Source: Candidatus Kaiserbacteria bacterium (lineage in GTDB: Bacteria > Patescibacteriota > Minisyncoccia > Phycocordibacterales > UBA2100). Taken from it: DNA of 64,000 bases. Every line of letters starts with the position of its first letter. Within the stretch, counting starts at the first letter, position 1. The stretch spans positions 64,852 through 128,851 of the forward strand of contig JACPLC010000005.1 of NCBI GenBank assembly GCA_016186695.1. Direction: 5' to 3'. A program made the position numbers and the translations under genes. The notes beneath the pieces are model-generated. The model did not search any database. It was given only the letters and a program-made list of their open reading frames with translations, and was not told the origin of the DNA. Below, piece after piece: positions 1 through 64,000 of this stretch.

Positions 1-598
1 AGAGTGCGTGTCGCACCTTCTCAATCTCCTCCGGAGACATTTCCTTTGGTGGTGTCTCGTCCTCTATGCGGACTTTCTCCGAGTAGCCCTCAAAGAGTTT
101 TGCAAAGAGTTCTGCCGCTCGCGGGTCGCCGGTCTCGATAGCACGCTTTGTAATGCCGTAATATACGTCGCTCGTATATCGCCGAAACTCCTGATTGCGA
201 TGAATTGCAACTTCGTCCCAAAAAAACGGGAGGCGCTTCCAGTCCGTGAGTGTGTCGGGGCTTATTGAGTACTTCTCTGCAAAATCTTTCTGCGATACAG
301 GAAAACCAACCGTCCCACGCACGCTCGAAGGTACTACGTTCCAGTGAATGAAATCCAAAAGCCCCAGTGGATTTCGGACGCGAGAAATATCAATGAAGCG
401 GAACAGCTTTGTTTTTGTCTCAAAATCGGAGTAATCCGGCTTCTTCGCCATACGCTCTTTCCCAATTTTGCACGCATTTTTGCGTGCTTTTCGTACACTG
501 CGACGCTTCGGCACATACTCCGATTGCTGTTTAGCCGTCGGTACTGTCGGCTGGAGCAAAATAGTGGGATTTTTGGGGCGTAATCTATCTTCTGTCAT
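1..598 (-). CDS. Partial CDS (the stop lies beyond the left window edge); hypothetical protein with an HTH-like segment (QKDFAEKYSISPDTLTDWKR). It is absent from the ORF track because no stop codon falls inside the window.
   Basis: I translated the minus strand by hand from the ATG at 598. The frame is uninterrupted for at least 199 codons down to position 1: MTEDRLRPKNPTILLQPTVPTAKQQSEYVPKRRSVRKARKNACKIGKERMAKKPDYSDFETKTKLFRFIDISRVRNPLGLLDFIHWN...EEIEKVRHAL. Confidence 0.55.
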   Translation of the reverse strand, partial: MTEDRLRPKNPTILLQPTVPTAKQQSEYVPKRRSVRKARKNACKIGKERMAKKPDYSDFETKTKLFRFIDISRVRNPLGLLDFIHWNVVPSSVRGTVGFPVSQKDFAEKYSISPDTLTDWKRLPFFWDEVAIHRNQEFRRYTSDVYYGITKRAIETGDPRAAELFAKLFEGYSEKVRIEDETPPKEMSPEEIEKVRHAL

Positions 599-892
599 AG
601 GGAGATTATACTGCCAAGGAAAGTAGCCGGTTCAGGTTTTCAATATGAAATTGCGGTTCTGGGTATATACTAGCCCAATCGTATGTTCGAAAGGCGTACC
701 TCCACTGGAGCCACAAGCCCCCGACCCCCGTCTGGGAAACCTCTCGGTTTCCCAACATTGCGCTTCGCGCAATCCTTCCTCCACGGGGGCTTGCGCTCGC
801 GCTTCGCGCGAATGCTGAAGGAGTTTTGCGACGACGGCAGCAAGTGCGAGCTCTTGGGAGCGGCCATACCCCCGGAGCCAAACAGGAAACCG

Positions 893-1144
893 CTATCTTC
901 TTTTTAGAAACTTTGCGACGATGCTAAAAACAAGCGCCCACGCAGCGACAGAAAGCGCGAGTCCCAAAAGCATGAGCATGGGGTTCCACATGCCGAATGG
1001 CTGCCCCACCACATACGCCAAACCTATGATCGGGAACATCAAGACGTTCGCGACCACGGGCGATACCTGCAAGCCGATAAAGAGGCCGACGAACGGCGCG
1101 ACCAAACCGAAGACCCCTCCCCACATAAGTGCTTTTCTGTTCAT
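893..1144 (-). CDS. Small membrane protein (about 83 aa, 2-3 TM).
   Basis: Track ORF 893..1171, trimmed to the internal ATG (MNRKALMWGGVFGLVAPFVGLFIGL...). It is strongly hydrophobic and ends in basic KFLKRR. Confidence 0.4.
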   Translation of the reverse strand: MNRKALMWGGVFGLVAPFVGLFIGLQVSPVVANVLMFPIIGLAYVVGQPFGMWNPMLMLLGLALSVAAWALVFSIVAKFLKRR

Positions 1145-1204
1145 GCCCGCATGATAGCGCGACCGCGGCACAAAAAGATACGGTGGTGTTGATATACTTC
1201 AGAT

Positions 1205-2404
1205 ATGCGAATAGAGTCGGGGTTCGTCATCCCGCAGGCAATGCTTCTCGTGCTCGCGCTCCTCGTTGTCGGAGGGGGCATCGCGCTCGTCGCTTCGTCC
1301 GGTGCCACACAAAACGACTTCTCACAATCGGACGATGAAGCTTCGGCGCTCGCCGAGCTTGAGCGCGAAGTAAACTTCGCGGCAAAAAGCGGAGGCGTTA
1401 GTCCCGATACCTACGAGCGCATCACGGACGAACTCGACCGCCTAGAAAACGCAGGAGGTTCCACAGAGCGGATACGCGCGCTACGAGAGCTTCTGGGGAC
1501 GCTCGAAGTCGGCGGATCAAAAGCAGTAGCGAAGACAGGCATCCCATCGCCCAAACCTCCACCTCCTGCTCCTCCCCCGCCTCCTCCGCCGATCGCTCCG
1601 CTCTTTGCATCATTGCCACTGTACGACCGAACAACTTGTCCCGACAGCTCTGAAGGAAACGACATCTTCATCAGAAATGGCATACGCTACCGCGTGGATC
1701 AAGAGGTGCGACGATGGGCCGAGGAATTTTGTGGACCCGATGCGTCGACACCTCTCGTGCCGACTCCTCCTCCGGAACCTTCCCAGCCGCCACAACCCGC
1801 TTGCGAAAGTAATGCCTCTCCAAGCTTTACGAATCACATTACCGACATGAGCAAGGTCAACTACATAGGTCCTCCGCCTACGATGGGCGCAGGCCCGAGC
1901 TTGAAACCGCATAGCTACATCGGCACCGACCACGCTCGCGTGCCCGTCTACGCGCCGACCGATATGACACTTGAGACCGGCGCCTACTTTGAGGGCGGCC
2001 CCTATGGGCTCGACTTCCGCGTGAGCTGCGAGGTAACGCTGCGCTTCGGCCACATCACCGAGCCGATAGAAGAGATCCGCGCTGTCTTTCCCGCGACACC
2101 CGCGCCTGCGAACGATTCGCGCTCGCAGCAAATCACACGCAAAGTTTCTTTTAAGGCAGGCGAACTCGTCGGCTACACAACAGGCACGAGTGCTGCCGGA
2201 AACTGGGACTTCGGCGTCTACAATTCCACGGTGCGCAATCGCTACGCCGACGATCCCGCGTGGAACATCAGCGCCACCTACACGACCGCCGTGTGCCCGT
2301 TTGATTATTTCTCCGCCGCAATGAGAGCAGCCTATGTCGCGAAGTTCAATTCCGCGGCACTGGGTGGCAATCTCCCGCACGGCGATCCCTTTTGCAAGAT
2401 ATAG
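1205..2404 (+). CDS. Secreted or membrane-anchored protein with a poly-Pro linker (PPPPAPPPPPPPIAP) and a C-terminal globular domain of unknown function.
   Basis: The N-terminal TM/signal is MLLVLALLVVGGGIALVASS. There are two Pro-rich linkers. The C-terminal domain has an HSYIGTDH...GHITEP segment that is only weakly peptidase-like. Confidence 0.45.
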   Translation: MRIESGFVIPQAMLLVLALLVVGGGIALVASSGATQNDFSQSDDEASALAELEREVNFAAKSGGVSPDTYERITDELDRLENAGGSTERIRALRELLGTLEVGGSKAVAKTGIPSPKPPPPAPPPPPPPIAPLFASLPLYDRTTCPDSSEGNDIFIRNGIRYRVDQEVRRWAEEFCGPDASTPLVPTPPPEPSQPPQPACESNASPSFTNHITDMSKVNYIGPPPTMGAGPSLKPHSYIGTDHARVPVYAPTDMTLETGAYFEGGPYGLDFRVSCEVTLRFGHITEPIEEIRAVFPATPAPANDSRSQQITRKVSFKAGELVGYTTGTSAAGNWDFGVYNSTVRNRYADDPAWNISATYTTAVCPFDYFSAAMRAAYVAKFNSAALGGNLPHGDPFCKI

Positions 2405-2413
2405 CGTGAGGAC

Positions 2414-2755
2414 CTACAGCGGTCTCGCGAGCGCCGATGAGACGAGCGTGAGGACTTGCACGATGAGCCAGCCGATGATAGCGTATCCTATCATCGCGAA
2501 AATGGTTGAAAGCTCGATCACGAATCCCCCAAGTGAAAGATTCGGAAACGCACCGAAAAAAGGTCCGACGAGCCTGCCGGTTAGCTGATAAAACCATGCG
2601 ACGAACTCGGATGCCGAGCTCGCTCCAAAAAGCACAAGAAGAAGACGCACCGCGAGCAGAAATTCTATAATGCTCACCACCCAATTCACAATGAGCGCAG
2701 GAGCTCCAGATGGGTAGTACCGGTAATAGCTCCGCTCGTAGACGGCATCACTCAT
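2414..2755 (-). CDS. YggT-family small membrane protein.
   Basis: 113 aa, 2 TM, with YggT-like sequence (IVNWVVSIIEFLLAVRLLLVLF...GWLIVQVL). Confidence 0.4.
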   Translation of the reverse strand: MSDAVYERSYYRYYPSGAPALIVNWVVSIIEFLLAVRLLLVLFGASSASEFVAWFYQLTGRLVGPFFGAFPNLSLGGFVIELSTIFAMIGYAIIGWLIVQVLTLVSSALARPL

Positions 2756-3065
2756 AGAACATAACTCTGCTCTCCCCTGATGGAGAGAGCATGAAGGTGA
2801 ACAATTATCCTACAGAAAGGATCTTCGACGGGGAGCGGTGCCCGCGAACGATACGGACAGAAGCTTTCGGCACCTTAAAATGCAGGGCGACAAGCTCTGC
2901 TACGCGGCGATTCGCGGCATTTTCAATAGCTTTTTCCCTTACAGAAATCTTAAACGACACAGGAGAAATAGGTTCAACGCTTTCCCGCCGTGCATTCGCG
3001 CGCACCCGCACTTTTATCTGCATGCTTCAACAATAGCACCGCGAACAGGTTGCTATAATTGCACG

Positions 3066-5666
3066 ATGATGCTGAACCGCGAGTCGCTAGCCAGCCCGTT
3101 TTGGACAAATTCCGCAGAGACAGTTGCAGGTGCGCTTGAAACAGATATCCACCGCGGCATCTCCGAGAGAGAGGCCGAACTGCGACGCGAACTCTTCGGG
3201 AAAAATTCCATTGAGCAGGTGCGCGGCACTTCGGGCTTCGGAATCTTTTTCAGACAATTCGAGAGTCCCCTCATCCTTATCCTTCTTGCCGCCGCGGCAA
3301 CCACACTCTCAATCTCGCACACGCGCGACGCGCTCTTTATTCTGATTGCAGTTTTTGCCAACGTCATTTTAGGCTTCTACCAGGAACACAAGGCCGAGCG
3401 TGCACTTTCGGAGCTGAAAAGCTACCTGCGCGAGCGTGCGCGGGTGATACGCGCCGGCGCGGAGCGCGAGATCGATGCGGAACATCTCGTCCCCGGTGAC
3501 ATCATCCGTCTCTCGCAGGGCGACCGTGTGCCCGCAGACGCGCGGATTGTATTTGTAAACGACCTGCAAATCGACGAAACAGTGCTCACCGGAGAATCAC
3601 TTCCCGTGGAAAAAAATATCGAGGCAGTGCCGGAGAGCGCGGAACTTGCCGATCAGCGCTGCATGGGCTTCGCGGGAACACTGGTCACACAGGGCGTCGG
3701 CACGGCAGTGGTCTGCCGTACCGGAAGCTCGACGGAGTTTGGAAAAATCGCGACGCTTGTCGCGAGAGCAGAGCATGAGGCGACACCTTTGCAGGCCGCA
3801 ATCCAAAAATTCAGCGTCCGTGCAAGCCTCATCTTGGGAGCGCTTACGCTCGTCGTCTTCGCCCTTGGTGTTGCCGCAGGACATTCGTACATCGATATGT
3901 TCCTCACCTCGGTTGCAATCGCAGTTGCGGCAATCCCCGAAGGCTTACCCGTCGCGCTCACGGTAATCCTCGCGGTCGGCGTTGAGCGGATGGCGAAGAG
4001 AAACGGCGTTGTCCGCAAGCTCGTCGCCGCCGAGGCGCTTGGCGACGTAACCGTCATCCTCACGGACAAAACCGGCACGCTGACGATGGCAAAGATGGAG
4101 CTCTCCGACATCATCCCCACGGATGGCGCGGATGAGAGTGCGCTCATACAGCGCGCGGTTTTGAATGCAAACGTTCTTATCGAGAACAGAAACGATCCCC
4201 CAAGCGAGTGGCGCATGAGCGGGCCCATTATGGAAGTCGCGCTCGTTCGCGCCGCCGCGCTGCGCGGATTGGATGTGGCGCACGTGAAAGGAAGCGCACA
4301 GATCGACCAAACGCTTCCTTTCAACGCGGTCAGCAAATTTTCAGTCTCACTTCTTGGCGAGGGCGAGCGGCACCGGCTCATCTTTTTCGGCGCGCCCGAC
4401 ATTCTCGTTTCGCGCTCAACATTCGATGAGGCAAAGCGGCGTGAAATGCTTGCAACGATCGATACACTTGCGCGGGCGGGTAAACGCGTACTCGGTGTCG
4501 CGACGAAGGTGACACACCGAAAGAAAGATCTTTCTCTTGCACACGAGCTTGATGCGGAGAACCTTGAGTTCGAAGGTCTCATTGCATTTCGCGATCCGGT
4601 CCGCGAAAGCGTTCGCGACGCAATACAGCGCGTCGAACGCGCGGGTATCAAGACCATTATCGTCACGGGAGATCACCTCGGCACCGCCGAAACGATCGCG
4701 CGGGAAGTTGGCTTGCCTGTTGACAAAGACTCATCCATCGAAGGAGCGGAGCTCACCTCACTTTCGGAGGCCGAGTTCGCGCAGAGGCTTCCGAAACTCC
4801 GTGTCATCGCGCGGGTCTCCCCGCTCGACAAGGTACGCATCGTGCGAGCGTTGCGAAAAGCGGGTGAGATCGTCGCGATGACGGGCGATGGCGTGAACGA
4901 TGCACCAAGTATCAAAGAGGCCGACGTCGGAGTCGCCATGGGCTCGGGAACCGAGGTGGCACGCTCTGTCGCCGACCTCGTACTTTTGGACGACAACTTT
5001 GAGACGATTGCCGCCGCAGTAGATGAAGGGCGGCAGATTATGAGCAATATCCGCAAAGTTGTCGTGTACCTTCTCTCGACCGTGATGGACGAGCTCACGC
5101 TTATCGGCGGCGCCCTGATTGCAGGCGTTGCACTCCCCTTAAACGCACTCCAGATTCTGTGGGTCAATTTTTTCTCGGACAGTTTCCCCGCTGTTGCGTT
5201 CGCATTTGAAAAAGGGATCGATGGTCTCTCCGTCCGTGCACGCCCCTCTAAGCGGCAGCTTTTTGATCCTCTGATGCGGTTCCTCGTCCTCGTAGTCGGC
5301 CTCTCCTCAAGCGCGCTTCTTCTCGCACTCTACCTCTCACTCCTCTATGCAGGCTATGAAGAGGAGCTCGTGCGGACATTTATCTTCGCCTGCTTCGGCA
5401 GCTACACGCTCTTCGTCGCGTTCTCGGTGAAAAGTCTCGAGAAAAGCATCTTTTCCTACTCACCCTTTTCAAACCTCTATCTCGTGGGGGGAATCGGCAT
5501 CGGCATCGTGCTCATGCTCGCGGCACTATACGTACCCTTCCTGCAGTCTCTTTTTGGCACCGTCGCTCTGCCGCCGCTGTGGCTCTTGGCGGTTCTTGCC
5601 GTCGGCGCTCTGAACATACTCGCCATCGAGGCCGGAAAATGGCTCTTCCGCAGCCGATTGCTATGA
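3066..5666 (+). CDS. Cation-transporting P-type ATPase, P2 (Ca2+/SERCA-PMCA-like) subfamily.
   Basis: Motifs present: DKTGTLT phosphorylation motif, PEGLP, TGDGVNDAPSIKEADVGVAMG, and about 10 TM. I placed the start at the ATGATG at 3066. The track's N-terminal extension from 2838 looks non-coding. Confidence 0.9.
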   Translation: MMLNRESLASPFWTNSAETVAGALETDIHRGISEREAELRRELFGKNSIEQVRGTSGFGIFFRQFESPLILILLAAAATTLSISHTRDALFILIAVFANVILGFYQEHKAERALSELKSYLRERARVIRAGAEREIDAEHLVPGDIIRLSQGDRVPADARIVFVNDLQIDETVLTGESLPVEKNIEAVPESAELADQRCMGFAGTLVTQGVGTAVVCRTGSSTEFGKIATLVARAEHEATPLQAAIQKFSVRASLILGALTLVVFALGVAAGHSYIDMFLTSVAIAVAAIPEGLPVALTVILAVGVERMAKRNGVVRKLVAAEALGDVTVILTDKTGTLTMAKMELSDIIPTDGADESALIQRAVLNANVLIENRNDPPSEWRMSGPIMEVALVRAAALRGLDVAHVKGSAQIDQTLPFNAVSKFSVSLLGEGERHRLIFFGAPDILVSRSTFDEAKRREMLATIDTLARAGKRVLGVATKVTHRKKDLSLAHELDAENLEFEGLIAFRDPVRESVRDAIQRVERAGIKTIIVTGDHLGTAETIAREVGLPVDKDSSIEGAELTSLSEAEFAQRLPKLRVIARVSPLDKVRIVRALRKAGEIVAMTGDGVNDAPSIKEADVGVAMGSGTEVARSVADLVLLDDNFETIAAAVDEGRQIMSNIRKVVVYLLSTVMDELTLIGGALIAGVALPLNALQILWVNFFSDSFPAVAFAFEKGIDGLSVRARPSKRQLFDPLMRFLVLVVGLSSSALLLALYLSLLYAGYEEELVRTFIFACFGSYTLFVAFSVKSLEKSIFSYSPFSNLYLVGGIGIGIVLMLAALYVPFLQSLFGTVALPPLWLLAVLAVGALNILAIEAGKWLFRSRLL

Positions 5667-6391
5667 CCGGAAAGGGGCGCGTTCTCGTCGTCGGCGGCTC
5701 GGAGGAATTCGTAGGCGCAGTGTATTTGGCGGCCATTGCCGCGCTTCGCGGAGGCGCCGAATCAGTCATCGTCATGACACCTGAGAAAGTTGCATGGGCC
5801 TTGAACACGCTCTCGCCGGACTTGATGACGCGAAAGTTAAAAGGGAAATACCTTTCAACAAAACATGGGCAGACGATCAGAGCGCAAATGAAAACCGCCG
5901 ACATACTCGTCGTTGGAAATGGCGCCGGAGTGCGGAAAGACACCGCCGCGCTCATGCGCTCTCTGATACGCTCCCCTATCCAGAAGGTCATTGACGCTGA
6001 CGCACTGAAGGCGCTCCGCGGTTCGGCGATGCAAAACGCGATACTCACACCCAACGAGGGAGAATGGAAACACTTGGAAACATACAGCGATATTCAGGCA
6101 CTTCTGAAAAGGGGAAACATCATCGTCAAGAAAGGATTCCCCACCAAAATCCTTTCGGCACGAAAGGCTGTTGCCATAAAACGAACAAACAAGGGACTGA
6201 AAAAAGCCGGCACGGGAGACGTGCTCGCAGGCCTCATCGCGGGCTTCCTATCACAGGGCTATGCGCCGTTCACAGCCACGCAAAAGGCGTGCGAAACAGG
6301 AAACAGGATCGCAGATATCCTCACCAAAAAGAAGACGGGGTATTACTTTCTTGCAAGTGATCTGGCCCGGGAGCTTATTATTTCTTTTTGA
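5639..6391 (+). CDS. nnrD: ADP-dependent NAD(P)H-hydrate dehydratase (YjeF C-terminal domain, carbohydrate-kinase fold).
   Basis: Motifs VLVVGGSEEFVGAVYLAAIAALRGGA and GTGDVLAGLIAGFLSQG. An alternative start at ATG 5663 makes an ATGA overlap with the ATPase stop. Confidence 0.7.
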   Translation: MALPQPIAMTGKGRVLVVGGSEEFVGAVYLAAIAALRGGAESVIVMTPEKVAWALNTLSPDLMTRKLKGKYLSTKHGQTIRAQMKTADILVVGNGAGVRKDTAALMRSLIRSPIQKVIDADALKALRGSAMQNAILTPNEGEWKHLETYSDIQALLKRGNIIVKKGFPTKILSARKAVAIKRTNKGLKKAGTGDVLAGLIAGFLSQGYAPFTATQKACETGNRIADILTKKKTGYYFLASDLARELIISF

Positions 6392-7019
6392 AAAATCTGA
6401 AGATCCGTGGCGTAAACGGCAGCCGAGCGGCCCTGTGCATCCAGAAGTAGCCGACGATGCTCACGATGAGCGCTCCCGCTCCCGCTGCGATCAAATCCCA
6501 CATCGTGTCTGTGTTGCCGTTTTGCCATTCGACTCGAAAGAGAAAATCGCCCGCGAATTCCACGACTTCCCATACGACGCCCATCGCGAGCGAAAATGTG
6601 ATAGCGAAAAATGCGATGAAGCCGGGGCTGAGATCAAGTGGAATTGCTTCCTGCTCATTCAGGCTGTATACGAGCACGAAACCCGCGACACCGAGGATGA
6701 GGCCGGATTGAAAATGCACAAACTTGTCCCATAGCGGGATGTAGTCGTAGAAGTTGGCCAAGTGGCCTAAGAAAAGCGTCGCAAACACAAAACCGACGAT
6801 CGAGAGGTCGAGTGCGAACGGTAGGTAGAACCGATACCGGTACTTGAGAATGGACGGCGCGGACATTAATACGAAAACGAGAACCGTACTGAATACGGAG
6901 GCCCAGTCGCTCTCATAGGCAAAGTAACCGGCCGCAACGAGGATGGCAGCACGCAGGCCATAGTAGACGACGAGCGTGTAGCGGTTGCGATATGCATCCG
7001 ATATGGAAGTACGATCCAT
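6378..7019 (-). CDS. Polytopic membrane protein of unknown function.
   Basis: About 6 TM, starting at the internal ATG (MDRTSISDAYRNRYTLVVYYGL...). The track's upstream extension would overlap the SPFH gene. Confidence 0.4.
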   Translation of the reverse strand: MDRTSISDAYRNRYTLVVYYGLRAAILVAAGYFAYESDWASVFSTVLVFVLMSAPSILKYRYRFYLPFALDLSIVGFVFATLFLGHLANFYDYIPLWDKFVHFQSGLILGVAGFVLVYSLNEQEAIPLDLSPGFIAFFAITFSLAMGVVWEVVEFAGDFLFRVEWQNGNTDTMWDLIAAGAGALIVSIVGYFWMHRAARLPFTPRIFRFFKKK

Positions 7020-7091
7020 TGCGCGATCGTAGCACAGAGGGGTATACCCCGTGAGATGGCGGTTCCCTATCTCACGGGGTATAGTACGGCC

Positions 7092-7847
7092 ATGAGTTGG
7101 ATATACATTCTCCTCGGAGCCGTACTTATCGTCATCATCGCGAGCATTCGGCAGATCAACCAGTACGAGCGCGGCGTCAGATTCACCTTCGGCAAATTCA
7201 CCGGCATCATGGAGCCCGGCTGGCGTCTCGTGTGGCCGATCATCCAAACCTACCGGCGCGTTGATATCCGTGTAAAGGCGGTAGATGTGCCGGATCAGGA
7301 CGCGATCACACGCGACAACGTGTCGGTGACCGTGAATGCCGTCATTTATTACAAAGTCTCATCCGCCGAAAAGGCAGTTATCGAGGTGGAAAATTTCTAT
7401 TTCGCGATCTCGCAGTACGCGCAGACAACAATGCGCAACATCGTGGGCGAAGTCTCTCTTGATGAACTCTTGGCTAGCCGCGAAAAGATCGCAGATCGCA
7501 TCCGTGAGATCGTGGACAAAGAAACAGACGCGTGGGGCCTCAAGGTCAGCAACGTTGAATTGAAGGACATTCTCCTCCCTGAAACCATGAAGCGAACGAT
7601 CGCGAAGCAGGCAGAGGCCGAACGCGAAAAGCGCGCCGTCATCATCAATGCCGAGGGAGAGCTGGCCGCATCGAAGAACATGGCCGAAGCCGCAAGAAAC
7701 CTGAACGCAGTTCCCGGCGCGCTTCACCTGCGTACCCTCCAATCCATTAACGATGTCTCCTCGGATCAATCGAACACCATCATATTCACCGTACCGCTCG
7801 AAATATTGAAAGCTTTCGTCGGCTTCGGCAAGAATTCAAAATCCTAG
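7092..7847 (+). CDS. SPFH/band-7 (stomatin/prohibitin-like) membrane protein.
   Basis: An N-terminal TM followed by SPFH core (QYERGVRFTFGKFTGIMEPGWRLVWPIIQTYRRVDIRVKAVDVP...) and a coiled-coil EAEREKRA. Confidence 0.8.
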   Translation: MSWIYILLGAVLIVIIASIRQINQYERGVRFTFGKFTGIMEPGWRLVWPIIQTYRRVDIRVKAVDVPDQDAITRDNVSVTVNAVIYYKVSSAEKAVIEVENFYFAISQYAQTTMRNIVGEVSLDELLASREKIADRIREIVDKETDAWGLKVSNVELKDILLPETMKRTIAKQAEAEREKRAVIINAEGELAASKNMAEAARNLNAVPGALHLRTLQSINDVSSDQSNTIIFTVPLEILKAFVGFGKNSKS

Positions 7848-7853
7848 CGTTTT

Positions 7854-8432
7854 TTAGTACCACGATCCTGTCCATGGGTCGTACAACCACTGGTGCGGGT
7901 CCGAGACGTAGGTCGGATAACATCCGTATCCCGAATAGCAATAGTCGTATCCGTAAGAGTAGTAGGGATCATACGAGTATGTCGGGTACGACCAATAGTC
8001 GTAATAGTACGTTGGCTGGTACGAGTAGGTTTGATACGAGCACGGCGTATACGACCAGTAGTATCCGCACCAGTACTGTTGATTTGAGTATGATGGATAT
8101 GAATACGAATATGTTGGAGAGGAATACGACGGGTAGCTAGATGAATACGAGGGCGCATTCACGTTCACGTAGGGAGATGTGTTGATATAGGTGTACGGTG
8201 AAAAGTTGTGGTATGTGTAGTTCGAGCTCGTGCACGGACTATAGGAGTAGTACGTTCCACACCAGTACATCTGCGGCATCTGGTAGCTGGAATACGAATA
8301 GTTGTTGGGATACGTGTTGGAATACGAATAGTTGTTGGGATAGGAGGAATAATAGTACTGCGCGTATGCCGGAAACGGAGAGACAAGTGCGAGTGCCCCG
8401 AGCACAATAGTGGAAGCAAGGAACCTCTTCAT
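7854..8432 (-). CDS. Secreted Tyr/Ser/Asn-rich low-complexity protein with two YWCG-x-Y-x-SY-x-PC modules.
   Basis: Signal peptide MKRFLASTIVLGALALVSPFPAYA. The mature part is about 40% Tyr. There is an internal 24-nt direct repeat (8289..8312 and 8319..8342). Confidence 0.55.
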   Translation of the reverse strand: MKRFLASTIVLGALALVSPFPAYAQYYYSSYPNNYSYSNTYPNNYSYSSYQMPQMYWCGTYYSYSPCTSSNYTYHNFSPYTYINTSPYVNVNAPSYSSSYPSYSSPTYSYSYPSYSNQQYWCGYYWSYTPCSYQTYSYQPTYYYDYWSYPTYSYDPYYSYGYDYCYSGYGCYPTYVSDPHQWLYDPWTGSWY

Positions 8433-8465
8433 ACCTGTAACAGTATCACTTCGGCACGATAGTCA

Positions 8466-9746
8466 ATGACAAAATTAAAAAAACGCGCCGTTTGCTATAC
8501 TGCTGTCAACTGTATGAGAAAAACAACGGCTCTAACTCTTGGTGTTCTTCTCCTCTTGAGTTTTTTGTTTTTTATGTCGCCGGTGGGACAGTACGTCTCC
8601 GGTGTCGCTTCCCTCCTCCGGCCCTCACCCGCCCCGCCCGACGAATCGGACGAGGCTCTTCCCTTCACACTTCCGCAAGAATTTGCCGCGTACATGTTCG
8701 CGGAGAATGTCCCGGATGCACGCGTCATGGTGCGTGACCCGAAAGGGGTACTCCTCGTCTCAGAAACGAATCAAGGGAAAGTAGTTGCACTGCCAAACCT
8801 CGACGCCGATGGAAAGGCTGACCGCGTGGTAACCATCCTCGAAGGCTTGAGAAAACCGCACGGCCTGCTTGTGCTCTGCGGCGAAACCGGCTTTGAGAGC
8901 ATCGACCAGGACAACTGTTCGCTTATCGTTGCAGAAAGCCATCGTGTCGCGGCGTATCGCTACGACGCTGACACCTATTCGGCAGTGTTTGAAAAAGTGC
9001 TTGTGCAGCTGCCCGACGACGGAGGCCACTTCACGCGCACGCTGATACTTCACCCGGACAACAAACGCATCCTCGTTTCTGTCGGCTCATCCTGCAACGT
9101 TTGCACAGAAAAAGACGAGCGGCGTGCCGCGATTCTCGCCGTCGACCCTGATAAAAGCGGCTTTGAGATCTTTGCTACTGGACTTCGCAACACAGTCTTT
9201 ATGACCACTCACTACGTAACGGGAGATATTTGGGGCACTGATATGGGTCGCGATAATCTGGGCGACGATCTGCCACCCGACGAAGTGAACATTATCCGCG
9301 AAGGCAGCAACTACGGCTGGCCCACGTGTTACGGCAAGAATATTCACGACACAAACTTCGATAAAAACACCTACATAAGAAATCCCTGTATAGAACCCCT
9401 CGAGACGCCTTCGTACATCGACATCCCCGCGCACTCGGCGCCGCTCGGTATCGCGTTTATTCCGGAGGAAGGATGGCCGGAGGAATGGTGGTACGACGCT
9501 CTGGTCGCCTATCACGGCTCATGGAACAGGAGCACTCCCACGGGCTACAAGATTGTCCGTTTCCCGCTCGACACAGAAGGAAATCCCGAAGGCGAGCCGA
9601 TTGATTTTATGACCGGATTTAGAGACGAAAATGGGCAGGTGCTCGGTCGCCCCGTCGACATCCTCATCGAGCCCGGCGGCATTATGTACGTCTCCGACGA
9701 CAAAGCTGGCAGGATCTACCGCGTCTCGAGAACTTCAGTGGACTGA
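8466..9746 (+). CDS. PQQ-dependent sugar (glucose/sorbosone) dehydrogenase-like beta-propeller, membrane-anchored or secreted.
   Basis: sGDH-family sequence (NYGWPTCYG, GDIWGTDMGRDNLGDD) with N-terminal hydrophobic segment. The start could instead be 8514 (MRKTTALTLGVLLLL). Confidence 0.6.
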   Translation: MTKLKKRAVCYTAVNCMRKTTALTLGVLLLLSFLFFMSPVGQYVSGVASLLRPSPAPPDESDEALPFTLPQEFAAYMFAENVPDARVMVRDPKGVLLVSETNQGKVVALPNLDADGKADRVVTILEGLRKPHGLLVLCGETGFESIDQDNCSLIVAESHRVAAYRYDADTYSAVFEKVLVQLPDDGGHFTRTLILHPDNKRILVSVGSSCNVCTEKDERRAAILAVDPDKSGFEIFATGLRNTVFMTTHYVTGDIWGTDMGRDNLGDDLPPDEVNIIREGSNYGWPTCYGKNIHDTNFDKNTYIRNPCIEPLETPSYIDIPAHSAPLGIAFIPEEGWPEEWWYDALVAYHGSWNRSTPTGYKIVRFPLDTEGNPEGEPIDFMTGFRDENGQVLGRPVDILIEPGGIMYVSDDKAGRIYRVSRTSVD

Positions 9747-9756
9747 TAACCGAAGA

Positions 9757-12162
9757 TCAACGCGTTCGGCCGAGACGCTTCTCCACCTTCGCGACAGCGA
9801 TCGTCGTCTTGATGACAGAGTCGGGATTCAGCGACATACTCTCTATCCCCTGCTCAACGAGGAACTTTGCAAATTCAGGATGGTCGGAGGGCGCCTGCCC
9901 GCAGATACCGACATACTTTTTCCTTTTGCGGCAGACCTTAATGACCTCGGCGATGAATTTTTTGACTGCCGGATCATTTTCGTCAGCAACACGATTCACG
10001 ATGCCGGAGTCGCGATCGAGACCGAGTGTAAGTTGTGTCAAGTCGTTCGAGCCAATAGACATGCCGTCGAACATATCGAGAAATTCGTCCGCAAGAATGA
10101 CGTTCGAGGGAATTTCGCACATGACAATGACCGGCGTTTTGTGGCCGGAGGCAGGTTGTCCCGGCAGAAGATTCGGATGAAGACCGGCTTCCTCCATCGT
10201 GATGAGCACCTTGCGCCCCTCTTCGAGCGTGCGGCAAAATGGTACCATCGGTATTGCGTTCATGAGACCCATCTCCTCCCGCACCTTGAGAAGCGCCTCG
10301 CACTCGAGTTCGAACGCTTCCTTGAACTTCGGATCGTAGTAGCGCGAAGCGCCGCGCCAGCCGAGCATCGGATTTTCCTCGTGCGGCTCGAAATGTTCGC
10401 CGCCGAGGAGTGAGCGATACTCGTTGCTTTTAAAATCGGAGAAACGAACGATGACCTGCTTCGGGTAAAATGCGGTCGCAATCTTTGCGATGCCATAGGC
10501 GAGATTGTCCACGTAAAAACGTTTCTTATCACTCCATCCATGTACGCGCTCATCTATTTTTCTCTGAAGCGTCTTGTCGAGTCGCTTGTAATTAATGAGC
10601 GCAAGCGGGTGCACGCCGACCGAAGAGGCAATGATGAATTCCTCGCGCGCAAGCCCGACGCCTTCGTGCGGAAGGAACGATTTTTCGAATGCCGTGTCCG
10701 GTGTTGCAAGGTTCATGGAAATCTTCGTTCTCGTCTTCGGGATCTTCCGTATATCACTCTCTCGGACATCGAAACGGAGTGCACCCCTGAAAATGACACC
10801 CTCGGCGGAGGTTGTGTCTACGGTGATGACAGTCCCCGTTTTGATGCGTTTCGTCACACTCCCCGCGCCGACAACCGCGGTCAAGCCCAGCTCGCGCGAG
10901 ACGATCGCCGCATGCGAGGTGCGGCCGCCCTTGTCAGTCACGATAGCCGCTGCCTTTTTCATCACCGGCTCCCAATCAGGATCGGTCATTTCGGTGATGA
11001 GTATCTCGCCCCGCTCCAGTTTCTCCATGTCGCGCACACTTTCGATAACGCGCGCTTTCCCGACTACTATCTTTGAGCCGACCGAAAGTCCTTTACCGAT
11101 GATGGTGCCGTTGTCGCGCCGAATGTACTCCTTTATCTTTGAGCGATCCCTGGAAACCTGCACCGTTTCCGGTCTTGCCTGCAGAATAAAAAGCTCGTGG
11201 GTCCTCCCGTCGAGTCCCCACTCAATGTCCATCGGCGTCGGTTTCCCTCTTTTTTTGGAATAGTGCTCTTCTATTTCTTTCGCCCACGTCGCAAGCACCA
11301 GTATCTCTTTGTTCGTGATGGAGAAACGCTCACGGTCCGCCTTTGGGGTCTTCTCGACCTTTACCGGCCTTCCATTCTCTCGTGCTGCGTATACCATTTT
11401 CACCTCCTTGCTGCCAAGACGCCTTCCGATGATGGGAAGCGGTGCGCGACCGAGCATTTTCTTCGCGACAAGAAATTCATCGGGCACCACCTTACCCTGC
11501 ACGATCATCTCCCCGAGGCCGTAGGAGCTGGTGACGAGTATGACGTCGGGAAAACCGCTTTCGGTATCGATCGTAAAAATGACGCCGGAGGCGCCAAGGT
11601 CACTTCTCACCATCCGCTGTACGCCGACCGAAAGCGCGATTTCGTGCTTGTCGTAGCCCTTGTCGATGCGATATGAGATCGCGCGGCCGGTAAAGAGCGA
11701 CGCAAAACAGGCACGAATTGCCTTTAGAATGTCTTTCTCACCGCGAACACCGAGGTAGGTATCGTGTTCGCCGGCAAAGCTCGCGTCCGGCATGTCTTCA
11801 GCCGTCGCCGAAGAGCGCACCGCGACATCGATATTTGTCCCGTACTTTTCCTCCATATCGCGATACGCGTGGATGATCTGCGTTTCGAGCACCGCAGGAA
11901 ACGTCGCGTTCGTTATCTTTTTCCGGATCGCCACACCGACTTCTTCAAAGTGCTTTACGTCTCTCTTTTTCAAACTGCGGAGTTGGGATTTGATGAACTT
12001 CTCGAGTCCGGCTTCGCGCAAAAACAGCCGGTAGCCTTCTGCCGTCACGATAAATCCAGAAGGAACACGAATACCCTTGCTTCCAAGCTCGCGGAGCATT
12101 TCGCCAAGACTCGCATTCTTTCCGCCAACGAGCGCAACGTCGTTCATTCCCGCCTTTTCCAT
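9757..12162 (-). CDS. ppsA: Phosphoenolpyruvate synthase (pyruvate, water dikinase).
   Basis: Matches PpsA: N-terminus GMNDVALVGGKNASLGEM, VRSSATAEDMPDASFAG, GGRTSHAAIVSRELGLTAVVG, and a C-terminal PEP-utilising TIM barrel. Starts at the internal ATG (MEKAG). Confidence 0.92.
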   Translation of the reverse strand: MEKAGMNDVALVGGKNASLGEMLRELGSKGIRVPSGFIVTAEGYRLFLREAGLEKFIKSQLRSLKKRDVKHFEEVGVAIRKKITNATFPAVLETQIIHAYRDMEEKYGTNIDVAVRSSATAEDMPDASFAGEHDTYLGVRGEKDILKAIRACFASLFTGRAISYRIDKGYDKHEIALSVGVQRMVRSDLGASGVIFTIDTESGFPDVILVTSSYGLGEMIVQGKVVPDEFLVAKKMLGRAPLPIIGRRLGSKEVKMVYAARENGRPVKVEKTPKADRERFSITNKEILVLATWAKEIEEHYSKKRGKPTPMDIEWGLDGRTHELFILQARPETVQVSRDRSKIKEYIRRDNGTIIGKGLSVGSKIVVGKARVIESVRDMEKLERGEILITEMTDPDWEPVMKKAAAIVTDKGGRTSHAAIVSRELGLTAVVGAGSVTKRIKTGTVITVDTTSAEGVIFRGALRFDVRESDIRKIPKTRTKISMNLATPDTAFEKSFLPHEGVGLAREEFIIASSVGVHPLALINYKRLDKTLQRKIDERVHGWSDKKRFYVDNLAYGIAKIATAFYPKQVIVRFSDFKSNEYRSLLGGEHFEPHEENPMLGWRGASRYYDPKFKEAFELECEALLKVREEMGLMNAIPMVPFCRTLEEGRKVLITMEEAGLHPNLLPGQPASGHKTPVIVMCEIPSNVILADEFLDMFDGMSIGSNDLTQLTLGLDRDSGIVNRVADENDPAVKKFIAEVIKVCRKRKKYVGICGQAPSDHPEFAKFLVEQGIESMSLNPDSVIKTTIAVAKVEKRLGRTR

Positions 12163-12302
12163 TCCGATGACGAGGGCCTTGCCCGTCCGAAGCCTTGCGC
12201 GAAGGAGGGCGTGGCGGTGCGCGGGACTTTTTGGCTGTGTGCGGCTACGTCCCGCTCGCATGATGGCGGCAGTATACCCGAATAACGACTACTAGCAACC
12301 TG

Positions 12303-12560
12303 TTAGCTGAGATGCGCCGAGACGAGCTTCGTCATCTCAAACATTGTAACCTCACCCTTGCCCCCGAATATCACCTTCAGCTTGGCATCCGCGAGGATGT
12401 TCCTCTTGTTCTGGGGATTCTGAAGATTGTTCTTCTTAATGTATTCCCATAGCTTCTTCACCACTTGACCTCTCGCCATGGGCCCCGAGCCCACGACAGC
12501 TTCGAGCTCCGTCGAAAGATTCATCGGCTTTAGTAATGCTGGATTAGCTTTTCGTACCAT
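12303..12560 (-). CDS. SWIB/MDM2-domain protein.
   Basis: 85 aa with SWIB signature KLWEYIKKNNLQNPQNKRNILAD. Confidence 0.65.
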   Translation of the reverse strand: MVRKANPALLKPMNLSTELEAVVGSGPMARGQVVKKLWEYIKKNNLQNPQNKRNILADAKLKVIFGGKGEVTMFEMTKLVSAHLS

Positions 12561-12748
12561 ATACGTGTATTAGCTGGTAGACATACAGTGTAGCGAATAT
12601 AGGAGGTGCGCCACGGGGCGCCTGTGGATAGTCAAAAAAGCAAACAAAATCATAGCGGGCAAACCACATCGAGTGCTTGCTCTATATCTATTCGTCACAT
12701 AGTATTTCTATACCTGTTGTTCTTTCGGCTTTAAAAGAGGTAACGGCC

Positions 12749-12940
12749 ATGACGCAACAATCCTCGATCGTTCCCGAATACCGAAACGGGGAACCAACGT
12801 ACGCGGCAACGTGGGGCCGGCCTCGATGTCGGTGTGGTGGATTGCTCACGCAGCAGCCCGTCGCACCAGCAAACGACATCCGCGCTTCGTTTACCTGCGA
12901 CCAATGTACGCAGGTGACGCAGTTACCGCACCGAGACTAA
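12749..12940 (+). CDS. Small Cys-rich (zinc-ribbon-like) protein.
   Basis: SD AAAGAGG sits 8 nt upstream of the ATG. Contains CRCGG...CDQC. Confidence 0.4.
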   Translation: MTQQSSIVPEYRNGEPTYAATWGRPRCRCGGLLTQQPVAPANDIRASFTCDQCTQVTQLPHRD

Positions 12941-13013
12941 ACACCCGATCAAATCGAGTCCGGCCTTCCATGACAGGACTCACCGCGCCGCCCGGTATGG
13001 CGGCTTTTCTTTT

Positions 13014-13625
13014 GTGACTTGCTACTATAAGCGCATGGAAAGTTTCCAGCTCCTTGCGTCGCCGTGGTGGGTCAACCTTGGCTATTTGATTCCGGTTGCG
13101 AGCTATCTTTTGTGTCGTAAGTTCGGGCTTTCGATATCACGGCAAACACTTCTTTTCACAGCATTGTTTGGCATTGCATTTGGAATAAACGAAGCCATTG
13201 TGGTTTTGTATTTGCGCGCAGCGACTGGTTTACTACCTGGATTTGAACATCAGCTCATCGGTGCGACAGGAACACTTACGCTCTACGAACAAATGCAACT
13301 TCTCAATGCGATGCCGGCGACAATCATCGCCACCGAGATGATACGTGAGGCAGCGACTCTCGTTATTCTTATTTCTCTGTCGCTTGCCGTCGCGCGACGA
13401 ATTTCTGAACGTTGGGCACTTTTTCTCTGGATGTTTGCGTTCTGGGACATCTTTTACTACGTGGGCCTTTGGCTCATCACGCGTTGGCCGCCTTCCCTTG
13501 TTACGTGGGACGTCCTTTTTCTCATTCCGCAGCCATGGGTATCGCAAGTATGGTTTCCAGTGCTTGTGAGCACGCTTTGTATTGCCGCAGTCGCATTCGC
13601 GAGAACTAGTAAGATGCCCGTATGA
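13014..13625 (+). CDS. Polytopic membrane protein (about 6 TM), unknown function; probably co-transcribed with the downstream LOG gene.
   Basis: Hydrophobic segments throughout. Its stop overlaps the LOG start in an ATGA. Confidence 0.45.
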   Translation: MTCYYKRMESFQLLASPWWVNLGYLIPVASYLLCRKFGLSISRQTLLFTALFGIAFGINEAIVVLYLRAATGLLPGFEHQLIGATGTLTLYEQMQLLNAMPATIIATEMIREAATLVILISLSLAVARRISERWALFLWMFAFWDIFYYVGLWLITRWPPSLVTWDVLFLIPQPWVSQVWFPVLVSTLCIAAVAFARTSKMPV

Positions 13626-14158
13626 ACATCTGCGTTTTTTGCTCGGGGCAAGAGGTCGATGGAAAGTACACGAAAGATGCGACAGAGCTCGGGCGTCTCA
13701 TCGGGAGCAAAGGGCACACGCTCGTCTGGGGTGGCTCGAACGGCGGCCTCATGCGAGCCGTCGCTGATGCCGTCCAAAACGCCGGAGGTAAGATCGTCGG
13801 GGTATCCGTCGAATTTCTGCGCGAGAAAGCGCGCGAGAACGCGGATGAAATGGTCGTCACGAAAGATCTCGCAGAGCGCAAAGAGCTGCTCCTTTCACGC
13901 AGCGATGCCATCGTCGTGCTTCCCGGAGGCACGGGAACCCTCGATGAGATCGGCGAGGTGCTCGAGCGAAAGAAGCACAGGATGTATGAAAAACCGGTCG
14001 TTGTGCTCAATGCTGCGAATTTTTATGACGGCCTACGAATGCAACTCCAAAAAATGAGCGAGGAGGGATTTCTTAACGGAACCGTGCGCGAATACGTCTT
14101 CTTCGCGGAGACGCCAGCCGACGCTATCGCAAGCATCGAGAAAAACGCGCAGCAGTGA
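13622..14158 (+). CDS. LOG-family protein (TIGR00730; cytokinin riboside 5'-monophosphate phosphoribohydrolase-like).
   Basis: VFCSGQ...GHTLVWGGSNGGLMRAVADA...VVLPGGTGTLDEIGEV. Confidence 0.7.
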   Translation: MNICVFCSGQEVDGKYTKDATELGRLIGSKGHTLVWGGSNGGLMRAVADAVQNAGGKIVGVSVEFLREKARENADEMVVTKDLAERKELLLSRSDAIVVLPGGTGTLDEIGEVLERKKHRMYEKPVVVLNAANFYDGLRMQLQKMSEEGFLNGTVREYVFFAETPADAIASIEKNAQQ

Positions 14159-14220
14159 TTAAGATCTGCGTTCACAAAAGAAACTTGCGCCCCGCGATCC
14201 CGGATGTATCGTTCCTATTG

Positions 14221-14253
14221 AAACCCACGAGTTCATTCGTTATCCGTGGGTTT
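14221..14253 (+). promoter_or_regulatory. Hairpin in the 5' leader of the small gene 14286..14501, followed by SD GAAGGAG.
   Basis: AAACCCACG-(15 nt)-CGTGGGTTT; GAAGGAG sits 9 nt upstream of the ATG. Confidence 0.35.
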
Positions 14254-14285
14254 ATGCGGAAACCTCCGATGAAGGAGACTGTCAA

Positions 14286-14501
14286 ATGGACGAGAACCAG
14301 CGGGTTTTCAGGGCTGCACAGCTACTCAACGGATTCCTCAAACGTCCCGAGCCGACAAATAAGCGCATGGTCCTAGCGCAGGCGCGGAGATGTGGAGAGT
14401 TCTGCGGGCTCCAGATCGAGGGAACGATACATGAGAAATACCCCCTCGTGCTGGCGGGACTGATCATGTTCCAAGCTAAGAAGCTCGAGGAGCGTTCATG
14501 A
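14286..14501 (+). CDS. Small hypothetical protein (71 aa).
   Basis: Strong SD upstream and a canonical intrinsic terminator starting about 25 nt after the stop. Confidence 0.5.
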   Translation: MDENQRVFRAAQLLNGFLKRPEPTNKRMVLAQARRCGEFCGLQIEGTIHEKYPLVLAGLIMFQAKKLEERS

Positions 14502-14530
14502 GCGGCCGCACGCGCCAGTTCCTCCCCTCC

Positions 14531-14569
14531 GGCGGGTCGTTACCGACCCGCCGATTTTCATTTTGTTTT
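14531..14569 (+). terminator. Rho-independent terminator.
   Basis: GGCGGGTCG-TTAC-CGACCCGCC followed by GATTTTCATTTTGTTTT. Confidence 0.7.
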
Positions 14570-14610
14570 ATCGGCATCCCGCCGGCGAGAAACACTCCCG
14601 CCCGAGCGCC

Positions 14611-15774
14611 TTAGCGCCACTCCTTTGCGATCTCCCATTTTATTTTTGCTGCGGCGCCGAGCGTCAGTAACATGAGGATAAATTGCGCAAGCCAGCCGAC
14701 GATCGGGATGATGCCGAGTAATGCATATATAAATACGCCTAAAAGTATCGTTTTCCAGTTCACATCAAAGTCTCCTCCGAAGAAGCTGCGGTATGCAAAA
14801 CTGCCGAGAATAACCGGCGTCATTATCCAGAGATACATGATGGTAGTTGCAAACGCGAGGAGTCCGAGAATGCCGAGCGGAATCCCGATCAGGCTCCACA
14901 AAAGCATCATGGAGGCAACCGGCAGGACAATGAAAACGACGAGACCTCTCCCTGTCTCGAAGAGCGGCTGCGCCGCAGCTAGCTCGACAAGCCGTACCGC
15001 GTAGCGCCTGAACACAAGGCCAAGCAGCAGCGCCGAGGCAAGTTGCGCGAAAGTCGTTGCGATGAGCGCGAGCGAAATGATGGCGACGATTCCGCCGACC
15101 GAGACTGTGCGTTCACGCTTTTTGAATGTCGTTTCTCCCGAAATAGCGGACCCGTCTTCCATCGTCGCCTCCTTTGCCGCCGTATAGATAAGGTTTCCCC
15201 TGATACGTGCGCCACTCCCGAGTGTCAATTGCTCCGCGTACACCTCAACATTTCCAGTGACCGTAGAATTGAGATACACGTCCCCACCGCCGATGCGCAC
15301 ATCGCCGGAAACCGGTGCGTCTACGCGCAACGTTCCCGCGCCGGCAAGAAGATCTCCGCCGACGCTCCCGCCAATCGTGATTTGCCCGCCCGCAACGACA
15401 GCGTCGCCGCTCACCTTGCCTTGGAGCAAAATGTTTCCTCCGGCGGCACGGACATCATCCGCCACATCGCCGAGAACGGTTACCGAGCCTCCCGCCGCGA
15501 TGAGATCGCCCCCCACGCTGCCGTTCACGAGAACATTGCCGCCCGCAGCGATGAGATCTGCACCAAGCGTCCCTGCGCTCGAGACGTTTCCGCCGGCGAT
15601 GTATACATCCTCCGTAATCCGCTCCTCCGCCTTGATCGATGGCTGGTCACCCGAGCGCAGTTCAGCCGCGCTTCCTGCCTGAGGAGTGAGGTATATGAGA
15701 GAAGCGAGGAGTAGTGCGGTGGGAAGCAGGATGCCGAGCTTCCGGTTTGCCATGCGGCTACGGTAGCACACCAA
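14611..15774 (-). CDS. Membrane protein with bactofilin-like (DUF583-type) beta-helical repeats: N-terminal signal/TM, then the repeat domain, then a C-terminal multi-TM region.
   Basis: Repeats GGNV..G.V.GDV..AGG..... occur about 8 times (VNGSVGGDLIAAGGSVTVLGDVADDVRAAGGNILLQGKVSGDAVVAGG...). There are about 4 C-terminal TM. Confidence 0.5.
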   Translation of the reverse strand: MVCYRSRMANRKLGILLPTALLLASLIYLTPQAGSAAELRSGDQPSIKAEERITEDVYIAGGNVSSAGTLGADLIAAGGNVLVNGSVGGDLIAAGGSVTVLGDVADDVRAAGGNILLQGKVSGDAVVAGGQITIGGSVGGDLLAGAGTLRVDAPVSGDVRIGGGDVYLNSTVTGNVEVYAEQLTLGSGARIRGNLIYTAAKEATMEDGSAISGETTFKKRERTVSVGGIVAIISLALIATTFAQLASALLLGLVFRRYAVRLVELAAAQPLFETGRGLVVFIVLPVASMMLLWSLIGIPLGILGLLAFATTIMYLWIMTPVILGSFAYRSFFGGDFDVNWKTILLGVFIYALLGIIPIVGWLAQFILMLLTLGAAAKIKWEIAKEWR

Positions 15775-16759
15775 TCTGCGCCGTGCACGTGTTCGATGAA
15801 CCCTGCGAACCGAAAACGGTCAGCGTGTAGGTGGTCGTCTGTTGGGGCGCCACATATGTACCTCCCTGCACCGCAACGGTGCCGACGCCCGAAAGATACG
15901 CCGAAGAAGCGCTCTCGGAACCCCATGCAAGGCTCGAACTCTGGCCGGAAGAAATCGTGCTCGGGTAGGCAGAAATCACGCATGAAGGTCCCCCGCTCGG
16001 CGCGCGAACAGTGATGCGTGTATAACAGCTGCCGCTCCCTCCCTGACCGGAGACACTGAGCTGGTACACGCGATCGTTCGTAATATTCTGCGCGACACGC
16101 GAACCGGACAGAGGAACATTCCCAAAATCGGTGAGCGAAGCGCGCGATGCATTGAACGACGACCATTGGAGCGTTGACGATTTCCCGTATTCAACAGAAG
16201 TCGGCTGTGCGGAGATCCAGCACGAGGGCTGGGGGTACACGGGACGCGATGGCGGTGGTGCGGGAGCACGCACCGGCGTAGGGTGTGTCTGTCCCGGAAT
16301 AATCTGTTGAAACATCGAGCCGAAGCCGGGAAATGACGATACGTACCACGGCCGCTCTGTGATGTATACCGGCTCTTCAATCCAGTACTCCTCCGTCCAC
16401 CAATAGTCATACACGCGCGGATCACCCCACTCATCCGCATAGAACAACTCCGGTTCATCAACGATGTAGATCGGTTCTTGCTCTTCCCAGTACCACTCGT
16501 CGGGCGGTGGAGGCGGCATGTCCTGATCTTCAGGAAAGACGTACCACGGATCTCCGTCGTATTCATACACACAGTCGCCGTAGTACTCGCAATCTTCCCA
16601 GTACGCGAGCGCGCCTGAACCTGAAGCAGTGAGTTGACGTTCCTCGGTCGCGGAGGTGTCGAGCGAGAGGTAGCCAAGCGTGAGCCCCACGAGCATCAGG
16701 AGAAGCGCGACGAGGAAAAAAGAAACAACGTAGCGCACCATGACTCTATAGTACGTCAT
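15758..16759 (-). CDS. Membrane-anchored protein with an acidic W/Y-rich segment, a Pro-rich linker and two tandem Ig-like domains.
   Basis: N-terminal TM. Contains EDCEYYGDCVYEYDGDPWYVF...WYWEEQEP. The two C-terminal roughly 75-aa domains are mutually similar (CWISAQPTSV... and CVISAYPSTI...). It overlaps the downstream gene by 17 nt. Confidence 0.45.
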   Translation of the reverse strand: MTYYRVMVRYVVSFFLVALLLMLVGLTLGYLSLDTSATEERQLTASGSGALAYWEDCEYYGDCVYEYDGDPWYVFPEDQDMPPPPPDEWYWEEQEPIYIVDEPELFYADEWGDPRVYDYWWTEEYWIEEPVYITERPWYVSSFPGFGSMFQQIIPGQTHPTPVRAPAPPPSRPVYPQPSCWISAQPTSVEYGKSSTLQWSSFNASRASLTDFGNVPLSGSRVAQNITNDRVYQLSVSGQGGSGSCYTRITVRAPSGGPSCVISAYPSTISSGQSSSLAWGSESASSAYLSGVGTVAVQGGTYVAPQQTTTYTLTVFGSQGSSNTCTAQIGVLP

Positions 16760-16859
16760 GGGAAGCCATTAGAGTGCCGGGTTGTGGATTCATTGAGACC
16801 TCACGAATATAACAGCTATACTTACGCTATTATCAGTACTTTTTACGAGTCCCATTTTT

Positions 16860-17294
16860 ATGGTCCCCATTAATTATCTTGCGGTTTTGGGTGCGGCCGT
16901 GGTTGCAATCGGCCTCGGTTTCCTGTGGTTTGGGCCGCTTTTCGGAAAGCAGTGGATGGAGTCTATCGGGATAACGCCCGACAAGATGGAAGCAATGAAG
17001 GCCGCGGCCAAAGAAAAAGGCATGGGCAAGAACTATGCAATTATGACACTCTCGACACTCGTCATGAGCTACGTCCTCGCGCATGCACTTATCTTCGCAA
17101 GCACGTACCTGAATACGACCGGGACTACTGCGGGATTGCAGACAGGATTCTGGAACTGGCTCGGTTTTGTCGTGCCGGTAACACTCGGTTCCGTACTCTG
17201 GGACGGTAAATCGTGGAAGTACTGGTTTATCACGGCCGGCTACTACCTCGCTGCGCTTCTCTTGATGGGTGTAGTTCTCGCCCTCTGGGTTTAA
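16860..17294 (+). CDS. DUF1761-family membrane protein.
   Basis: 144 aa, 4 TM, typical DUF1761 length and topology. Confidence 0.45.
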   Translation: MVPINYLAVLGAAVVAIGLGFLWFGPLFGKQWMESIGITPDKMEAMKAAAKEKGMGKNYAIMTLSTLVMSYVLAHALIFASTYLNTTGTTAGLQTGFWNWLGFVVPVTLGSVLWDGKSWKYWFITAGYYLAALLLMGVVLALWV

Positions 17295-17440
17295 CTGCCT
17301 TTTTCAACCTCCTTTCTTCCTAGTGGCGAGCGGCGGGAGTGTGTTCACGAGGAATCTTCGCAGGCCGAAGAGGCCGAGGATTGAGGATTTTTCAGCAGAA
17401 AAATCCGGGTTCCGAGGAACACATTCCCGCCGCGGCCATG

Positions 17441-17872
17441 TTATTCCCTCTTCTCTTTCTCGGCCTCATAGATACGCTCCCTTAGTGCGCTCGTTGAGAA
17501 ACCGTGATCGCGGGTGTTGAAATACATTTCGAACGGAAGATCGTGCCCCGTGTACGGTTTCCCTTTCCAGTCTGATCCGATAATGCGGATATCGAAGCCG
17601 TACTCGTTCTTTTTCAGGATGTCGTACAGCTGCGCTTCAGTGTCGTATTCGAAAATTTCGTCAATGTACTTTATCGACTCGAGAATAATCCTTCGCTCTT
17701 CAAGTGACATGATGGGCTTATTTTTTTCCGGCCTGTCGATGGAGGGATCGGAGTGAAGCCCGACGATGAGATAGTCGCACACGGTCTTTGCCTCCTTAAA
17801 AACGAGGATGTGCCCCGCGTGACAGAGATCGAATGCGCCGACCGTTACCCCGACTTTCTTTCCGTTTTTCAT
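17441..17872 (-). CDS. Cytidylyltransferase-like nucleotidyltransferase (TagD / RfaE domain II family).
   Basis: GAFDLCHAGH (the HxGH motif) and IVGLHSD...SIKYIDEI. Starts at the internal ATG (MKNGKK). Confidence 0.65.
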   Translation of the reverse strand: MKNGKKVGVTVGAFDLCHAGHILVFKEAKTVCDYLIVGLHSDPSIDRPEKNKPIMSLEERRIILESIKYIDEIFEYDTEAQLYDILKKNEYGFDIRIIGSDWKGKPYTGHDLPFEMYFNTRDHGFSTSALRERIYEAEKEKRE

Positions 17873-17928
17873 TGAAAAACAGCATAGCACACTCCTTCAT
17901 TTGCGTTGATCATGGCTCTTGTTGACCA

Positions 17929-18381
17929 TTGACTTCGCAGTTGGCGGTAGACATAATCGCGCGAGCGCACGTTCCCGCGCATCCCACGGAGGACCACAAG
18001 ATGGGAGAGAACCTTGCTGAGTACCTGCGAAACCAGACGCGGCTGCAGAAGCTCGGCGACCTCGTCCTTTTTTGGGTCGCTGTGCTGCTCTGGCCGCTCG
18101 TCCTCGTTGCCCTTGGAACGGGTCGCCTGATTAAGAAGGGGTTCGCCTGGCGACGACTCGGCTACGTCGCAAGCGGACTGCTCGTTCTGGTGCTTGATGC
18201 TATCGGCATCATCCTCGGAATGAGTAACGGGTGGTGGCTTATCGCTCTTGGCCCGCACGCGAGCGTGCCGATCGCTGTGATCTTCTTTTTCCTCGAGATC
18301 GCGCGCATAAACCTCATCTTTCGATTGTCGGTCTGGTACTGGAATCGGAGGATGAACTGGCGACAGACACGCAGAGAATAA
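17929..18381 (+). CDS. Membrane protein of unknown function.
   Basis: 3-4 TM; a terminator follows. Confidence 0.4.
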   Translation: MTSQLAVDIIARAHVPAHPTEDHKMGENLAEYLRNQTRLQKLGDLVLFWVAVLLWPLVLVALGTGRLIKKGFAWRRLGYVASGLLVLVLDAIGIILGMSNGWWLIALGPHASVPIAVIFFFLEIARINLIFRLSVWYWNRRMNWRQTRRE

Positions 18382-18403
18382 AATAAGTACATCGCGATTT
18401 ATT

Positions 18404-18436
18404 CGGCGGCACCGAACGGTGCCGCCGGCTATTTAT
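18404..18436 (+). terminator. Intrinsic terminator-like hairpin.
   Basis: CGGCGGCACCG-AA-CGGTGCCGCCG followed by GCTATTTAT. Confidence 0.5.
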
Positions 18437-18468
18437 GCAGTCAGTACTCAACGTGATAAAATCATACT

Positions 18469-19041
18469 ATGCAAGCGCTTCTGGCATCGTACGAGAAAGA
18501 TTCAAACCTCCTGCGGCTCGGCAAACTCCTGAAAGAAAACGACTGGGGACTAATCGGCTCTGCAGGAACCGCGAAATACCTCAACGATAACGGGATTCCC
18601 TGCCGCGACGTTTCCGAGATCGTGGGAAAGCCTATCCTCGGTCATCGGGTCGTCACGCTCTCGCGCGAACTCCACGCCGCACTCCTTGCCGCAACACCCG
18701 AGGACTTTAAAGAATTAAAAACACTTGGCGTAGAGCCGATAGACTTGGTCTACGTCACGCTCTATCCCCTCGAGAAAATGATTGCGGGCGGAGCAGGTCC
18801 CGAAGAAGTTATTGAGAAAACCGACATCGGCGGCCCGACACTTTTGCGCTCGGCGGCGAAGGGACGCCGCCTCGCGCTTTCTGCTCCTTCGCAGATAAGC
18901 GAAGTCGAGGCGTGGCTCGCCGGCGGAGCAAAAGAAGATGAGAGAACAAAACTCGCAGAAAAGTTCGCCGCTTCCGCAGAGCGCAGAGTGGCTGAGTACG
19001 TCGCAAAGTCTGCTGAATACTCGGAAAATAGGGCAAAGTGA
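18469..19041 (+). CDS. Standalone IMP cyclohydrolase domain (PurH N-terminal MGS-like domain), with no AICAR transformylase part.
   Basis: Aligns to the PurH N-terminus: GLIGSAGTAKYLNDNGIP...KTLGVEPIDLVYVTLYPL...TDIGGPTLLRSAAKG (compare IDIGGPTMVRSAAKN in E. coli PurH). Confidence 0.6.
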   Translation: MQALLASYEKDSNLLRLGKLLKENDWGLIGSAGTAKYLNDNGIPCRDVSEIVGKPILGHRVVTLSRELHAALLAATPEDFKELKTLGVEPIDLVYVTLYPLEKMIAGGAGPEEVIEKTDIGGPTLLRSAAKGRRLALSAPSQISEVEAWLAGGAKEDERTKLAEKFAASAERRVAEYVAKSAEYSENRAK

Positions 19042-19059
19042 TATACTGCCGCTTTCTCT

Positions 19060-19599
19060 ATGCAAGAAACAAACTTGTACACTGCGACAATTCCCCCGAT
19101 GAGAAAAACGCTTGAGTCTCTTTCGAAAATCCTCGACAAGGCCGCGGCGCACGCCGCAGAAAAAGCGACGGAACGCCGGCCCGCCTCATACTTCGAAGAG
19201 CGGCTTTTGCAGAGTCATTTGGTTTTCGACCAGTTCCCCCTCCTCATGCAGATCCAGCGCGTTTCCGACAATGCAAAAGGGGGTGCCGCGCGTCTTGCCG
19301 GCGTAGAGCCGCCCTCGTTTGAAGATAATGAAAAAACCTTCCAAGAACTGAAGGCACGACTCGAAAAGACGATCGCGTTCCTCGACACCGTGAAAGCCGA
19401 GCAGGTTGCCGGAAAAGAGTCACGGAACGTGATACTTCCCTACTGGCAGGGCAAACATCTCACTGCCTTTGAATACGCCACAGAGTACCTGATGCCGAAT
19501 TTTTATTTCCACTTTGCAACTGCCTACTCGGTCCTCCGCGCAAACGGCGTCGAGGTGGGCAAGGACGACTACATCGGCAGGTTGCCGTTGAAAAACTAA
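19060..19599 (+). CDS. DUF1993-like helical protein.
   Basis: About 180 aa with C-terminal FYFHFATAYSVLRANGVEVGKDDYIG. Confidence 0.4.
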   Translation: MQETNLYTATIPPMRKTLESLSKILDKAAAHAAEKATERRPASYFEERLLQSHLVFDQFPLLMQIQRVSDNAKGGAARLAGVEPPSFEDNEKTFQELKARLEKTIAFLDTVKAEQVAGKESRNVILPYWQGKHLTAFEYATEYLMPNFYFHFATAYSVLRANGVEVGKDDYIGRLPLKN

Positions 19600-19600
19600 C

Positions 19601-20326
19601 ATGCCGAGGCATTTCTTTTTCGACCTCGACAACACGCTCACACGGAGCAAATCGCACATCACTTCGGCACATGCCGAGATTCTCATGAGGCTGACTGAAC
19701 GTGCGGATGTGGTTGTCGTCTCCGGCCATCCGCAAAAAGACATCCGCGAGCATCTCGAGAAAGCTCTCGACGGCCGTTACTATATCCTCGCGCAAAACGG
19801 TAACTACGCGCAGATGCCCGATGGAAAAATCGTATGGGAGCGCCGGCTCTCTCCCCAACAGGTTGCAGCGATCCATGAGTTCACTACAAAAGCGCGCAAG
19901 CACCTTGCCTACAAAGTACGGGACGAGAACGACATCATCGAAGATCGCGGCTGTCAGGTTGCCTTTAGCTTCATCGGACACCACGAGAACCAAGACATCA
20001 AAGATGCCTTCGACCCAGACCATGCAAAAAGAAAAAAACTTCTCGAAGACTTGAGAGAAGACATCGAGCTTCTGCGCAAGAAACACAATATCCAAATACT
20101 GATAGCGGGAACGACTAATTTAGACATTATTGAAGCCGGAAAAACCAAAGGCTACAACATCACGGAGTTCATCAAAACCTTGGGCTGGAGGAAGGAGGAT
20201 TGTATATATATTGGCGATGCGCTCTTTCCGGGCGGCAATGACGAGACAGTGATTGGGATAATTCCGACTCGTCCTGTCAAAGATTACAAAGAAACATACG
20301 AGTATCTGCAATCGATTCTGAAATAA
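19601..20326 (+). CDS. HAD-superfamily hydrolase (IIB, PMM/Cof-like).
   Basis: FFDLDNTL motif I and a C-terminal GDALFPGGNDE. It is a paralog of the gene at 41852..42619. Confidence 0.65.
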   Translation: MPRHFFFDLDNTLTRSKSHITSAHAEILMRLTERADVVVVSGHPQKDIREHLEKALDGRYYILAQNGNYAQMPDGKIVWERRLSPQQVAAIHEFTTKARKHLAYKVRDENDIIEDRGCQVAFSFIGHHENQDIKDAFDPDHAKRKKLLEDLREDIELLRKKHNIQILIAGTTNLDIIEAGKTKGYNITEFIKTLGWRKEDCIYIGDALFPGGNDETVIGIIPTRPVKDYKETYEYLQSILK

Positions 20327-20327
20327 C

Positions 20328-21092
20328 ATGACGAACGCGCTCGAGATCAAAGACCTTAAGAAAACCTATAAGAGCGGCACTGTCGCGCTGAAAGGAGTTT
20401 CGCTCACCGTCCCCGTTGGAGATTTCTTCGCGCTCCTCGGGCCTAATGGCGCCGGGAAAACAACGATAATTGGCATCGTGACATCGCTCGTGAACAAAAC
20501 AAGCGGCACCGTGAAGGTCTTCGGGCACGACACCGACAAGGAATTCGAAAAGGCAAAAACGTTCATCGGTCTCGTCGGGCAGGAATTGAATTTCAATCCG
20601 TTTGAAAAACCACTCGACATCGTCACAAATCAGGCTGGTTATTACGGCATTCCGCGCTCGATTGCTTTGCCGCGCGCACACCAGCTTCTCACCGATCTCG
20701 GTCTTGGCGAAAAAATGACACAGCAGTCCATGCAGCTCTCCGGCGGCATGAAGCGCCGCCTTATGATAGCGCGCGCACTCATCCACGAGCCGCGCTTCCT
20801 CATCCTTGATGAGCCAACTGCCGGCGTTGACGTCGAACTTCGCCGCAGTATGTGGGACTACCTGCAGGGCATCACAAAAAAAGGTGTGACGATTCTTCTC
20901 ACCACACACTATCTCGAAGAAGCGGAACAGCTTGCGAGCCACGTCGCCATTATTAACAAAGGCGAAATTGCGGCGGCTGGAACTATGGCGGAGATACTCG
21001 CGCTTCACGACGAAGAAGAAGCTGGCAAGAGCGGCTACCGCGGCGGCAAACTCGAAGAGGTCTTTTTGCAGCTCACGCGGAACAGCGGTTAG
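20328..21092 (+). CDS. ABC transporter ATP-binding protein.
   Basis: Walker A LGPNGAGKTT, signature LSGGMKRRL, Walker B LILDEPTAGVD. Confidence 0.9.
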   Translation: MTNALEIKDLKKTYKSGTVALKGVSLTVPVGDFFALLGPNGAGKTTIIGIVTSLVNKTSGTVKVFGHDTDKEFEKAKTFIGLVGQELNFNPFEKPLDIVTNQAGYYGIPRSIALPRAHQLLTDLGLGEKMTQQSMQLSGGMKRRLMIARALIHEPRFLILDEPTAGVDVELRRSMWDYLQGITKKGVTILLTTHYLEEAEQLASHVAIINKGEIAAAGTMAEILALHDEEEAGKSGYRGGKLEEVFLQLTRNSG

Positions 21093-21117
21093 CGTTTAGC
21101 GAATAGCGTATAGAAAT

Positions 21118-21501
21118 ATGTATATACAATCATTCAGAAACCTCGTAGTCTGGCAAAAGGCACTTGAGCTCGCAAAAGAAATATACCGAGTCACAGACGA
21201 CCTCCCAAGTAAAGAGAGTTTCGGACTTCAGAGTCAGATGCGACGAGCTGCTGTTTCGATCCCGTCAAACATCGCGGAAGGTCACCGTCGTGGAACAAAG
21301 AAGGATTTCATACACTTCCTCCGTGTGTCTGACGGTTCCTCGGCAGAACTCGAGACGCAGATTCTGATATGCGAATCTAAATATCCGGACATTGATTTCA
21401 CGCGATCGAAAGCCCTGCTCGAGGAAGTTCAGAAAATGCTTGCATCGATGATTCGAAAGATTGATCTATCCTCTCAAACTAAACTAAACGCTACACGCTA
21501 A
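21118..21501 (+). CDS. Four-helix-bundle protein (TIGR02436, the 23S rRNA-intervening-sequence protein family).
   Basis: FRNLVVWQKALELAKEIYRVTDDLPSKESFGLQSQMRRAAVSIPSNIAEGHRR...FLRVSDGSSAELETQILI. Confidence 0.75.
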   Translation: MYIQSFRNLVVWQKALELAKEIYRVTDDLPSKESFGLQSQMRRAAVSIPSNIAEGHRRGTKKDFIHFLRVSDGSSAELETQILICESKYPDIDFTRSKALLEEVQKMLASMIRKIDLSSQTKLNATR

Positions 21502-21513
21502 TCGCCATACGCT

Positions 21514-22296
21514 ATGTCTCCCTACCAACTTTGGATTTCTTTCTACACGATGCTGCGCAAAGATATCGTGCGCATGTTCCGCATTTGGGTGCAAACATTT
21601 TTGCCGAGCGTGATGACCTCTGTTTTGTATTTCGCTGTTTTCGGCACAATTCTCGGATCCCGCATCGGGCAGATGCAGGGCGTGGACTACATGACGTTCG
21701 TCGTTCCCGGCCTCGTGATGCTCGCGATAGTGACAACCGCGTATGCCAACACTTCGTTCATGTTCTTCACCTCCAAATTTTTCGCGCGCTCGATCGACGA
21801 GATACTCGTCTCCCCCACTCCGCCATGGCTTCTTATCGGCGGATTTGTCGCGGGCGGTGTCGTGCGCGGCGTTTTGGTCGGCACGCTCGTTCTCATCGTT
21901 TCTCTCTTTTTCACTGGCCTTTCGCTCACCATCCACAACGCACTCGTCATCCTCGGATTTGCGATTCTCACCGCTCTCGTCTTTGCGCTTGCAGGACTCG
22001 TCAATGGCATCTATGCAAAATCAATCGATGGCATCAATCTTGTGCCAACCTTCGTGCTAACCCCCCTCGTCTATCTCGGTGGCATTTTCTATTCCGTGCA
22101 CACACTTCCGGAGTGGTGGCAGGCGATCACATATGCTGATCCTCTCTTCTACCTCGTAAACGGCCTCCGCTATGGCTTCCTCGGCATCACCGATATTCCA
22201 CTCACCCTTTCTCTGGGTGTTCTCCTCGTGATGATTGCTGGCCTCGCCACAATAAATTGGTACTTCATCCGAACCGGACTTGGGTTGAGACAGTAA
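21514..22296 (+). CDS. ABC-2 type transporter permease.
   Basis: 6 TM of the ABC-2 family; partner of the ATPase at 20328. Confidence 0.7.
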   Translation: MSPYQLWISFYTMLRKDIVRMFRIWVQTFLPSVMTSVLYFAVFGTILGSRIGQMQGVDYMTFVVPGLVMLAIVTTAYANTSFMFFTSKFFARSIDEILVSPTPPWLLIGGFVAGGVVRGVLVGTLVLIVSLFFTGLSLTIHNALVILGFAILTALVFALAGLVNGIYAKSIDGINLVPTFVLTPLVYLGGIFYSVHTLPEWWQAITYADPLFYLVNGLRYGFLGITDIPLTLSLGVLLVMIAGLATINWYFIRTGLGLRQ

Positions 22297-22359
22297 GATT
22301 GCGGTACAATTTGTGTGCGGTCGAACAGATTACTAATAACTAAACAAAATAATACTGAT

Positions 22360-22649
22360 ATGCAAATGTATCTTGTGGCAGCCGCAGGAGTAGTCGTCGG
22401 TCTCGCAGGAGGCATCTTGTGGCAGCCGCAGGAGTAGTCGTCGGTCTCGCAGGAGGCTATGTATACGGCAACCAGGCGAACAAGGTCTCTGTTTGCCACG
22501 TGACTGGCTCCGAAAGTAATCCTGTGGAGCTCATCAGCATCTCCGGCAACGCGCTCAATGCGCACCTTGCCCACGACGATTTCATCCTTCCGCAGGGAGC
22601 AACCGACTGCTCGGACGGTGACGGATCTCCTACGGGCGGCGAGAACTAG
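22360..22649 (+). pseudogene. Small secreted/TM protein gene disrupted by a perfect 44-bp tandem duplication. The frame stops at TAG 22435. The downstream part restarts only at GTG 22419.
   Basis: Units 22370..22413 and 22414..22457 are identical. Removing one copy restores an 80-aa ORF, MQMYLVAAAGVVVGLAGGYVYGNQANKVSVCHVTGSES... Confidence 0.55.
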
Positions 22650-22661
22650 CCCCCGTACGCG

Positions 22662-24065
22662 TCAGGCTTTTCCCTTGGCTATCTCTACTGCGAGACCAAG
22701 GTAGTTTTCGGGCAAGAACGATTTCAGATGTTTTTTGACTTTGTCTGAAACATCGAGGCTGTCGATAAATCTCTCAAAATCTTCCAGCGATACTTCCCTG
22801 CTGCGCGTGAGGTTTTTCAGTTTTTCGTAGGGCACTTCCACGCCTTCACGGCGGAGCGCCGTTTGGATTGCTTCTGCGATAACTTCGGGATGTTTCTGCA
22901 ATTCGGCAAGCATCGCGGCCTTGTTCACGTTCACCTTTGAGAGACCTCGCAAAAGCGCTTTGTAGCCGATGAGCGAGTGCGCGAACGCGACGCCGAAGGT
23001 GCGCTTCACCGTCGAATCCGAAAGATCGCGCTGGAGCCGCGAGATGGGGAGCTTGTGTGAAAAATGTTCGAACAAGGCATTTGCAACCCCGAGATTCCCT
23101 TCTGCGTTCTCGAAATCAATCGGGTTCACTTTGTGCGGCATCGTTGATGAGCCCACTTCGCCAGCTTTTGCTTTTTGCACAAGCCAGCCATCGCTGATAT
23201 AGCGCCAGATATCCTGCGAAAGATCGACGAGAATCGTATTGATGCGGCGCAGATTATCGAACATCTCGGCGTAGGTATCGTGCGGCTCAATCTGCGTCGT
23301 GAACTGATTTAGCTCAAGCTTGATAGACTGCTTTTTATCATTAAATCGATTGATGAATTCTTTACTGAACTTGATCCAATCGACGTCAGGAGCACCTGCC
23401 ACATGCGCGTTCCAATTTCCTGTCGCGCCTCCAAATTTTACGAGGATAGAATGTGCCGAGAGTTGCTCGCTTTGTCTGCCGATCCGTTCGTCGAATACTT
23501 TCATCTCTTTGCCGAATGTAGTCGGCGAAGCCGGCTGGCCGTGCGTACGTGCAAGCATCGGTGTTCCTGCGTGTTCTTTGACCATTTTCTGCAACGTTCC
23601 TCGAACCTCTCCCAGCGATGGAGCAACGACGGCCTCAAGTGCCCCGCGAAGTAGCAGTGCATAGGCGACGTTGTCGGTGTCTTCAGAAGTCGTCGCGAAG
23701 TGTATCCACTCGGAAACATCAACAAGCGTTTGTTTAGCGAGTTTGTGCTTCAGAAAATACTCAACCGCCTTTACATCGTGATTGGTCGCAGGAATGCCAT
23801 TGAATCCCTCCCGCTCGATTTTTTTAACCGTCCCAGCATCTTCGATAGAGACGTTGGCGATCTTTTTCAAAAGTTTCTTTTCGTCCGCTGTAAGGCTACG
23901 TAACCCGACTCCAGCTGTCTCCGACAACGCGATGAGGTATTCGCATTCGACGAGAACACGTGCGCGAATGAGGGCAAACTCGCTGAAATATTCCGTGAGC
24001 TCTTTCCCCGCGTCGCGGTAGCGACCATCTATCGAACTTATCGCTGTCAGTGGGTTAAATTCCAT
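22662..24065 (-). CDS. purB: Adenylosuccinate lyase.
   Basis: The N-terminus LTAISSIDGRYRD and the full-length fold match PurB. Confidence 0.85.
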   Translation of the reverse strand: MEFNPLTAISSIDGRYRDAGKELTEYFSEFALIRARVLVECEYLIALSETAGVGLRSLTADEKKLLKKIANVSIEDAGTVKKIEREGFNGIPATNHDVKAVEYFLKHKLAKQTLVDVSEWIHFATTSEDTDNVAYALLLRGALEAVVAPSLGEVRGTLQKMVKEHAGTPMLARTHGQPASPTTFGKEMKVFDERIGRQSEQLSAHSILVKFGGATGNWNAHVAGAPDVDWIKFSKEFINRFNDKKQSIKLELNQFTTQIEPHDTYAEMFDNLRRINTILVDLSQDIWRYISDGWLVQKAKAGEVGSSTMPHKVNPIDFENAEGNLGVANALFEHFSHKLPISRLQRDLSDSTVKRTFGVAFAHSLIGYKALLRGLSKVNVNKAAMLAELQKHPEVIAEAIQTALRREGVEVPYEKLKNLTRSREVSLEDFERFIDSLDVSDKVKKHLKSFLPENYLGLAVEIAKGKA

Positions 24066-24996
24066 ATTGTTTCAAATTGCGCTCCATGCGCGGAATGATG
24101 GGTTCTTCTCCGGCGACAAATTTCCCGCCCGTGATCTGCTCATACATCTGAATGTAGCGCCGCGACATTTCTTCCACAAGCTTAGGCGGTGCGGGAGGAA
24201 GCACGGCGTCTTTGTACGGATCGCAGTGTTCCTTGAACCACAGCCGCAGGAACTCTTTGTCGAAATACTCCGGCTCCTCCCCTTTTGCGATGCGTTCACC
24301 GTATGATCCTTTCTGCCAATAGCGCGAAGAATCTGGTGTATGGATTTCGTCGATGAGTGTTAACCCCGTTTTTCCCTTCTCTCCCACTCCAAATTCGTAT
24401 TTCGTGTCTACAAGAATAAGGCCTCGCTCTGCGGCGATTTCCTGCCCGCGCGCGAAGAGCGCGAGAGCAGTTTGTTTAACTTTCTCGAACAGTTCCTTCG
24501 TGACAAATCCTTCTGATACCAATTCTTCCACCGAGAGTGTCCGATCATGTTTTTCTTCCTTCGTCGTCGGATCGAAAATGGGATTCGGAAGCTTTTGGTT
24601 CTTCTTCATGCCATCCGACAATGTGAGTCCTCCGAAACTCCGCTCGCCTTTCGAGTATCTTGTCCAAATAGCGGTGTCGGTAACACCGGTAAGGTATCCA
24701 CGTACGACCGCTTCGATGGGAACAGTTTTCAATTTCTTTACGACAGTGACATTTGGGTCGGGAACAGCAAGAACATGATTGGGCACAATATCTTTTGTCT
24801 GCTCGAACCACCATGCGCTCACTTGATTCAAGACCTGCCCTTTGTGTGGGATGTGCGCGATGAGCCGATCGAACGAAGAATGTCGATCTGTTGAAATTAA
24901 AATCAGCCGGTCAGGCTGTTCATAGATGTCGCGCACCTTCCCTGCTCTTTTCTTTCCGAGAAATTCAAAATTCGTTTCTTTGAGTACTTCCGTCAT
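24055..24996 (-). CDS. purC: SAICAR synthetase (long form).
   Basis: GKVRDIYEQPDRLILISTDRHSSFDR. Confidence 0.85.
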   Translation of the reverse strand: MTEVLKETNFEFLGKKRAGKVRDIYEQPDRLILISTDRHSSFDRLIAHIPHKGQVLNQVSAWWFEQTKDIVPNHVLAVPDPNVTVVKKLKTVPIEAVVRGYLTGVTDTAIWTRYSKGERSFGGLTLSDGMKKNQKLPNPIFDPTTKEEKHDRTLSVEELVSEGFVTKELFEKVKQTALALFARGQEIAAERGLILVDTKYEFGVGEKGKTGLTLIDEIHTPDSSRYWQKGSYGERIAKGEEPEYFDKEFLRLWFKEHCDPYKDAVLPPAPPKLVEEMSRRYIQMYEQITGGKFVAGEEPIIPRMERNLKQYGI

Positions 24997-25026
24997 GTTG
25001 CAATGTACATCGATTTCTCCTGCTAG

Positions 25027-26070
25027 TCAAGACCATCGGAGCTGGCCCGTAAAAATGACGTCTTTATTGCCTTTTTTGATGACTCCTATCTCATATGCAT
25101 CAACACCAGATTTTTTCATATGCTCAATCACCTCGTCCGTAAAATCTTTGCGTACCACCGCGGCAATCCCGACTCCCATATTGAACGTGCGAAGCATATC
25201 GGCATCCTCTAGGTTGCCGTATTTTTTCAACACGCCAAAAATCGGCAGGACTTTCAGCTTTGAGAGATCTATTTCGGCGCCCAAAGAGTCTGGCAGAATC
25301 CTGTTGAGATTTTCTTTGATGCCGCCTCCGGTGATGTGCGCAAGGCCAACGAGCCCCTCGCGCGCGAACAGGTCTTTCAGACAATTGTAGTAGGCGCGGT
25401 GCGGCGTGAGTATTGTTTCGATAAATGTTTTGCCTTCGATCATTTCATCTGCGATTTTCGGATTTGCATCCAGCATCTTCCGAATGAGCGAGAACCCGTT
25501 GGTGTGCACACCGCTCGAGGCTAGTGCGAGCACGACGTCGCCTTCGCGAATCTTCGAGCCGTCGGTAATGTTTTCCTTCTCAACCACGCCGACAATGCTC
25601 GCCGTAAGAATATACGTACCGGCAGGTACGACATCCGGCTGTTCCGAGGTTTCTCCGCCCGTAAGCACAGCACCGTTTTCCTTGCATGCGGCAGAAAGTG
25701 CAGAGACTATATTCAATACAACTTCCTTTTCGAGCTTGCCGCACACAATGCAATCTTGTACCGAAAGTGGCTTCGCACCCATCACGATGGCGTCGTTCAC
25801 GAGGTGATTGACGAGGTCGTAGCAGATGGTCTCGATACTCCCGTGTTCGAGTGCCAGTTTTTGTTTCGAGCCCGGCTCCTCCGTCTTCAGAACGAGGACA
25901 GGATGCTTGTACTCCGGAAAGGCAGCGTCAAAAAGACTCGCGAACGCGCCAACTTTGTTGAGAACCCGCGCATTGTTGGTTGCGAGGATCTCTGCCATCT
26001 TTCGTTTCGCTTCATTGGCCGCGTCTATGTCTACTCCAGTCCCTTTGTACGATAACTTCTTGCCGCTCAT
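25027..26070 (-). CDS. purM: Phosphoribosylformylglycinamidine cyclo-ligase (AIR synthetase).
   Basis: YKGTGVDIDAANEAK...GLAHITGGG. Confidence 0.9.
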   Translation of the reverse strand: MSGKKLSYKGTGVDIDAANEAKRKMAEILATNNARVLNKVGAFASLFDAAFPEYKHPVLVLKTEEPGSKQKLALEHGSIETICYDLVNHLVNDAIVMGAKPLSVQDCIVCGKLEKEVVLNIVSALSAACKENGAVLTGGETSEQPDVVPAGTYILTASIVGVVEKENITDGSKIREGDVVLALASSGVHTNGFSLIRKMLDANPKIADEMIEGKTFIETILTPHRAYYNCLKDLFAREGLVGLAHITGGGIKENLNRILPDSLGAEIDLSKLKVLPIFGVLKKYGNLEDADMLRTFNMGVGIAAVVRKDFTDEVIEHMKKSGVDAYEIGVIKKGNKDVIFTGQLRWS

Positions 26071-26600
26071 ATCAATCCCTGCTCTTCAAGGTATTTTTTG
26101 AATCCTTTTTCCTGCAGCTTCGCGTCTTTCGCGAAAACATCTCCACCAAGCTTTTGTTTGTAGGCAGAAACTTTCGCGCGTACTGTTTCATCACCTGTAC
26201 CGATGATTTGTGCGGCAAGGATACCGGCATTTTTCGCACCGTTGATCGCAACGGTCGCAACAGGAATCCCCGGCGGCATCTGCGCAGTCGAGAAAAGCGC
26301 GTCCACTCCTGCCGCCCCCATCTTCGCGCTCGCGAGCGGAACACCAATGACAGGAAGCTCCGTGTGTGCTGCAACAACTCCCGCAAGATGCGCGGCGCCT
26401 CCGGCGCCGCAGATGAATACTTTGTACCCTGCGGCTTCGCTCTTTTTTACATATTTAACGATTGCCTCGGGCGTGCGGTGAGCCGAGAGCGTGTGCACTT
26501 CCGAAGCGATCCCGAATTCCTCCAAAATCTTCGCCGCCTCTTGCATCACCGGCAAATCGGAGTCAGAGCCCATTACAATCCCCACGAGCGGCTCATTCAT
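26067..26600 (-). CDS. purE: N5-carboxyaminoimidazole ribonucleotide mutase.
   Basis: [14 protein letters not shown]...SAHRTPE...AGGAAHL. Confidence 0.9.
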
Positions 26601-26630
26601 AACGAGTATGCATTATACTCGTTTTTTCAC

Positions 26631-27179
26631 TCACGAACAGTTCAGTGGATCGCAGGCACCTTCATATCCATTATAGGGGTCGCGGAGTTTCAAGTAGTTG
26701 CCTCGTTCGTTCTTGTACCACCCCTCCTCAGACACAATATAAAAATCCTGCGGGCGATCTTCGGGATCGTCGTTGGATGGTGTAAAACCGCGGATTATAG
26801 AATCCTCGACAAGAGGGTAGAGGCCATAGTGTCGATGACTCGCTGCCGGCGAATTTTCTCGTCTCCCGTAGTTGTACACCTCGCCTTTGTATCCTTCCCT
26901 TCCCAGCATGTCTCCAGCCTTTACCTTGCTTCCAACCGCAACTGTTGTCGTTGCCATATGCTCGACAACGAAAATCCTCTGCGACGAGGTACCTACAACG
27001 AGCGCAATCGATCCATTAAAATCATCTCGAAAAAGTACGGTCCCGTCGTAAGGAGAATAGACGGGCGTGAAGTACCCGCAGTAGTAATCAACTCCGGTGT
27101 GCGCATGGTTACCGACCGTCCCTCCAAACCCGAGGGTCACGATGCATGTGGTGATAGTGCCAACGAGAAAAGACAGCAT
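26631..27179 (-). CDS. Secreted M23-family metallopeptidase-like protein, embedded inside the purine operon.
   Basis: HxxxD (GNHAHTGVDY) and HxH (SHRHYG) motifs plus a signal peptide. Starts at the internal ATG (MLSFLVG). The track's TTG extension would swallow the upstream terminator. Confidence 0.6.
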   Translation of the reverse strand: MLSFLVGTITTCIVTLGFGGTVGNHAHTGVDYYCGYFTPVYSPYDGTVLFRDDFNGSIALVVGTSSQRIFVVEHMATTTVAVGSKVKAGDMLGREGYKGEVYNYGRRENSPAASHRHYGLYPLVEDSIIRGFTPSNDDPEDRPQDFYIVSEEGWYKNERGNYLKLRDPYNGYEGACDPLNCS

Positions 27180-27195
27180 ACCTGAAAAACCCACC

Positions 27196-27232
27196 AAATA
27201 AAACAAAAAAGGTCCCTATGGGACCTACTTCT
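27196..27232 (-). terminator. Intrinsic terminator between purQ and the M23 gene, on the minus strand.
   Basis: Minus-strand GGTCCC-ATA-GGGACC followed by TTTTTTGTTTTATTT. Confidence 0.55.
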
Positions 27233-27299
27233 GACTACCTGTGGGGTCAGCACCCTACCACTCTATGCAAGTGATGTCAATGCTTGGAAAAGTCGCCCG

Positions 27300-28100
27300 C
27301 TAGGTGAAATAACGCACTGCATTTCTAAATAGCTGAAGACCGGGACTCTCTTTTGGCATTGGCCTGTCATCGCGGACATATTCTTCTCGCAAAAGCGTCC
27401 AGTGCGGAAGCTGGGTGAAGCGCACGGCGCGCTCGGGATGCGGCATGAGCCCGAGCACTCTGCCACCGTAGCCGGTGATGCCTGCGATACCCTCGAGCGA
27501 GCCATTGGGGTTTGCCGGCATGTCGAAGTGCTTCGCCGTTTCTCCTTCCACATACTTCAGTGCAACCGCACCATCTTTCTTTAACTGTGCAAGCGTCTCT
27601 GGCTGCGCGAAATATTTTCCCTCACCATGTGCGATTGGGACGGAAAGCATTTTGATGCCCTTCAGCCATGGGCTGTCATTCTGCACTTCGAGATCCACCC
27701 AGCGGGCGTTGTAGCGCGCGATGCCTGCCCGTACTCCGTCTTGCGGAGGCGGGTCGTTTGCGACGAGAGCGCCGGGCAGGAATCCTGCGCTCGTGAGTAT
27801 CTGGAACCCGTTGCAAATGCCGGCCATCAAGGTGTCCCGCGCGAGAAACTTTTCGATTTCCTTGCCCAAATGATGCCTCACCTTATTGCCGTACGCCTTC
27901 CCCGCACCGGTGTGATCGCCGTACGCAAAGCCGCCGCCGAAGACAATGATTTGTGCTTTTTTCAAAATCGAGGGCTTTGCGATGACGTCGTTGAGATGCA
28001 CGATGTCCGCCGTCGCTCCGACCTGCTCGAACGCGGCTTTCGTTTCATCCTCTGTGTTGAGGCCGTATCCCGAGAAAATGATGACATGCGGTTTTACCAT
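27300..28100 (-). CDS. purQ: Phosphoribosylformylglycinamidine synthase, glutaminase subunit (PurQ).
   Basis: Class I GATase: VIIFSGYGLNTE...GGFAYGDH. Confidence 0.85.
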   Translation of the reverse strand: MVKPHVIIFSGYGLNTEDETKAAFEQVGATADIVHLNDVIAKPSILKKAQIIVFGGGFAYGDHTGAGKAYGNKVRHHLGKEIEKFLARDTLMAGICNGFQILTSAGFLPGALVANDPPPQDGVRAGIARYNARWVDLEVQNDSPWLKGIKMLSVPIAHGEGKYFAQPETLAQLKKDGAVALKYVEGETAKHFDMPANPNGSLEGIAGITGYGGRVLGLMPHPERAVRFTQLPHWTLLREEYVRDDRPMPKESPGLQLFRNAVRYFT

Positions 28101-31100
28101 AATTTGAAAAACGAGCGGTAGTTCTCAGTAAGAGCTGGAAGTGGAATCTCGACTTTTTCCTTCGGAAGTTCGATTGAAACTGACCATGCTTGCACGACTT
28201 CCCCTATCAGTGTCAAGGTGACACCTTGACATGCCTTCTCAAATTCATTTTGTGCACTGCGGCGCACCGAGAGAAGAATACGGCCCTGACTTTCTGAAAA
28301 GAGAATCGAGTCGGCGCGGCGGGCTTTGCCAGGAATGTTTGTGAGGTCGACATCAGCTCCGAGCTGTCCTGCGATCGAAGACTTTGCGAGCGCAACGGCA
28401 AGCCCGCCGCGGCCAACACCGAGCGCGGAAGCAATGAGACCTTTCTGAATCGCGTGAGAAACCGCATCGTATGCTTTCGCGTTCTTTTTCGCATCAACGA
28501 CCGGCACTTGTGGCAAGGTAAGACCTTGCCATTTCGCGTACTCGGAGCATCCCAACTCGTCGTTCGTTTCGCCGATGAGATAGACAAGATCCCCCACTCG
28601 TTTGAAATCGATGGTCATCGCTTTCGCGACATCGGGAATGACACCAATTGCCGAGATTAGGATCGTCGGAAGTGCGGCAATGTGTACTGGCTTTCCTTTC
28701 GCATCAAAGCCGCGGAAGTCGTTGAACATCGAGTCTTTGCCAGAGATAAAAGGTGTGCCGTATGCGGTTGCTACGTCATAACAGGCTTTCGCCGCCTGTT
28801 TCAATTCATACAAGCGCTCCGGCTTCTCGGAGGAAGACCAGCAGAAATTGTCGAGAATCGCGAGATAATCGCGCGAGGCGCCCGCGCAAATTGCATTGCG
28901 CACCGCGGTATCAATCGCCGCTGATGCCATCGCGTAGGTATCAATCTCGGAGTACCACGGCGCATAGCCTTGCGCGAGAACAATTCCACGCTCCGAATCA
29001 AAAAGTGGTTTAATCACAGCTGCATCGGCATTCACGCGCCCCTTCCCTTGCAGGGGCTTTGTCGCCGAATTTCCCTGCACCTCGTGGTCGTACTGCTGGG
29101 AAATAAATGAAATACTTCCGATGCTCGGACGTGAAAGTACATCGAGTATCGCTTTTTTCAGATCCATATTCTTTTTCTCCTCTTTATTCTTCCTTCCTAC
29201 TTCTTTCTTCTTACTTCTCTGAATTTGTACCGGACGTCCTTCATGTAGAAAATCCAGCGTCAGGTCCATCACTGTTTTCTTTACCCCGAGCGAGGTCGAG
29301 GGGCCGCCATAACGCACTACGACACGATCAGTATTTGTAAATTCCCCTATTCGCGTAGCTTCCACGTCGTGCCTGTCCATAATCTTTTTGAACGCCGCCC
29401 ACTTGCGCTTAGGCACAGCAAGCGTCATCCGCTCCTGCGATTCCGAAAGCCAAATCTGCCACGGTGAAAGTCCTGCGTATTTGAGCGGCACTTTTTCGAG
29501 ATCGACGATGCAGCCGCCGCTCTCGCGCGACATTTCCCCTACGGCTCCAGAAAGACCGCCTGCGCCGTTGTCGGTGATGGAGCTGTAAAGTCCGGCATCA
29601 CGCGCCTCGCGAATGAGCGCATCGGAGAGTTTCTTCTGCGTAATCGGATCGCCTATCTGCACGGCTGTCGCCGGAGAACCTTTTGAGAGCGCTTCCGATG
29701 AGAATGTCGCTCCGTGAATGCCGTCGAGTCCCACGCGCCCGCCTATCATCACGATGTAATCCCCCGCTTTCGCTCGTTTAAGGTCCGACCTTTGGGCGCT
29801 CTTAAGGTCGGACCTTGGTATGCGGCGGGGAATAAGACCGACCGTGCCGCCAAATACGAGCGGTTTGCCGCGATAGCTTGGATCGACAGCCACAAATCCC
29901 AGCGGCGTCGGTATCCCGCTCTGATTTCCTCCTTCGTTAATGCCCTGCACAACGCCTTCAAGAATGCGGCGCGCGGGCAAAAGCGGTTGGTTCTTTTCGC
30001 GATCGCGATAAAGCTCGCGCGCATCGTGCGGATCAGCGACGCAGAAACCGTATGTATTCGCAATGGGTTTCGCTCCCAAACCAAAACCAAGCGCATCACG
30101 GTTCACGCCGACGATAGCCGTGACCGAACCGCCAAAGGGATCGAGTGCCGAGGGTGCGTTGTGCGTTTCGACCTTGTGCGTAATGAGATACTTGTTGTCG
30201 AACGCGATCGCGCCCGAGTTGTCTTTAAACACGGAGACACAAAAATCTCCGACTTTTGTTTTATTCTTTCTTCTTTCTTCTTTCTTCTTCCTTCTGATCT
30301 CCTCTGTCGCACCTTTTATGTAGCGGTGGTAAATCCCCTCTTTCACTTCATCCAAAGGGTCGGCGAAAATCGTATGTTTGCAGTGCTCCGACCACGTTTG
30401 AGCCAGCGCTTCGAGCTCGACGTCGGTCGGGTTGCGCTTCTGCGTTCGAAAATGAGCGCGAATAACTTTCATTGCCCCGAGAGAAAGTGCGAGGGGCCCG
30501 CGCCTGCCCGCCGAAGCCTTGGCGGAGGCGGGACCGAGAATTCCCTCTCTGCTTATCTTCATCAATTCCGCGTCACTCACTTCCAAATTCACTGTGTCAG
30601 CCCTCGACGACTCGTGGAGCTTCACCTTCGGCACGACGACCGGAAATTTCCGGCCCGCCTCTGAAATGCTTGCACGCTCGACGAGCGGATTGTGCAGCTC
30701 GCGCACGAATTGTTCTACTTCGCTCTTTGATACATCGCCGGTGAAAAAAATAAAGCGGGATGAATAGACCGCCTCGCCGTCCCGAAACTTCCTTCCAATC
30801 GTATCTTCGATCGTTTCCTGCACCGTCGTCCCGAGATTGTCTGTCACTCCCGGCAGGTAGCCGATCTCTATCGCGTACGTGTAGTTTTTAGGCGCAAGAA
30901 CACTGTCCGTCGAAAATCTCTCTGTGATGGGGTTCGTAAGGCGCTCCGCTGCCCTCTGCAGTTCGCCCTGATCCAGTTTCGCGTCAACGGTATACGCGGC
31001 AGTCGTCGCGACAGCCGAAAGCCGGGTCTCGGGAAAGAGGCTTTTGAGCGTACGGAGGAGTTTCTGGGCGCGCGCGTCCTCTACCTTTGAGGAAATCGCG

Positions 31101-31132
31101 ATACGAGCCGTCATACCCCACCATACTAGCAT
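28094..31132 (-). CDS. purL: Phosphoribosylformylglycinamidine synthase PurL with a fused PurS-like N-terminal domain (1012 aa) and Lys/Glu-rich in-frame insertions.
   Basis: PurM-like AIRS domains throughout (HNAPSALDPFGGSVT, GRVGLDGIHGATFSS). The N-terminal 200 aa contain PurS-like EIGYLPGVTDNLGTTVQETIED. Confidence 0.9.
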   Translation of the reverse strand: MLVWWGMTARIAISSKVEDARAQKLLRTLKSLFPETRLSAVATTAAYTVDAKLDQGELQRAAERLTNPITERFSTDSVLAPKNYTYAIEIGYLPGVTDNLGTTVQETIEDTIGRKFRDGEAVYSSRFIFFTGDVSKSEVEQFVRELHNPLVERASISEAGRKFPVVVPKVKLHESSRADTVNLEVSDAELMKISREGILGPASAKASAGRRGPLALSLGAMKVIRAHFRTQKRNPTDVELEALAQTWSEHCKHTIFADPLDEVKEGIYHRYIKGATEEIRRKKKEERRKNKTKVGDFCVSVFKDNSGAIAFDNKYLITHKVETHNAPSALDPFGGSVTAIVGVNRDALGFGLGAKPIANTYGFCVADPHDARELYRDREKNQPLLPARRILEGVVQGINEGGNQSGIPTPLGFVAVDPSYRGKPLVFGGTVGLIPRRIPRSDLKSAQRSDLKRAKAGDYIVMIGGRVGLDGIHGATFSSEALSKGSPATAVQIGDPITQKKLSDALIREARDAGLYSSITDNGAGGLSGAVGEMSRESGGCIVDLEKVPLKYAGLSPWQIWLSESQERMTLAVPKRKWAAFKKIMDRHDVEATRIGEFTNTDRVVVRYGGPSTSLGVKKTVMDLTLDFLHEGRPVQIQRSKKKEVGRKNKEEKKNMDLKKAILDVLSRPSIGSISFISQQYDHEVQGNSATKPLQGKGRVNADAAVIKPLFDSERGIVLAQGYAPWYSEIDTYAMASAAIDTAVRNAICAGASRDYLAILDNFCWSSSEKPERLYELKQAAKACYDVATAYGTPFISGKDSMFNDFRGFDAKGKPVHIAALPTILISAIGVIPDVAKAMTIDFKRVGDLVYLIGETNDELGCSEYAKWQGLTLPQVPVVDAKKNAKAYDAVSHAIQKGLIASALGVGRGGLAVALAKSSIAGQLGADVDLTNIPGKARRADSILFSESQGRILLSVRRSAQNEFEKACQGVTLTLIGEVVQAWSVSIELPKEKVEIPLPALTENYRSFFKLW

Positions 31133-31158
31133 CGGGGCTAATAATCAAGTACCGTGAC

Positions 31159-32169
31159 ATGATGGCGAGACAGCAAAAAGAAAGCCTGCTTTTGCCCCAG
31201 CTGCTCAAAAAAATTGCGCCTACCATCGGCGCCCGAGTATATATCGAGCCGGAATGGGGCATCGCCGGCCAGATCACCTTTCGCGACGGGAAAAAGCGCT
31301 ACTTCCGGTACAACACACTCGACCTCAATCCCGTCGGCTCCTCCGATATCGCGAAGGACAAAGACTACGCGAATGTCTTTATGAAGCGCATGGGCTACCG
31401 CACTGTGCCCGGCAAAGCGTTCTACTCGAACGAGTGGTGCAAGCAGATAGGCTCAAAACGAGATATTCGTGCTGCGTACCGCTACGCGCGGAAACTCGGA
31501 CTTCCCGTCGTCGTGAAGCCCAACGAAGGGAGTCATGGCACGGGCGTATTTCTTGTGCGCAACAAACGGGAGTTTATGCCTGCAATGCGCCACATATTCA
31601 AAGAAGATCGGGTCGCCTTGGTACAGCGCGTCGTGCGTGGCAAAGATTACCGAATCGTCGTTCTCGACAGCTCTGTGATTTCTGCATATGAGCGCATTCC
31701 CCTCTCCGTGGTCGGCGATGGCTCTTCGAGTATCAAGCAGCTTTTGAAAAAGAAACAAAAGCGGTTCCGCGCGGGCGGCCGCGACACGCGCATCCGCCTC
31801 GATGACATCCGTATCTCCCACAAACTCGGGATGCAAAAACTCGCGCTCCGCTCCGTGCCCGAGCGCGGCAAACGGATTTACCTTCTCGACAACGCAAACC
31901 TCTCCTCTGGCGGCGACGCGGTGGATGTGACGAAACCAATTCATCCCGAATTTAAAAAACTCGCGGTCAAACTCACGCGCGACATGGGCCTTCGCCTCTC
32001 CGGTGTCGATCTCATGGTCGCGGGCGACATCCGAAACGCACCAAAAAAATACTGGGTGCTGGAAATAAACGCTGCTCCCGGCCTCGACCACTACGTCCAA
32101 ACCGGCCTCGCCCAACAAAAAATTGTTGAAAATCTCTACCTCAAGGTTCTTCGATCAATGGCCAAATAG
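31159..32169 (+). CDS. ATP-grasp enzyme (RimK / cyanophycin-synthetase-like ligase).
   Basis: GLPVVVKPNEGSHGTGVFLV...RIVVLD...YWVLEINAAPGL. Runs divergent from purL. Confidence 0.5.
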   Translation: MMARQQKESLLLPQLLKKIAPTIGARVYIEPEWGIAGQITFRDGKKRYFRYNTLDLNPVGSSDIAKDKDYANVFMKRMGYRTVPGKAFYSNEWCKQIGSKRDIRAAYRYARKLGLPVVVKPNEGSHGTGVFLVRNKREFMPAMRHIFKEDRVALVQRVVRGKDYRIVVLDSSVISAYERIPLSVVGDGSSSIKQLLKKKQKRFRAGGRDTRIRLDDIRISHKLGMQKLALRSVPERGKRIYLLDNANLSSGGDAVDVTKPIHPEFKKLAVKLTRDMGLRLSGVDLMVAGDIRNAPKKYWVLEINAAPGLDHYVQTGLAQQKIVENLYLKVLRSMAK

Positions 32170-32324
32170 CGCCACAAATTGACAACCCCTGCCAATCGTG
32201 GTTGTCTATACGCTAGTGCCGTTCACCTATCTTTCGGCTCTTAAAAGTGGGACTCAAACTGCAGGCAACACCTGCAGAATCGCAACCGCTCTGGCAGCAG
32301 GGCACATTCAAGGGAAGAAACCCA

Positions 32325-33554
32325 ATGAACCTCGCGAGTAACTCAAACGCGCGTGCCGCCGCTCCACTGTCGATTGTCTGGGGTGCTCGCACCCCGGCGG
32401 AACGTGGACCAATCATTGCGACGTTGCGCAACCCAGCGCAACGCAACGCTATCGGCATGCATGCCGGTGGCTATTCGATCTATCGCGGTCTCGCGGTCGC
32501 GATGGGCGCCTTGCCAAGCAATCACGTGCCGGATCTTACCAATACGGCACCATCTGACCGGCTTGGCCCCCACCCGCAGTGGATGCGCGAGGATACCATC
32601 GTATCGCTCGATCCATGGGGTCATATGGTAGGCGAGGTGTTCGCTGACCATCTCGCGCGCGACTGTGCCATCTTCCCGACGATCGCAGCCGCGCGTGCGC
32701 ACATTGACGTTCCCGAGATCCGAGCTGCAATCGCAGCAGGCCAGTTCAGGTGCGACGGCGAGATCGTTGCGCCGACGGGTAGCGTTCGCGTGATGAAGGC
32801 AGCGATTGATCCCGTGTGGTACCTACCCGGTATCGCACAGCGACTCGGCCTGACCGAAACAGCGCTCCGTGAAAGTATCTACGAGCAGAGCGGCGGGATG
32901 TACAGCGAATTGGTAGAACGTCCCGACCTCAAGGTCTTTCTTCCGCCCATCGGCGGCACGTCGGTCTATGTGTTTGGGGACCCCGCAAAGCTCAGCGATC
33001 GCACGACACCGCTAGCGTGTCGCGTCCACGACGAGTGCAACGGATCGGACGTCTTTGGATCTGATATCTGCACCTGTCGGCCGTATCTTGCCCACGGGAT
33101 TAAGGTCTGCGTCCAGATGGCACAGATGGGCGGCGTCGGCCTGATCGTCTACAATCGCAAAGAAGGTCGTGCGCTCGGCGAGGTCATCAAACTCCTTGTC
33201 TACAACGCGCGTAAGCGGCAGACCGGCGGCGATACCGCCGACAACTACTTCTTGCGAACGGAGTGCATAGCCGGCGTGCGTGACATGCGCTTGCAGATGC
33301 TCATGCCAGATGTGCTGCATTGGCTGGGTGTCTCGAAGATCCATCAGTTCGTCAGCATGAGCAACGACAAGCGTGACGCGATCCTGAAAAGCGGTATTGA
33401 GATCGGGGAGCAAGTCTGCCTCCCCGACGAACTCGTGCCGAGCGACGCTCAAGTCGAGCTTGCCGCCAAGATCGCGGCTGGCTATTTCACGCCCCCGACT
33501 GTTTCGGCGCGTGATCGACTCGAGATCGTGAAAGGTCGCGACGAGCGAGCGTGA
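32325..33554 (+). CDS. GTP cyclohydrolase II (RibA)-like domain fused to an uncharacterised 250-aa N-terminal domain.
   Basis: The C-terminal domain has the zinc triad and RibA core (LACRVHDECNGSDVFGSDICTCRPY...GGVGLIVYNRKEGRALGEV). The N-domain has no match I can name. Confidence 0.55.
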   Translation: MNLASNSNARAAAPLSIVWGARTPAERGPIIATLRNPAQRNAIGMHAGGYSIYRGLAVAMGALPSNHVPDLTNTAPSDRLGPHPQWMREDTIVSLDPWGHMVGEVFADHLARDCAIFPTIAAARAHIDVPEIRAAIAAGQFRCDGEIVAPTGSVRVMKAAIDPVWYLPGIAQRLGLTETALRESIYEQSGGMYSELVERPDLKVFLPPIGGTSVYVFGDPAKLSDRTTPLACRVHDECNGSDVFGSDICTCRPYLAHGIKVCVQMAQMGGVGLIVYNRKEGRALGEVIKLLVYNARKRQTGGDTADNYFLRTECIAGVRDMRLQMLMPDVLHWLGVSKIHQFVSMSNDKRDAILKSGIEIGEQVCLPDELVPSDAQVELAAKIAAGYFTPPTVSARDRLEIVKGRDERA

Positions 33555-33584
33555 CAGGTTCAATCCTGCACCTCGCAAACAAAA

Positions 33585-33617
33585 GCCCTCGGCGCTGAGC
33601 CGGGGGCACTTTTTTAT
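33585..33617 (+). terminator. Rho-independent terminator.
   Basis: GCCCTCGGC-GCTGA-GCCGGGGGC followed by ACTTTTTTAT. Confidence 0.6.
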
Positions 33618-33626
33618 ACCAAATAT

Positions 33627-33655
33627 TTGACAATCCCACGAATCGTGATTATATT
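33627..33655 (+). promoter_or_regulatory. Sigma70-like promoter. Its spacer contains a near-palindrome (CACGAATCGTG).
   Basis: TTGACA, a 17-nt spacer, then TATATT. SD AAGGGAGGA precedes ATG 33718. Confidence 0.5.
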
Positions 33656-33717
33656 TTTCGAAGTGCGATGCTTGAAACATCGCCGAAAAGAGAGTCACAA
33701 ACAAGGGAGGATGGCCC

Positions 33718-34497
33718 ATGAGGCCCCCATCATATGTCGGGATCACGGGATATGAGGCCGCGGCACAAGTCGCTGCGGTGCGAAATTCTGTGTCTGCCGA
33801 TCGTCTGCTGATGGTCGGCTGTGGCATGCGGGGACACCCGATCCACTGGGCCCCGGACAAGTGGCCCAACCGATGCCCGCATCCAGACCAGCTACCGGCT
33901 ATCTTCGGATCACTGCCTAATGTGCTCAACATATTGCACTTCACTCTTTTGGAGGGATGCGACTTGTATGAACACATGTGCATGGCACACAAGGTTGCCG
34001 GACTGAACTTCCACGGCTTCCAACTCAATACGCCGTGGCCGGATGTTGATTCTCTGGTCCGGTATAAATCCCGGTTCCAGGGTGCAGTCATCACGATACC
34101 GCTTCAACGAGAGGCACTGGACATCGTCGACTGGGATCCCAAGGGGATCGCGCGAAAGCTCAAAGGGTATGAGGATGTCGCCGATTACGCCTTGATCGAC
34201 CCAAGTGCGGGCTACGGCCAAGAACTTGATGTGCGGTTTACGCGTAGTTGCTTCGACGCGATCTTTGCGCTCATGCCGAACGTCGGCCTCGTTGCCGCGG
34301 GCGGCTTGTTTGCCGACAACGTTGAAGAGAAGCTCGAGGATCTCCTCAAGGAGTTTCCTCTTGGTACGGACGCGGAAGGAAAACTCCGCACATCGGACGA
34401 TCACCTCGGCGTAGCGGAGGCAATCCGGTACGTTCAAACTACCGATGCGCTTCTTCGGAAGTATGAAGCAAAACGCAATCCACAACTGCTCAAATGA
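33718..34497 (+). CDS. TrpF-like (phosphoribosylanthranilate-isomerase-fold, ribulose-phosphate-binding barrel) protein.
   Basis: YALIDPSAGYGQELD resembles TrpF FLLDSFSGGTGKTFDW. NVGLVAAGGLFADNVEEKL...LGTDAEGKL resembles TrpF VILAGGLNPENV...GVDVSSGVE. The assignment is tentative. Confidence 0.4.
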   Translation: MRPPSYVGITGYEAAAQVAAVRNSVSADRLLMVGCGMRGHPIHWAPDKWPNRCPHPDQLPAIFGSLPNVLNILHFTLLEGCDLYEHMCMAHKVAGLNFHGFQLNTPWPDVDSLVRYKSRFQGAVITIPLQREALDIVDWDPKGIARKLKGYEDVADYALIDPSAGYGQELDVRFTRSCFDAIFALMPNVGLVAAGGLFADNVEEKLEDLLKEFPLGTDAEGKLRTSDDHLGVAEAIRYVQTTDALLRKYEAKRNPQLLK

Positions 34498-34515
34498 AAT
34501 GACGGAGGAGTACCA

Positions 34516-35103
34516 ATGGCAATCAAGAGCACGATGCAACTGGAAACTTCGTTCGGGGTCTTCCAGACTTCCTACCACGATATCAATGGCAAGATGATCG
34601 TGTCGTTTGCGTGCAACGACGTAATGTCGCAAATACCGCTTGTGCGCATGCACTCCGGCTGCATCTTTGGCGACGTGTTTCATTCGCTGCACTGCGACTG
34701 CGGTCAGCAGAAAGACGCAGCCATGCGAGCGATCAAACGGCATGGCCGCGGGGTCTTCCTGTACTCGCCCTTCCAAGAAGGTCGGGGACACGGCCTCGAG
34801 GTCAAGATCCGCGAGATGGCTATCCAGCGCGAGAAGGGTCTGGACACCATCGAGGCGTTCAGGTCCATCGGACTGGAGCCCGACATCCGAACGTACGAGA
34901 GGGAGGTCGCGGTTCTCAAAGAGCTCGGCGTTCCAAGGGCGATCATCCACTTCAGTGGCAACCCCCACAAAAGGGCGGCGCTGGAGGCGGAGGGCTTCGT
35001 TGTTGAACAGATCGAATGGTGCGAACCGCTCGGTGAGCTCGCGGCGGCGGAGCGCGGCCTGAAGAAATCAAGGCTGAACTACGCCTACCGCGACGAGCAA
35101 TAA
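34516..35103 (+). CDS. ribA: GTP cyclohydrolase II.
   Basis: VRMHSGCIFGDVFHSLHCDCGQQ...GVFLYSPFQEGRGHGLEVKI, a close match to the RibA core. Confidence 0.8.
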   Translation: MAIKSTMQLETSFGVFQTSYHDINGKMIVSFACNDVMSQIPLVRMHSGCIFGDVFHSLHCDCGQQKDAAMRAIKRHGRGVFLYSPFQEGRGHGLEVKIREMAIQREKGLDTIEAFRSIGLEPDIRTYEREVAVLKELGVPRAIIHFSGNPHKRAALEAEGFVVEQIEWCEPLGELAAAERGLKKSRLNYAYRDEQ

Positions 35104-35114
35104 GGAGCGGTTCG

Positions 35115-35699
35115 ATGGTCAGACTTCATCGGATACATCGCTCCCCCATGTTCGCGTCGGCGAGCTTGGACGACATTTGGAAGAGAACGAGGCGTTCACT
35201 TGGGCGCATCGCTCACGACCAGCGGCGGTTCGCCGTTTCTCCGCGGCCCGATAATCCGTTCGACGTCGGCGCCGGGATGGCGTTGCTAACTCCAAAGCGC
35301 GAGCTGATGTGTATCGGCACGAGCAACTACAAGCAGGCGGTCGGACCACGAAAACACAAGTGTCCCGACCACTGTGCGGAGATGTATGGCATCGCCACCG
35401 CACGAAAAATGAAATGCAAGATCATCGGCATGGTGATCGAAGCGCCTCCGCAGCCGGATGACTACAGCGGCTTCTTCAAGCATGAGGTAACCGTGTCCTG
35501 CGTGTTCTGCCGGCATGAGTACCGGTTGGAACTGAAGGATCCGGACAGTCCTCTCATGCCGGAGACATGGTTGCGGTTCAACCATCCGACGAACCGGAAA
35601 AAGTTCTTCGAGAAGCAGGTGGCGGCGTTTCTCGCGCTGTTCCCGAACGACCCGAATGAACTCAACCCAATGCACCTTGCTAACCGGGGCGGCCCATGA
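35115..35699 (+). CDS. Cys-rich hypothetical protein, possibly a zinc-binding protein; in an operon with the TrpF-like gene and ribA.
   Basis: RBS AAGGAG; contains CPDHC...CVFCRHEY. Confidence 0.4.
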   Translation: MVRLHRIHRSPMFASASLDDIWKRTRRSLGRIAHDQRRFAVSPRPDNPFDVGAGMALLTPKRELMCIGTSNYKQAVGPRKHKCPDHCAEMYGIATARKMKCKIIGMVIEAPPQPDDYSGFFKHEVTVSCVFCRHEYRLELKDPDSPLMPETWLRFNHPTNRKKFFEKQVAAFLALFPNDPNELNPMHLANRGGP

Positions 35700-35719
35700 C
35701 TGGACCGCCCCACAACTTT

Positions 35720-36229
35720 TTAATGTTCGCGCACTAGATCTACGTATTTGTATTTGATGCCGTTCCATTCGTGTTCTTCTTCGAAGACTTTTTTGGTGAA
35801 CTCCTTTTCATATGGCGGGAAAAAGGTGTCGGCTTCGCCTTCTGCGTCGATGAGTGTGAGGTAGAGCTTGTCGATTTGCGGAAGCGCTTCTTTGTAAATC
35901 TCCGCTCCCCCGCCGATGTGTATCTCATCGCCCCCCGGCGCATCTTTTGCTTTCTCCAAAGCCTCATCGAGCGAGTGCGCGACGATAACGCCCTCGTACG
36001 TCCAGTTAGGGTCGCGGGTAATGACGATGTTTGTCCTATCCGGCAGGGGCGAGCCGCGGTAGCCCACAATGGATTCAAATGTTTTCCGCCCCATGATGAG
36101 CGGGTGCCCGCGCGTGAGGTCGCGGAAACGCTGAACGTCGGCCGGAATTTTCCAAAGAAGCTTATTATCTTTACCGAGCTCCCTATTGCGCCCTATGGCG
36201 ACGACCGCCGCAACTATTGGTTCCTTCAT
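35720..36229 (-). CDS. folA: Dihydrofolate reductase.
   Basis: IVAAVVAIGRNRELGKDNKLLWKIPADVQRFRDLTRGHPLIMGRKTFESI...LPDRTNIVITR. Confidence 0.8.
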   Translation of the reverse strand: MKEPIVAAVVAIGRNRELGKDNKLLWKIPADVQRFRDLTRGHPLIMGRKTFESIVGYRGSPLPDRTNIVITRDPNWTYEGVIVAHSLDEALEKAKDAPGGDEIHIGGGAEIYKEALPQIDKLYLTLIDAEGEADTFFPPYEKEFTKKVFEEEHEWNGIKYKYVDLVREH

Positions 36230-36258
36230 GCTTCTGATATTACCATTTCTGCTTTCAT

Positions 36259-36283
36259 CACGATGAGGTGTCACCTCATCGTT
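36259..36283. repeat. REP-like palindromic hairpin (left copy), overlapping the RAYT stop codon.
   Basis: CACGATGAGGTG-T-CACCTCATCGT(T); 11-12-bp stem. Confidence 0.7.
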
Positions 36284-36959
36284 AACGCTCGAAACGATCG
36301 GTTCTTACCTCTTCGTAGTAAGATCGCGCATCGGCAAGCATGCGAGAAAGAGGAATCTGATCGGCAATTTCAAAACCCTCTTTCGAGAGAACGGGATGTT
36401 TCGGTTGTTTATTTTCGTAGCTGGCAAGGCTGGAATAAGGATACTGCGCGAGCTTTTCGTGCAGCGACCTCATATTTTTTACAACTCCCTGCTTCCATCC
36501 AGGCTCATACAATTCTGCCGGGTTGAGGTGAATGTATTGGATCACGTGCTGAAAGTACCGGTCAGTCGCAATATGCCGCGACCGAAACGGCCTCAAAAAA
36601 ACGTTGCCTACCCGTTTGTTCCTTGCATTGAAATACATCGCATATGCTGTTCCCACTTTTTTCAGAAACGACGAAATGCCGCCAACTGTGTGTTCTTTCA
36701 GTAGCAAATGGAAATGGTTTGGCATTAAACAAAACGCACCAATCGACACGATTGCTTGTCCGCGTTCTACCAGAAATGATTTTTCCACCCGCGGCTTGTA
36801 TGTATTAAAAAGACCTATCGGCTTGGTCCCATTTGCAAGATAAAGGAGCATTATAAAACGATTCGCATCGTACTCATTCTCGAAAACCTTTCGTTTTTCA
36901 ACGCCTCGATTAAAACAGTGATACCACTCGCCAATTTCAAAAGGTGGACGATTGGCCAT
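36282..36959 (-). mobile_element. IS200/IS605-family Y1 (HUH) transposase of the REP-associated (RAYT) type.
   Basis: HUH motif MPNHFHLLL, a downstream catalytic Tyr region, 225 aa, and flanking identical palindromes. Confidence 0.75.
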
Positions 36960-36973
36960 GTGAGCAAGTATAT

Positions 36974-36998
36974 CACGATGAGGTGTCACCTCATCGTG
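36974..36998. repeat. REP-like palindromic hairpin (right copy), 15 nt upstream of the RAYT start.
   Basis: CACGATGAGGTG-T-CACCTCATCGTG; perfect 12-bp stem. Confidence 0.7.
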
Positions 36999-37033
36999 AG
37001 GGACCGCGAGGAAGCGATTACAATTACCAACAT

Positions 37034-37723
37034 ATGAATCAGTACGAAGTGGAGGTGAAGGCACTGCTTGGGAGCGCGGAGCGCGCCGAAGCAATCCGAA
37101 AAGCGATGAAAAAAGTGGACGCTTCGTGCGCGCTTATCTCAAAAAACAAACAGTTGAATCACTACTTCGAGATCGATAAATTCTTCAAAGATCCCATCCA
37201 CTCCCTTGCCAGCGTGATGCGCGCACATCTTCCCGAGCACGCGATCGAGAAGCTCAAAGATATGGCAGCGCGCGCAAAGCAGTTCTCCTTGCGATCACGA
37301 AACAAGGATGGTGAGGCGCTGCTTGTCGTGAAGGCATCCGTCGACGAAACAACGAGTGAAAACGGTATCGCCCGCATCGAGTTCGAAGAAAAGTTCCCGC
37401 AATCGTTCGACTACCTCGACGAGCTCATTTTGACGAACGGATTCCGCTATCAGGCGAAGTGGTCGCGCGAGCGCGAGGAATATATGTGCCGCGGTGTGAA
37501 CGTCACACTCGACAAGAACGCCGGCTACGGATGGCTCGCAGAATTCGAACGCATCGTCGAAGATGAGGTGAAAGTCGAGGCTGCCCGAAATGAGATCCGC
37601 AGTCTTATGAAAGAACTCGAGGTTGAGGAGCTCGCGCAAGACCGTCTTGAGCGCATGTTCGCTTACTACAACGCCCACTGGCCGGAGTATTACGGCACCG
37701 AGAAAATATTCGTGATAGAGTAA
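37034..37723 (+). CDS. CYTH-domain protein (class IV adenylyl cyclase / triphosphatase-like).
   Basis: N-terminal EVEVK (the ExExK signature), Arg-rich strands RSRNKDGEALLVVK, and acidic EFEEKF. Confidence 0.45.
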   Translation: MNQYEVEVKALLGSAERAEAIRKAMKKVDASCALISKNKQLNHYFEIDKFFKDPIHSLASVMRAHLPEHAIEKLKDMAARAKQFSLRSRNKDGEALLVVKASVDETTSENGIARIEFEEKFPQSFDYLDELILTNGFRYQAKWSREREEYMCRGVNVTLDKNAGYGWLAEFERIVEDEVKVEAARNEIRSLMKELEVEELAQDRLERMFAYYNAHWPEYYGTEKIFVIE

Positions 37724-37729
37724 AGACCC

Positions 37730-38296
37730 ATGTTTTTGTCTGATGCGGATATCAAAAAGGCCGTACAAAAGGGCGAAATAACGCTCGAGCCTTTTAGCGA
37801 AGCCCAGCTTCAGCCCGTCTCCTACGACATTAAACTCGGCAATAAATTCATAACCAACGATGAGAGCTCGACGCACTTTGTCGATCCCTCGCGCAAGATC
37901 TATGCCAAAACGCGCGAGATGGAAGTAAGGGACGGCGAGGAATTCGTGCTTCACCCCGGTATCTCCGTTTTGGGAACTTCCAAAGAATATTTCGGCTCCG
38001 ATGTCTACCTCATTCAAATCGGCGGCAAATCATCGCTCGCGCGGGTCGGGCTCATGGTGCACAACACCGCGGGTATCATCAACCCCGGCCACTTTCTCCA
38101 CGTGACCTTCGAAATGACCAACCAGAGCAATGTTCCCATCATCTTGCGCCCCAGCATGGAGATCGCGCAGATAACATTCTCGATGATCTCCTCGCCGCCG
38201 GAGCGGAACTACCGCGCGGTGGGACGTTTCGCAAAAGACAACTGGAATCATTTCACCCCCGCCAAAAAGAACGGCCGCCGTTCGCTCAAAAAATAA
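37730..38296 (+). CDS. dcd: dCTP deaminase.
   Basis: MFLSDADIKKAV...LEPFSEAQLQPVSYDIKLG, dUTPase-like fold. Confidence 0.7.
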   Translation: MFLSDADIKKAVQKGEITLEPFSEAQLQPVSYDIKLGNKFITNDESSTHFVDPSRKIYAKTREMEVRDGEEFVLHPGISVLGTSKEYFGSDVYLIQIGGKSSLARVGLMVHNTAGIINPGHFLHVTFEMTNQSNVPIILRPSMEIAQITFSMISSPPERNYRAVGRFAKDNWNHFTPAKKNGRRSLKK

Positions 38297-38299
38297 CGT

Positions 38300-39283
38300 A
38301 TGGACCGTCATCCCGAGTATCAATACCTCGATCTATTAAAAGAAACGCTCGAGGTTGGTGAAGAACAGACAGACAAAGGGACGGGTGTTAAAACATACAG
38401 CATCTTCGGGCGGCAGATCCGTTTTGACCTTTCACAAAATCCGCCAGCTGGCGGATTCCCTCTTCTCACCACAAAAAAAGTGTACTGGAATGGTGTCATC
38501 CACGAGCTTTATTGGTTCCTCTCCGGACAATCCAACATCAAGTACCTCGTCGATCGGGGCGTGCATATTTGGGATGACTATCCGTACAAGATCTACAAGG
38601 AGAAAGTCGAGAAAGGCAACGCCCCCGACATGGGCAAGGACGAATTCATTGCGAAGATAAGAGATGATGCGGCGTTTGCAAAAGAGCATGGCGAGCTTCC
38701 CCACATCTACGGCGAGAGTTGGCGGCGGTGGCCTGCAAGAGACGGCCGGAGTGTTGACCAGCTCGGGTGGGCGATAGAAGAGCTGCGAAAGGACCCCGAT
38801 GCACACAATACACTCGTTACGTCGTGGAATCCCGAATACCTTTACAGCATGGCTGCGCCCGGAGAGGGGGCGCGCTTCCCTATTTGTCATAACATGTACC
38901 AGCTCAATATAAAGCGGGGCCGCGTCTGCATGCAGCTCTACCAGAGAAGCGGCGATATTTTTCTCGGCATTCCGTTCAACATCGCGAGCTATTCACTTCT
39001 CACCTCAATCGTCGCAAAGATCCTCGGGCGCGAGGCCGGAGAATTCGTGCATACCTTTGGCGACCTCCACATCTACGAAAATCATCGCGAGCAAGCGAAA
39101 GAACAACTGGCGCGGAGCCCGAATGCATTTCCAACTATTTCGTTTACCCAAGAATTTGATTCCCTCGATTCATTCAAACCGGAGTACGTGCAGCTGAATG
39201 ATTACAATCCGCATCCCCCTATCAAAGCAGAGCTCACGATCGCCGGCGGCTACAACAAAGCACTGCACGGGACAAAAGCATGA
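38300..39283 (+). CDS. thyA: Thymidylate synthase (ThyA type, with insertions).
   Basis: IRFDLSQN.FPLLTTKKVYWNGVIHELYWFLSGQSNIKYL...PICHNMYQL...DLHIYENH. Confidence 0.85.
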   Translation: MDRHPEYQYLDLLKETLEVGEEQTDKGTGVKTYSIFGRQIRFDLSQNPPAGGFPLLTTKKVYWNGVIHELYWFLSGQSNIKYLVDRGVHIWDDYPYKIYKEKVEKGNAPDMGKDEFIAKIRDDAAFAKEHGELPHIYGESWRRWPARDGRSVDQLGWAIEELRKDPDAHNTLVTSWNPEYLYSMAAPGEGARFPICHNMYQLNIKRGRVCMQLYQRSGDIFLGIPFNIASYSLLTSIVAKILGREAGEFVHTFGDLHIYENHREQAKEQLARSPNAFPTISFTQEFDSLDSFKPEYVQLNDYNPHPPIKAELTIAGGYNKALHGTKA

Positions 39284-39897
39284 CCCGCGGGAAATTTATC
39301 GTACTCGAAGGCGGAGAGGGCTCCGGCAAGACGACTTTCGGAGAGCGGCTCAAACTTGAATTCCCCGAAATCGTCTACACGCAAGATCCCGGGGGCACGC
39401 CGCTCGGCGAGAAAATACGAGACCTCTTGATGGCGGACGAGACGGCGGGTATAGACGCGCGAGTCGAGCTACTGCTTTTTCTTGCGGGGCGTGCGCAACT
39501 TGTGACAGAGATCATTAAGCCCGCACTTGAGAGTGGGAAAAATGTGATATCGAACCGCTTCGGCCTCTCCTCTATCGCCTATCAAGTATACGGGCGCGAA
39601 CGTCCCGAACTCTTGTCACTCTATAGTTCTGTTTCAGCAGAGATCCTGCAGGGGTGCGTGCCCGATGCATGCATATTGCTTGACGTCACACCGGAGACGG
39701 GTGCTGCGCGCGTGCATGCTCGGCCCGAAACACCGACCCGCTTCGACAAGGAATCGCTCGATTTTCACGCACGCGTGCGCGAAGGCCTCAAAAAGCACGT
39801 CGGCGAATTCGGCAAACCATTCATCATCGATTCGGAAAAGCCGTTGGAGGAGGTCTGGACGGAAGTGAGAAATATCGTACAATCAATTCTTCAATAA
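39280..39897 (+). CDS. tmk: Thymidylate kinase.
   Basis: P-loop FIVLEGGEGSGKTT and the DRY-like region. Confidence 0.85.
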   Translation: MTRGKFIVLEGGEGSGKTTFGERLKLEFPEIVYTQDPGGTPLGEKIRDLLMADETAGIDARVELLLFLAGRAQLVTEIIKPALESGKNVISNRFGLSSIAYQVYGRERPELLSLYSSVSAEILQGCVPDACILLDVTPETGAARVHARPETPTRFDKESLDFHARVREGLKKHVGEFGKPFIIDSEKPLEEVWTEVRNIVQSILQ

Positions 39898-39949
39898 CCC
39901 CCTATGGTCTAGCAAACGTACATACCTTTATCCGTTTTCATTCAAACGT

Positions 39950-41212
39950 ATGTACGACTACGTCAAGAAACAAGACAAGGAAGTATTTGAGGCGCTCGAA
40001 GGAGAAGAAAGAAGACAGGCGGAAGGGATCGAGTTGATCCCCTCGGAAAACTATGTCTCGCGCGCAGTTCGCGAGGCAAATTTCTCTAATCTCACGAATA
40101 AATATTCCGAGGGGTATCCCGGCAAGCGCTACTACGGCGGGCAGACGTACACCGACATCGTTGAAAATATCGCGCGCGACCGCGCAAAACAGCTTTTTGA
40201 TTGTAAGTTTGCGAACGTCCAGCCGCATGCTGGCGCAAACGCCAACATTGGCCTCTACTTCGCCCTCCTCGAGCCGGGCGACACGGTGCTTGGCATGGAC
40301 CTCTCGCACGGCGGCCATCTCACACACGGACATCCTGTCACGTACCTTACGAAAATCTTCAGGTTTGTTCGCTACAAGATGAAAAATGTGGATACGGGCG
40401 AGATCGACTACGATGAAATGCGCGAGGTGGCAAAGAAAGAAAAACCAAAGATTGTCCTTGCCGGCTACTCCGCCTATCCGCGCGAGCTCAACTATGCGAA
40501 GTTCGTTGAGATCGCGCGCGAGGTTGGCGCCTACGCGGTGATGGATATCGCACACATTGCAGGCCTGATCGCCGGCAAGGCCATGAAAAACCCCTTTGAC
40601 GCCGGTTTCGACATCATGACGACGACTACCCACAAGACGCTCCGCGGTCCGCGCGGCGGCATGATACTGACGCGCGAGAACGAGGAGGTCGCGAAGAAAA
40701 TCGACAAAAGCATTTTCCCAGGGCTTCAGGGCGGCCCGCTTATGAACACGATCGCTGGGAAGGCCGTGTGCTTCGGCGAAGCCCTCTCGCCGAAATTCAA
40801 AAAATACGCCGTACAGATTCTCAAGAACGCAAAAGCAATGGAGGAGGTCTTCCGGAAAGCAGAAATTCGCATGCTTACGGGCGGTACCGACAGCCATCTT
40901 ATCCTTGCCGATGTATTCGGCTCGATCGGCATGCCCGGAAAAGAAGCGGAGACGCTTCTCGACGAGGTCGGCATCACGCTCAACAAAAACGCTATCGCCG
41001 ACGACACGCGAGGACCGATGGATCCTTCAGGCATCCGCTTCGGGCCGCCCGCTATCACAACGCGCGGCTTCAAAGAGAAAGAGTGCGCGCGCGTCGCGGA
41101 GCTGATGGTAGAGGCGATGAAAAACAAGGACGACAAAAAGAAGCTCGGTGCGATCCGCGAAGAAATCCGCACACTTTGCAAAAAATTCCCGATACCGGAC
41201 GTATTCGTCTAA
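39950..41212 (+). CDS. glyA: Serine hydroxymethyltransferase.
   Basis: IELIPSENYVSRAV...TTTHKTLRGPRGG. Confidence 0.9.
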   Translation: MYDYVKKQDKEVFEALEGEERRQAEGIELIPSENYVSRAVREANFSNLTNKYSEGYPGKRYYGGQTYTDIVENIARDRAKQLFDCKFANVQPHAGANANIGLYFALLEPGDTVLGMDLSHGGHLTHGHPVTYLTKIFRFVRYKMKNVDTGEIDYDEMREVAKKEKPKIVLAGYSAYPRELNYAKFVEIAREVGAYAVMDIAHIAGLIAGKAMKNPFDAGFDIMTTTTHKTLRGPRGGMILTRENEEVAKKIDKSIFPGLQGGPLMNTIAGKAVCFGEALSPKFKKYAVQILKNAKAMEEVFRKAEIRMLTGGTDSHLILADVFGSIGMPGKEAETLLDEVGITLNKNAIADDTRGPMDPSGIRFGPPAITTRGFKEKECARVAELMVEAMKNKDDKKKLGAIREEIRTLCKKFPIPDVFV

Positions 41213-41231
41213 CCAGCGCCAAACGTATATA

Positions 41232-41849
41232 ATGCCCGAATTCATGTTCGGCATCGACCTTCTTTCGCTCGTGCAGCTCGTCGGCTACCCCGGCATCTTC
41301 GCGATGATATTCGCGGAATCCGGCATCCTCATCGGCGTCTTTTTCCCCGGTGCCTCGCTTCTCTTTGCTTCCGGCGTCCTTGCCGCGGCGGGCGTTTTCA
41401 ACATCTGGATTCTCCTTACGGGGGTCATCGTCGCGGCCGTCGCCGGCGACAGCGTCGGCTATTGGTTTGGGACGAAGGTGGGAACCGCACTCTACACGCG
41501 GCCCGACACGCGCTTCTTCAGGAAGGAGTACATCGAAAAGACCAAACTATTCTTCGATAAATACGGGACGCGTACCGTCCTCGTTGCGCGCTTCATCCCC
41601 ATCGTCCGTACCTTTGCGCCAATCCTCGCGGGCGTCGGCTCGATGACCTACAAGACTTTCCTCTTCTACAACGTCCTCGGTGCCTTTCTCTGGGCAGGCG
41701 GCGTGACGCTCCTCGGCTACACCTTAGGCAGGAGTATCCCCGACGCTGAAAAGTTTATTCTCCCGCTCGTGCTCATCATCGTCGGCTTCACACTGATACC
41801 TCTGGCGGTGCACTGGTGGCAAAATAGAGACGTGACGCCAAAGCAGTAA
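41232..41849 (+). CDS. DedA-family (SNARE-associated / VTT-domain) membrane protein.
   Basis: FIPIVRTFAPILAGVGSMTYKTFLFYNVLGAFLWAGG. Confidence 0.7.
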   Translation: MPEFMFGIDLLSLVQLVGYPGIFAMIFAESGILIGVFFPGASLLFASGVLAAAGVFNIWILLTGVIVAAVAGDSVGYWFGTKVGTALYTRPDTRFFRKEYIEKTKLFFDKYGTRTVLVARFIPIVRTFAPILAGVGSMTYKTFLFYNVLGAFLWAGGVTLLGYTLGRSIPDAEKFILPLVLIIVGFTLIPLAVHWWQNRDVTPKQ

Positions 41850-41851
41850 CT

Positions 41852-42619
41852 ATGAGCTCTCCGCGCGCCGTCGTCTTCGACCTCGACAACACGCTTGCGC
41901 TCGCCTTCGAGCACCTCTCGGCGCGCACGGCCAAAGGTCTCTCGCAACTTCTCGAACTGATCCCTGTCGCGGTCATGAGCGGCGCGACGATCGAGCGCAT
42001 GGAAGAGTACGTGCTTCCCACCCTTCCTAGCGATGCCAAACTCGCAAACCTCTACCTCTTCCCCAACACCGGCGCGAGCTGCTACGTGTGGAAGAAGGGA
42101 GAGTGGCAGCGCGCATACCATCACGCCTTCACCAGAGAGGAGTTCGACGCGGCCGTCGCGGCTGTTTCGGAAGGCATCGAGAAAACGGGAATCGTCGAGG
42201 GGGCGCCGCAGTGGGGAGAGCGCATAGTCGCCCGCGAAAATCAAATCACGTTTGCAGGCATTGGCGTCGACGCGCCTGCCGACAAAAAGCGCGCGTGGGA
42301 TCCCGATCGCGCCAAGCGTGCAAAACTGAAAGCGTTTCTCGATGAAAAACTTGCGGGATTCGACTTCGACATACGTGTCTCCAGCCGTACCGCCATCGAC
42401 ATCACAAAAACCGGTATCAACAAGGCGCTCGGCGTGCGCTGGCTCGCTAAGCATCTGGGCGTCGAGCCAAAAGATATGCTATTCGTTGGCGACGACCTAA
42501 AGCCCCACGGCAACGACGCGGTAGTTATCCCGACCGGCATTCAAATACGCGAGACCTCCGGCCCCGAAGAGACGGCGGCTATCATCGAAGAGCTCATCGG
42601 TGCGAGCGATCCGACATGA
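41852..42619 (+). CDS. HAD-superfamily hydrolase (IIB); paralog of the gene at 19601..20326.
   Basis: VVFDLDNTLA and the C-terminal motifs VGDDLKPHGND. Confidence 0.65.
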   Translation: MSSPRAVVFDLDNTLALAFEHLSARTAKGLSQLLELIPVAVMSGATIERMEEYVLPTLPSDAKLANLYLFPNTGASCYVWKKGEWQRAYHHAFTREEFDAAVAAVSEGIEKTGIVEGAPQWGERIVARENQITFAGIGVDAPADKKRAWDPDRAKRAKLKAFLDEKLAGFDFDIRVSSRTAIDITKTGINKALGVRWLAKHLGVEPKDMLFVGDDLKPHGNDAVVIPTGIQIRETSGPEETAAIIEELIGASDPT

Positions 42620-42656
42620 ATGGGGTTTGCTGTTTATAACAAGATTGTTCAAAAAG

Positions 42657-42679
42657 AAAATAGGTGGTACACCTATTTT
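42657..42679 (+). terminator. Perfect 10-bp hairpin downstream of the HAD gene.
   Basis: AAAATAGGTG-GTA-CACCTATTTT. Confidence 0.35.
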
Positions 42680-42723
42680 GGTGAAAGCACGGTGCTCTCA
42701 TCCACGAACACGGGAGACTCTCC

Positions 42724-43077
42724 ATGGGTAGAGCAGGCCACGGACGAAGGGCGTTCAAGACGCCCGCAGGCCGCGCGCACGATGCGCGAGACGCGCTTAT
42801 AGGGACGCTCGGCAGACTGAAAGAAGAGCTTGAAAAGGGACATGAGGTTGCGGCGACGCAATTTCAGAACGAACTTCTCTCAGTCTTCGCGACGGCCGAG
42901 TCGGTTCGAACGTTCGGCATGCCAGTACAAAAATGTCAGAACCTTCTCAAGCGCGATCCGAGCAAATACGAGGTGCTCGAACACCTCGTGATGAAGAAGT
43001 TGCACTCCGGTTCGGGGCCAACCGTCATCTTCGGAATCCTGCGCTGGAAGGCGCGCGAGCTCGGTGTTCCGATCTGA
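42724..43077 (+). CDS. Hypothetical protein.
   Basis: 117-aa ORF followed immediately by a strong terminator. The true start is uncertain. Confidence 0.35.
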   Translation: MGRAGHGRRAFKTPAGRAHDARDALIGTLGRLKEELEKGHEVAATQFQNELLSVFATAESVRTFGMPVQKCQNLLKRDPSKYEVLEHLVMKKLHSGSGPTVIFGILRWKARELGVPI

Positions 43078-43108
43078 CGCCAAAATACGCCATCACGCTT
43101 GCTCTTGT

Positions 43109-43136
43109 GGCCGCCCCTCAAGGCGGCCGCTTTTTT
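43109..43136 (+). terminator. Rho-independent terminator.
   Basis: GGCCGCC-CCTCAA-GGCGGCC followed by GCTTTTTTG. Confidence 0.65.
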
Positions 43137-43208
43137 GCCGATTTGACCCCGCAAAACACGTACGTCTTGGTCCCTCATGGCGGCAAGGTCTCGCCTTGCC
43201 ATTCCTCT

Positions 43209-43613
43209 CTAGCGGATGCGAACCGAGCTTGAATTGATGTTGGAGTGGTAAGAGATGTAGGTGCCACCGCCACTGCCTCCCTGCCCACCCACCACGCCGC
43301 CATTTGCGCCGTTCCCTCCTCCTCCAGAAATCGAACCCCCCGCGCCGCCCGCAGCTCCGGCTGCTCCCGGCGCCTGCATCCAGACGGAACCTCCAGAGTT
43401 TGAGTAGCCGCTACCGTAATTTGAATAGCCGAAGTATGACGCATATGTCGGAACAGAGAAGAACTGCACTTGAGGAGCGTATGGCAATGCCCAATAGGGG
43501 TACGCATACGCACGCGGCACGGAAACGGCAGCATACGCGATGAACGCACTTGCCACGGCAATGCCGAGAGAAACTGTCACTACCCTATTTCGCTGAACTG
43601 GTGTCGAACTCAT
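43209..43613 (-). CDS. Secreted Gly-rich protein; a member of the C-terminal-module family (ends ...NINSSSVRIR).
   Basis: Signal/TM segment, an aromatic YxY segment, then GAAGAAGGAGGSISGGGGNGANGGVVGGQGGSGGG and the C-terminal motif. Confidence 0.6.
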   Translation of the reverse strand: MSSTPVQRNRVVTVSLGIAVASAFIAYAAVSVPRAYAYPYWALPYAPQVQFFSVPTYASYFGYSNYGSGYSNSGGSVWMQAPGAAGAAGGAGGSISGGGGNGANGGVVGGQGGSGGGTYISYHSNINSSSVRIR

Positions 43614-43630
43614 ATAAGTGATTAACGATA

Positions 43631-43663
43631 AATAAAAAAGCGACGCCTTCCGAAGAAGTGTCG
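43631..43663 (-). terminator. Intrinsic terminator/attenuator hairpin inside the 5' leader of gene 43209..43613.
   Basis: Minus strand AGCGAC-(15 nt)-GTCGCT followed by TTTTTTATTTAT; about 20 nt upstream of the ATG. Confidence 0.45.
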
Positions 43664-43688
43664 CTGCCTACTAATAATTATGATGTAT

Positions 43689-43736
43689 TGCAACATCGTG
43701 CGTGCTCACTTCGCCGTTTCCCGAAGCCAAGCAGAC
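43689..43736 (-). promoter_or_regulatory. Conserved 48-nt leader element, copy A.
   Basis: Minus strand GTGTCTGCTTGGCTTCGGGAAACGGCGAAGTGAGCACGCACGATGTTG. About 85% identical to the copy at 46642..46690. Confidence 0.5.
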
Positions 43737-43876
43737 ACGACTCTATTTTACGCCTGCGCCCGAGCGATGACTATTGACACCAAGAGCACGCTGTTTGCTA
43801 GAGAACTAGAGAATCAGCGGATTGGCCGGGATGGCGCGATACTCGTGGCAGACCGCTAAACATCGCAATGCCTCAA

Positions 43877-43905
43877 GGCCGCCACCTCGGCGGCCTTTTT
43901 GTTTG
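43877..43905 (+). terminator. Orphan Rho-independent terminator (a paralog of the one at 43109) with no annotated upstream plus-strand gene.
   Basis: GGCCGCC-ACCTC-GGCGGCC followed by TTTTTGTTTG. Confidence 0.55.
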
Positions 43906-43945
43906 TCATTTTGACCCGCCAGAGTCTATATAGTAGAGTGCCCAC

Positions 43946-44257
43946 GTGAATCAGTGGATACAAGATAATTGGCTTAAAGTCTTAGCGATTCTCTTTGCGC
44001 TTGGTGCCTTGGCGCCCGTCCCCTATTTTGCCTACTACCAGATGATGAATTGGATCGTCGTTGGCGCAGCGCTCACCACCGCATGGCAAGCATATAAACA
44101 GAAGAACAATTGGCTTTTGTGGCTGTTTATACTCGTTGCTGTCATTTTCAATCCTATCGCTCCTCTCTACTTTTCGGCAGACATATGGCGCATCGCTGAT
44201 ATCGTCGCGGCAATTCTCTTCATAATTTCGTTTTTCATACTTAAGCCAACGAAGTAA
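43946..44257 (+). CDS. Small membrane protein (3 TM).
   Basis: GTG start; hydrophobic throughout. Confidence 0.35.
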   Translation: MNQWIQDNWLKVLAILFALGALAPVPYFAYYQMMNWIVVGAALTTAWQAYKQKNNWLLWLFILVAVIFNPIAPLYFSADIWRIADIVAAILFIISFFILKPTK

Positions 44258-44312
44258 GTGCTGTCAAAACAAAAGAGCCCTTCGCGGGCTCTTTTGTTTT
44301 TACTAATAATGT

Positions 44313-46502
44313 TTAGTCCGCTATGTATTCCCACACTGCATCGATGAACGTGTCTGCGTTCTCGGTCGGTGCCGACCACGCCAGCTTGAACCCGTACGGG
44401 CTTCCACCTGTACCCGGCACGATCGAGTAGCCGTTGACGAGAGCAATGTTGTCGCTGCTCTCTGCTGAGTAATAGATACAGACAACGCCCGCAGCGGAGG
44501 AACCGAGACCGGGACACAACGCCAAGTCAGCAGCTGACTCTTCCGAGTTCGGACCTGCGGCAATCACCTCGGCGTCGGTCAGATCTTTGTTGGCCGGAAT
44601 CTGGAGAGTCATGATCGTCCCGAAGTCTTGCCCGAATTCGCTTCCGGGAGGCAGCGGACCGGCGTGGGCATCCAGCCCGATACCGCCACGGATCGTCTCG
44701 CCTGACACGAGTGGCGTCAGCGCAGAGCGTCCAGCAGGACCGGGCGCACCTGTTGCACCCGTTGCCCCAGTTGGGCCAGCCGGACCAGTCTCGCCTTGGA
44801 CTCCTTGGATACCCTGTGCGCCAGTCGCTCCCGTTGCACCTTGCGGACCCGGGTCGCCCTGCACTCCCTGTGGTCCTTGTGCACCAGTCGCACCTTGAGG
44901 ACCTATTGGGCCTTGCGGACCTCGACAGTCGAGAGCATTAATCACCGAATCACCATTTACGTCTTCTGTGGAGAAGTCTTGAACTCCGTTGCCGTTGAGA
45001 TCCCAACAACTTAGCCCAGTAGGACCTTGGAGTCCTTGCGGACCCGTGAGGCCGGTTGGCCCGGTAGGGCCTGCCGGACCAGCAGGACCAGTTGCGCCCT
45101 GCGGACCTTCGGGGCCTGCCGGACCAGTTGGACCAGTATCACCCGTCGCGCCTGTTGGACCGATTGGTCCTGTGGGGCCTGCCGGACCAGCAGGACCAGT
45201 GTCTCCTTGTGCGCCTACAGCTCCTGTTTCTCCTTGCGCACCAGTTGCACCGGTTGCTCCTGTTTCTCCTTGCGCACCAGTTGCACCGGTCGCACCAGTC
45301 AACCCGACTGGACCTTGCGGACCCTCCGGACCTGCTGGACCGGTTGGGCCTTCTGGACCAGCTGGACCCATTGGACCAGTCTCGCCTGCCGGACCCGCGG
45401 GACCCATCGGACCATCGGCACCTTGTGGGCCTGCGGGACCTGTCTCACCAGTCAAGCCGATTGGGCCTTGAGGACCTGTTGGGCCAATCGCGCCTGTCTC
45501 GCCTGCTGGTCCTTGTGGACCCACCTCACCCTGCGGACCTGCAGGACCTTGTGGACCCTGAGCACCTTCAGCTCCAGGCTCTCCGGCTGCACCTTCGGCA
45601 CCCGGCGCACCTTCTGCTCCTGGTGCGCCATCACAAACGTAGCTCGTGGAAGTTATTTCTTCAGCGTCCAGTACGGCGTTGTTGTTTGCATCAATACCAG
45701 ACTCTACTTTTTGCCCACCAGCTGCGCAGTTCTCTCCTGCCGGCTCACTAGTCACAACAACCAATGCCTCCGAACCGTCTTCGCCATCTGTTCCATCTGT
45801 GCCGTTGACACCATCCGCGCCATCAACCCCATCACAGATATAACTTGTCGTAACCGGGCCTTCGCCCACGCTCGTTTCAACTTTCTTTCCACCTGCAAGG
45901 CAGTTCTCGCTCAGAGCGGGTTCGTCGGTCACGACAACGTTTGCAGATTCTCCGTCGGCACCTGCCGGACCTTGGGAGCCAACGTCACCCGGCGGACCTT
46001 GTGCACCATCTTCTCCGTCAGCACCCGCAGGACCAGTCGGACCTGGGTCACCCTGCGGACCCTGTTCACCCTGAGGCCCTTGTGTGCCGTCCTCACCATC
46101 GGCGCCGGAAGGACCCTGCGCGCCATCTTCTCCGTCAGCTCCCGTCGACCCAGTTGGCCCCGGATCACCTTGCGGACCTTGTGGGCCGGTTTCTCCTTGT
46201 GAGCCGGTTGCACCGGGCTCTCCCTGCGGACCCTGTTCTCCCTGAGGGCCTTGCGGACCTTGTTCTCCTCGAGGACCCTGAACGGATCTCCCGATCGATG
46301 CATTGACACCCCCTTCTCCTTCACCGCAGTTGAACCTGCTGAATGGCGAGCTGGTTGCATTACTGCCTATGCAAAAATCCAAGCGAAGTTGTGCATACGC
46401 TCTCGGAACAGAAACTCCGGCAAACAACATCAAACCAAACGCACTCGCGATCGTCAGCAAGACCAATTTCCTTTCCCTCACCACATGTAGAACACTGTTC
46501 AT
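44313..46502 (-). CDS. Secreted collagen-like (Gly-X-Y triple-helix repeat) protein with interspersed Cys-containing modules and a C-terminal globular domain.
   Basis: More than 150 GXY triplets ([14 protein letters not shown]...). Two roughly 40-aa non-collagen modules ([20 protein letters not shown]...YICDG). TTG start with an alternative ATG two codons upstream. Confidence 0.8.
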
Positions 46503-46560
46503 ACCATTATAGTAGTTACTAATTTCTTGTAATCGCTAATAAACGGCCGACCAAAACTAC

Positions 46561-46599
46561 CCAAAAGAAAAAACTGCTTTGCGCCTACACGCAAAACAG
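46561..46599 (-). terminator. Intrinsic terminator/attenuator in the leader of the collagen-like gene.
   Basis: Minus strand CTGTTTTGCG-TGTAGG-CGCAAAGCAG followed by TTTTTTCTTTTGGG; about 60-100 nt upstream of the start. Confidence 0.5.
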
Positions 46600-46641
46600 T
46601 CCATCTTTGTGATGAATAACTCCCGAACCGCGTTTTCGGTT

Positions 46642-46690
46642 CCAACATCATGCGTGCTTCCTTCACCGTTTCCCGAAGTCAAGCAGGCAC
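46642..46690 (-). promoter_or_regulatory. Conserved 48-nt leader element, copy B.
   Basis: Minus strand GTGCCTGCTTGACTTCGGGAAACGGTGAAGGAAGCACGCATGATGTTGG. Confidence 0.5.
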
Positions 46691-46826
46691 ATAACAATCG
46701 TATACCTCAGGAGAGCGGCCTGTAGATTTAGTTCTGTGGAAAAGTCAGAAATCCCAGGAAAAATCTGTGTGCATCGCTGGGGAAACCGTGGGGACAACGC
46801 TGGGGACAGTTCCAAGACACAACATA

Positions 46827-46848
46827 CCAACATTCTTGAGAATGTTGG
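46827..46848. promoter_or_regulatory. 22-bp palindrome (candidate operator) immediately upstream of TATAAT and the ArsR-like gene.
   Basis: CCAACATTCT-TG-AGAATGTTGG, then TATAAT at 46851..46856. Confidence 0.55.
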
Positions 46849-46863
46849 TATATAATGGCGTGC

Positions 46864-47154
46864 ATGGCAACAAGTAAATTGAAGAGCTCGAGGCAACTTG
46901 AACGGCATCTTAAGGGCGTTGCTAACCATTGGCGAATCGATATATTGCTCACTATCGCCGCCAGCCCAGGCATTACCCTCGAAGCTATCGCCGACCACCT
47001 TGAGGGCAACGTGAAAACGATCTCGGAGCACACGAGGCGACTCGCGCAAGCGGGTTTAATTGATAAGAAATACGAAGGCCGGACCGTCACGCACGTCCTT
47101 TCACCCTACGGAAAGATATTCAGACAATTCCTCGTAACATTCCAACATTCTTGA
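46864..47154 (+). CDS. ArsR/SmtB-family winged-helix transcriptional regulator.
   Basis: RIDILLTIAASPGITLEAIADHLEGNVKTISEHTRRLAQAGLIDKKYEGRTVTHVL. Starts at the ATG at 46864; the track's ATG at 46855 lies inside the TATAAT box. Confidence 0.6.
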   Translation: MATSKLKSSRQLERHLKGVANHWRIDILLTIAASPGITLEAIADHLEGNVKTISEHTRRLAQAGLIDKKYEGRTVTHVLSPYGKIFRQFLVTFQHS

Positions 47155-47163
47155 GAATGTTGG
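47142..47163. promoter_or_regulatory. Second identical 22-bp palindrome, overlapping the ArsR stop codon.
   Basis: Same 22-mer within the extended palindrome ACATTCCAACATTCTTGAGAATGTTGGAATGT. Confidence 0.5.
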
Positions 47164-47198
47164 AATGTTTGGCTCCTGAAGAGAGTCCGGCGAGCATT

Positions 47199-48236
47199 TT
47201 AAAGAATGAGGAGCTCTCCGGAGAGAAGTGTGCCACTCCAGAGAAGAAAGCCGATAAGTGCCAAAAGGCCGATGCCGCGGATGAGCGAAGGCACGTGCAT
47301 ACGGCGTAATCCGGAGAGAAACATGAGGCTCATCACAAGGAGCACGAGCGCGGCGAGCGCCATGTATATATATTGAAGTGTCGTTTTCGGCGCCGTGGCG
47401 ATCCGCCAGAATGGATTTGTCGAATCTGCCCCGTCTTTGAGCGCGCCGACCGGCTGCGATCCATCAGAAACAGCGGCAAGCGCTTCCCCTTCCCACTTCA
47501 CCGCGATGAACATCTCGTCTTCGACGATCGTCTCGAGCGCTGAGGCAGTTGCGCCGGCCACCCGCGATGAGCCGTCGGAAGAAGGAGACGAGCCTGCGAT
47601 CGCCACAGCGCCCGCTTGCGCCGGCGCGCCGAACATCTGCACGACGAACGTCGTGTCGTAGCCTTGGTAGCGACCGTGTGCAAGCGCGATGCCGATTTCG
47701 CTGAAGTGCGAGCTCAAAATATTCGCGCGGTGCTTTGGCGAATTCATCCATGCACTTTCCACCTCGGCCGAATCCGAAAAGTAGACCGCGAGATTCTCGC
47801 CCGCAAAGCGGAAATCGTAGCCCGCTTGTTCAAACCAGTGCCACGGGTCAAAACCCTCGGGCGATTCGTGCGCAAAGTATTCTTTGCCTGCCATGTCGTC
47901 TGCCTTCATTTGCGCCGCCTCCTGCAGCGTGGGGCTCATCACGAGTGCAGGCAGGCCGTCGACCGAGCGGTCTTCGTTGGCAAGGTCTACCAAAACTGCC
48001 GCGATGACGGCGCCCACCTGTTCCGAAGGCGTCGTGAAGACAAGCCTCTGCACGCCGTGCGCGATCAGAAAAAGGAGAACAACTATTGCGACATTGATGG
48101 CAATCGCCTGAAATTCGAGGAATTGCGGCCGGTGGGCATTGTGCGCGCCGGGAATGAAATAGTGATGGATCATCCTTCGTTTTCTTCGCGAAGGCAGGCG
48201 CTTTTTCGGCAGCTTCATCGCGAGATTATATCGCAA
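47199..48236 (-). CDS. Membrane-anchored CAP (SCP/PR-1/YkwD-like) domain protein.
   Basis: FAGENLAVYFS and WMNSPKHRANILSSHFSEIGIALA match the CAP/YkwD motifs. An N-terminal TM is present. Confidence 0.6.
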   Translation of the reverse strand: MRYNLAMKLPKKRLPSRRKRRMIHHYFIPGAHNAHRPQFLEFQAIAINVAIVVLLFLIAHGVQRLVFTTPSEQVGAVIAAVLVDLANEDRSVDGLPALVMSPTLQEAAQMKADDMAGKEYFAHESPEGFDPWHWFEQAGYDFRFAGENLAVYFSDSAEVESAWMNSPKHRANILSSHFSEIGIALAHGRYQGYDTTFVVQMFGAPAQAGAVAIAGSSPSSDGSSRVAGATASALETIVEDEMFIAVKWEGEALAAVSDGSQPVGALKDGADSTNPFWRIATAPKTTLQYIYMALAALVLLVMSLMFLSGLRRMHVPSLIRGIGLLALIGFLLWSGTLLSGELLIL

Positions 48237-48251
48237 ATTGTTGCCCCTCCG

Positions 48252-48461
48252 CTATGCCGCCTCGAGCAGATGTTTGTTGCGCTGGAAGTTGACCACGTAG
48301 CGGCAGAGCGAGGCGATGCTCACGAGGAAAAAAAGTGCGGTGAGAACGAGGAAGCAGAGCGCGAGCCAGAAATTTCCTGATTGCATAAGGAGGTACCCTG
48401 CATACATCCCCAAAGGCGAAAAAGACGTGCCGAGTGATACTGTTCCGCCGAAGTGGATCAT
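48252..48461 (-). CDS. Small 2-TM protein translationally coupled to the GT2 gene (ATGA overlap); PgaD-like by context only.
   Basis: MIHFGGTVSLG...LALCFLVLTALFFLVSIASL. Its start codon overlaps the GT2 stop codon. Confidence 0.4.
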   Translation of the reverse strand: MIHFGGTVSLGTSFSPLGMYAGYLLMQSGNFWLALCFLVLTALFFLVSIASLCRYVVNFQRNKHLLEAA

Positions 48462-49723
48462 GGTAGTGGTAGCTGTACGCGCGTGCCCCAGTGCCCTTCG
48501 GTATAGCCGCACGCGCGGAAGATGCGTACGCCCGCTCGCACGAGAAACGTCGGGCGAAGACGCATACTCTGCTTCAGCACGTTGAACGAGTGAAAAAAGT
48601 ACGAACCGACGAGCGCGACCGTCATGAGATAGCTGTAGAGAAACTCCGGCACGAGCAAAAGCCGTATGAGCCAATCCCACGCATCCTTCTCTTTATAGAA
48701 TCGCATCAGCCAGAGCTGGAACGTGTAGGTGATGCCGAGTTGAAGGAGCGAGAGCGTAATCACGATGTCGGCCACATACGGCGGCACGTCGCCCTCACCC
48801 CGCAGAAAAAGCAGAATTCCTATCATGAGGAGCATCGAGACGAAAAGCGTATGCCCGAGAATATCCTGAAAAACGGACGAGAGGCTTCGCGCGCCCGCGA
48901 CGACGGTAACTCCGCCGTACGACCATCGCGTGCGCTGGCGCCAGAGGCGCGAGAGACCTTCTGGCACCACTGTCCACGCGGGCGCATTTACCGCGGATTT
49001 TACGCTCCAGCCCTGCGCTTTAAGACGCGCGGTCACCTCGTAATCCTCGATCAAGTGGCTCTCGGAGAATCCTCCGAGCTCACGGAGCGCACAGGTACGG
49101 AAGGCAGTGAGCATCCCGTGCATCACCAAGGGCCCGCGGAAAAATCCTTCGTCGGCCATGCGAATCGCATTGAAGCCGAGGTACTCGAGCCCTTGCAGGC
49201 GGGTAAGCAGATTTTTGTTTTTGTTGAAGACACGGCTTTGCGAGCACACCGCGCCAAGTTCCGGTGAGCTCATGAGTTCTGTCACGAGATTCCTCACCGT
49301 GTTTTCGGCGATCACGACGTCGTCGTCGAGCGTGAGAACGACGTCGGGATACCTGCGCCCCTCGGCGAAAATGCGCGCGAGTGCGTGGTTGAGTGCTCCT
49401 GCTTTGAGCTTGTTCTCGGGCGTGCGTAAGAGGGTGACGCGCTTTGAGATAGTCGCGATGCGTTTGAAGATTGCCTCGCTCCCCTCCTCTCGAGGAGTGC
49501 AATCGTCGACTACGTATACGAGAAGGTTTGGGCTCGAGCGGAGGAGTGCCTGAATGAGCCGCACGGTGAGTGCTCGCGGTTTGTAGGTGGGAACGATCGC
49601 GGCGATGGTCGCATTTCCGAAATCGAACGGCACCCGCTCATGATGAGCGGGCAGAATGAAATGTCCGAGCGTTATTCTCGGAGGTTTTGGGGTGTGAACA
49701 CCCTTTACGGAAGATGCTTCCAT
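48458..49723 (-). CDS. Processive family-2 glycosyltransferase (PgaC/IcaA/cellulose-synthase-like).
   Basis: DDC and DDD (DxD-type) motifs, the QxxRW motif (WRQRTRW), and about 5 C-terminal TM. Confidence 0.75.
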   Translation of the reverse strand: MEASSVKGVHTPKPPRITLGHFILPAHHERVPFDFGNATIAAIVPTYKPRALTVRLIQALLRSSPNLLVYVVDDCTPREEGSEAIFKRIATISKRVTLLRTPENKLKAGALNHALARIFAEGRRYPDVVLTLDDDVVIAENTVRNLVTELMSSPELGAVCSQSRVFNKNKNLLTRLQGLEYLGFNAIRMADEGFFRGPLVMHGMLTAFRTCALRELGGFSESHLIEDYEVTARLKAQGWSVKSAVNAPAWTVVPEGLSRLWRQRTRWSYGGVTVVAGARSLSSVFQDILGHTLFVSMLLMIGILLFLRGEGDVPPYVADIVITLSLLQLGITYTFQLWLMRFYKEKDAWDWLIRLLLVPEFLYSYLMTVALVGSYFFHSFNVLKQSMRLRPTFLVRAGVRIFRACGYTEGHWGTRVQLPLP

Positions 49724-49883
49724 ACAATGCGCCGATTTCCTCCCGCGCGCGCATCGAACGTGCGTTCCAATAAGGATATTGCAAAACAATATCGGGACAA
49801 CTATACAGCCCTACGGAAGTGTGTCTCAAGCGGCCTGAAATGCTGATGAATCTCCGACATTCCGACATATCGAGCAGAGTTAT

Positions 49884-51743
49884 TTGACGAATTCGCGGTA
49901 CAATGTCGCTATGGATCATTTCGGCGAACGGCCGAAAAAGTTTTATGGGCCGCCCGATGTTCGCGGTGGACCACCTGACGACAGCAACGGAGATGATGAA
50001 TATCTTTATAGCGACAAACCAAATTTGGATGAGATGCCCGGCGTATATTCGGACATCAGAACGAAGCGCACTATATATAACGAGTTAGAGACACCGGAAC
50101 CCGCGCCAGGAGAGCGTCGAAGAACTACTGTAGACCGAGACGCAAAATTTACTCAATTTTCGGAGGAGTGGTTCGATCAGCGCCAAATATTAGATAAGGA
50201 GGGTGAGAGAGGTCTACTACCAGCGGATCAGTTGTTTGTTCCCGATGAGTTAGAAGGTAGAAGTCCATTCGAAGTATTAGGAGTACCCGAAGGAGATGTT
50301 GTGGAAGCTCACAAATCCTACAGAATGCTAATGCGCACTTTGCACCCCGACGTGGTAGGCATGGCAATAAATAATGCGATCGACAAGGCCATGGGCGGCT
50401 CGAATGCTGCATGGAAACAATTCATAGAGCTTTCGAAAGTCTTTTCCGAGTGGCAAGAGCGCAAACCAAAAGTCCTCAAAGATGAAGAATTATCTGCACT
50501 TAGCGAAGGTGAGAGACAAAAATACATAGACGCCTACAAAGAATGGCAGAATGAGAAACCGGGCGAAGGCAGCATAGAAACGGTACGGCAAGAGATTAAA
50601 GCGAGTGCCGAGAAAAAAACGCGAGTATTAAACGCCGCTTGGGACCAGATCAAAAAAGGGCTTTCCTTCGAAAATATTGTTGGTGCTGCAGCACACTGGG
50701 AAACGAGTCACGGCACCAGTATCAGTGACCGTTACGGTGACGCGTTTATTCTCCATCCTTATCAGACTATTCATCTTGAAGCTGATGCGGAAATATATAG
50801 AAATCTTGACTTTACAGTTACAGACGCCGGCGAGCTTTTATTAAAGAAGGCAGAGCCGGCATATCTGGGCTTTGCCTCGGGCTTTGACAAACGAATCGGC
50901 ATATACGAACAGTATAGAGAATCCTATTCTCTCAAACACCTCTTCGCCTTTTTAGAGCATCGGGACGGGAGGACGATACACCATGCACTGCTTTCCGATG
51001 TTGCCGAAGAATTTGAGCTGACGGGATTTCAGATAGGAACACTTCAGAACCTCATGAAAGCGAACGTCGATGCAGAAAAAATTTGCGAGGAGCTGGGAGT
51101 AAGGCCGCAATTCGACTTGCCCCACCAATCTGGCCGCGATGCTATCCCCGTTGACAATATCATTGAAAACATTGTTGACGGCGGTACATTTGGTAGTGCT
51201 CGAATCGACCGATTTGCGAAAGCCGGATATACGCCCGAAACGCTTACTGCACTCACAAGTTTTGTGATGTCAGAGAAGCCACGAGCTGAACAAGATATTC
51301 GAAACGAGAGCAACCGGGTTACGTACAGTGTCGCGAGGTCAACGAGCGAGTCATTTGCAAAAGTTCGAGAGCGCGAAGAAAAAAAGTCGTCAACAGTGTC
51401 ACGTGAATACAGTCCTCAAAAATACGTCGCGAGCAAAATCAGGACTAGGTTGTTCGAACTGCAACAAAGACCTCACCAATTTGCAAAAACAATTCAGGAT
51501 ATTCAAAGAGGCCCGACCTACACGACTCACGAAGAGGATACGGTGGAATATCGCGTCGGAGTCGAGTTTGGGCGAGATGGTTTGAGATTAGTATTGCCGG
51601 TACAGGAAAGCCTCAATCAATACAATTTTTCTTCGGTAACGGAAGTCTTTTTCAATCAGAATGATCTGGGAATAATGAAAGAGATTGCGTATGGGCGCAG
51701 CGTTACAGGAACACCGTCAAAGGGAATAACGGGGAAACGCTAG
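49884..51743 (+). CDS. Large cytoplasmic protein with an internal J-domain-like segment (HPD motif).
   Basis: SPFEVLGVPEGDVVEAHKSYRMLMRTLHPDVVG; otherwise no recognisable domains. Confidence 0.45.
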   Translation: MTNSRYNVAMDHFGERPKKFYGPPDVRGGPPDDSNGDDEYLYSDKPNLDEMPGVYSDIRTKRTIYNELETPEPAPGERRRTTVDRDAKFTQFSEEWFDQRQILDKEGERGLLPADQLFVPDELEGRSPFEVLGVPEGDVVEAHKSYRMLMRTLHPDVVGMAINNAIDKAMGGSNAAWKQFIELSKVFSEWQERKPKVLKDEELSALSEGERQKYIDAYKEWQNEKPGEGSIETVRQEIKASAEKKTRVLNAAWDQIKKGLSFENIVGAAAHWETSHGTSISDRYGDAFILHPYQTIHLEADAEIYRNLDFTVTDAGELLLKKAEPAYLGFASGFDKRIGIYEQYRESYSLKHLFAFLEHRDGRTIHHALLSDVAEEFELTGFQIGTLQNLMKANVDAEKICEELGVRPQFDLPHQSGRDAIPVDNIIENIVDGGTFGSARIDRFAKAGYTPETLTALTSFVMSEKPRAEQDIRNESNRVTYSVARSTSESFAKVREREEKKSSTVSREYSPQKYVASKIRTRLFELQQRPHQFAKTIQDIQRGPTYTTHEEDTVEYRVGVEFGRDGLRLVLPVQESLNQYNFSSVTEVFFNQNDLGIMKEIAYGRSVTGTPSKGITGKR

Positions 51744-51758
51744 CTGCCCGAGCAACGA

Positions 51759-53153
51759 TTACAGGGTGTCTGCCTGAAGAACTGCCTCCGAATGCTTGCC
51801 CGAAGGGTCGGTGTGTCCTGCACCGAGTGCTTCTCCTGCTGCGACGAGTGCGTCGCGAACGTCGCTCCAGAGCGCTCCGGGGTTGTTTGCTATGTAGAGC
51901 GCGGCGGCGCCGGCGGCATGCGGGCTCGCCATCGAAGTGCCGCTTATGCTTTTATATCCGCTCTTCAACCATGTCGAATAGATAGAGACACCGGGAGCGC
52001 CGATGTCGACGGGCGTTCCCCAGTTGCTGAAGGAAGCGAACGTGTCGTCGGCTCCATAGGCTGTAGCAGCGCCTCCGCCTCCCGACAAACCATTTGAATC
52101 CGCGAGCGCTGAGACAGTAATGACAGCATCGTCGTAGGCAGCAGGCACGAAGCCCGCGGCGTTTGCACCGGAATTCCCCGCTGCAACGACGATCGTCACG
52201 CCCGCGTCGCGCGCGCGGCAGATTGCCTTGTGCAGTGCATCGTTGTTGGAGTTGCCGCAATTGTTGTCGGAAACACCGCCGCCGCCTAAGCTAAGGTTTG
52301 CGACCGTGATGGGCCCGCCGTTTTTGGGCGCCTTGCTCGTCACGAAATCAATGCCGCAGATAACGCTCGACCACGACCCGCTGCCTGCATTATTGAGTAC
52401 GCGGACAGCCCACAATTTCGCCGATGGAGCGACGCCCACGACGCCGACGCCGTTATCGAGGGCCGCGATCGTGCCCGCCACGTGCGTGCCATGACCGTTT
52501 CCGTCGTTGTAGCTGGAGCCGGTCGAGCAGTTCTTGCCGCCGACGATGTTTGTTTTGAGATCGGGATGGCTCAGCTGTATCCCCGTGTCGATGACTGCGA
52601 CGTTGACTCCCGCTCCCTTATTGCTCAAGAATTCTGCATCTATGCGATTGATGCCTGTCGGCAGCGTTTGCAGCGAGGCCTTAACAGCTTCCGTGGTCGG
52701 CGATTCATCAGAGGGTGGAGGCGACGGAGGCGGTGCGGGAGGAGGAGGCTTGCGACGGTGCGATTCTGCACCTACATCGTCGCGAGCACCACGCACGCGG
52801 ACGGACTCCGCAATAGATACGATCCTGTCCTCGCTCACGAATGCGACGCGCGGATCGTTCGCGACCACTGCAAGGTCACTTTCTGAAAAACGCGCCGCAA
52901 AACCGGTGAGCGCGCTTCGATACGAGCCGAGCCGCTCGCCGCCTGCGCGTGCGATGATCTCCTGTTCCGCGGAATCTGCATCAACAGAGTCTTGCAAGAC
53001 GACGATGTACTGCCCCTCGATGCGAGCCTCGCGCACTGCCCTTTCGTCCCGTTCGCGCACATCTTCACCGAAGATGAGCTGAGGGATGATCAATAATGAA
53101 AAAATAACAAGCAGTATAGCGCTCAAAAAGCCACCCTGACTCATCGCTTTCAT
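51759..53153 (-). CDS. Secreted subtilisin-like serine protease (S8) with an I9 propeptide and a Pro-rich linker.
   Basis: Catalytic D (VAVIDTG), H (HGTHVAG) and S (GTSMASPHAAG) are present, along with PPPPAPPPSPPPS. The track start is 53189 (MSEIG...); a signal-peptide-proximal Met lies at 53153. Confidence 0.85.
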   Translation of the reverse strand: MKAMSQGGFLSAILLVIFSLLIIPQLIFGEDVRERDERAVREARIEGQYIVVLQDSVDADSAEQEIIARAGGERLGSYRSALTGFAARFSESDLAVVANDPRVAFVSEDRIVSIAESVRVRGARDDVGAESHRRKPPPPAPPPSPPPSDESPTTEAVKASLQTLPTGINRIDAEFLSNKGAGVNVAVIDTGIQLSHPDLKTNIVGGKNCSTGSSYNDGNGHGTHVAGTIAALDNGVGVVGVAPSAKLWAVRVLNNAGSGSWSSVICGIDFVTSKAPKNGGPITVANLSLGGGGVSDNNCGNSNNDALHKAICRARDAGVTIVVAAGNSGANAAGFVPAAYDDAVITVSALADSNGLSGGGGAATAYGADDTFASFSNWGTPVDIGAPGVSIYSTWLKSGYKSISGTSMASPHAAGAAALYIANNPGALWSDVRDALVAAGEALGAGHTDPSGKHSEAVLQADTL

Positions 53154-53404
53154 GGCATAAAATGTATCACGATTCCCGATCTCCGACAAGATGCCAAAAA
53201 TCAGGGTTTATGAAGTTTATGCACACCTCACGCTGCCTTCACGCTCCCACACCTACAGTGCATGATAGGATTTTTTGTACAAGCATAGGCCGAGGTCTGG
53301 GAAACCAGCGGTCAGTACAGCGTTGCTGTTTCGATGCCTGAAACCTAAGGTGCCCGCACATGAGCTGATGCGTTTGTTTATCCGTTTATTAATTTTATTC
53401 TTGT

Positions 53405-54100
53405 ATGGAAACGGCAAGAAATGTGTCCGTAGTGGTGCTCGCTTTGGCGGTTTTTAGCCTCCTCGCGGCATCGATTGCGTTTGCAGACATTAATAGCAGT
53501 TCATTCACGGTGACCGTTGAGAATTCAGGTACGATCACCAACACCGCTTCGTCAACGGCCGAAACGGGAGACAACACCGCAACGGGTAGCACGGGCGGCG
53601 CCGGAGGAGGCGGTGGCTCGGTAACCGCAGGCGCGGGAGACTTTAACAACGGAGGAGCGACCGCCGGCAATGGCGGCAATGGTGGAAACGCGGATGACGG
53701 CGGAGATGTCACGACCGGTGCCGCCACATCGGCTGCAGAATCCACAAACACGCTCAACGACACCGAGATCGATATCGATGTCGCGTCGACAACGGTCGGC
53801 AATATCAACAGCACAGCTATCACTGCCACCTCTACCTCGACTGGTGCGGTAACAAATGATACCCGTTCGAGAGCTCGCACCGGCGGCAACAGCGCGACGG
53901 GAAGCACAGGCGGCGCGGGCAGCTCGGGCGGAGCAGTAACCTCCACAAGCGGCAGCAACAACAACGGCGGAGCCATCGCTGGCAGCGGTGGAAGCGGTGG
54001 CACAACTGGCTTCGGCGGGACGATCAACACGGGACCGAGCAACAGCACGGCCTCCAGCACCAACGTGATGAATAGGCTTCGGATTAGAATCTCACTCTAA
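53405..54100 (+). CDS. Secreted Gly/Asn/Thr-rich protein with two tandem modules. The internal module ends in an acidic strand (TEIDIDV); the C-terminal module ends basic (...NVMNRLRIRISL).
   Basis: Signal peptide METARNVSVVVLALAVFSLLAASIAFA. Modules contain TG.N.ATGSTGGAGG...NNGGA.AG.GG.GG. Confidence 0.65.
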   Translation: METARNVSVVVLALAVFSLLAASIAFADINSSSFTVTVENSGTITNTASSTAETGDNTATGSTGGAGGGGGSVTAGAGDFNNGGATAGNGGNGGNADDGGDVTTGAATSAAESTNTLNDTEIDIDVASTTVGNINSTAITATSTSTGAVTNDTRSRARTGGNSATGSTGGAGSSGGAVTSTSGSNNNGGAIAGSGGSGGTTGFGGTINTGPSNSTASSTNVMNRLRIRISL

Positions 54101-54117
54101 GTCCTGCCCTTTTCTGC

Positions 54118-54148
54118 AAAACCTTCCTCCAAAGTGGAGGAAGGTTTT
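54118..54148. terminator. Bidirectional intrinsic terminator.
   Basis: Perfect 13-bp stem AAAACCTTCCTCC-AAAGT-GGAGGAAGGTTTT. Confidence 0.65.
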
Positions 54149-54157
54149 GTGTATGCT

Positions 54158-55258
54158 TCAAGAAAAGCTGATCGGGAGAGGCTCCGGTCTTCGCAAGAAC
54201 AGGTAGAGATACATGAAGCCGAGAAGTGCCGAAGTAAAGGAGAATACGAGGAGTCCCAGAGCATCCGCCCCGCCGGCTCCTGCGTTTGGAACTCCCGGCT
54301 CGCCTTGCGGTCCTCCCATAAAATCCGGTATAGGGGTGACCGCGCCGGCAACTTGGCCGGAGGGCGCTCCACCGCTCGAACCTCCACTCGAGCCGCCCGA
54401 ACTGCTTCCACCCGAACTGCCACCACTCGGCCCTCCTCCACTCGAGCCGCCCGATGGCCCTCCGCCGGTAGATCCGCCGCTCGGCCCACCGCCAGACGGC
54501 CCGCCTCCGCTATCGCCTCCCTGCCCGCCGGGACCCTCATCGTCATTAATAATGGTGCAGGTTTTAATGTCGCCCGCGGTGAGCGTAACGCGCCCCGAGG
54601 AATCGCAATCGCCGCTAAATTCCGGTACGTACTTCTGCGTTGTAGTTCCGACAGTCACACTCGTCGTTGCTTCCGAAACAATATACGTACCCGCAAGAAA
54701 TGTCCTCTGTACACCGGATTGGACGGTCGTCGAGCCGACGCGAAGCGTGAAGTCGGTCGTCGTTGCGCTCCCCTTGTCGTCGTTGATGACGATTTTAATG
54801 AGCGTGAGTTTGGGCGAGCCGGGCGGAGGCGGGCCATTCGGGCACGCCGGTACGTCGAATTGCGGTATCGGCTCGCCCGCGCTATTGAGAAGCGGAAAAA
54901 CAATGCAGTATTTTATTTGAGAGCCGAGGTCCGCTCCGGGCGTGGAAGGAGCGGCTGCAGTAGAGGGAGCGGAGGGAGAAGAAGGAGAATCGGGGGTTGC
55001 GGGGTCCCGCGTTGCTCCGATATCGGGAAACTGCACCGTCGGAGAATTTGGAGCCTCCGGCTTTGCAGGTATCGTCGGAAGGGCCGGAATCGTCATCGCG
55101 GGCAAAACGCGGGCGCTCTCTCTCGTTTCGTCACGAGATGCCCGCTCCGGCGAACGGTCGGTGTCAGAGTATGCAAACGTCGCGAGCAGCCAGAAAAACT
55201 GCGTGAGAACGAAAAGACTTATGAGGAGTAGGTTACGAAATGTGGTCGTGGTCGCCAT
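54158..55258 (-). CDS. Secreted protein with a Pro-rich region, a Gly/Ser linker (GGPSGGGPSGGSTGG...) and a C-terminal hydrophobic anchor followed by RRPE.
   Basis: Signal peptide MATTTTFRNLLLISLFVLTQFFWLLATFAYS. C-terminus ALGLLVFSFTSALLGFMYLYLFLRRPEPLPISFS. Confidence 0.55.
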   Translation of the reverse strand: MATTTTFRNLLLISLFVLTQFFWLLATFAYSDTDRSPERASRDETRESARVLPAMTIPALPTIPAKPEAPNSPTVQFPDIGATRDPATPDSPSSPSAPSTAAAPSTPGADLGSQIKYCIVFPLLNSAGEPIPQFDVPACPNGPPPPGSPKLTLIKIVINDDKGSATTTDFTLRVGSTTVQSGVQRTFLAGTYIVSEATTSVTVGTTTQKYVPEFSGDCDSSGRVTLTAGDIKTCTIINDDEGPGGQGGDSGGGPSGGGPSGGSTGGGPSGGSSGGGPSGGSSGGSSSGGSSGGSSGGAPSGQVAGAVTPIPDFMGGPQGEPGVPNAGAGGADALGLLVFSFTSALLGFMYLYLFLRRPEPLPISFS

Positions 55259-55494
55259 GCGCACGCCCCACCCCATAGTTTCCCGATACGAAGCAGCGCA
55301 GAAACATTGTAGATGGCCAAAATTAAGGACTCATGAACGAAAAACCTGATAATAGGGGGAAAGTCGGTAGGTAACCCTGTGCACAACCGGGGTACAGCTA
55401 TGTGCATAACCGGAAATCTCCAACAAATCAAACAAAAATCGCGACAGTGTGTTTCCGAGGAATCTTCCGCGAGCCTGTATCCCAATCAAAGCGA

Positions 55495-55579
55495 GGGCGC
55501 GAATATTTTTATCGCCGAGGACCTGTTCGAAACCGCCTACCGGCGGTGAGCCCCGCAGGCGATAAAAATATTCGCGCCC
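55495..55579. repeat. Perfect 22-bp inverted repeat with a 41-nt spacer (long hairpin) in the intergenic region.
   Basis: GGGCGCGAATATTTTTATCGCC ... GGCGATAAAAATATTCGCGCCC. The spacer itself contains CCGCC-TAC-CGGCGG. Confidence 0.6.
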
Positions 55580-55658
55580 GAGCGCCCCCCTACCTACCCT
55601 TCTTCGCCAAGGCTACAAAGGGTTCCCCTTCTTTTCAAACTCGGCGCAAGCTACGCAA

Positions 55659-56105
55659 TCATTTGGCGAAGGAGAAGAAGAATACAAAACTGAAGATACG
55701 CGCGAGCGAAGCCCTGATCTGCTGGAAGGCACGTGTAAGCCGCGAAGGAGACGAGGACGCAGATACCTCGGCAGAACCCTCGGCGCTCAGCGATTCCGTG
55801 TTTTCTGTGTTGACGCGTACCTCGAGACGGCGGATGCCTTCAAGTAGAGTGTCGGTCGAGGTCGCCTGCACGACGCCGTCTTCCGAAGTCCGTACATCGA
55901 CACGAACGCGCGTGTTTGAACCTTCAGTGCGAATGAAACTCCTGACATCGGCATCGGCGCTTGAGGTGCCGGACGCGCTTGCTTCGCCCGAAACCGTCAC
56001 ACCGCCTGTCTCGCTGATGCTCACGTTCTCCACGGTGAGCGCATCCGCGCCACGCACTGTTAGTACGAACGCAAGAAGCACCGAAATGAGCAAGATGTTC
56101 TTCAT
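55659..56105 (-). CDS. Small secreted protein.
   Basis: Signal peptide MKNILLISVLLAFVLTVRG. Acidic, Thr/Ser-rich, with a hydrophobic C-terminus. Confidence 0.45.
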   Translation of the reverse strand: MKNILLISVLLAFVLTVRGADALTVENVSISETGGVTVSGEASASGTSSADADVRSFIRTEGSNTRVRVDVRTSEDGVVQATSTDTLLEGIRRLEVRVNTENTESLSAEGSAEVSASSSPSRLTRAFQQIRASLARIFSFVFFFSFAK

Positions 56106-56110
56106 AGTCG

Positions 56111-57322
56111 CTAGCAGTTGAGGACGGTGTTGGTGCCACCGCCAGCATTGCAGGTGTCGAAGTCGGGACCTCCATCGATGAAATCGTTTCCTCCAAGAGT
56201 AGTCACCGTATCTTCTCCGGCACCTGCGAAAACTTTGTTTTTGCCCCCGCCTGCCGAAATCGTGTCGTCACCATTACCCGTCTTTATCTGGTCATCTCCG
56301 TCTCCCGCGGTTACTATCTTGTTGCCATTGCCAGCGAGAACCGTGTTCTTCCCTGCACCTGCAGAAATCACTGACACTCCAGCGCCTATTTTTACGGTGT
56401 CGTTTCCATCTCCCAGACAAATGATGAAGTCACCATTTCCAGCGATTACTTTGTCATTGCCCCCCTTCCCCACAAACATCGTGAACGACGAAAGTGTCAC
56501 CGTGTCCCGGCCGGGCCCGCCATTCATCAACGTATAGCCTGCTGGAGCGACCGTCGGCGTGTCACATGCGTTTGCGGGAACTGATGGAATGTCGTTTGTT
56601 GCAGGCTTCACAGCGACGACTGGCTCATCCGCTTCTCTTGCAGAGGAGATATTGATCGTCATAGTCTCTGTTCCTGCGGTCGAGGCTGCGGACTTGAATG
56701 AGCCCGCGGTCCAGCCCATATCGCTTGTGGTGGGAACCATGAACTCCGTCTCGCCCGCACCGTATGACAACCATGTCGCGGTCTCCCACTTGGGGAGTGA
56801 AAGGAGAAGGGTGTTGCCCACGGTCGTCGTGACAGACGTAGAGTTTGAGGACTGACTACCCTCAAAAGTCACATTGGAAACGTCTACGGAGCTTGATTGA
56901 GCAGCGTCTTGAAGGGTGAAGACCGCGTAGTCGGCGAAAGTGGCACTTACAAAGTTGATCTCAAAGGGACCTGTCGATGGATTTGCGAGATAACCGACGT
57001 AGTAGCAGGCTCTGTTGAATGTTCCCGGGATACCAGAAATGGTGAGCGATGTTCCGTTCTGTGTAGCTGATATGGGCGCGGTGGGACAATCATTTTTTGA
57101 GATGAGAGCGATGAGAAGTTTGTTCGTGCCCCCAGAGGGTACCGTGTATTCGAAAGAGTGCGAGGTGGTATCGATGGCCTTCTGCATCGGCACAGGAAGT
57201 GAGTCGAGGATCGAAGGCGTTGTTGAGGCAGCATGAACAGCTGTAAAGAGTGTGCTCAGCGCGAACGCCATCGCGAAAATCGCAATCACTATTGTCGTGG
57301 ATATTGCTTCGTATCTAGTCAT
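56111..57322 (-). CDS. Secreted or membrane-anchored protein with C-terminal RTX-like (hemolysin-type Ca-binding, GGxGxDxUx) repeats.
   Basis: GNGDDTISAGGGKNKVFAGAGEDTVTTLGGNDFIDGG and GKGGNDKVIAGNGD. N-terminal TM/signal. Confidence 0.6.
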   Translation of the reverse strand: MTRYEAISTTIVIAIFAMAFALSTLFTAVHAASTTPSILDSLPVPMQKAIDTTSHSFEYTVPSGGTNKLLIALISKNDCPTAPISATQNGTSLTISGIPGTFNRACYYVGYLANPSTGPFEINFVSATFADYAVFTLQDAAQSSSVDVSNVTFEGSQSSNSTSVTTTVGNTLLLSLPKWETATWLSYGAGETEFMVPTTSDMGWTAGSFKSAASTAGTETMTINISSAREADEPVVAVKPATNDIPSVPANACDTPTVAPAGYTLMNGGPGRDTVTLSSFTMFVGKGGNDKVIAGNGDFIICLGDGNDTVKIGAGVSVISAGAGKNTVLAGNGNKIVTAGDGDDQIKTGNGDDTISAGGGKNKVFAGAGEDTVTTLGGNDFIDGGPDFDTCNAGGGTNTVLNC

Positions 57323-57327
57323 GTCCC

Positions 57328-57393
57328 TCTCTGAGGCCTCGATTCTTTCAAGACCTCATGAGAAGGAGGAACGGACTCGTTCCTCTTCTCGTT
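57328..57393 (-). promoter_or_regulatory. Conserved intergenic/leader unit, copy 1: a hairpin plus the CCTTCTCATGAGGTCTTGA and TCGAGGCCTCAGAGA boxes immediately upstream of the RTX-gene ATG.
   Basis: Minus strand GAGGAACG-AGTC-CGTTCCTC followed by the conserved boxes. A homologous unit lies at 63274..63398. Confidence 0.5.
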
Positions 57394-57397
57394 ACAG

Positions 57398-58867
57398 CTA
57401 ACGAAACCGTATCCGCGTGAAGTTGAGTGAATTCAGCGTCCTCCCGACACTGCTCGAGTTGCCCGTTAGAACGGCACCGCTTGTGCTTCCCGATCCGCCT
57501 GCGCCGCCGCTACCAGCCGTAGCCCCGCCGTTGTTTTCGTCACCGAGAGAGCCGCCAATGTCGCCACCGGTGCCGCCGGTACCGCCCGCGCTTCCGAGCC
57601 CGATGTTCTGACCCGTGTGAGAACGAGCCGAGGTCGTGTTGTTAATCATGCCACCATTGCAAACTTTCACCCGTATGCTCCCAGTGAGTGGAGGCGGACA
57701 GACTTCTAATTCAAACGCGCCTATATCACACCCCGGGCCTTGAGGCCGCGTAATACCCCGCTGGTCTGTAGTAACGGTGCAGGAAAGAAGTGGCACGGCA
57801 TCGATGGCAGGGCTTCCCGCAAGAAGTGCGTGCGTTTCTGTCTCGCCGCCATTGTTCTGGAGCGGACCAAGCAGCGGATCCGTGCTATTGAGGTCCCCTG
57901 TACCCCCGAGGGCACACGAGGCGTCGCTTGCTATGTTGTGCCCGAGGGAAGTAATGCCTCCAGCACAGTCGTCGGAGGGAGTTGCTGCTGTGTTTGAACT
58001 GACGATGGAGTTCTCCAGCGTCATGGTGCCCCCGAAGTTCCAGATGCCGCCGCCATTGTCGGTAGCGGTGTTATCGGTGATCGTCGCGTGCGTGATAAGC
58101 ACGGTACCGAACCTGTTGAAGATACCGCCGCCGTTCAGCGCGGTGTTTCCGCTAATAGTGCTGTTAGTAATGGTTATCGTCGGGTCGGCGCCGTAGATGC
58201 CGCCCCCGCGCCCTATCGTGCTGTTGCCGCTCACCGTGCTTCGCGTCAGTGTGAGCGTGCCCGAGCTGAAAATGCCTCCGCCGCCGCCGCTGGTGTTGGA
58301 ACCGAGCAGAATATTGTCGCTGACGGTCGTATCAGTCAGAGTGAGAGTGCCCGTATTCAAAATACCGCCACCGAAATTTTCGCCTGTGTTATCGGTAACG
58401 ATACTCTTAGTCAGCGTTAGAGTGCCTGCATTCAGGACGCCGCCGGCGCCTGCGCCCGCCTCGGGATCGCCGTTTTGGATCGTGACTGCGTCGATCAGGA
58501 CTGTCACCCCAGAGAAAACAGTGAGCACCCTGTCGATGCCGCCTCCGTCTATGATAGTGGTCGCTGCCCCTGCGCCACTCACGGTTAGGTCGTCTGTGAT
58601 GTCCAAGTCGCCGGTCGCATTCAGATCTTCTCCTGTGCCGACGATGCTAAGTGTGTACGTGCCAGCCGGTAGTGTGACGACGTCGGCGCCAGCGAGCGCA
58701 TTCGCTGCCCCTATTGCTTCCCGCAGAGAGCAGTCGGCATCACACACACCGTCATTAGTGTCCGCAGTTTTGGTGACGGTGAATGTGGCGGCGAGCGCCG
58801 GCGTGGCGAGCGTTAGCGGCACGAGCGCTACCCCAACAACGATAATCCTAGCAAGCAGAGTTTTCAT
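57398..58867 (-). CDS. Secreted CSLREA-domain (choice-of-anchor Q) right-handed beta-helix protein, ending in the shared Gly-rich module and ...LNFTRIRFR.
   Basis: CDADCSLREAIGAAN, then roughly 10 beta-helix rungs (GGGI.N.GTLTLT.STVSGN), then TSARSHTGQN...ENNGGATAGSGGAGG...NFTRIRFR. Confidence 0.65.
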   Translation of the reverse strand: MKTLLARIIVVGVALVPLTLATPALAATFTVTKTADTNDGVCDADCSLREAIGAANALAGADVVTLPAGTYTLSIVGTGEDLNATGDLDITDDLTVSGAGAATTIIDGGGIDRVLTVFSGVTVLIDAVTIQNGDPEAGAGAGGVLNAGTLTLTKSIVTDNTGENFGGGILNTGTLTLTDTTVSDNILLGSNTSGGGGGIFSSGTLTLTRSTVSGNSTIGRGGGIYGADPTITITNSTISGNTALNGGGIFNRFGTVLITHATITDNTATDNGGGIWNFGGTMTLENSIVSSNTAATPSDDCAGGITSLGHNIASDASCALGGTGDLNSTDPLLGPLQNNGGETETHALLAGSPAIDAVPLLSCTVTTDQRGITRPQGPGCDIGAFELEVCPPPLTGSIRVKVCNGGMINNTTSARSHTGQNIGLGSAGGTGGTGGDIGGSLGDENNGGATAGSGGAGGSGSTSGAVLTGNSSSVGRTLNSLNFTRIRFR

Positions 58868-58898
58868 AAAGCGTAAGTGTTTTAGTCATAGCGTGTGG

Positions 58899-59570
58899 CT
58901 ATCGGCCGATGCGAACCACGGTGTGGTTCGCTACGTTCGTAGAGAACGAACTCGAAGAGGTCGTGCCGGAGGAAATGCTCCCCTGACTCACGGCCGAGCC
59001 GCCGTTCCCGCCGTTTCCGGCCGATGCGCCTCCGTTGTTGTCGGCGCCGCCGGTGCCGGAAACATCCCCGCCGTTTCCGCCAACGTATCCGTTTCCGCCG
59101 TTCCCTGCGCTTGCGCCTCCGTTGTTGCTAGTGCCGCCACCGAGCGATGCGACGTTGCCTCCGTCGCCAGCATTCCGTCCCGAGCCTCCGCTCCCCGCCG
59201 ATGAGCCGCCGTTGTTGCTTGAGCCGCCGCCGGAGCTGCTGACATCGCCTCCGTTGCCCGCATCATATCCATTGCCGCCATTCCCCGCCGATGAGCCGCC
59301 GTTGTTGCTCGAGCCGCCCGAAGCAGAGCTCGATCCGCCATTTCCGCCGACCTGCCCGCTTCCGCCACTGCCCGCAGAACTTCCTCCATTGTTCCCTGAA
59401 CCGAACGCGGAGAACAAGCTACTGCCCGAGGTGCGCTCAAGCCGTTCGCTCTGCACACGGATCATCGCCGCCTCGGCGAAGTACGGCAGTGTTATGAAAA
59501 CAACCGCAGAGACGAGCACCCCGATCGCAAGTCCGAGGACGGCAATTTCTTTCTTTTCCAGAAATTTCAT
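58899..59570 (-). CDS. Secreted Gly/Ser/Asn repeat protein (about 27-aa repeats SNNGGSSAGSGGSG.NGGNGG...), ending ...NHTVVRIGR.
   Basis: N-terminal TM, then about 6 repeats, then the C-terminal motif. Confidence 0.6.
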   Translation of the reverse strand: MKFLEKKEIAVLGLAIGVLVSAVVFITLPYFAEAAMIRVQSERLERTSGSSLFSAFGSGNNGGSSAGSGGSGQVGGNGGSSSASGGSSNNGGSSAGNGGNGYDAGNGGDVSSSGGGSSNNGGSSAGSGGSGRNAGDGGNVASLGGGTSNNGGASAGNGGNGYVGGNGGDVSGTGGADNNGGASAGNGGNGGSAVSQGSISSGTTSSSSFSTNVANHTVVRIGR

Positions 59571-59600
59571 ACGTGACGTTACTAATTAATAATTACTGGC

Positions 59601-62600
59601 CTAATTTCCAAAAAACCAGCCGCCGATAGTGCTTACGTTGAAACGGCCGGCGCCACGCGAGTTCGTACTGTCTTCCTTCTTTGGCTCCTTCTTGGCCGTC
59701 GGTTTAGGTTTCGCTGCAGCCGCAGGCTTCTTGGGAGCCGGAGTTGACACCGACTCGGGAGCTACAGCGACAGGCGCCTGCGCCGCAGCGACAGGTTCCG
59801 AAACAGGAGCTGCGCCGCCGCAGTAGACCGCATTGATCTTTTTCAGCGTCGAAGCGTACACACTGCCGGTGCCGCGTGTGAGTCCGAAGGGGGCGAGAAC
59901 CTCGCTCGTGTGTTTTTCCTGGAATGTGCTGACTGCTGCTGCCGTCAGCGCACCATAGAAGCCGGATATCGGAAGATTCGAGCCGACATCGAAGTTCAGA
60001 AATGCTTGCAGCTTTTTGACCTCAAGCGTATTCGTCGAACCACGGCGCAGGTATGTGGATAGAAGCGGGCTACATGCCGCTGCTGCTGCGGGAGGCGGCG
60101 TCGCTGCCGTTGCCGTTGAAGCCCCCAAGACTTTTCCTTCGGCAAAGGTCACGTCTCCCCACCCTTCTGCAGGCGGCATTTTGCTTACCATCGGCGCAAA
60201 TGTCGTTTCGTTGCGCTGACCCGTGATGCGTCCGACGTTACGATAGGTGCCGGGCTTGGTTTTGAGGGCATCGAATTCCACCGTGTAGGTAAGGGTTACC
60301 TGATCTCCGGCTTCAAGAGCGCCAAGTTTCCAGCTGCGCGTGCTAAGCGGCCTGTTCCAGGGGTCATAGAGAATATCGGAAAGAGTCGTGTGGTATGCAG
60401 GTCGGGCCCACTTGTCGTTCGTCACGACCACTTTGTAGTCGATAAGGATAGAAGAAGCTGTGGTGCTCGCCGAGAGTGTTGCACTCTTCGAAACTGTTAT
60501 TTTGGGATCGACATTGGGGTCTGCTGTGGAGATCCCCGGTGTCGATGTCGCAAAAACGAAGACAACAGGAACCGGGCCGCCGCTCGAAGAGCCGGCGGTT
60601 GTCGGAAGGCCTCCGCCTCCACCACCTCCGCCGCCCCCACCACCACCGCTCGAAGACCCTGAGCTTGTCGAAGGGCTACCACCGCCCCCGCCTCCGCCTC
60701 CGCCCCCGCCCGAGGAACTGGAACCAGAGGAATCCCCTCCGCCGCCGCCTCCACCAGAAGATCCTGAGGAAGATGAATCCCCTCCGCCGCCGCCACCGCC
60801 CGAGGAATTGGAATCCGAGGAACCGCCTCCTCCGCCGCTTCCACCAGAGGATGAATCGGTTGATCCTCCGGGAGAGCCCGAACCAGAGTCGCCACTGCCC
60901 GAGGAGCCTCCCTCACTTCCGGTATTTGAACTTGTGCCGATGACATTGACCGTCACGGTGCTCGTGTTGTCACTCTCATTTTGATCATGCTCCGCGCCCA
61001 CGACCCTCACGTTCATTGAAACGGGCACGGTTGCTCCTTGAGAGAGACCCAAAAGACGCACGGGGCCTTTTGCGGAGTATGCACGCGTCTCCCCTGGCAA
61101 AAGGGTCCCGAGATTCCATTTGATGCCTGTCTCCGTTTCAAGAGCACCGCTCGACACTTGCGAAAGAGAGAGCTGGCTCCTGTCGTACGTTGCGTGCAGG
61201 GCGACGTTGCTTGCGGCTTTGTCACCGTTATTCCGAACGGTGAACTGATACTGCACTTCTGAATTTGGCTGAGAGGTCGTCGGACTCACGCTCGCGGAGA
61301 CCGAGAGATCCGGATTACTGCCTCCGAAGTTAATGTTGCCGTTCCAGTCTCCGTAGATGTTGAAAATACCGAGGACCCAGTTTCGGTTCACGATGTTGGT
61401 GTTCACCATGTTGATGACGTTGGCCGTCGCGAACGCATCACCCGAGCGCACCGAAGCGATACCGTCCTCCACCGCACCTGTGTTATTACCCGTTTCCGCG
61501 ATGACCTCCACATCGGTCTGCACCTTTGCAAGGTTCGTCGATGAAGCGAGGAACGACGACGAGTTCAGGATGCCCGTCGAGCCCGAGGTGCGCTGTCTCG
61601 GGCCGGAAACGATCTCAAACCCGTAGTCCGTCTCGTGCGCCGTAAGTTCGCGCGGCAGGCCGACGACCGAACCGTTCCAATTACCCCACACGCGAAAGAT
61701 GAAATGCACAGAAGCTCCGCCCACCCTTGTTTGGTTCGCCGAGGTATAGCTCTTCGAAGAAGATCGCGCGAGGCCGGTTACCACCTCCCCGTGTCCGAGC
61801 GCAGTCGAGCTCGCCGTGTTGCCGCCGGTCACCGCGCGTGCGGTCGTCGTCCCGAAGAAGTCCTCGTCATTCGTATTGTCGACGACGAAGGAACTCGAGT
61901 TCATGGTCGGCAGTGAAGAGGTCCCGTTCAAAAGCGCGCCGAAGAATTTCTCGTCGGGAAGAACGATGTCTTCCTGCAGGTCGCCGAAGCTGCTCGCCGA
62001 AACGAGGAGGTAGCTCGAGTTGATGAAGTTGGTGTTCACGAGGTTCAAGACGTTGGCAGAGGCATACGCGCTCCCGGTATCGATCACGGCGTCCCCGGCA
62101 TCAGTCGAGGTCGCCGAGTTCGCGCCTGTCGTTGCACGTACCAATACTTTGTTCGTTACGGTTGCGGTGTTGTTGTTGAGAATATCCAAATCGGCGCTGT
62201 TGAGACACGTGAGAATCGTACAGCCGAGCTCTGTGGGGCTATTCCCCGGACCCTGCTCAGAGAAGTATGAAAGATCAAAATCCCGCAGATCCAGTCGATC
62301 TCCCGTCGAAGAATTGAGGAAGAGCACAAGTCCGTCGGAGTTGAAAAGGTTGGTATTCACGACGTTTGTGACCTCGGCAGTGGCTATCGCCTTGCCCGTG
62401 GCGATCAGCGCTGTGCCGCCGGTACCACCCGTAGCTTGGTTTTCCCCCGTAAACGCTCGGGCTTGTCCATCGGTCGTAAGCTCGGCATCGTTCGTGGCGG
62501 AAGAGGTGATGTGAGAGCTGTTTGTTTTCCCCGGCGCGTCTACGTTCGTGCGTGTGATGTTCAAGACGTTGTGAACCGTCGTCGTTGCCGTCGCATCTCC

Positions 62601-63266
62601 TGTCAATACCGTCCCGCCGATCTTCGCACCCGTGCCGTCACCGGAGACTGCCGACCTGAAGACAGGCTCGTCGGGTGCTGCCGCCTCGGTCGTTGTTGCA
62701 CTGACGTCGATGATCGGCTTATCGGGATTTGGCGGCTTCGCGGTCCCCACATTGGTAAAGTCGGTATTGTCCGTGCCACTCTCCTCCGGCGCTACATCCC
62801 CCGAACTCGTCGAAGAAGTGGACGAAGCAGAAGGATCTCCCGCGTCTGTTGCGGTCGTACCCGGCCCGCTTGCCGCGAACAAGCTCGGCTCCGGCGCACT
62901 CGAACCCGACTCTACTTGAGAGGATGACTCTGATGGAGGAGGTGGCGCTGGCGACTCTTCCGGAGCCGGCTCTGCGGGCGTTCCCGTCTCGGTAGAGGTT
63001 TCGCTCGTCCCCGCGGTCCGGTCGCGCTCCGCCCGTGGGCTCGTGGGATCTGTTGATGTTGCTTCCTGCGCAAAGGCGCTCGGTATCGGCGTGATGCCGA
63101 CGACAAGCGCCACCATCACCGTAAGTGATAGTGTGCGCATGATGGATATTGACCCCGTTAGAGAACCAGTCCCGTAAAAGAGATTCAGCCGTCCCGAATA
63201 CGCCGTTCGATACGGGAAGGCACCCAAGCGCCGTTTCTCTAACGGGGTTGACATCTTCTTATCCAT
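59601..63266 (-). CDS. Giant secreted cell-wall-associated protein with N-terminal AR.xTG.N...VNTN..N repeats, a jelly-roll-like region, two DUF11-like repeat domains, a poly-Gly linker and a C-terminal peptidoglycan-binding (PG_binding_1) domain.
   Basis: PG-binding LRRGSTNTLEVKKLQAFLNFDVGSNLPISGFYGALTAAAVSTFQ. DUF11-like PDLSVSASVSPTT...FTVRNNGDKAASNV. The start is ambiguous: GTG 63299 in the track, ATG 63266 in the conserved RBS context, or ATG 63140 directly before the hydrophobic signal MRTLSLTVMVALVVG. Confidence 0.6.
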   Translation of the reverse strand: MDKKMSTPLEKRRLGAFPYRTAYSGRLNLFYGTGSLTGSISIMRTLSLTVMVALVVGITPIPSAFAQEATSTDPTSPRAERDRTAGTSETSTETGTPAEPAPEESPAPPPPSESSSQVESGSSAPEPSLFAASGPGTTATDAGDPSASSTSSTSSGDVAPEESGTDNTDFTNVGTAKPPNPDKPIIDVSATTTEAAAPDEPVFRSAVSGDGTGAKIGGTVLTGDATATTTVHNVLNITRTNVDAPGKTNSSHITSSATNDAELTTDGQARAFTGENQATGGTGGTALIATGKAIATAEVTNVVNTNLFNSDGLVLFLNSSTGDRLDLRDFDLSYFSEQGPGNSPTELGCTILTCLNSADLDILNNNTATVTNKVLVRATTGANSATSTDAGDAVIDTGSAYASANVLNLVNTNFINSSYLLVSASSFGDLQEDIVLPDEKFFGALLNGTSSLPTMNSSSFVVDNTNDEDFFGTTTARAVTGGNTASSTALGHGEVVTGLARSSSKSYTSANQTRVGGASVHFIFRVWGNWNGSVVGLPRELTAHETDYGFEIVSGPRQRTSGSTGILNSSSFLASSTNLAKVQTDVEVIAETGNNTGAVEDGIASVRSGDAFATANVINMVNTNIVNRNWVLGIFNIYGDWNGNINFGGSNPDLSVSASVSPTTSQPNSEVQYQFTVRNNGDKAASNVALHATYDRSQLSLSQVSSGALETETGIKWNLGTLLPGETRAYSAKGPVRLLGLSQGATVPVSMNVRVVGAEHDQNESDNTSTVTVNVIGTSSNTGSEGGSSGSGDSGSGSPGGSTDSSSGGSGGGGGSSDSNSSGGGGGGGDSSSSGSSGGGGGGGDSSGSSSSGGGGGGGGGGGSPSTSSGSSSGGGGGGGGGGGGGLPTTAGSSSGGPVPVVFVFATSTPGISTADPNVDPKITVSKSATLSASTTASSILIDYKVVVTNDKWARPAYHTTLSDILYDPWNRPLSTRSWKLGALEAGDQVTLTYTVEFDALKTKPGTYRNVGRITGQRNETTFAPMVSKMPPAEGWGDVTFAEGKVLGASTATAATPPPAAAAACSPLLSTYLRRGSTNTLEVKKLQAFLNFDVGSNLPISGFYGALTAAAVSTFQEKHTSEVLAPFGLTRGTGSVYASTLKKINAVYCGGAAPVSEPVAAAQAPVAVAPESVSTPAPKKPAAAAKPKPTAKKEPKKEDSTNSRGAGRFNVSTIGGWFFGN

Positions 63267-63273
63267 GTTTTCT

Positions 63274-63398
63274 TCTCTGAGGCCTCGAATTTTTACCACT
63301 CATATCCATGGTGGTCAAGACCTCATGAGAAGGAGGGACCGTCGGCGGAATCCGATGCATCGAGTCGAACTGCGTTCGGTCCCTTTCTTCTCTCGTTC
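63274..63398 (-). promoter_or_regulatory. Conserved intergenic/leader unit, copy 2 (it carries insertions relative to copy 1).
   Basis: The boxes GGTCCCTCCTTCTCATGAGGTCTTGA and TCGAGGCCTCAGAGA are shared with 57328..57393. Confidence 0.45.
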
Positions 63399-63430
63399 AG
63401 ATGTTTCCAAGTCAGAACGACAGCTCACGA

Positions 63431-64000
63431 CTACAAGCGAACACGAATAATGGTCGTGTTCAGGAGGTTGATCGTGCCGGAAGTCGAGCTTGCAGCGCCC
63501 GTGTGGATTTCTCCACCGAGGCCGCCAGCGCCGCCTGAGCCACCAGTACCAGCCGATGCACCACCGTTGTTTTCGCTGCCACCTGCGCCGTCAATGTCGC
63601 CACCGACGCCGCCAGTGCCACCGATGCTTCCGTCCGCGAGGTTCTGGCCAGAGCGACCGCGAGCCTGCGTTACGTTGTTGATGGCGTTGTCGTCATCGTC
63701 GTTGTCAGTCGTGACATCAAGAGTGACGCTGTTTATGTCGCCACAGTCACAAGTGAATTCGACGTCGACATCCGTGCCGTTGAGGCTGTTCTCCGTGCCG
63801 GCGTCAGCCGAGGCGTCGCCCGTTTGCACGAAGCCGCCTGCGCCGCCGTTGCCGCCGTTTCCACCGTTTCCGGCAGAAGCGCCGCCGTTGTTCTCACTGC
63901 CACCGCCACCGTTGACGTTGCCGCCGTTGCCGCCGTTGCCGCCAATGCTTCCGAGCGCAACGTTCTCCCCTGTGTGAGAGTCAGCCTGCGTCAGGTTATT
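63431..64000 (-). CDS. Partial CDS (the N-terminus lies beyond the right window edge): secreted Gly/Asn-rich protein with two tandem C-terminal modules. The internal one ends acidic (TDVDVEF); the terminal one ends ...LLNTTIIRVRL.
   Basis: The frame stays open from 63829 to 64000 by hand translation (...TQADSHTGENVALGSIGGNGGNGGNVNGGGGSENNGGASAGNGGNGG...). Confidence 0.6.
   Translation of the reverse strand, partial: NNLTQADSHTGENVALGSIGGNGGNGGNVNGGGGSENNGGASAGNGGNGGNGGAGGFVQTGDASADAGTENSLNGTDVDVEFTCDCGDINSVTLDVTTDNDDDDNAINNVTQARGRSGQNLADGSIGGTGGVGGDIDGAGGSENNGGASAGTGGSGGAGGLGGEIHTGAASSTSGTINLLNTTIIRVRL

Follow-up and report, generated by a model that had tools for sequence, protein, structure and literature searches.

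The window analysed here is a stretch of 64,000 nucleotides from a Candidatus Kaiserbacteria contig. The gene under study, called P1, and its parts are located as follows.

53405..54100, plus strand: P1 gene, a 231 aa secreted protein made of a signal peptide and two tandem Gly/Asn-rich modules
53405..53485, plus strand: predicted Sec signal peptide, aa 1-27, with cleavage between ...SIAFA and DINSS
53489..53782, plus strand: module 1, aa 29-126, with strand A, Gly-rich tip and strand B
53585..53704, plus strand: Gly-rich tip of module 1, GSTGGAGGGGG...NNGGATAGNGGNGG...
53756..53782, plus strand: internal acidic strand N118-D-T-E-I-D-I-D-V126 (HMM positions 90-98)
53804..54097, plus strand: module 2, aa 134-231, the C-terminal copy
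53900..54019, plus strand: Gly-rich tip of module 2
54071..54097, plus strand: C-terminal basic strand N223-R-L-R-I-R-I-S-L231, with the stop codon directly after it

The signal peptide was read from the sequence, which offers an A-x-A site and a hydrophobic core; residues 8-20 form a helix in the AF2 model, and the junction equivalent to the P1 cleavage site (AFA followed by A[IV]NS) is kept in alignment A1. The module HMM matches aa 29-125 (E 2.8e-30) and aa 134-230 (E 7.2e-28), with AF2 strands at 32-55 and 101-125 in module 1 and at 137-160 and 206-230 in module 2. The acidic and the basic strand are the same structural element, namely the last strand (strand B) of a repeat of ~98 residues that is present in two copies. 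The ORF at 53395-54063 on the strand opposite P1 was rejected as a shadow ORF. P1 has 50 homologues, at E-values down to 6e-52, and is without any match in Pfam or NCBIfam.

Further module genes and two conserved neighbours are found in the same window.

63431..64000, minus strand: 3' part of another two-module gene, which runs past the end of the window (translation and module HMM matches)
63755..63781, minus strand: internal acidic strand NGTDVDVEF of this gene
63737..63754, minus strand: its inter-module linker TCDCGD with a C-x-C motif
63434..63460, minus strand: its C-terminal basic strand NTTIIRVRL
59601..63299, minus strand: 1232-aa adhesin-like protein with 3-4 'stem-only' copies of the module strands, DUF11/CLIPPER, CARDB and a Gly/Ser spacer
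about 61380-62645, minus strand: the 'stem-only' copies (partial module HMM matches)
58899..59570, minus strand: secreted protein of 223 aa that has tip-like Gly/Asn repeats and, of the module, its second half only
58902-58928, minus strand: its terminal strand NHTVVRIGR
57398..58867, minus strand: W57398, 489 aa, secreted, with a CSLREA N-terminal domain, beta-helix-like repeats, choice-of-anchor Q and one module
57401-57679, minus strand: the single C-terminal module of W57398, aa 397-489 (module HMM match, E 8.5e-25)
57401-57424, minus strand: its terminal strand NFTRIRFR
51759..53189, minus strand: secreted subtilase (Peptidase_S8 with I9 propeptide; Pfam), a conserved neighbour
47199..48236, minus strand: secreted CAP-domain protein (Pfam), a conserved member of the neighbourhood

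A preliminary description of this DNA had proposed that the proteins at 53405 and 63431 each carry two tandem modules, and both the translated reading frames and the HMM matches bear this out. The 132-aa GTG ORF listed at 63431 is an artefact of the truncation of the gene by the window end. Translated from base 64000, the gene encodes two modules, which end in NGTDVDVEF and in NTTIIRVRL followed by the stop codon. It is an orthologue of the main Kaiserbacteria subfamily, with 63-66% identity to P0020 and P0037. Among the C-termini listed in that description, RIRISL (P1) and IRVRL (63431 gene) are placed correctly, and RIRFR belongs to the gene at 57398-58867. The gene at 58899-59570 has the C-terminus VVRIGR.

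Architecture and neighbourhood of the module family

The module family comprises 627 representatives at E<=1e-3 (metagenome clusters at 50% identity), and the named sources are Patescibacteria in every case. Scanning all module proteins showed no family in Pfam or NCBIfam that covers the module, and a profile search of the PDB sequences returned Gly-linker artefacts only. The literature search found nothing on the module family, on polyglycine-II (PGII) in CPR or on CPR amyloids. The module is thus an undescribed repeat domain without a Pfam, NCBIfam or PDB relative.

Of the 255 proteins, 214 have two well-aligned modules and no more, the second being C-terminal. The repeat pair is always C-terminal, and 234 modules stop within 4 residues of the protein end. 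Passenger domains found N-terminal to the pair are VWA, DUF642, discoidin and NosD; in W57398 a choice-of-anchor Q domain (aa 330-387; NF041518, 93.3 bits, cut-off 25, E 7.7e-27) precedes its one module. This match concerns the W57398 paralogue only and not P1. The N-terminal domain of W57398 is matched by CSLREA_Nterm (TIGR04214, 40.9 bits, cut-off 25, E 1.3e-10). The two modules within one protein share 56% identity, compared to 40-45% between proteins, which indicates concerted evolution, and 139 of 230 two-module proteins have a C-x-C motif in the linker.

Module proteins end in an amphipathic strand, for example ...TR[IV]RR or ...RVRL. An NCBIfam scan at E<=1 gave no match on their C-termini, which carry neither the signature nor the NCBIfam/TIGRFAM model of the known C-terminal sorting signals LPXTG, PEP-CTERM, GlyGly-CTERM and PGF-CTERM. 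Cleavage at RxR by an S8/kexin-type protease was rejected because nothing follows the motif, and an outer-membrane beta-signal in view of the non-aromatic last residue and of a lineage that is presumably monoderm.

In the 223-aa protein, HMM positions 39-96 are matched (E 1e-11), and a half-module gene also follows a two-module gene in five related loci (L001, L003, L007, L019 and L021). Orthologues of the 1232-aa adhesin occur in L001 and L003, and L029 and L031 have equivalents of it; DUF11 and CARDB score above their Pfam cut-offs, and the wall-binding domain PG_binding_1 is a weak match with 19.1 bits, below the 23-bit cut-off. CLIPPER has been described before (PMC12617251). An S8 gene also belongs to the cluster in L003 and adjoins the module gene in L031, and CAP genes are also present in L003, L029 and L031. 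Together, the neighbours of module genes in the window and in related loci are S8, CAP, SpaA_2, RTX and CLIPPER proteins, and the cluster of module gene, CLIPPER adhesin, subtilase and CAP protein is kept down to 35% identity. The taxon list of the related loci was obtained through alignment A1 and a single peptide pattern and is biased towards the close subfamily.

Fold of the module and charges of its last strand

Mean-field direct-coupling analysis (DCA) of 367 modules gave an antiparallel ladder within the module, with i+j of about 102-105, that extends from 8-94 to 45-57, with 20-85, 18-87, 10-94, 22-83 and 10-92 as the strongest pairs. The last strand is coupled to the first strand of its own module (8-94, 10-92/94, 12-90/92), where positions 10, 92 and 94 form a three-way switch between N10/N92/T94 and [TVI]10/T92/[VLI]94. 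The pairs N12-N90 (379/409) and N18-N87 (365/409) are near-invariant, and these four Asn residues are conserved in both module types. Couplings in the tip have a period of 3 (36-65/68, 39-66, 33-60). The couplings show that each module of ~98 aa folds back on itself and that its last strand contacts its own first strand.

The AF2 model of P1 was built from a 128-sequence alignment and has a pLDDT of 80.3; a first model from 41 sequences (pLDDT 54.8) was left out of the fold comparison. All DSSP elements of module 1 are found again in module 2 with an offset of +105 residues. In both modules strand A is unbroken, and strand B has two breaks at the same places. Confidence is lowest at the base that holds the terminal strands (pLDDT 66-77), and the Gly-rich tips, at pLDDT 88-94, have almost no DSSP strand or helix. 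A Foldseek search of the model against the PDB and BFVD gave nothing at E <= 0.001, with TM <= 0.27. The sole leads, none of them significant, were the stacked-arch amyloids FapC (9u4u and 9nqd on top; E 0.06-0.19) and HELLF as well as beta-helices. Between the two modules, couplings from position i to the equivalent position i top the list, although concerted evolution of the repeats also yields such couplings.

Charges were scored on 255 homologues with 510 repeats, of which 234 C-terminal and 243 internal modules entered the counts. K or R occupies HMM position 95 in 222 of the 234 C-terminal modules, and 227 of them are net positive over positions 91/93/95/97. Internal modules carry D or E at position 93 (149/243), 95 (130/243) and 97 (110/194); 167 of 243 (69%) are net negative and 42 (17%) net positive. 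Across the family, the last strand is thus mostly acidic in the inner copy and, with few exceptions, basic in the C-terminal one, as the preliminary description had noticed for the proteins of the window, and the pattern is not due to chance. The charged positions 91/93/95/97 alternate with the coupled positions 90/92/94/96, which puts the charges on the other face of the strand, and we take this variable, charged face of strand B to be solvent-exposed. At most exposed equivalent positions the two modules of a protein otherwise tend to have the same charge (767 same-sign pairs compared to 393 expected). Since the dichotomy persists despite this tendency and despite concerted evolution, the charge asymmetry of strand B is maintained through selection.

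Opposite charges at equivalent positions of the two modules exceed the expectation at positions 75, 82, 91 and 13. At position 75 there are 16 opposite-charge pairs and no same-sign pair (Fisher p = 0.002). On strand B, opposite charges between the modules are found at 75, 82, 91, 95 and 97. All four full-length proteins of the P1 subfamily have D91/R91 and E93/R93 as matched pairs; at position 95, only the window protein has a charge in each of its two modules. A search for more members of this subfamily found none beyond P0001, P0005, P0062 and the fragment P0002. Salt bridges within a module, from strand A to strand B, were rejected as the cause of the charges, with a ratio of opposite to expected pairs of 1.04 at i+j = 104 and no enrichment. 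Same-sign charges are enriched on strand A and in the tip (positions 7, 9 and 21, p 0.0002-0.008), which would be unfavourable for a strict in-register stack. Looking for compensatory charges in homologues, as had been suggested, thus gave a mixed answer: there is an excess at some positions, but compensation is not obligatory, because R95 is kept alongside an internal R95 in 25 of 168 paired proteins and also in single-module proteins, which have no acidic partner. Given this non-obligatory compensation, the Arg residues must serve for more than a salt bridge in cis. In the three-module protein P0135 the net charges alternate (+1/-3/+2), and in the four-module P0058 they do not. An electrostatic pairing role for the strand-B charges is reasonable.

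Proposed stacking of repeats and alternative readings

As a whole, the data are best explained by a two-repeat unit with electrostatic pairing between its repeats, which acts as a C-terminal assembly or anchoring domain in surface proteins of Parcubacteria-type CPR. We put this forward tentatively, with nearly as much belief as doubt. Each repeat runs out along strand A for about 24 residues, passes through the Gly-rich tip and comes back along strand B, and the two strands are packed together through their conserved Val, Asn, Ala and Thr faces, as the covariation shows. The two repeats would then lie side by side in register, such that Asp/Glu of repeat 1 come next to Arg of repeat 2. This arrangement draws on the DSSP string, on the Foldseek matches, which are not significant, and on the i-to-i couplings with their confounding by concerted evolution. 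A salt-bridge ladder between the repeats beside Asn ladders would follow the design logic of the HET-s/HELLF two-rung beta-solenoid. Opposite charges may favour hetero-stacking, with repeat 1 on repeat 2, and set the register of the two. Provided that the two-repeat unit keeps its outer edges open, this interface could serve again between molecules, with repeat 2 placed on repeat 1 of the next molecule, and single-module passenger proteins, which have the basic strand only, could dock on an acidic repeat. The charges look like an electrostatic code for the stacking of repeats, and perhaps of molecules. Head-to-tail polymerisation is plausible.

Polymerisation might even be the primary role of the pair, in an extracellular cross-beta amyloid-like fibre or sheet of alternating acidic and basic rungs, where paralogues with passengers or with a single module would be minor subunits and the wall-bound CLIPPER adhesin the base or nucleator. 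The hydrogen-bonding edges that a two-rung unit would leave open, to judge by the AF2 model, the FapC and HELLF fibrils as top structural leads and the alternation in P0135 are consistent with this. So are the several paralogues per cluster, including half-module and single-module forms, and the co-location with the large protein with stem-only copies, kept even in 35%-identical relatives. The linker C-x-C, found in 60% of members, together with nearby DsbB and thioredoxin-like genes, may point to disulfides between subunits. We nevertheless consider a primary fibre doubtful: the Foldseek matches fall short of significance, the same-sign charges of strand A at equivalent positions would form repulsive ladders along the fibre, P0058 lacks the alternation and no dedicated assembly genes were recognised. 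The form of head-to-tail assembly that the preliminary description had named beside polymerisation, strand exchange, is extremely improbable. Here the terminal strand would complete the fold of a neighbouring molecule by donor-strand exchange, as in chaperone-usher pili, TasA and archaeal threads, for which the complementary charges of the amphipathic terminal strands and the neighbouring gene for a half module, with the B half only, could speak. However, covariation ties the last strand strongly to the first one of its own module, AF2 pairs both within the monomer, and a strand in such contact is not a free donor. There is also no incomplete fold and no missing or spare strand or extension; the mature chain begins 1-2 residues ahead of strand A and stops with strand B.

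The basic C-terminal strand could instead be mainly a tag for retention or sorting, for instance by binding to anionic wall polymers or lipids or by recognition through other machinery, with the acidity of the internal copy as a secondary effect of a neutralised or absent tag. R95 is conserved to 95% in the terminal copy only, whatever the charge of the internal strand. In 234 modules 0-4 residues separate the strand from the protein end, and single-module and half-module proteins keep the strand. Sorting or anchor signals normally follow choice-of-anchor domains, and the module of W57398 fills the slot after choice-of-anchor Q. The ending h-x-R-[FL]-R (for example ARFR, SRFRK, TRFRDR) is also seen in unrelated small secreted proteins from syntenic clusters; a regular-expression search for h-x-R-h-R tails gave, apart from the module proteins, no case in the window and about three small families in related loci, which is barely above chance. 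A tag is nonetheless unlikely in our view, since module proteins have no transmembrane helix, no known sorting motif and no NCBIfam match, the Arg residues are embedded in a structured strand that is packed on strand A, and the internal acidity, with 69% of modules net negative and position-matched pairs, would be left without an explanation.

The preliminary description had further placed an N-x-T/S sequon before each of these strands and taken it as a hint of glycosylation. Five of the six terminal strands in the window are indeed preceded by N-x-T, but the basic strand of P1 is preceded by N-R-L, and its nearest sequon, N213-S-T, lies 10 residues upstream. The 'NSS' listed there beside a terminal strand sits at the start of module 1. 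In the family, N90-x-S/T is present in 93 of 234 terminal (40%) and 120 of 243 internal modules (49%), and a sequon at either N90 or N92 in 72% and 85%, respectively. The occurrence of these sequons, and the GT2 and other sugar genes nearby, would suit an N-glycosylation site that modulates the strand. Yet the motif has no constant register: Asn and Thr are about equally frequent at position 92, and the sequon shifts between N90-x-T92 and N92-x-T94. The residues involved lie on the co-varying packed face (N12-N90 and the 10/92/94 triad), and sequon density matches the composition, with 4.77 per protein compared to 4.42 expected. PglB requires D/E at position -2 of the sequon, and the family profile has none at this position of the module sequon. 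A PglB- or HMW1C-type glycosyltransferase had been named as a check; among the window proteins scanned with Pfam there was no STT3/PglB-type or GT41-type enzyme and only a GT2 (48458-49789), this being the part of the genome that was scanned. Glycosylation is very unlikely, and given the co-variation with residues of the first strand, the N-x-T appears to be part of a packed Asn/Thr face rather than a glycosylation signal.

Known systems and meaning for CPR surfaces

The closest parallel in design is HET-s, which has two rungs, Asn ladders and three salt bridges at equivalent positions of its repeats (PMC4055769). HET-s/HELLF and the module pair share two pseudo-repeats, Asn residues conserved at matching places in each, turns with Gly and, as far as strand B is concerned, opposite charges at some exposed positions that correspond between the repeats (PMC4055769). 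There are also clear differences. The repeat of the module family has 98 residues with a Gly-rich tip, compared to 21-36 in HET-s/HELLF, there is no sequence similarity, and the structural match of HELLF to the P1 model is not significant (Foldseek E 9.7, TM 0.09-0.27). HET-s/HELLF are fungal, whereas the module protein is secreted by a bacterium, its charge complementarity is confined to strand B, and its stacking and fibrils are hypothetical.

Like the curli protein CsgA and FapC, the modules are secreted Gly/Asn-rich imperfect repeats with predicted strand-turn-strand units. The curlin motif is Q-x-G-x-x-N-x-A, which the G-x-N-x-A core of the module ('TGxNxA') resembles. For FapC (9u4u, 9nqd) the similarity to the P1 model is not significant (E 0.06-0.19, TM about 0.1). 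In contrast to curli and Fap, the modules match no Curlin_rpt or Fap repeat profile (Pfam, NCBIfam), no CsgG- or FapF-type secretion genes were seen, there are only two repeats, which are always C-terminal, and the host is presumably monoderm.

Polyglycine-II helix bundles are known from the snow-flea antifreeze protein and the phage S16 gp38 adhesin and have been proposed for PE_PGRS. The module tip is similar in its GGx triplets (GSxGGxGGxGG, GNGGNGGNGGxGG), its period-3 couplings and its lack of DSSP helix or strand, but it gave no Foldseek match to such bundles in the PDB or BFVD, and its Gly-rich part is the tip of a beta stem. With donor-strand pilins, TasA and archaeal threads the modules share secreted subunits, terminal amphipathic beta-strands and paralogous minor subunits nearby; they differ in that the terminal strand has a partner in cis, that the fold is not an incomplete Ig-like one, and that partner genes for a chaperone, an usher or a signal-peptidase-like protein are absent. 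The position after choice-of-anchor Q in W57398, and C-terminal to adhesin-type passengers, is also that of LPXTG, PEP-CTERM, GlyGly-CTERM and the T9SS CTD. Unlike these sorting domains, the module has no transmembrane helix, sortase-type motif or NCBIfam match; it is a folded repeat domain of 100-200 residues, which also occurs as a complete secreted protein on its own.

CPR/Patescibacteria are thought to live attached to other cells, and to our knowledge almost nothing is known about their surface proteins. The charge asymmetry of the two repeats is a simple and testable handle on the assembly of repeats or molecules. If polymerisation does not hold, the pair would still be a new stalk or anchor with a HET-s-like salt-bridge design between its repeats. 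If polymerisation holds, it would be a new functional-amyloid-like system and a new principle of surface display in ultra-small bacteria.

In its fullest form, which we think quite unlikely, Parcubacteria-type CPR would build an extracellular fibre or layer of a kind not known before from two-rung units, each with a long beta-arch stem and a polyglycine-rich tip. The opposite charges of the rungs would let these units polymerise head to tail and form a -/+ ladder. The wall-bound CLIPPER adhesin with its homologous stem repeats would be the starting point of the fibre, and passengers (beta-helix, VWA, DUF642, discoidin) would decorate it through a single basic module. Such a fibre would be at once a charge-coded functional amyloid and a new type of surface anchor.

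Proteins carrying the module

The module is a Gly/Asn-rich repeat of about 98 amino acids, with a strand A, a Gly-rich tip and a strand B. The genes of the window that carry it, and their main features, are:

53405-54100, plus strand: gene of P1, an ORF of 231 aa with a signal peptide, two tandem modules and nothing further
53756-53782, plus strand: end of P1 module 1, N-D-T-E-I-D-I-D-V
54071-54097, plus strand: end of P1 module 2, N-R-L-R-I-R-I-S-L-stop
57398-58867, minus strand: gene of W57398, 489 aa, with a single C-terminal module ending NFTRIRFR
58899-59570, minus strand: half-module gene, 223 aa, with Gly/Asn tip-like repeats and of the module just its second half, with the end NHTVVRIGR
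59601-63299, minus strand: adhesin-like giant, 1232 aa, with three to four stem-only copies of the module strands
63737-63754, minus strand: inter-module linker TCDCGD of the 63431 gene, with C-x-C

With a profile derived from both halves of the homologue alignment, modules are matched in P1 at amino acids 29-125 (E 2.8e-30) and 134-230 (E 7.2e-28), and amino acids 1-27 (...SIAFA/DINSS) probably are a typical Sec signal peptide. The 63431 gene is on the minus strand and is cut by the window end; reading from base 64000, two modules are visible in its translation, ending NGTDVDVEF and then NTTIIRVRL-stop. The two tandem modules which the preliminary description gave to both proteins are thus seen in each.

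The half-module protein has four tip-like repeats (GSSNNGGSSAGNGGNGY...) and the B half only, its A strand not being recognisable. In at least five related loci the equivalent gene stands directly after the two-module gene, and the protein may be a cap, nucleator or adaptor. The stem-only copies of the giant read TGxNxA ... TGxAxAxAxVxNxVNTN and have no glycine-rich tip; each of these hairpin repeats precedes a ...LLV...FGDWxGNI segment. DUF11 and CARDB are above the Pfam cut-offs, and the PG_binding_1 match is weak (19.1 bits with a cut-off of 23). After the stem repeats come DUF11/CLIPPER and CARDB, then about 130 aa of almost exclusively Gly/Ser as a spacer, another DUF11-like region, the sub-threshold PG_binding_1 and a Lys/Pro/Ala-rich tail. 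Long Pro/Ala/Val-rich ORFs antisense to the module genes (53395-54063, minus strand, 222 aa, opposite P1; 58197-59204, 335 aa) were rejected as shadow ORFs from GGN/GCN codon repeats.

Fold of the module

Both stem halves follow a strict two-residue periodicity, with one face conserved and the other variable. The conserved face consists of V6/8, N10/12, A14, V16, N18, T20, A22/24 and T26 on strand A and of A83, V85, N87, V89, N90, N/T92, T94 and V96 on strand B (HMM positions). Mean-field DCA on 367 modules (Meff 350) gave a clean antiparallel ladder with i+j of about 102-105, running through the stem (8-94, 10-92/94, 12-90/92, 14/16-89, 18-87, 20-85, 22-83) and continuing through the Gly-rich part (29-72, 31-62/71, 33-60, 36-65/68, 39-66, 42-59, 45-54/57/59). 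In joint counts, positions 10, 92 and 94 change as a set, being either N/N/T (112 modules) or [TVI]/T/[VLI], 20-85 alternate between T-T and V-V, and N12-N90 and N18-N87 occur in 379 and 365 of 409 modules. What couplings and counts show is a repeat that folds back on itself; its charged residues are on the unpacked face of homologous strands. It directly follows that the last strand packs on the first strand of its own module, with the charged positions 91, 93, 95 and 97 on the variable face, opposite the packed one.

This bears on both proposals of the preliminary description, strand exchange by the terminal strands and glycosylation at a conserved N-x-T/S before each of them. As the ladder and the joint counts give the terminal strand a partner in cis, it is neither spare nor a donor, and donor-strand exchange is exceedingly improbable. 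The sequon is not conserved: the basic strand of P1 is preceded by N-R-L, and N90-x-S/T is found in 93 of 234 terminal and 120 of 243 internal modules. At position 92 Asn is roughly as frequent as Thr, so a possible sequon would be moved to N92-x-T94. In total there are 4.77 sequons per protein, close to the 4.42 expected from composition. Furthermore, it directly follows from the covariation that the putative sequon's Asn and Thr are part of the packed face; this location already accounts for their conservation without glycosylation, and N-glycosylation beside the strand is very unlikely.

AlphaFold2 gave an unconfident model with 41 sequences (pLDDT 54.8) and a better one with 128 (pLDDT 80.3, pTM 0.50; 88-94 in the Gly-rich tips, 66-77 in the base with the charged strands). 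All DSSP elements of module 1 (32-55, 58-59, 63, 73-75, 86, 101-103, 107-117, 120-125) are repeated in module 2 at exactly +105 residues; strand A is unbroken over 24 residues, and strand B has two interruptions, which the two modules share in their location. Judged from the DSSP string, A1-A2 and B1-B2 would be parallel and in register, as two stacked beta-arches. The geometry may alternatively be a sandwich in which two hydrogen-bonded hairpins face each other, which would put the acidic and basic faces on opposite slab surfaces and allow pairing only between molecules. Foldseek of the model against the PDB and BFVD returned no significant match; the best, non-significant PDB leads are all parallel stacked folds with TM <= 0.27, namely FapC (E 0.06 and 0.19), the prion fibril of HELLF, and beta-helices that bind ice.

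Positions 44-56 are the turn of the tip (P1 amino acids 72-84 and 177-189). Here Asp/Glu occur at equal positions in both modules far above expectation (position 44: 55 same-sign pairs, 32 expected), and beside GGxG runs they look like RTX-type Ca2+ sites. A C-x-C motif (CGC, CAC, CDC) is present in the short inter-module linker of 139 of 230 two-module proteins and absent from P1. It could cross-link subunits, bind a metal or close a strained disulfide within the chain. DsbB and thioredoxin-like genes are found near the syntenic clusters L001 and L003.

Charges of the two modules

A word-indexed search found 50 homologues, mostly of about 230 aa with two modules and some named Candidatus Kaiserbacteria; with an exhaustive profile search the number rose to 627 cluster representatives (E<=1e-3). 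Charges were counted in 255 pooled sequences (510 modules). The C-terminal modules have K/R at position 95 in 222 of 234 cases and at 97 in 137 of 182, and 227 of 234 are net positive over positions 91/93/95/97, so the basic terminal strand is close to invariant and the basic ends described for two proteins hold family-wide. Their consensus is VNxVN[RT]N[VI]TR[IV]RR-COOH broadly and LLNTTxxRVR[LIM]-COOH in Kaiserbacteria. Internal modules have D/E at position 93 (149/243), 95 (130/243) and 97 (110/194); over the four positions 167 of 243 are net negative, 34 neutral and 42 positive. The acidic internal end is therefore a majority rule and not a law. The charge asymmetry is under selection across the family.

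In a paired-module DCA every top coupling is between equal positions of the two modules (i to i). The modules of one protein are 56% identical, and comparisons between proteins give 45%, 43% and 40%, which indicates that the two evolve in concert; the i-to-i couplings alone therefore cannot be read as contacts. A charge-sign test tells more and finds compensatory charge in part. Same-sign pairs prevail at most exposed positions (767, 393 expected; position 7 p = 0.002, 9 p = 0.0002, 21 p = 0.008), whereas on the exposed face of strand B charges differ systematically between modules. Opposite pairs number 16 with no same-sign pair at position 75 (p = 0.002), 22 at 82 (12.2 expected), 11 at 91 (5.5 expected), 83 at 95 and 52 at 97. 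In the small P1 subfamily, each of the four full-length members has D91 matched by R91 and E93 by R93; at position 95 both modules are charged only in the window protein, both uncharged in the homologues P0001 and P0005, and mismatched in P0062. Within a module, strands A and B show no enrichment of opposite charges at contact register (1.04 x expectation), so the charges are not explained inside a single module.

Our tentative reading, at slightly less than even odds, is that the two repeats are in register and that Asp/Glu of repeat 1 stand beside Arg of repeat 2. The resulting salt-bridge ladder would favour hetero-stacking and set the register. The same logic is documented in HET-s, a two-rung fold with Asn ladders and, at equivalent positions, three salt bridges; its homologues avoid repulsive pairs (PMC4055769). 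Against it stand the same-sign ladders on strand A, the 25 of 168 proteins with R95 in both modules, and a basic strand that is kept in proteins without an acidic module. These observations mean that the arginines also have a partner-independent role, as expected if the basic strand were a C-terminal tag or anchor, a reading which we consider unlikely.

Genomic context and possible role

Further surface proteins lie in the same region:

44313-46502, minus strand: collagen-like protein, 729 aa (Collagen triple-helix repeats E 3.6e-61, DUF7151)
48458-49789, minus strand: GT2 glycosyltransferase of processive type (Glyco_tranf_2_3, Glyco_transf_21 and Chitin_synth_2 matches)
54158-55276 and 56111-57322, minus strand: cluster surface proteins, one SpaA_2 and one RTX

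The remainder of the window holds housekeeping genes and surface proteins (collagen-like, CAP, GT2, S8). The SpaA_2 protein is prealbumin-like, its stalk is rich in Gly/Ser/Pro, and it has a hydrophobic anchor at the C-terminus; the RTX protein has calcium-binding repeats. In L001 and L003 their counterparts are fused or adjacent (SpaA_2 + HemolysinCabind). The GT2 gene borders the surface cluster in the window and in L001, and more likely encodes a polysaccharide synthase than a protein glycosyltransferase.

In the Kaiserbacteria loci L001 and L003 the genes come in the order of the window. A two-module gene is followed by the half-module gene, the genes of small secreted proteins and of the SpaA_2/RTX protein, and that of a giant (1213-1286 aa), after which stand S8, CAP or GT2. 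Partners are kept in members only about 35% identical: in L029 and L031 the two-module gene is followed by a large PF01345 protein, also with stem-only repeats, and a CAP protein, and in L031 an S8 peptidase adjoins it. PF01345 (DUF11), now named CLIPPER, is a CnaA-like isopeptide-bond domain typical of fibrillar adhesin stalks (PMC12617251). Wherever a source is named, it belongs to the Patescibacteria (Kaiser-, Taylor- and Adlerbacteria, Parcubacteria, Paceibacteria).

The module pair is always C-terminal, and longer homologues have VWA (4), DUF642 (3), discoidin, NosD or CE2_N before it. In W57398 the single module stands behind a CSLREA_Nterm and a choice-of-anchor Q domain (NF041518, E 7.7e-27), a slot that in other bacteria holds an LPXTG, PEP-CTERM, GlyGly-CTERM or T9SS signal. 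The syntenic Kaiserbacteria clusters also encode several small secreted proteins, unrelated to the module and of about three families only, that end in hydrophobic-x-R-[FL]-R tails (ARFR, ARFHR, MTRFR, SRFRK, TRFRDR, RQFSR), which hints at a possible shared C-terminal tag; none besides the module proteins was found within the window. Their positions are:

L001: 11368-11517, 14885-15307, 19319-19879
L003: 11436-11606, 14109-14513, 18350-18790
L020: 1620-1775
L021: 6333-6503

Since the module has no relative in Pfam, NCBIfam or the PDB and literature searches for it were empty, the family is undescribed. It would work most like the two-rung HET-s/HELLF design and curli/Fap repeats, to none of which it has a profile or fold match; polyglycine-II bundles resemble the tip in sequence pattern only. 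If the salt-bridge interface were reused between molecules, fibres could grow head to tail, single-module passenger proteins could dock through their basic strand and the stem repeats of the adhesin could serve as a base. As a rather improbable prospect, the family may provide CPR bacteria with a surface fibre that is amyloid-like and charge-coded and also anchors adhesins.

Follow-up and report, generated by a model that had tools for sequence, protein, structure and literature searches.

The two look-alike gaps between surface-protein genes in the window (the whole stretch of DNA analysed, 64 kb) are copies of a conserved, predicted RNA hairpin element from Kaiserbacteria-like bacteria of the candidate phyla radiation. 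On the gene (minus) strand, which encodes all genes at both gaps, the element follows a glycine-rich surface-protein gene and precedes the next one for a surface protein. That it is a cis-acting RNA structure, absent from Rfam and tied to a conserved surface-protein locus, is well supported by sequence comparison; what we infer is its transcription, the positions of start sites, a function for the Shine-Dalgarno-like stretches and all of the regulatory outcomes discussed below. From 5' to 3', the element has five parts:

R1, the first and 5'-most part: a purine box, GAGAAG or GAAGG.
Hairpin 1, the second part: a hairpin of free sequence.
Y, the third part: a pyrimidine box, CCUUCUC, anti-Shine-Dalgarno-like.
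Stem 2, the fourth part: UGAGGUCUUGA / UCGAGGCCUCA, enclosing a loop of 4 to ~70 nt.
R2, the fifth part: a purine box, GAGAGGG, the Shine-Dalgarno-like stretch of the next gene.

A sequence-only reading of the window had taken the two boxes shared by the gaps for independent motifs. Box 1 (CCTTCTCATGAGGTCTTGA) is instead complementary to box 2 (TCGAGGCCTCAGAGA), and jointly they give an 18-bp stem, CCUUCUC-A-UGAGGUCUUGA / UCGAGGCCUCA-GAGAGGG, whose 3' strand is the Shine-Dalgarno-like stretch immediately before the ATG. A GC hairpin (hairpin 1) adjoins this stem at a distance of 0-1 nt, and the purine box GAGAAG lies 5' of it; the position of hairpin 1 is fixed and its sequence is different in every copy. 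Each box occurs exactly twice in the window, box 1 at 57348-57366 and 63315-63333 (0.01 expected at ≤3 mismatches) and box 2 at 57328-57342 and 63274-63288 (0.17 expected at ≤2 mismatches). This is far above chance and bears out the homology of the two gaps and the hairpins and boxes described for them, as well as the purine-rich run followed by an ATG (57322-57320 in copy A and 63266-63264 in copy B).

Copy A and its flanking genes comprise the following features:

57398..58867, minus strand: upstream gene, an ORF for a 489-aa secreted protein, with its stop TAG at 57400-57398.
57385..57390, minus strand: R1 box GAGAAG, an alternative CCUUCUC partner that lengthens hairpin 1.
57367..57384, minus strand: hairpin 1, AGGAACG-AGUC-CGUUCCU, in the MFE and centroid fold.
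57348..57366, minus strand: box 1, the 5' strand of stem 2, with Y (CCUUCUC) at 57366-57360, a bulged A at 57359 and UGAGGUCUUGA at 57358-57348.
57343..57347, minus strand: loop AAGAA, 5 nt, too small for a promoter.
57325..57342, minus strand: box 2, the 3' strand of stem 2, with UCGAGGCCUCA at 57342-57332 and the R2/Shine-Dalgarno-like GAGAGGG at 57331-57325.
56111..57322, minus strand: downstream gene, whose 403-aa product has a membrane/signal segment at the N-terminus as well as RTX (HemolysinCabind) repeats, Pfam PF00353.

The upstream protein has a CSLREA N-terminus, a choice-of-anchor Q domain and a C-terminal Gly/Asn 'module' (NCBIfam TIGR04214, NF041518), and the C-terminus of the RTX protein is similar to that of SpaA_2/RTX proteins in canonical loci. 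R1 pairs with 57366-57361 when the upstream part is folded alone, a promoter scan made no call in the loop, and R2 ends 2 nt ahead of the ATG. Copy B has the same order of parts:

63431..64000, minus strand: upstream gene for a ~235-aa secreted protein with two modules, truncated by the end of the window to its 3' part (189 aa), with its stop TAG at 63433-63431.
63387..63392, minus strand: R1 box GAGAAG.
63334..63384, minus strand: hairpin 1 in the predicted fold, AGGGACCG...CGGUCCCU, with an inner hairpin inside.
63315..63333, minus strand: box 1, the 5' strand of stem 2, with Y at 63333-63327, a bulged A at 63326 and UGAGGUCUUGA at 63325-63315.
63289..63314, minus strand: loop, 26 nt, with an extended -10-like TGgTAAAAA at 63298-63290.
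63271..63288, minus strand: box 2, the 3' strand of stem 2, with UCGAGGCCUCA at 63288-63278 and the R2/Shine-Dalgarno-like GAGAAGA at 63277-63271.
59601..63266, minus strand: downstream gene for a 1221-aa giant surface protein with DUF11/CARDB and a weak PG_binding_1.

Here R2 ends 4 nt ahead of the ATG, and this start of the giant gene is backed by the conserved N-termini of its orthologues (M-x-K-x-x-S). The module gene upstream has 95 homologues, mostly of 228-240 aa and with Kaiserbacteria/Parcubacteria source names.

Alignment of A and B by program showed similarity beyond the short boxes, including a common AACGAGA(G)AAGA stretch 5' of the hairpin and ~250 nt of the 3' coding ends of both upstream genes (~72% identity; families D4/D5). 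Within the boxes, identity is 96% across 25 nt and 90% across 21 nt; relative to A, the hairpin of copy B is 37 nt larger and there is a 21-nt insertion between the boxes. The gaps had been read as parts of two paralogous two-gene cassettes, which is not borne out: only the upstream proteins have a 78-aa C-terminal module in common (58% identity), and the downstream ones are unrelated (RTX, 403 aa, vs DUF11/PG-binding, 1221 aa; BLASTP E=3.9). Nor is the similarity that of a recent local duplication. Judged by synteny and collinearity, the element is old and kept at two syntenic positions in Kaiserbacteria-type loci, and copy B is chimeric: collinearity is with a post-module copy in the 5' half (hairpin 1 matching the hairpin of the post-module copy in locus L005) and with a pre-giant copy in the 3' half. 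The copies therefore recombine, and the units travelling together are the module 3' end with the 5' half and, separately, the 3' half with the downstream start.

The search for copies beyond the window yielded ~25 more in Kaiserbacteria/Parcubacteria contigs. All are on the gene strand, and they occupy two syntenic sites, one following the ~235-aa 'module' gene and the other preceding the giant gene. The similarity outside the boxes and these copies in other genomes both go against the outcomes that had been named as refuting a shared unit. The unit had been described as a link between genes ending in the Gly/Asn-rich 'module' and the next secreted-protein gene, and this arrangement recurs in at least 15 other contigs. 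The stem was predicted in every copy folded. Across 23 distinct copies, 94.9% of the cells of the 18-bp stem were paired in an alignment (A3) that was fitted to the model, so that pair counts are biased towards structure; slid controls of the stem alignment gave 34-64%. Changes on both sides were found in 7 of the 18 pairs (2.3 ± 0.9 in shuffles, with 0 of 500 reaching the observed count), and RNAalifold independently recovered 16 of the 18. Folding Z-scores on the gene strand were -5.1 for A and -4.3 for B, compared to -2.7 on the opposite strand. A covariance model (model R1) scored the gene strand at 60.8 bits for A and 69.4 bits for B, the other strand at 24 bits, and the next-best site in the window at 10 bits.

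In the distant copies (L015, L025, L023 and L027) the sequence is replaced and the architecture kept, with R1, Y and R2 changing together (GGAGG/CCUCC/GGAGG, GAGGG/CCCUC/GAGGG and CGAAG/CCUUCG/CGAGGG). R2 ends 2-6 nt ahead of the start codon in A, B, L003, L005, L006, L009, L013, L015, L017 and L019, and the N-termini that follow are conserved. In many post-module copies the next ATG is 25-60 nt past R2, which there is not a ribosome-binding site, and the stem is still kept. The identical 19-mer of box 1 was found in 11 contigs, between which the module proteins share only 55-80% identity. This conservation far exceeds the needs of a hairpin, is unexplained by the switch model below and hints at a sequence-specific partner.

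A search of the whole window against Rfam 15 gave zero matches at the gathering score. At E≤10, both gaps had chance-level matches only (Fluoride, 11.4 bits; mir-485, 16.1 bits; LPR69, 14.5 bits), none covering both element boxes; that to mir-485 (63323-63396) is on the opposite strand and spans hairpin 1 and part of box 1. No description of the element was found in the literature searched. As the element is strand-specific, with compensatory changes and three G-U pairs, an RNA-level role is its best reading, and to this extent the suggestion that the leader is a terminator/antiterminator or an RNA-stability element stands.

Two alternative folds are predicted. Pairing of Y with R2 gives the 18-bp stem, which buries the ribosome-binding site; pairing of Y with R1 gives a longer hairpin 1 and leaves the site free. 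A box equivalent to R1 is present in 23 of 24 copies, and R1 paired with Y in 23 of the 24 once the 3' strand was left out of the fold. In the models the alternatives are almost equal in energy, differing by -0.8 ± 2.1 kcal/mol over 23 copies in nearest-neighbour predictions only.

The 21 nt that are extra in the loop of copy B, which the sequence-only reading also missed, are associated with a promoter-like site, TTGACC-N17-TGgTAAAAA. The final bases of box 1 (TTGA) open the -35-like TTGACC (63318-63313), which straddles the boundary of the 5' arm and the loop, so only its last two bases are within the loop. The -35-like motif lies 17-18 nt upstream of the -10-like one, and the promoter scan called TTGACC-18-AAAAAT. 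The loops of B and its orthologues contain TTGACC-N17/18-TGgTAnAAA. Orthologous copies have the motif (T)GTGGTAGAA in their loops; this motif is also kept in the stemless pre-giant gap of L025, and is similar to TGATAnAnT boxes ahead of other genes in the window.

Given these features, we put at about even the chance that the element is an RNA switch or insulator between cistrons, hiding the ribosome-binding site of the downstream gene in transcripts that read through, by a logic like that of IS10 fold-back. It would be transcribed with the genes as a conserved strand-specific RNA and would keep the surface-protein gene that comes next uncoupled from the module gene, which is presumably abundant. 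Read-through transcripts from the module gene would contain both stem strands, and thus downstream translation is proposed to be throttled, or set by competition between R1 and R2. In copy B and the orthologous pre-giant copies, a putative extended -10 promoter inside the loop would give the giant gene a transcript of its own that begins within the 3' strand (in B, predicted near 63286-63280), lacks the 5' strand and is accessible to ribosomes. As the loop of copy A has no promoter, the RTX gene would rely on read-through RNA plus the switch, or on processing. A Shine-Dalgarno sequence is missing from most of the window's genes, so masking of the ribosome-binding site may matter less in this organism.

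Processing could account for some of the same features and could coexist with the switch, and we regard it as possible though unlikely. An RNase III-type cut in the 18-bp stem stacked on hairpin 1 would part the module mRNA from that of the downstream gene; the fragment upstream of the cut would re-pair Y with R1 and end in a long protective hairpin, the downstream fragment would start with a freed ribosome-binding site, and a high ratio of module to large protein would result (selective RNA processing and stabilisation). A processing or stabilisation site would give R1 a clear role, account for the balance of the two folds and for the post-module copies whose R2 is away from the ATG, and suit an element placed directly after what is probably the most-expressed gene of the locus. 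The stem is long and near-perfect, with one bulged base, and some copies are longer via pairing within the loop. However, RNase III takes about two turns of near-perfect double-stranded RNA, and 18 bp is at the low end of its substrates as judged against E. coli and T7 sites; a processing site also leaves the promoter-like motif of the loops unexplained.

It is improbable that the adjacent hairpins act on the polymerase, whether by stopping or pausing it after the module gene or by modifying it for read-through of the very long downstream genes, as with the put RNA of phage HK022 and the EAR RNA of the Bacillus eps operon. Two stable hairpins 0-1 nt apart, placed immediately before genes of 3.6-3.9 kb in a long cluster of surface-protein genes that all run in one direction, would suit such a role, and the strong sequence conservation of stem 2 fits recognition by the polymerase or a factor. 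Both hairpins are stable and G+C-rich, as in an intrinsic terminator, but neither is followed by a U-tract: the bases next to hairpin 1 on its 3' side are CCUUCUCAUGAGG, those next to stem 2 are ACAUGAC or AAACAUGG, and the gene-strand terminator scan called neither. A classical intrinsic terminator is therefore unsupported. Hairpin 1 has no conserved sequence or size, unlike put RNA, no Rfam family including EAR matched even at E≤10, and the three-way complementarity of R1, Y and R2 would be left without a role.

We give similarly little credence to an element that acts as DNA, in which box 1 would be a -35 hexamer and operator, box 2 a transcribed leader and their complementarity incidental, or in which the inverted repeat would be a recombination or mobile site (REP, MITE or attC-like) shuffling surface-protein cassettes. 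Box 1 does end in TTGAC, which in B and its orthologues is followed after 17-18 nt by a -10-like motif, there are palindromes in box 1 (CTCATGAG) and box 2 (GAGGCCTC), and the chimeric copy B indicates that recombination at the element does happen; yet the short-loop copies without a -10 keep both boxes, a box spacing of 4 to ~70 nt is ill-suited to a dimeric DNA-binding protein, the G-U pairs and one-strand-only scores indicate RNA, and ordinary homologous recombination between repeats suffices for the chimera. The copies are few, syntenic and all on the gene strand (2 in 64 kb, one exact 19-mer of box 1 in a 613-kb contig, none in viral contigs), unlike REP or MITE repeats. A Y1 transposase gene (Y1_Tnp) lies near the element in one locus (L015) but is not flanked by copies. 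Neither box has the RYYYAAC...GTTRRRY core site of integron attC, and no integrase domain was found among the called genes of the loci. Finally, a functionless, neutral leftover of segmental duplication is hardly credible, since, although the flanking 3' coding ends are homologous too, the boxes are 90-100% identical vs ~72% in the adjacent coding DNA, and conservation in many genomes with compensatory changes contradicts it.

Gene regulation in candidate-phyla-radiation bacteria is, to our knowledge, almost unexplored; these bacteria are not yet growable alone, and their surface proteins are thought to mediate host attachment. The architecture of the element leads to testable predictions, i.e., a two-state switch over the ribosome-binding site and a promoter in the loop of some copies. 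It also marks joints of locus rearrangement and so helps in reading gene order and operon structure in these genomes, and, if its sequence conservation reflects a dedicated partner, it would point to a new regulator. More speculatively, and in our estimate improbably, the element could represent a new class of bistable riboregulator specific to Parcubacteria, in which the invariant CCUUCUCAUGAGGUCUUGA stem is recognised sequence-specifically by a partner acting in trans, which would flip the switch between R1:Y and Y:R2 and so set the ratio of a fibre or anchor 'module' protein to the giant surface proteins of these episymbiont-like cells, and which doubles as a recombination joint reshuffling surface-protein cassettes. 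Candidate partners of the CCUUCUCAUGAGGUCUUGA stem would be an RNA-binding protein, a nuclease, or the ribosome via anti-Shine-Dalgarno mimicry.

Compared to known systems, the element resembles processive antitermination RNAs (HK022 put, Bacillus EAR) as a compact two-hairpin RNA within or ahead of long surface or exopolysaccharide operons, but the Rfam search showed no sequence or model similarity, hairpin 1 is unconstrained, and the overlap with the ribosome-binding site has no counterpart there. With translational riboswitches and RNA thermometers it shares a three-strand logic of R1 (anti-sequester), Y (sequester) and R2 (Shine-Dalgarno) with states near-equal in energy. Platform-like alternative pairing is thus present, but there is no conserved unpaired pocket or junction for a ligand as in riboswitches: the conserved positions lie in helices, and the loops vary freely from 4 to ~70 nt without an invariant column. 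The stem (about -25 kcal/mol or more) is also much more stable than known thermometers. Intercistronic stoichiometry stem-loops (the pap, puf and mal REP elements, 'selective RNA processing and stabilisation' in the Clostridium cellulosome, T7 RNase III sites) are similar as stable hairpins right after a small, probably highly expressed structural-subunit gene in a one-directional cluster with large accessory or surface proteins. Those are generic in sequence, whereas the 19-nt strand of the element is conserved across genomes and overlaps the next ribosome-binding site, and processing here is hypothetical.

The remaining comparison is with 'fold-back inhibition' of transposase mRNA in IS10/Tn10, reportedly described by Davis, Simons and Kleckner in 1985. 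In IS10, an inverted repeat brackets the promoter of the transposase gene itself; transcripts from outside have both arms and bury the ribosome-binding site, and those from the internal promoter lack the 5' arm and are translatable. Copy B and the pre-giant copies share this geometry of inverted repeat, promoter and ribosome-binding site on paper: it is present by sequence in B, L002/L017, L003, L005, L006, L013 and L015, with a promoter that is only putative, and absent from A and the other short-loop copies. In contrast to IS10, the element lies outside insertion sequences and has no transposase gene; its location is syntenic and chromosomal, the genes downstream encode surface proteins, and many copies, including A, have no internal promoter. 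It is a conserved family with an extra hairpin and a third box, R1, which would make it bistable.

Every gene of the region is on the minus strand of the window, and two of the gaps between them, gap A (about 57328-57393) and gap B (about 63274-63398), each hold a copy (A or B) of a shared element. In the order of transcription, the features are as follows.

64000 (window end) to 63431, minus strand: 3' part of a 'module' gene, first in transcription order, then gap B
63266-59601, minus strand: gene for a 1221-aa DUF11/CARDB/PG-binding protein (the giant gene), after gap B
59570-58899, minus strand: 223-aa Gly/Asn-repeat gene, after the 1221-aa gene
58867-57398, minus strand: 489-aa gene (CSLREA, choice-of-anchor Q and module), then gap A
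57322-56111, minus strand: 403-aa RTX-repeat gene, after gap A

Tandem coding repeats were detected at 59027-59405 (units of about 90 nt, in the 223-aa gene) and 60577-60852 (45-nt and 66-nt Gly/Ser-rich units, within the giant gene). Elsewhere in the window, the product of 44313-46502 (-) is a 729-aa protein that combines bacterial collagen triple-helix repeats (at least 7 matched stretches) with a DUF7151 domain; its gene has a TATAAT box 3 nt 5' of the ATG. Also encoded in the window (22662-31132 (-), 9757-12261 (-)) are a pyruvate phosphate dikinase and two enzymes of purine synthesis, a large PurL-like FGAM synthase and an adenylosuccinate lyase; candidate-phyla-radiation genomes are usually credited with less biosynthetic capacity than this set.

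The 64 kb contain box 1 (CCTTCTCATGAGGTCTTGA) and box 2 (TCGAGGCCTCAGAGA) exactly two times each (chance expectations of 0.01 and 0.17, respectively, with mismatches allowed), where the sequence-only reading had placed them, and the hairpins, purine run and ATG that it described were all found in both gaps. Aligned by program, the similarity extends past the boxes to a GAGAAG stretch 5' of the hairpin in both gaps, and takes in some 250 nt at the coding ends of the upstream genes. As these coding ends are about 72% identical, the boxes are clearly better conserved than the adjacent coding DNA, and the shared unit noticed in the sequence-only reading is confirmed. No third copy was found in the 64-kb window, the next best covariance-model score being 10 bits.

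Box 1 is complementary to box 2, which the sequence-only reading had missed. Folded on the gene strand, every copy forms hairpin 1, whose sequence differs per copy, and a directly abutting 18-bp stem (stem 2), in which CCUUCUC-(bulged A)-UGAGGUCUUGA pairs with UCGAGGCCUCA-GAGAGGG. In A, in B and in B's orthologues, the start codon is 2-6 nt past the end of the 3' strand, and given this position the 3' strand contains a Shine-Dalgarno-like stretch (GAGAGGG, hereafter R2). Compared with shuffled sequence, the fold has z = -5.1 (A) and -4.3 (B) versus -2.7 for the opposite strand; under a covariance model of the stem, the gene strand reaches 61-69 bits and the opposite strand 24 bits, and the stem has three G-U pairs, which are A-C mismatches on the other strand. 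Because all three favour the gene strand, they point to an element acting as RNA rather than as double-stranded DNA, and the two sets of scores led us to reject an RNA from the opposite strand.

Covariation was assessed in 23 distinct copies. Standard pairs filled 94.9% of the pair cells and 7 of the 18 pairs changed on both sides, compared with 2.3 ± 0.9 when columns were shuffled (none of 500 shuffles reached the observed value), counts that come from an alignment fitted to the covariance model. Pairing fell to 34-64% when the partner strand was slid by 1-3 columns, and RNAalifold, using its own structure prediction, recovered 16 of the pairs, with compensatory changes in 7. The model missed distant copies in the gaps following the module gene on four contigs from other genomes or metagenomes (L015, L025, L023 and L027, the last encoding a module homologue named Nomurabacteria by one source). 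Their sequences differ (e.g., CCCUCUGGAGAGUCCUU ... AAGAGGGUUCUCCCGAGGG; CCUUCGGAUAAGCCAG ... CUGGUUUAUGCGAGGG), and all four retain the hairpin-plus-long-stem fold despite this; these predicted folds are independent support for the structure. We conclude, separately from any mechanism, that this is very probably a conserved structured RNA element.

A third strand, R1 (GAGAAG, GAAGG or AGAAGG), is a purine box immediately 5' of hairpin 1. With the 3' strand left out of the fold, as it would be during transcription, 23 of 24 copies pair the CCUUCUC of box 1 (Y) with R1, which lengthens hairpin 1. The three strands are altered jointly in three of the distant copies:

L015: R1 GGAGG, Y CCUCC, R2 GGAGG
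L025: R1 GAGGG, Y CCCUC, R2 GAGGG
L027: R1 CGAAG, Y CCUUCG, R2 CGAGGG

Refolding with R2 or R1 blocked in turn gave a difference between the states with the ribosome site free and masked of only -0.8 ± 2.1 kcal/mol over 23 copies (-1.2 kcal/mol in A and the same in B), and the element is, on paper, bistable. Occlusion of R1 by a ribosome at the upstream stop codon was dropped, as anything between 7 and about 40 nt separates the stop codon from R1.

An exact search for box 1 matched two MAG contigs labelled Candidatus Saccharibacteria and one Nitrospirota sequence (L001), the latter by chance, within a coding region and without box 2; in metagenomes it matched seven contigs, all with true copies. 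Contigs encoding module homologues were then fetched and searched with the covariance model, revealing further copies, many with changed boxes. Synteny is conserved across these loci. The usual order is a 235-aa module gene, the element, a small module gene and two small genes, a SpaA_2/RTX protein gene, in some cases a small gene, the element again and the gene for a giant protein of 1200-1290 aa, beyond which lie S8 peptidase, CAP protein and glycosyltransferase genes. As the element holds two positions in this order, its copies fall into two classes: post-module copies have loops that are short or idiosyncratic, with the next ATG often 25-60 nt off, and pre-giant copies have a loop of about 26 nt and an ATG 3-5 nt past R2. 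A 613-kb contig contained a single exact box 1, and the element is, judging from these searches, locus-specific and not a dispersed repeat. A MITE or REP was ruled out by copy number, fixed orientation and synteny, attC by the absence of core sites and of an integrase, a phage or mobile origin by 0 matches to the box 1 18-mer in viral contigs, and a hidden coding sequence by loops of 4 to about 70 nt with indels that are not all multiples of three.

Several loci have features of their own. Short AGCTTYnAG-type repeats (e.g., agcttctagcttcgagcttctagctgcgag) lie directly 3' of several post-module elements (L003 2622-2665; L013 10900-10960; L019 10863-10920). The copies at L005 393-475 and L010 915-1018 have in common a structured 45-70-nt loop insertion (GTAGTAGCGAGGTCGGAAACGGATTCGAC...GAGCTCACCGCAGG) and are followed by purine-rich TAGGGA/TAGAGAA repeats (about 60 nt after each). 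At one Kaiserbacteria locus (L015 8492-9190), a gene for a 232-aa Y1 transposase (PF01797, IS200/IS605 or RAYT type), without flanking element copies, is just upstream of the module gene. In one genome, a gene for an RRM_1 RNA-binding protein of 124 aa (L025/L026 6348-6722 (-)) lies some 3 kb upstream of the module locus; since this gene was absent from the other loci examined, a link to the element cannot be claimed.

The 21 extra bases of copy B are part of its loop and, together with the end of box 1, read TTGACC-N17-TGgTAAAAA. A promoter scan of an 8-kb region called only three promoter-like sites, and this one alone is on the gene strand. TTGAC(C) and (T)GTGGTAGAA are retained with the same spacing in the orthologous pre-giant copies, and TTGTGGTAAAAGA is still present in the pre-giant gap of L025, where the stem is lost. 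Similar TGATAnAnT boxes stand 6-9 nt 5' of the ATG of other window genes. A transcript from the copy B site would start within the 3' strand, without the 5' strand. In copy A, as in several post-module copies, the loop is 5 nt long and holds no promoter; such short-loop copies keep both boxes and their complementarity without a -10 box, and a 'terminator plus promoter' gap was rejected as a general account. Among 35 window starts examined, about 6 have a TGATAnAnT or TATAAT-type box 3-10 nt 5' of the ATG (1205, 12261 (-), 18469, 19060, 37730 and 46502 (-)), most have no Shine-Dalgarno sequence, and GGAGG-type sites occur at few genes (33718, 34516, 35115). With boxes so close to the ATG and most starts without a Shine-Dalgarno sequence, leaderless mRNAs look common in this organism.

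The sequence-only reading had taken A and B to mark two paralogous two-gene cassettes, probably duplicated as units, a picture that needs correction. The downstream genes are unrelated (E=3.9 by BLASTP), and the upstream genes have in common only the 78-aa C-terminal module (58% identity). Copy B is a chimera. One part, which runs from its stop-codon end through box 1 and includes the inner hairpin GAUGCAUCGGAUUCCGC, is collinear with the L005 post-module copy; the other, loop to start codon, is collinear with pre-giant copies, those of L005 and L003. In copy A, the 5' flank (TAG-CTGTAAC-GAGAAGAG) matches that found after another 'domain + module' fusion gene in L005. The halves thus travel separately, the 5' half with the module-ending gene and the 3' half with the downstream gene, and recombination inside the conserved stem has rearranged the window locus. 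Relative to the canonical order (compared in L011, L013, L015, L017 and L019), that locus (47199-64000 (-)) has the giant gene directly after the module gene, followed by the CSLREA::module fusion gene and a truncated RTX gene, and the rearrangement joints coincide with the two element copies.

The module (...SHTGxNxAxGSxGGxGG...SENNGGAxAGxGGxGG...LNTTIIRVRL*; 63431-64000, 57398-57650 and 58899-59570, all minus strand) had no match in PDB, Pfam or NCBIfam. The partial module protein has 95 homologues, mostly of 228-240 aa, and those with a named source bear Parcubacteria-group names, most commonly Candidatus Kaiserbacteria, which makes a Kaiserbacteria-like member of the candidate phyla radiation the most likely source of the window. 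By itself, the module is a secreted protein of about 235 aa with two repeats; in larger proteins it makes up the C-terminal end (following a choice-of-anchor Q domain in the window). Its presence there suggests a surface-anchoring or fibre-forming domain.

The best-supported reading, in which we have middling confidence, takes the element for an RNA insulator or switch between cistrons. RNA that reads through from the module gene would carry both stem strands, and access to the downstream ribosome-binding site would depend on which of R1 and R2 wins the competition for Y. Processing and stabilisation of the RNase III type is compatible with this and would give R1 a clear role; we rate it as rather unlikely. 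A terminator/antiterminator module is less probable still: there is no U-tract, which excludes a classical terminator, and Rfam gave no family match for the whole window and both gaps. Equally improbable is a DNA-level promoter/operator or recombination site, which fits poorly with a spacing that varies, with the presence of G-U pairs and with so few copies. We regard a neutral duplication remnant as hardly credible. Stem 2 is nearly invariant among genomes with flanking proteins only 55-80% identical, and hairpin 1 is free to vary. Such invariance is more than a generic hairpin requires, and it suggests a sequence-specific partner, or joint constraints from the -35 hexamer, start site and Shine-Dalgarno sequence.

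Our literature search found no description of the element or locus. Ribosome-binding-site sequestration, fold-back inhibition and intercistronic hairpins are known logic; new here are the three-part, bistable form, the variant with a promoter in its loop, and the lineage. If the element is an insulator or switch, the putative promoter in the copy B loop would let the downstream gene's own transcript escape masking, resembling IS10 fold-back inhibition, in which transcripts from the element's own promoter escape masking of the ribosome site.
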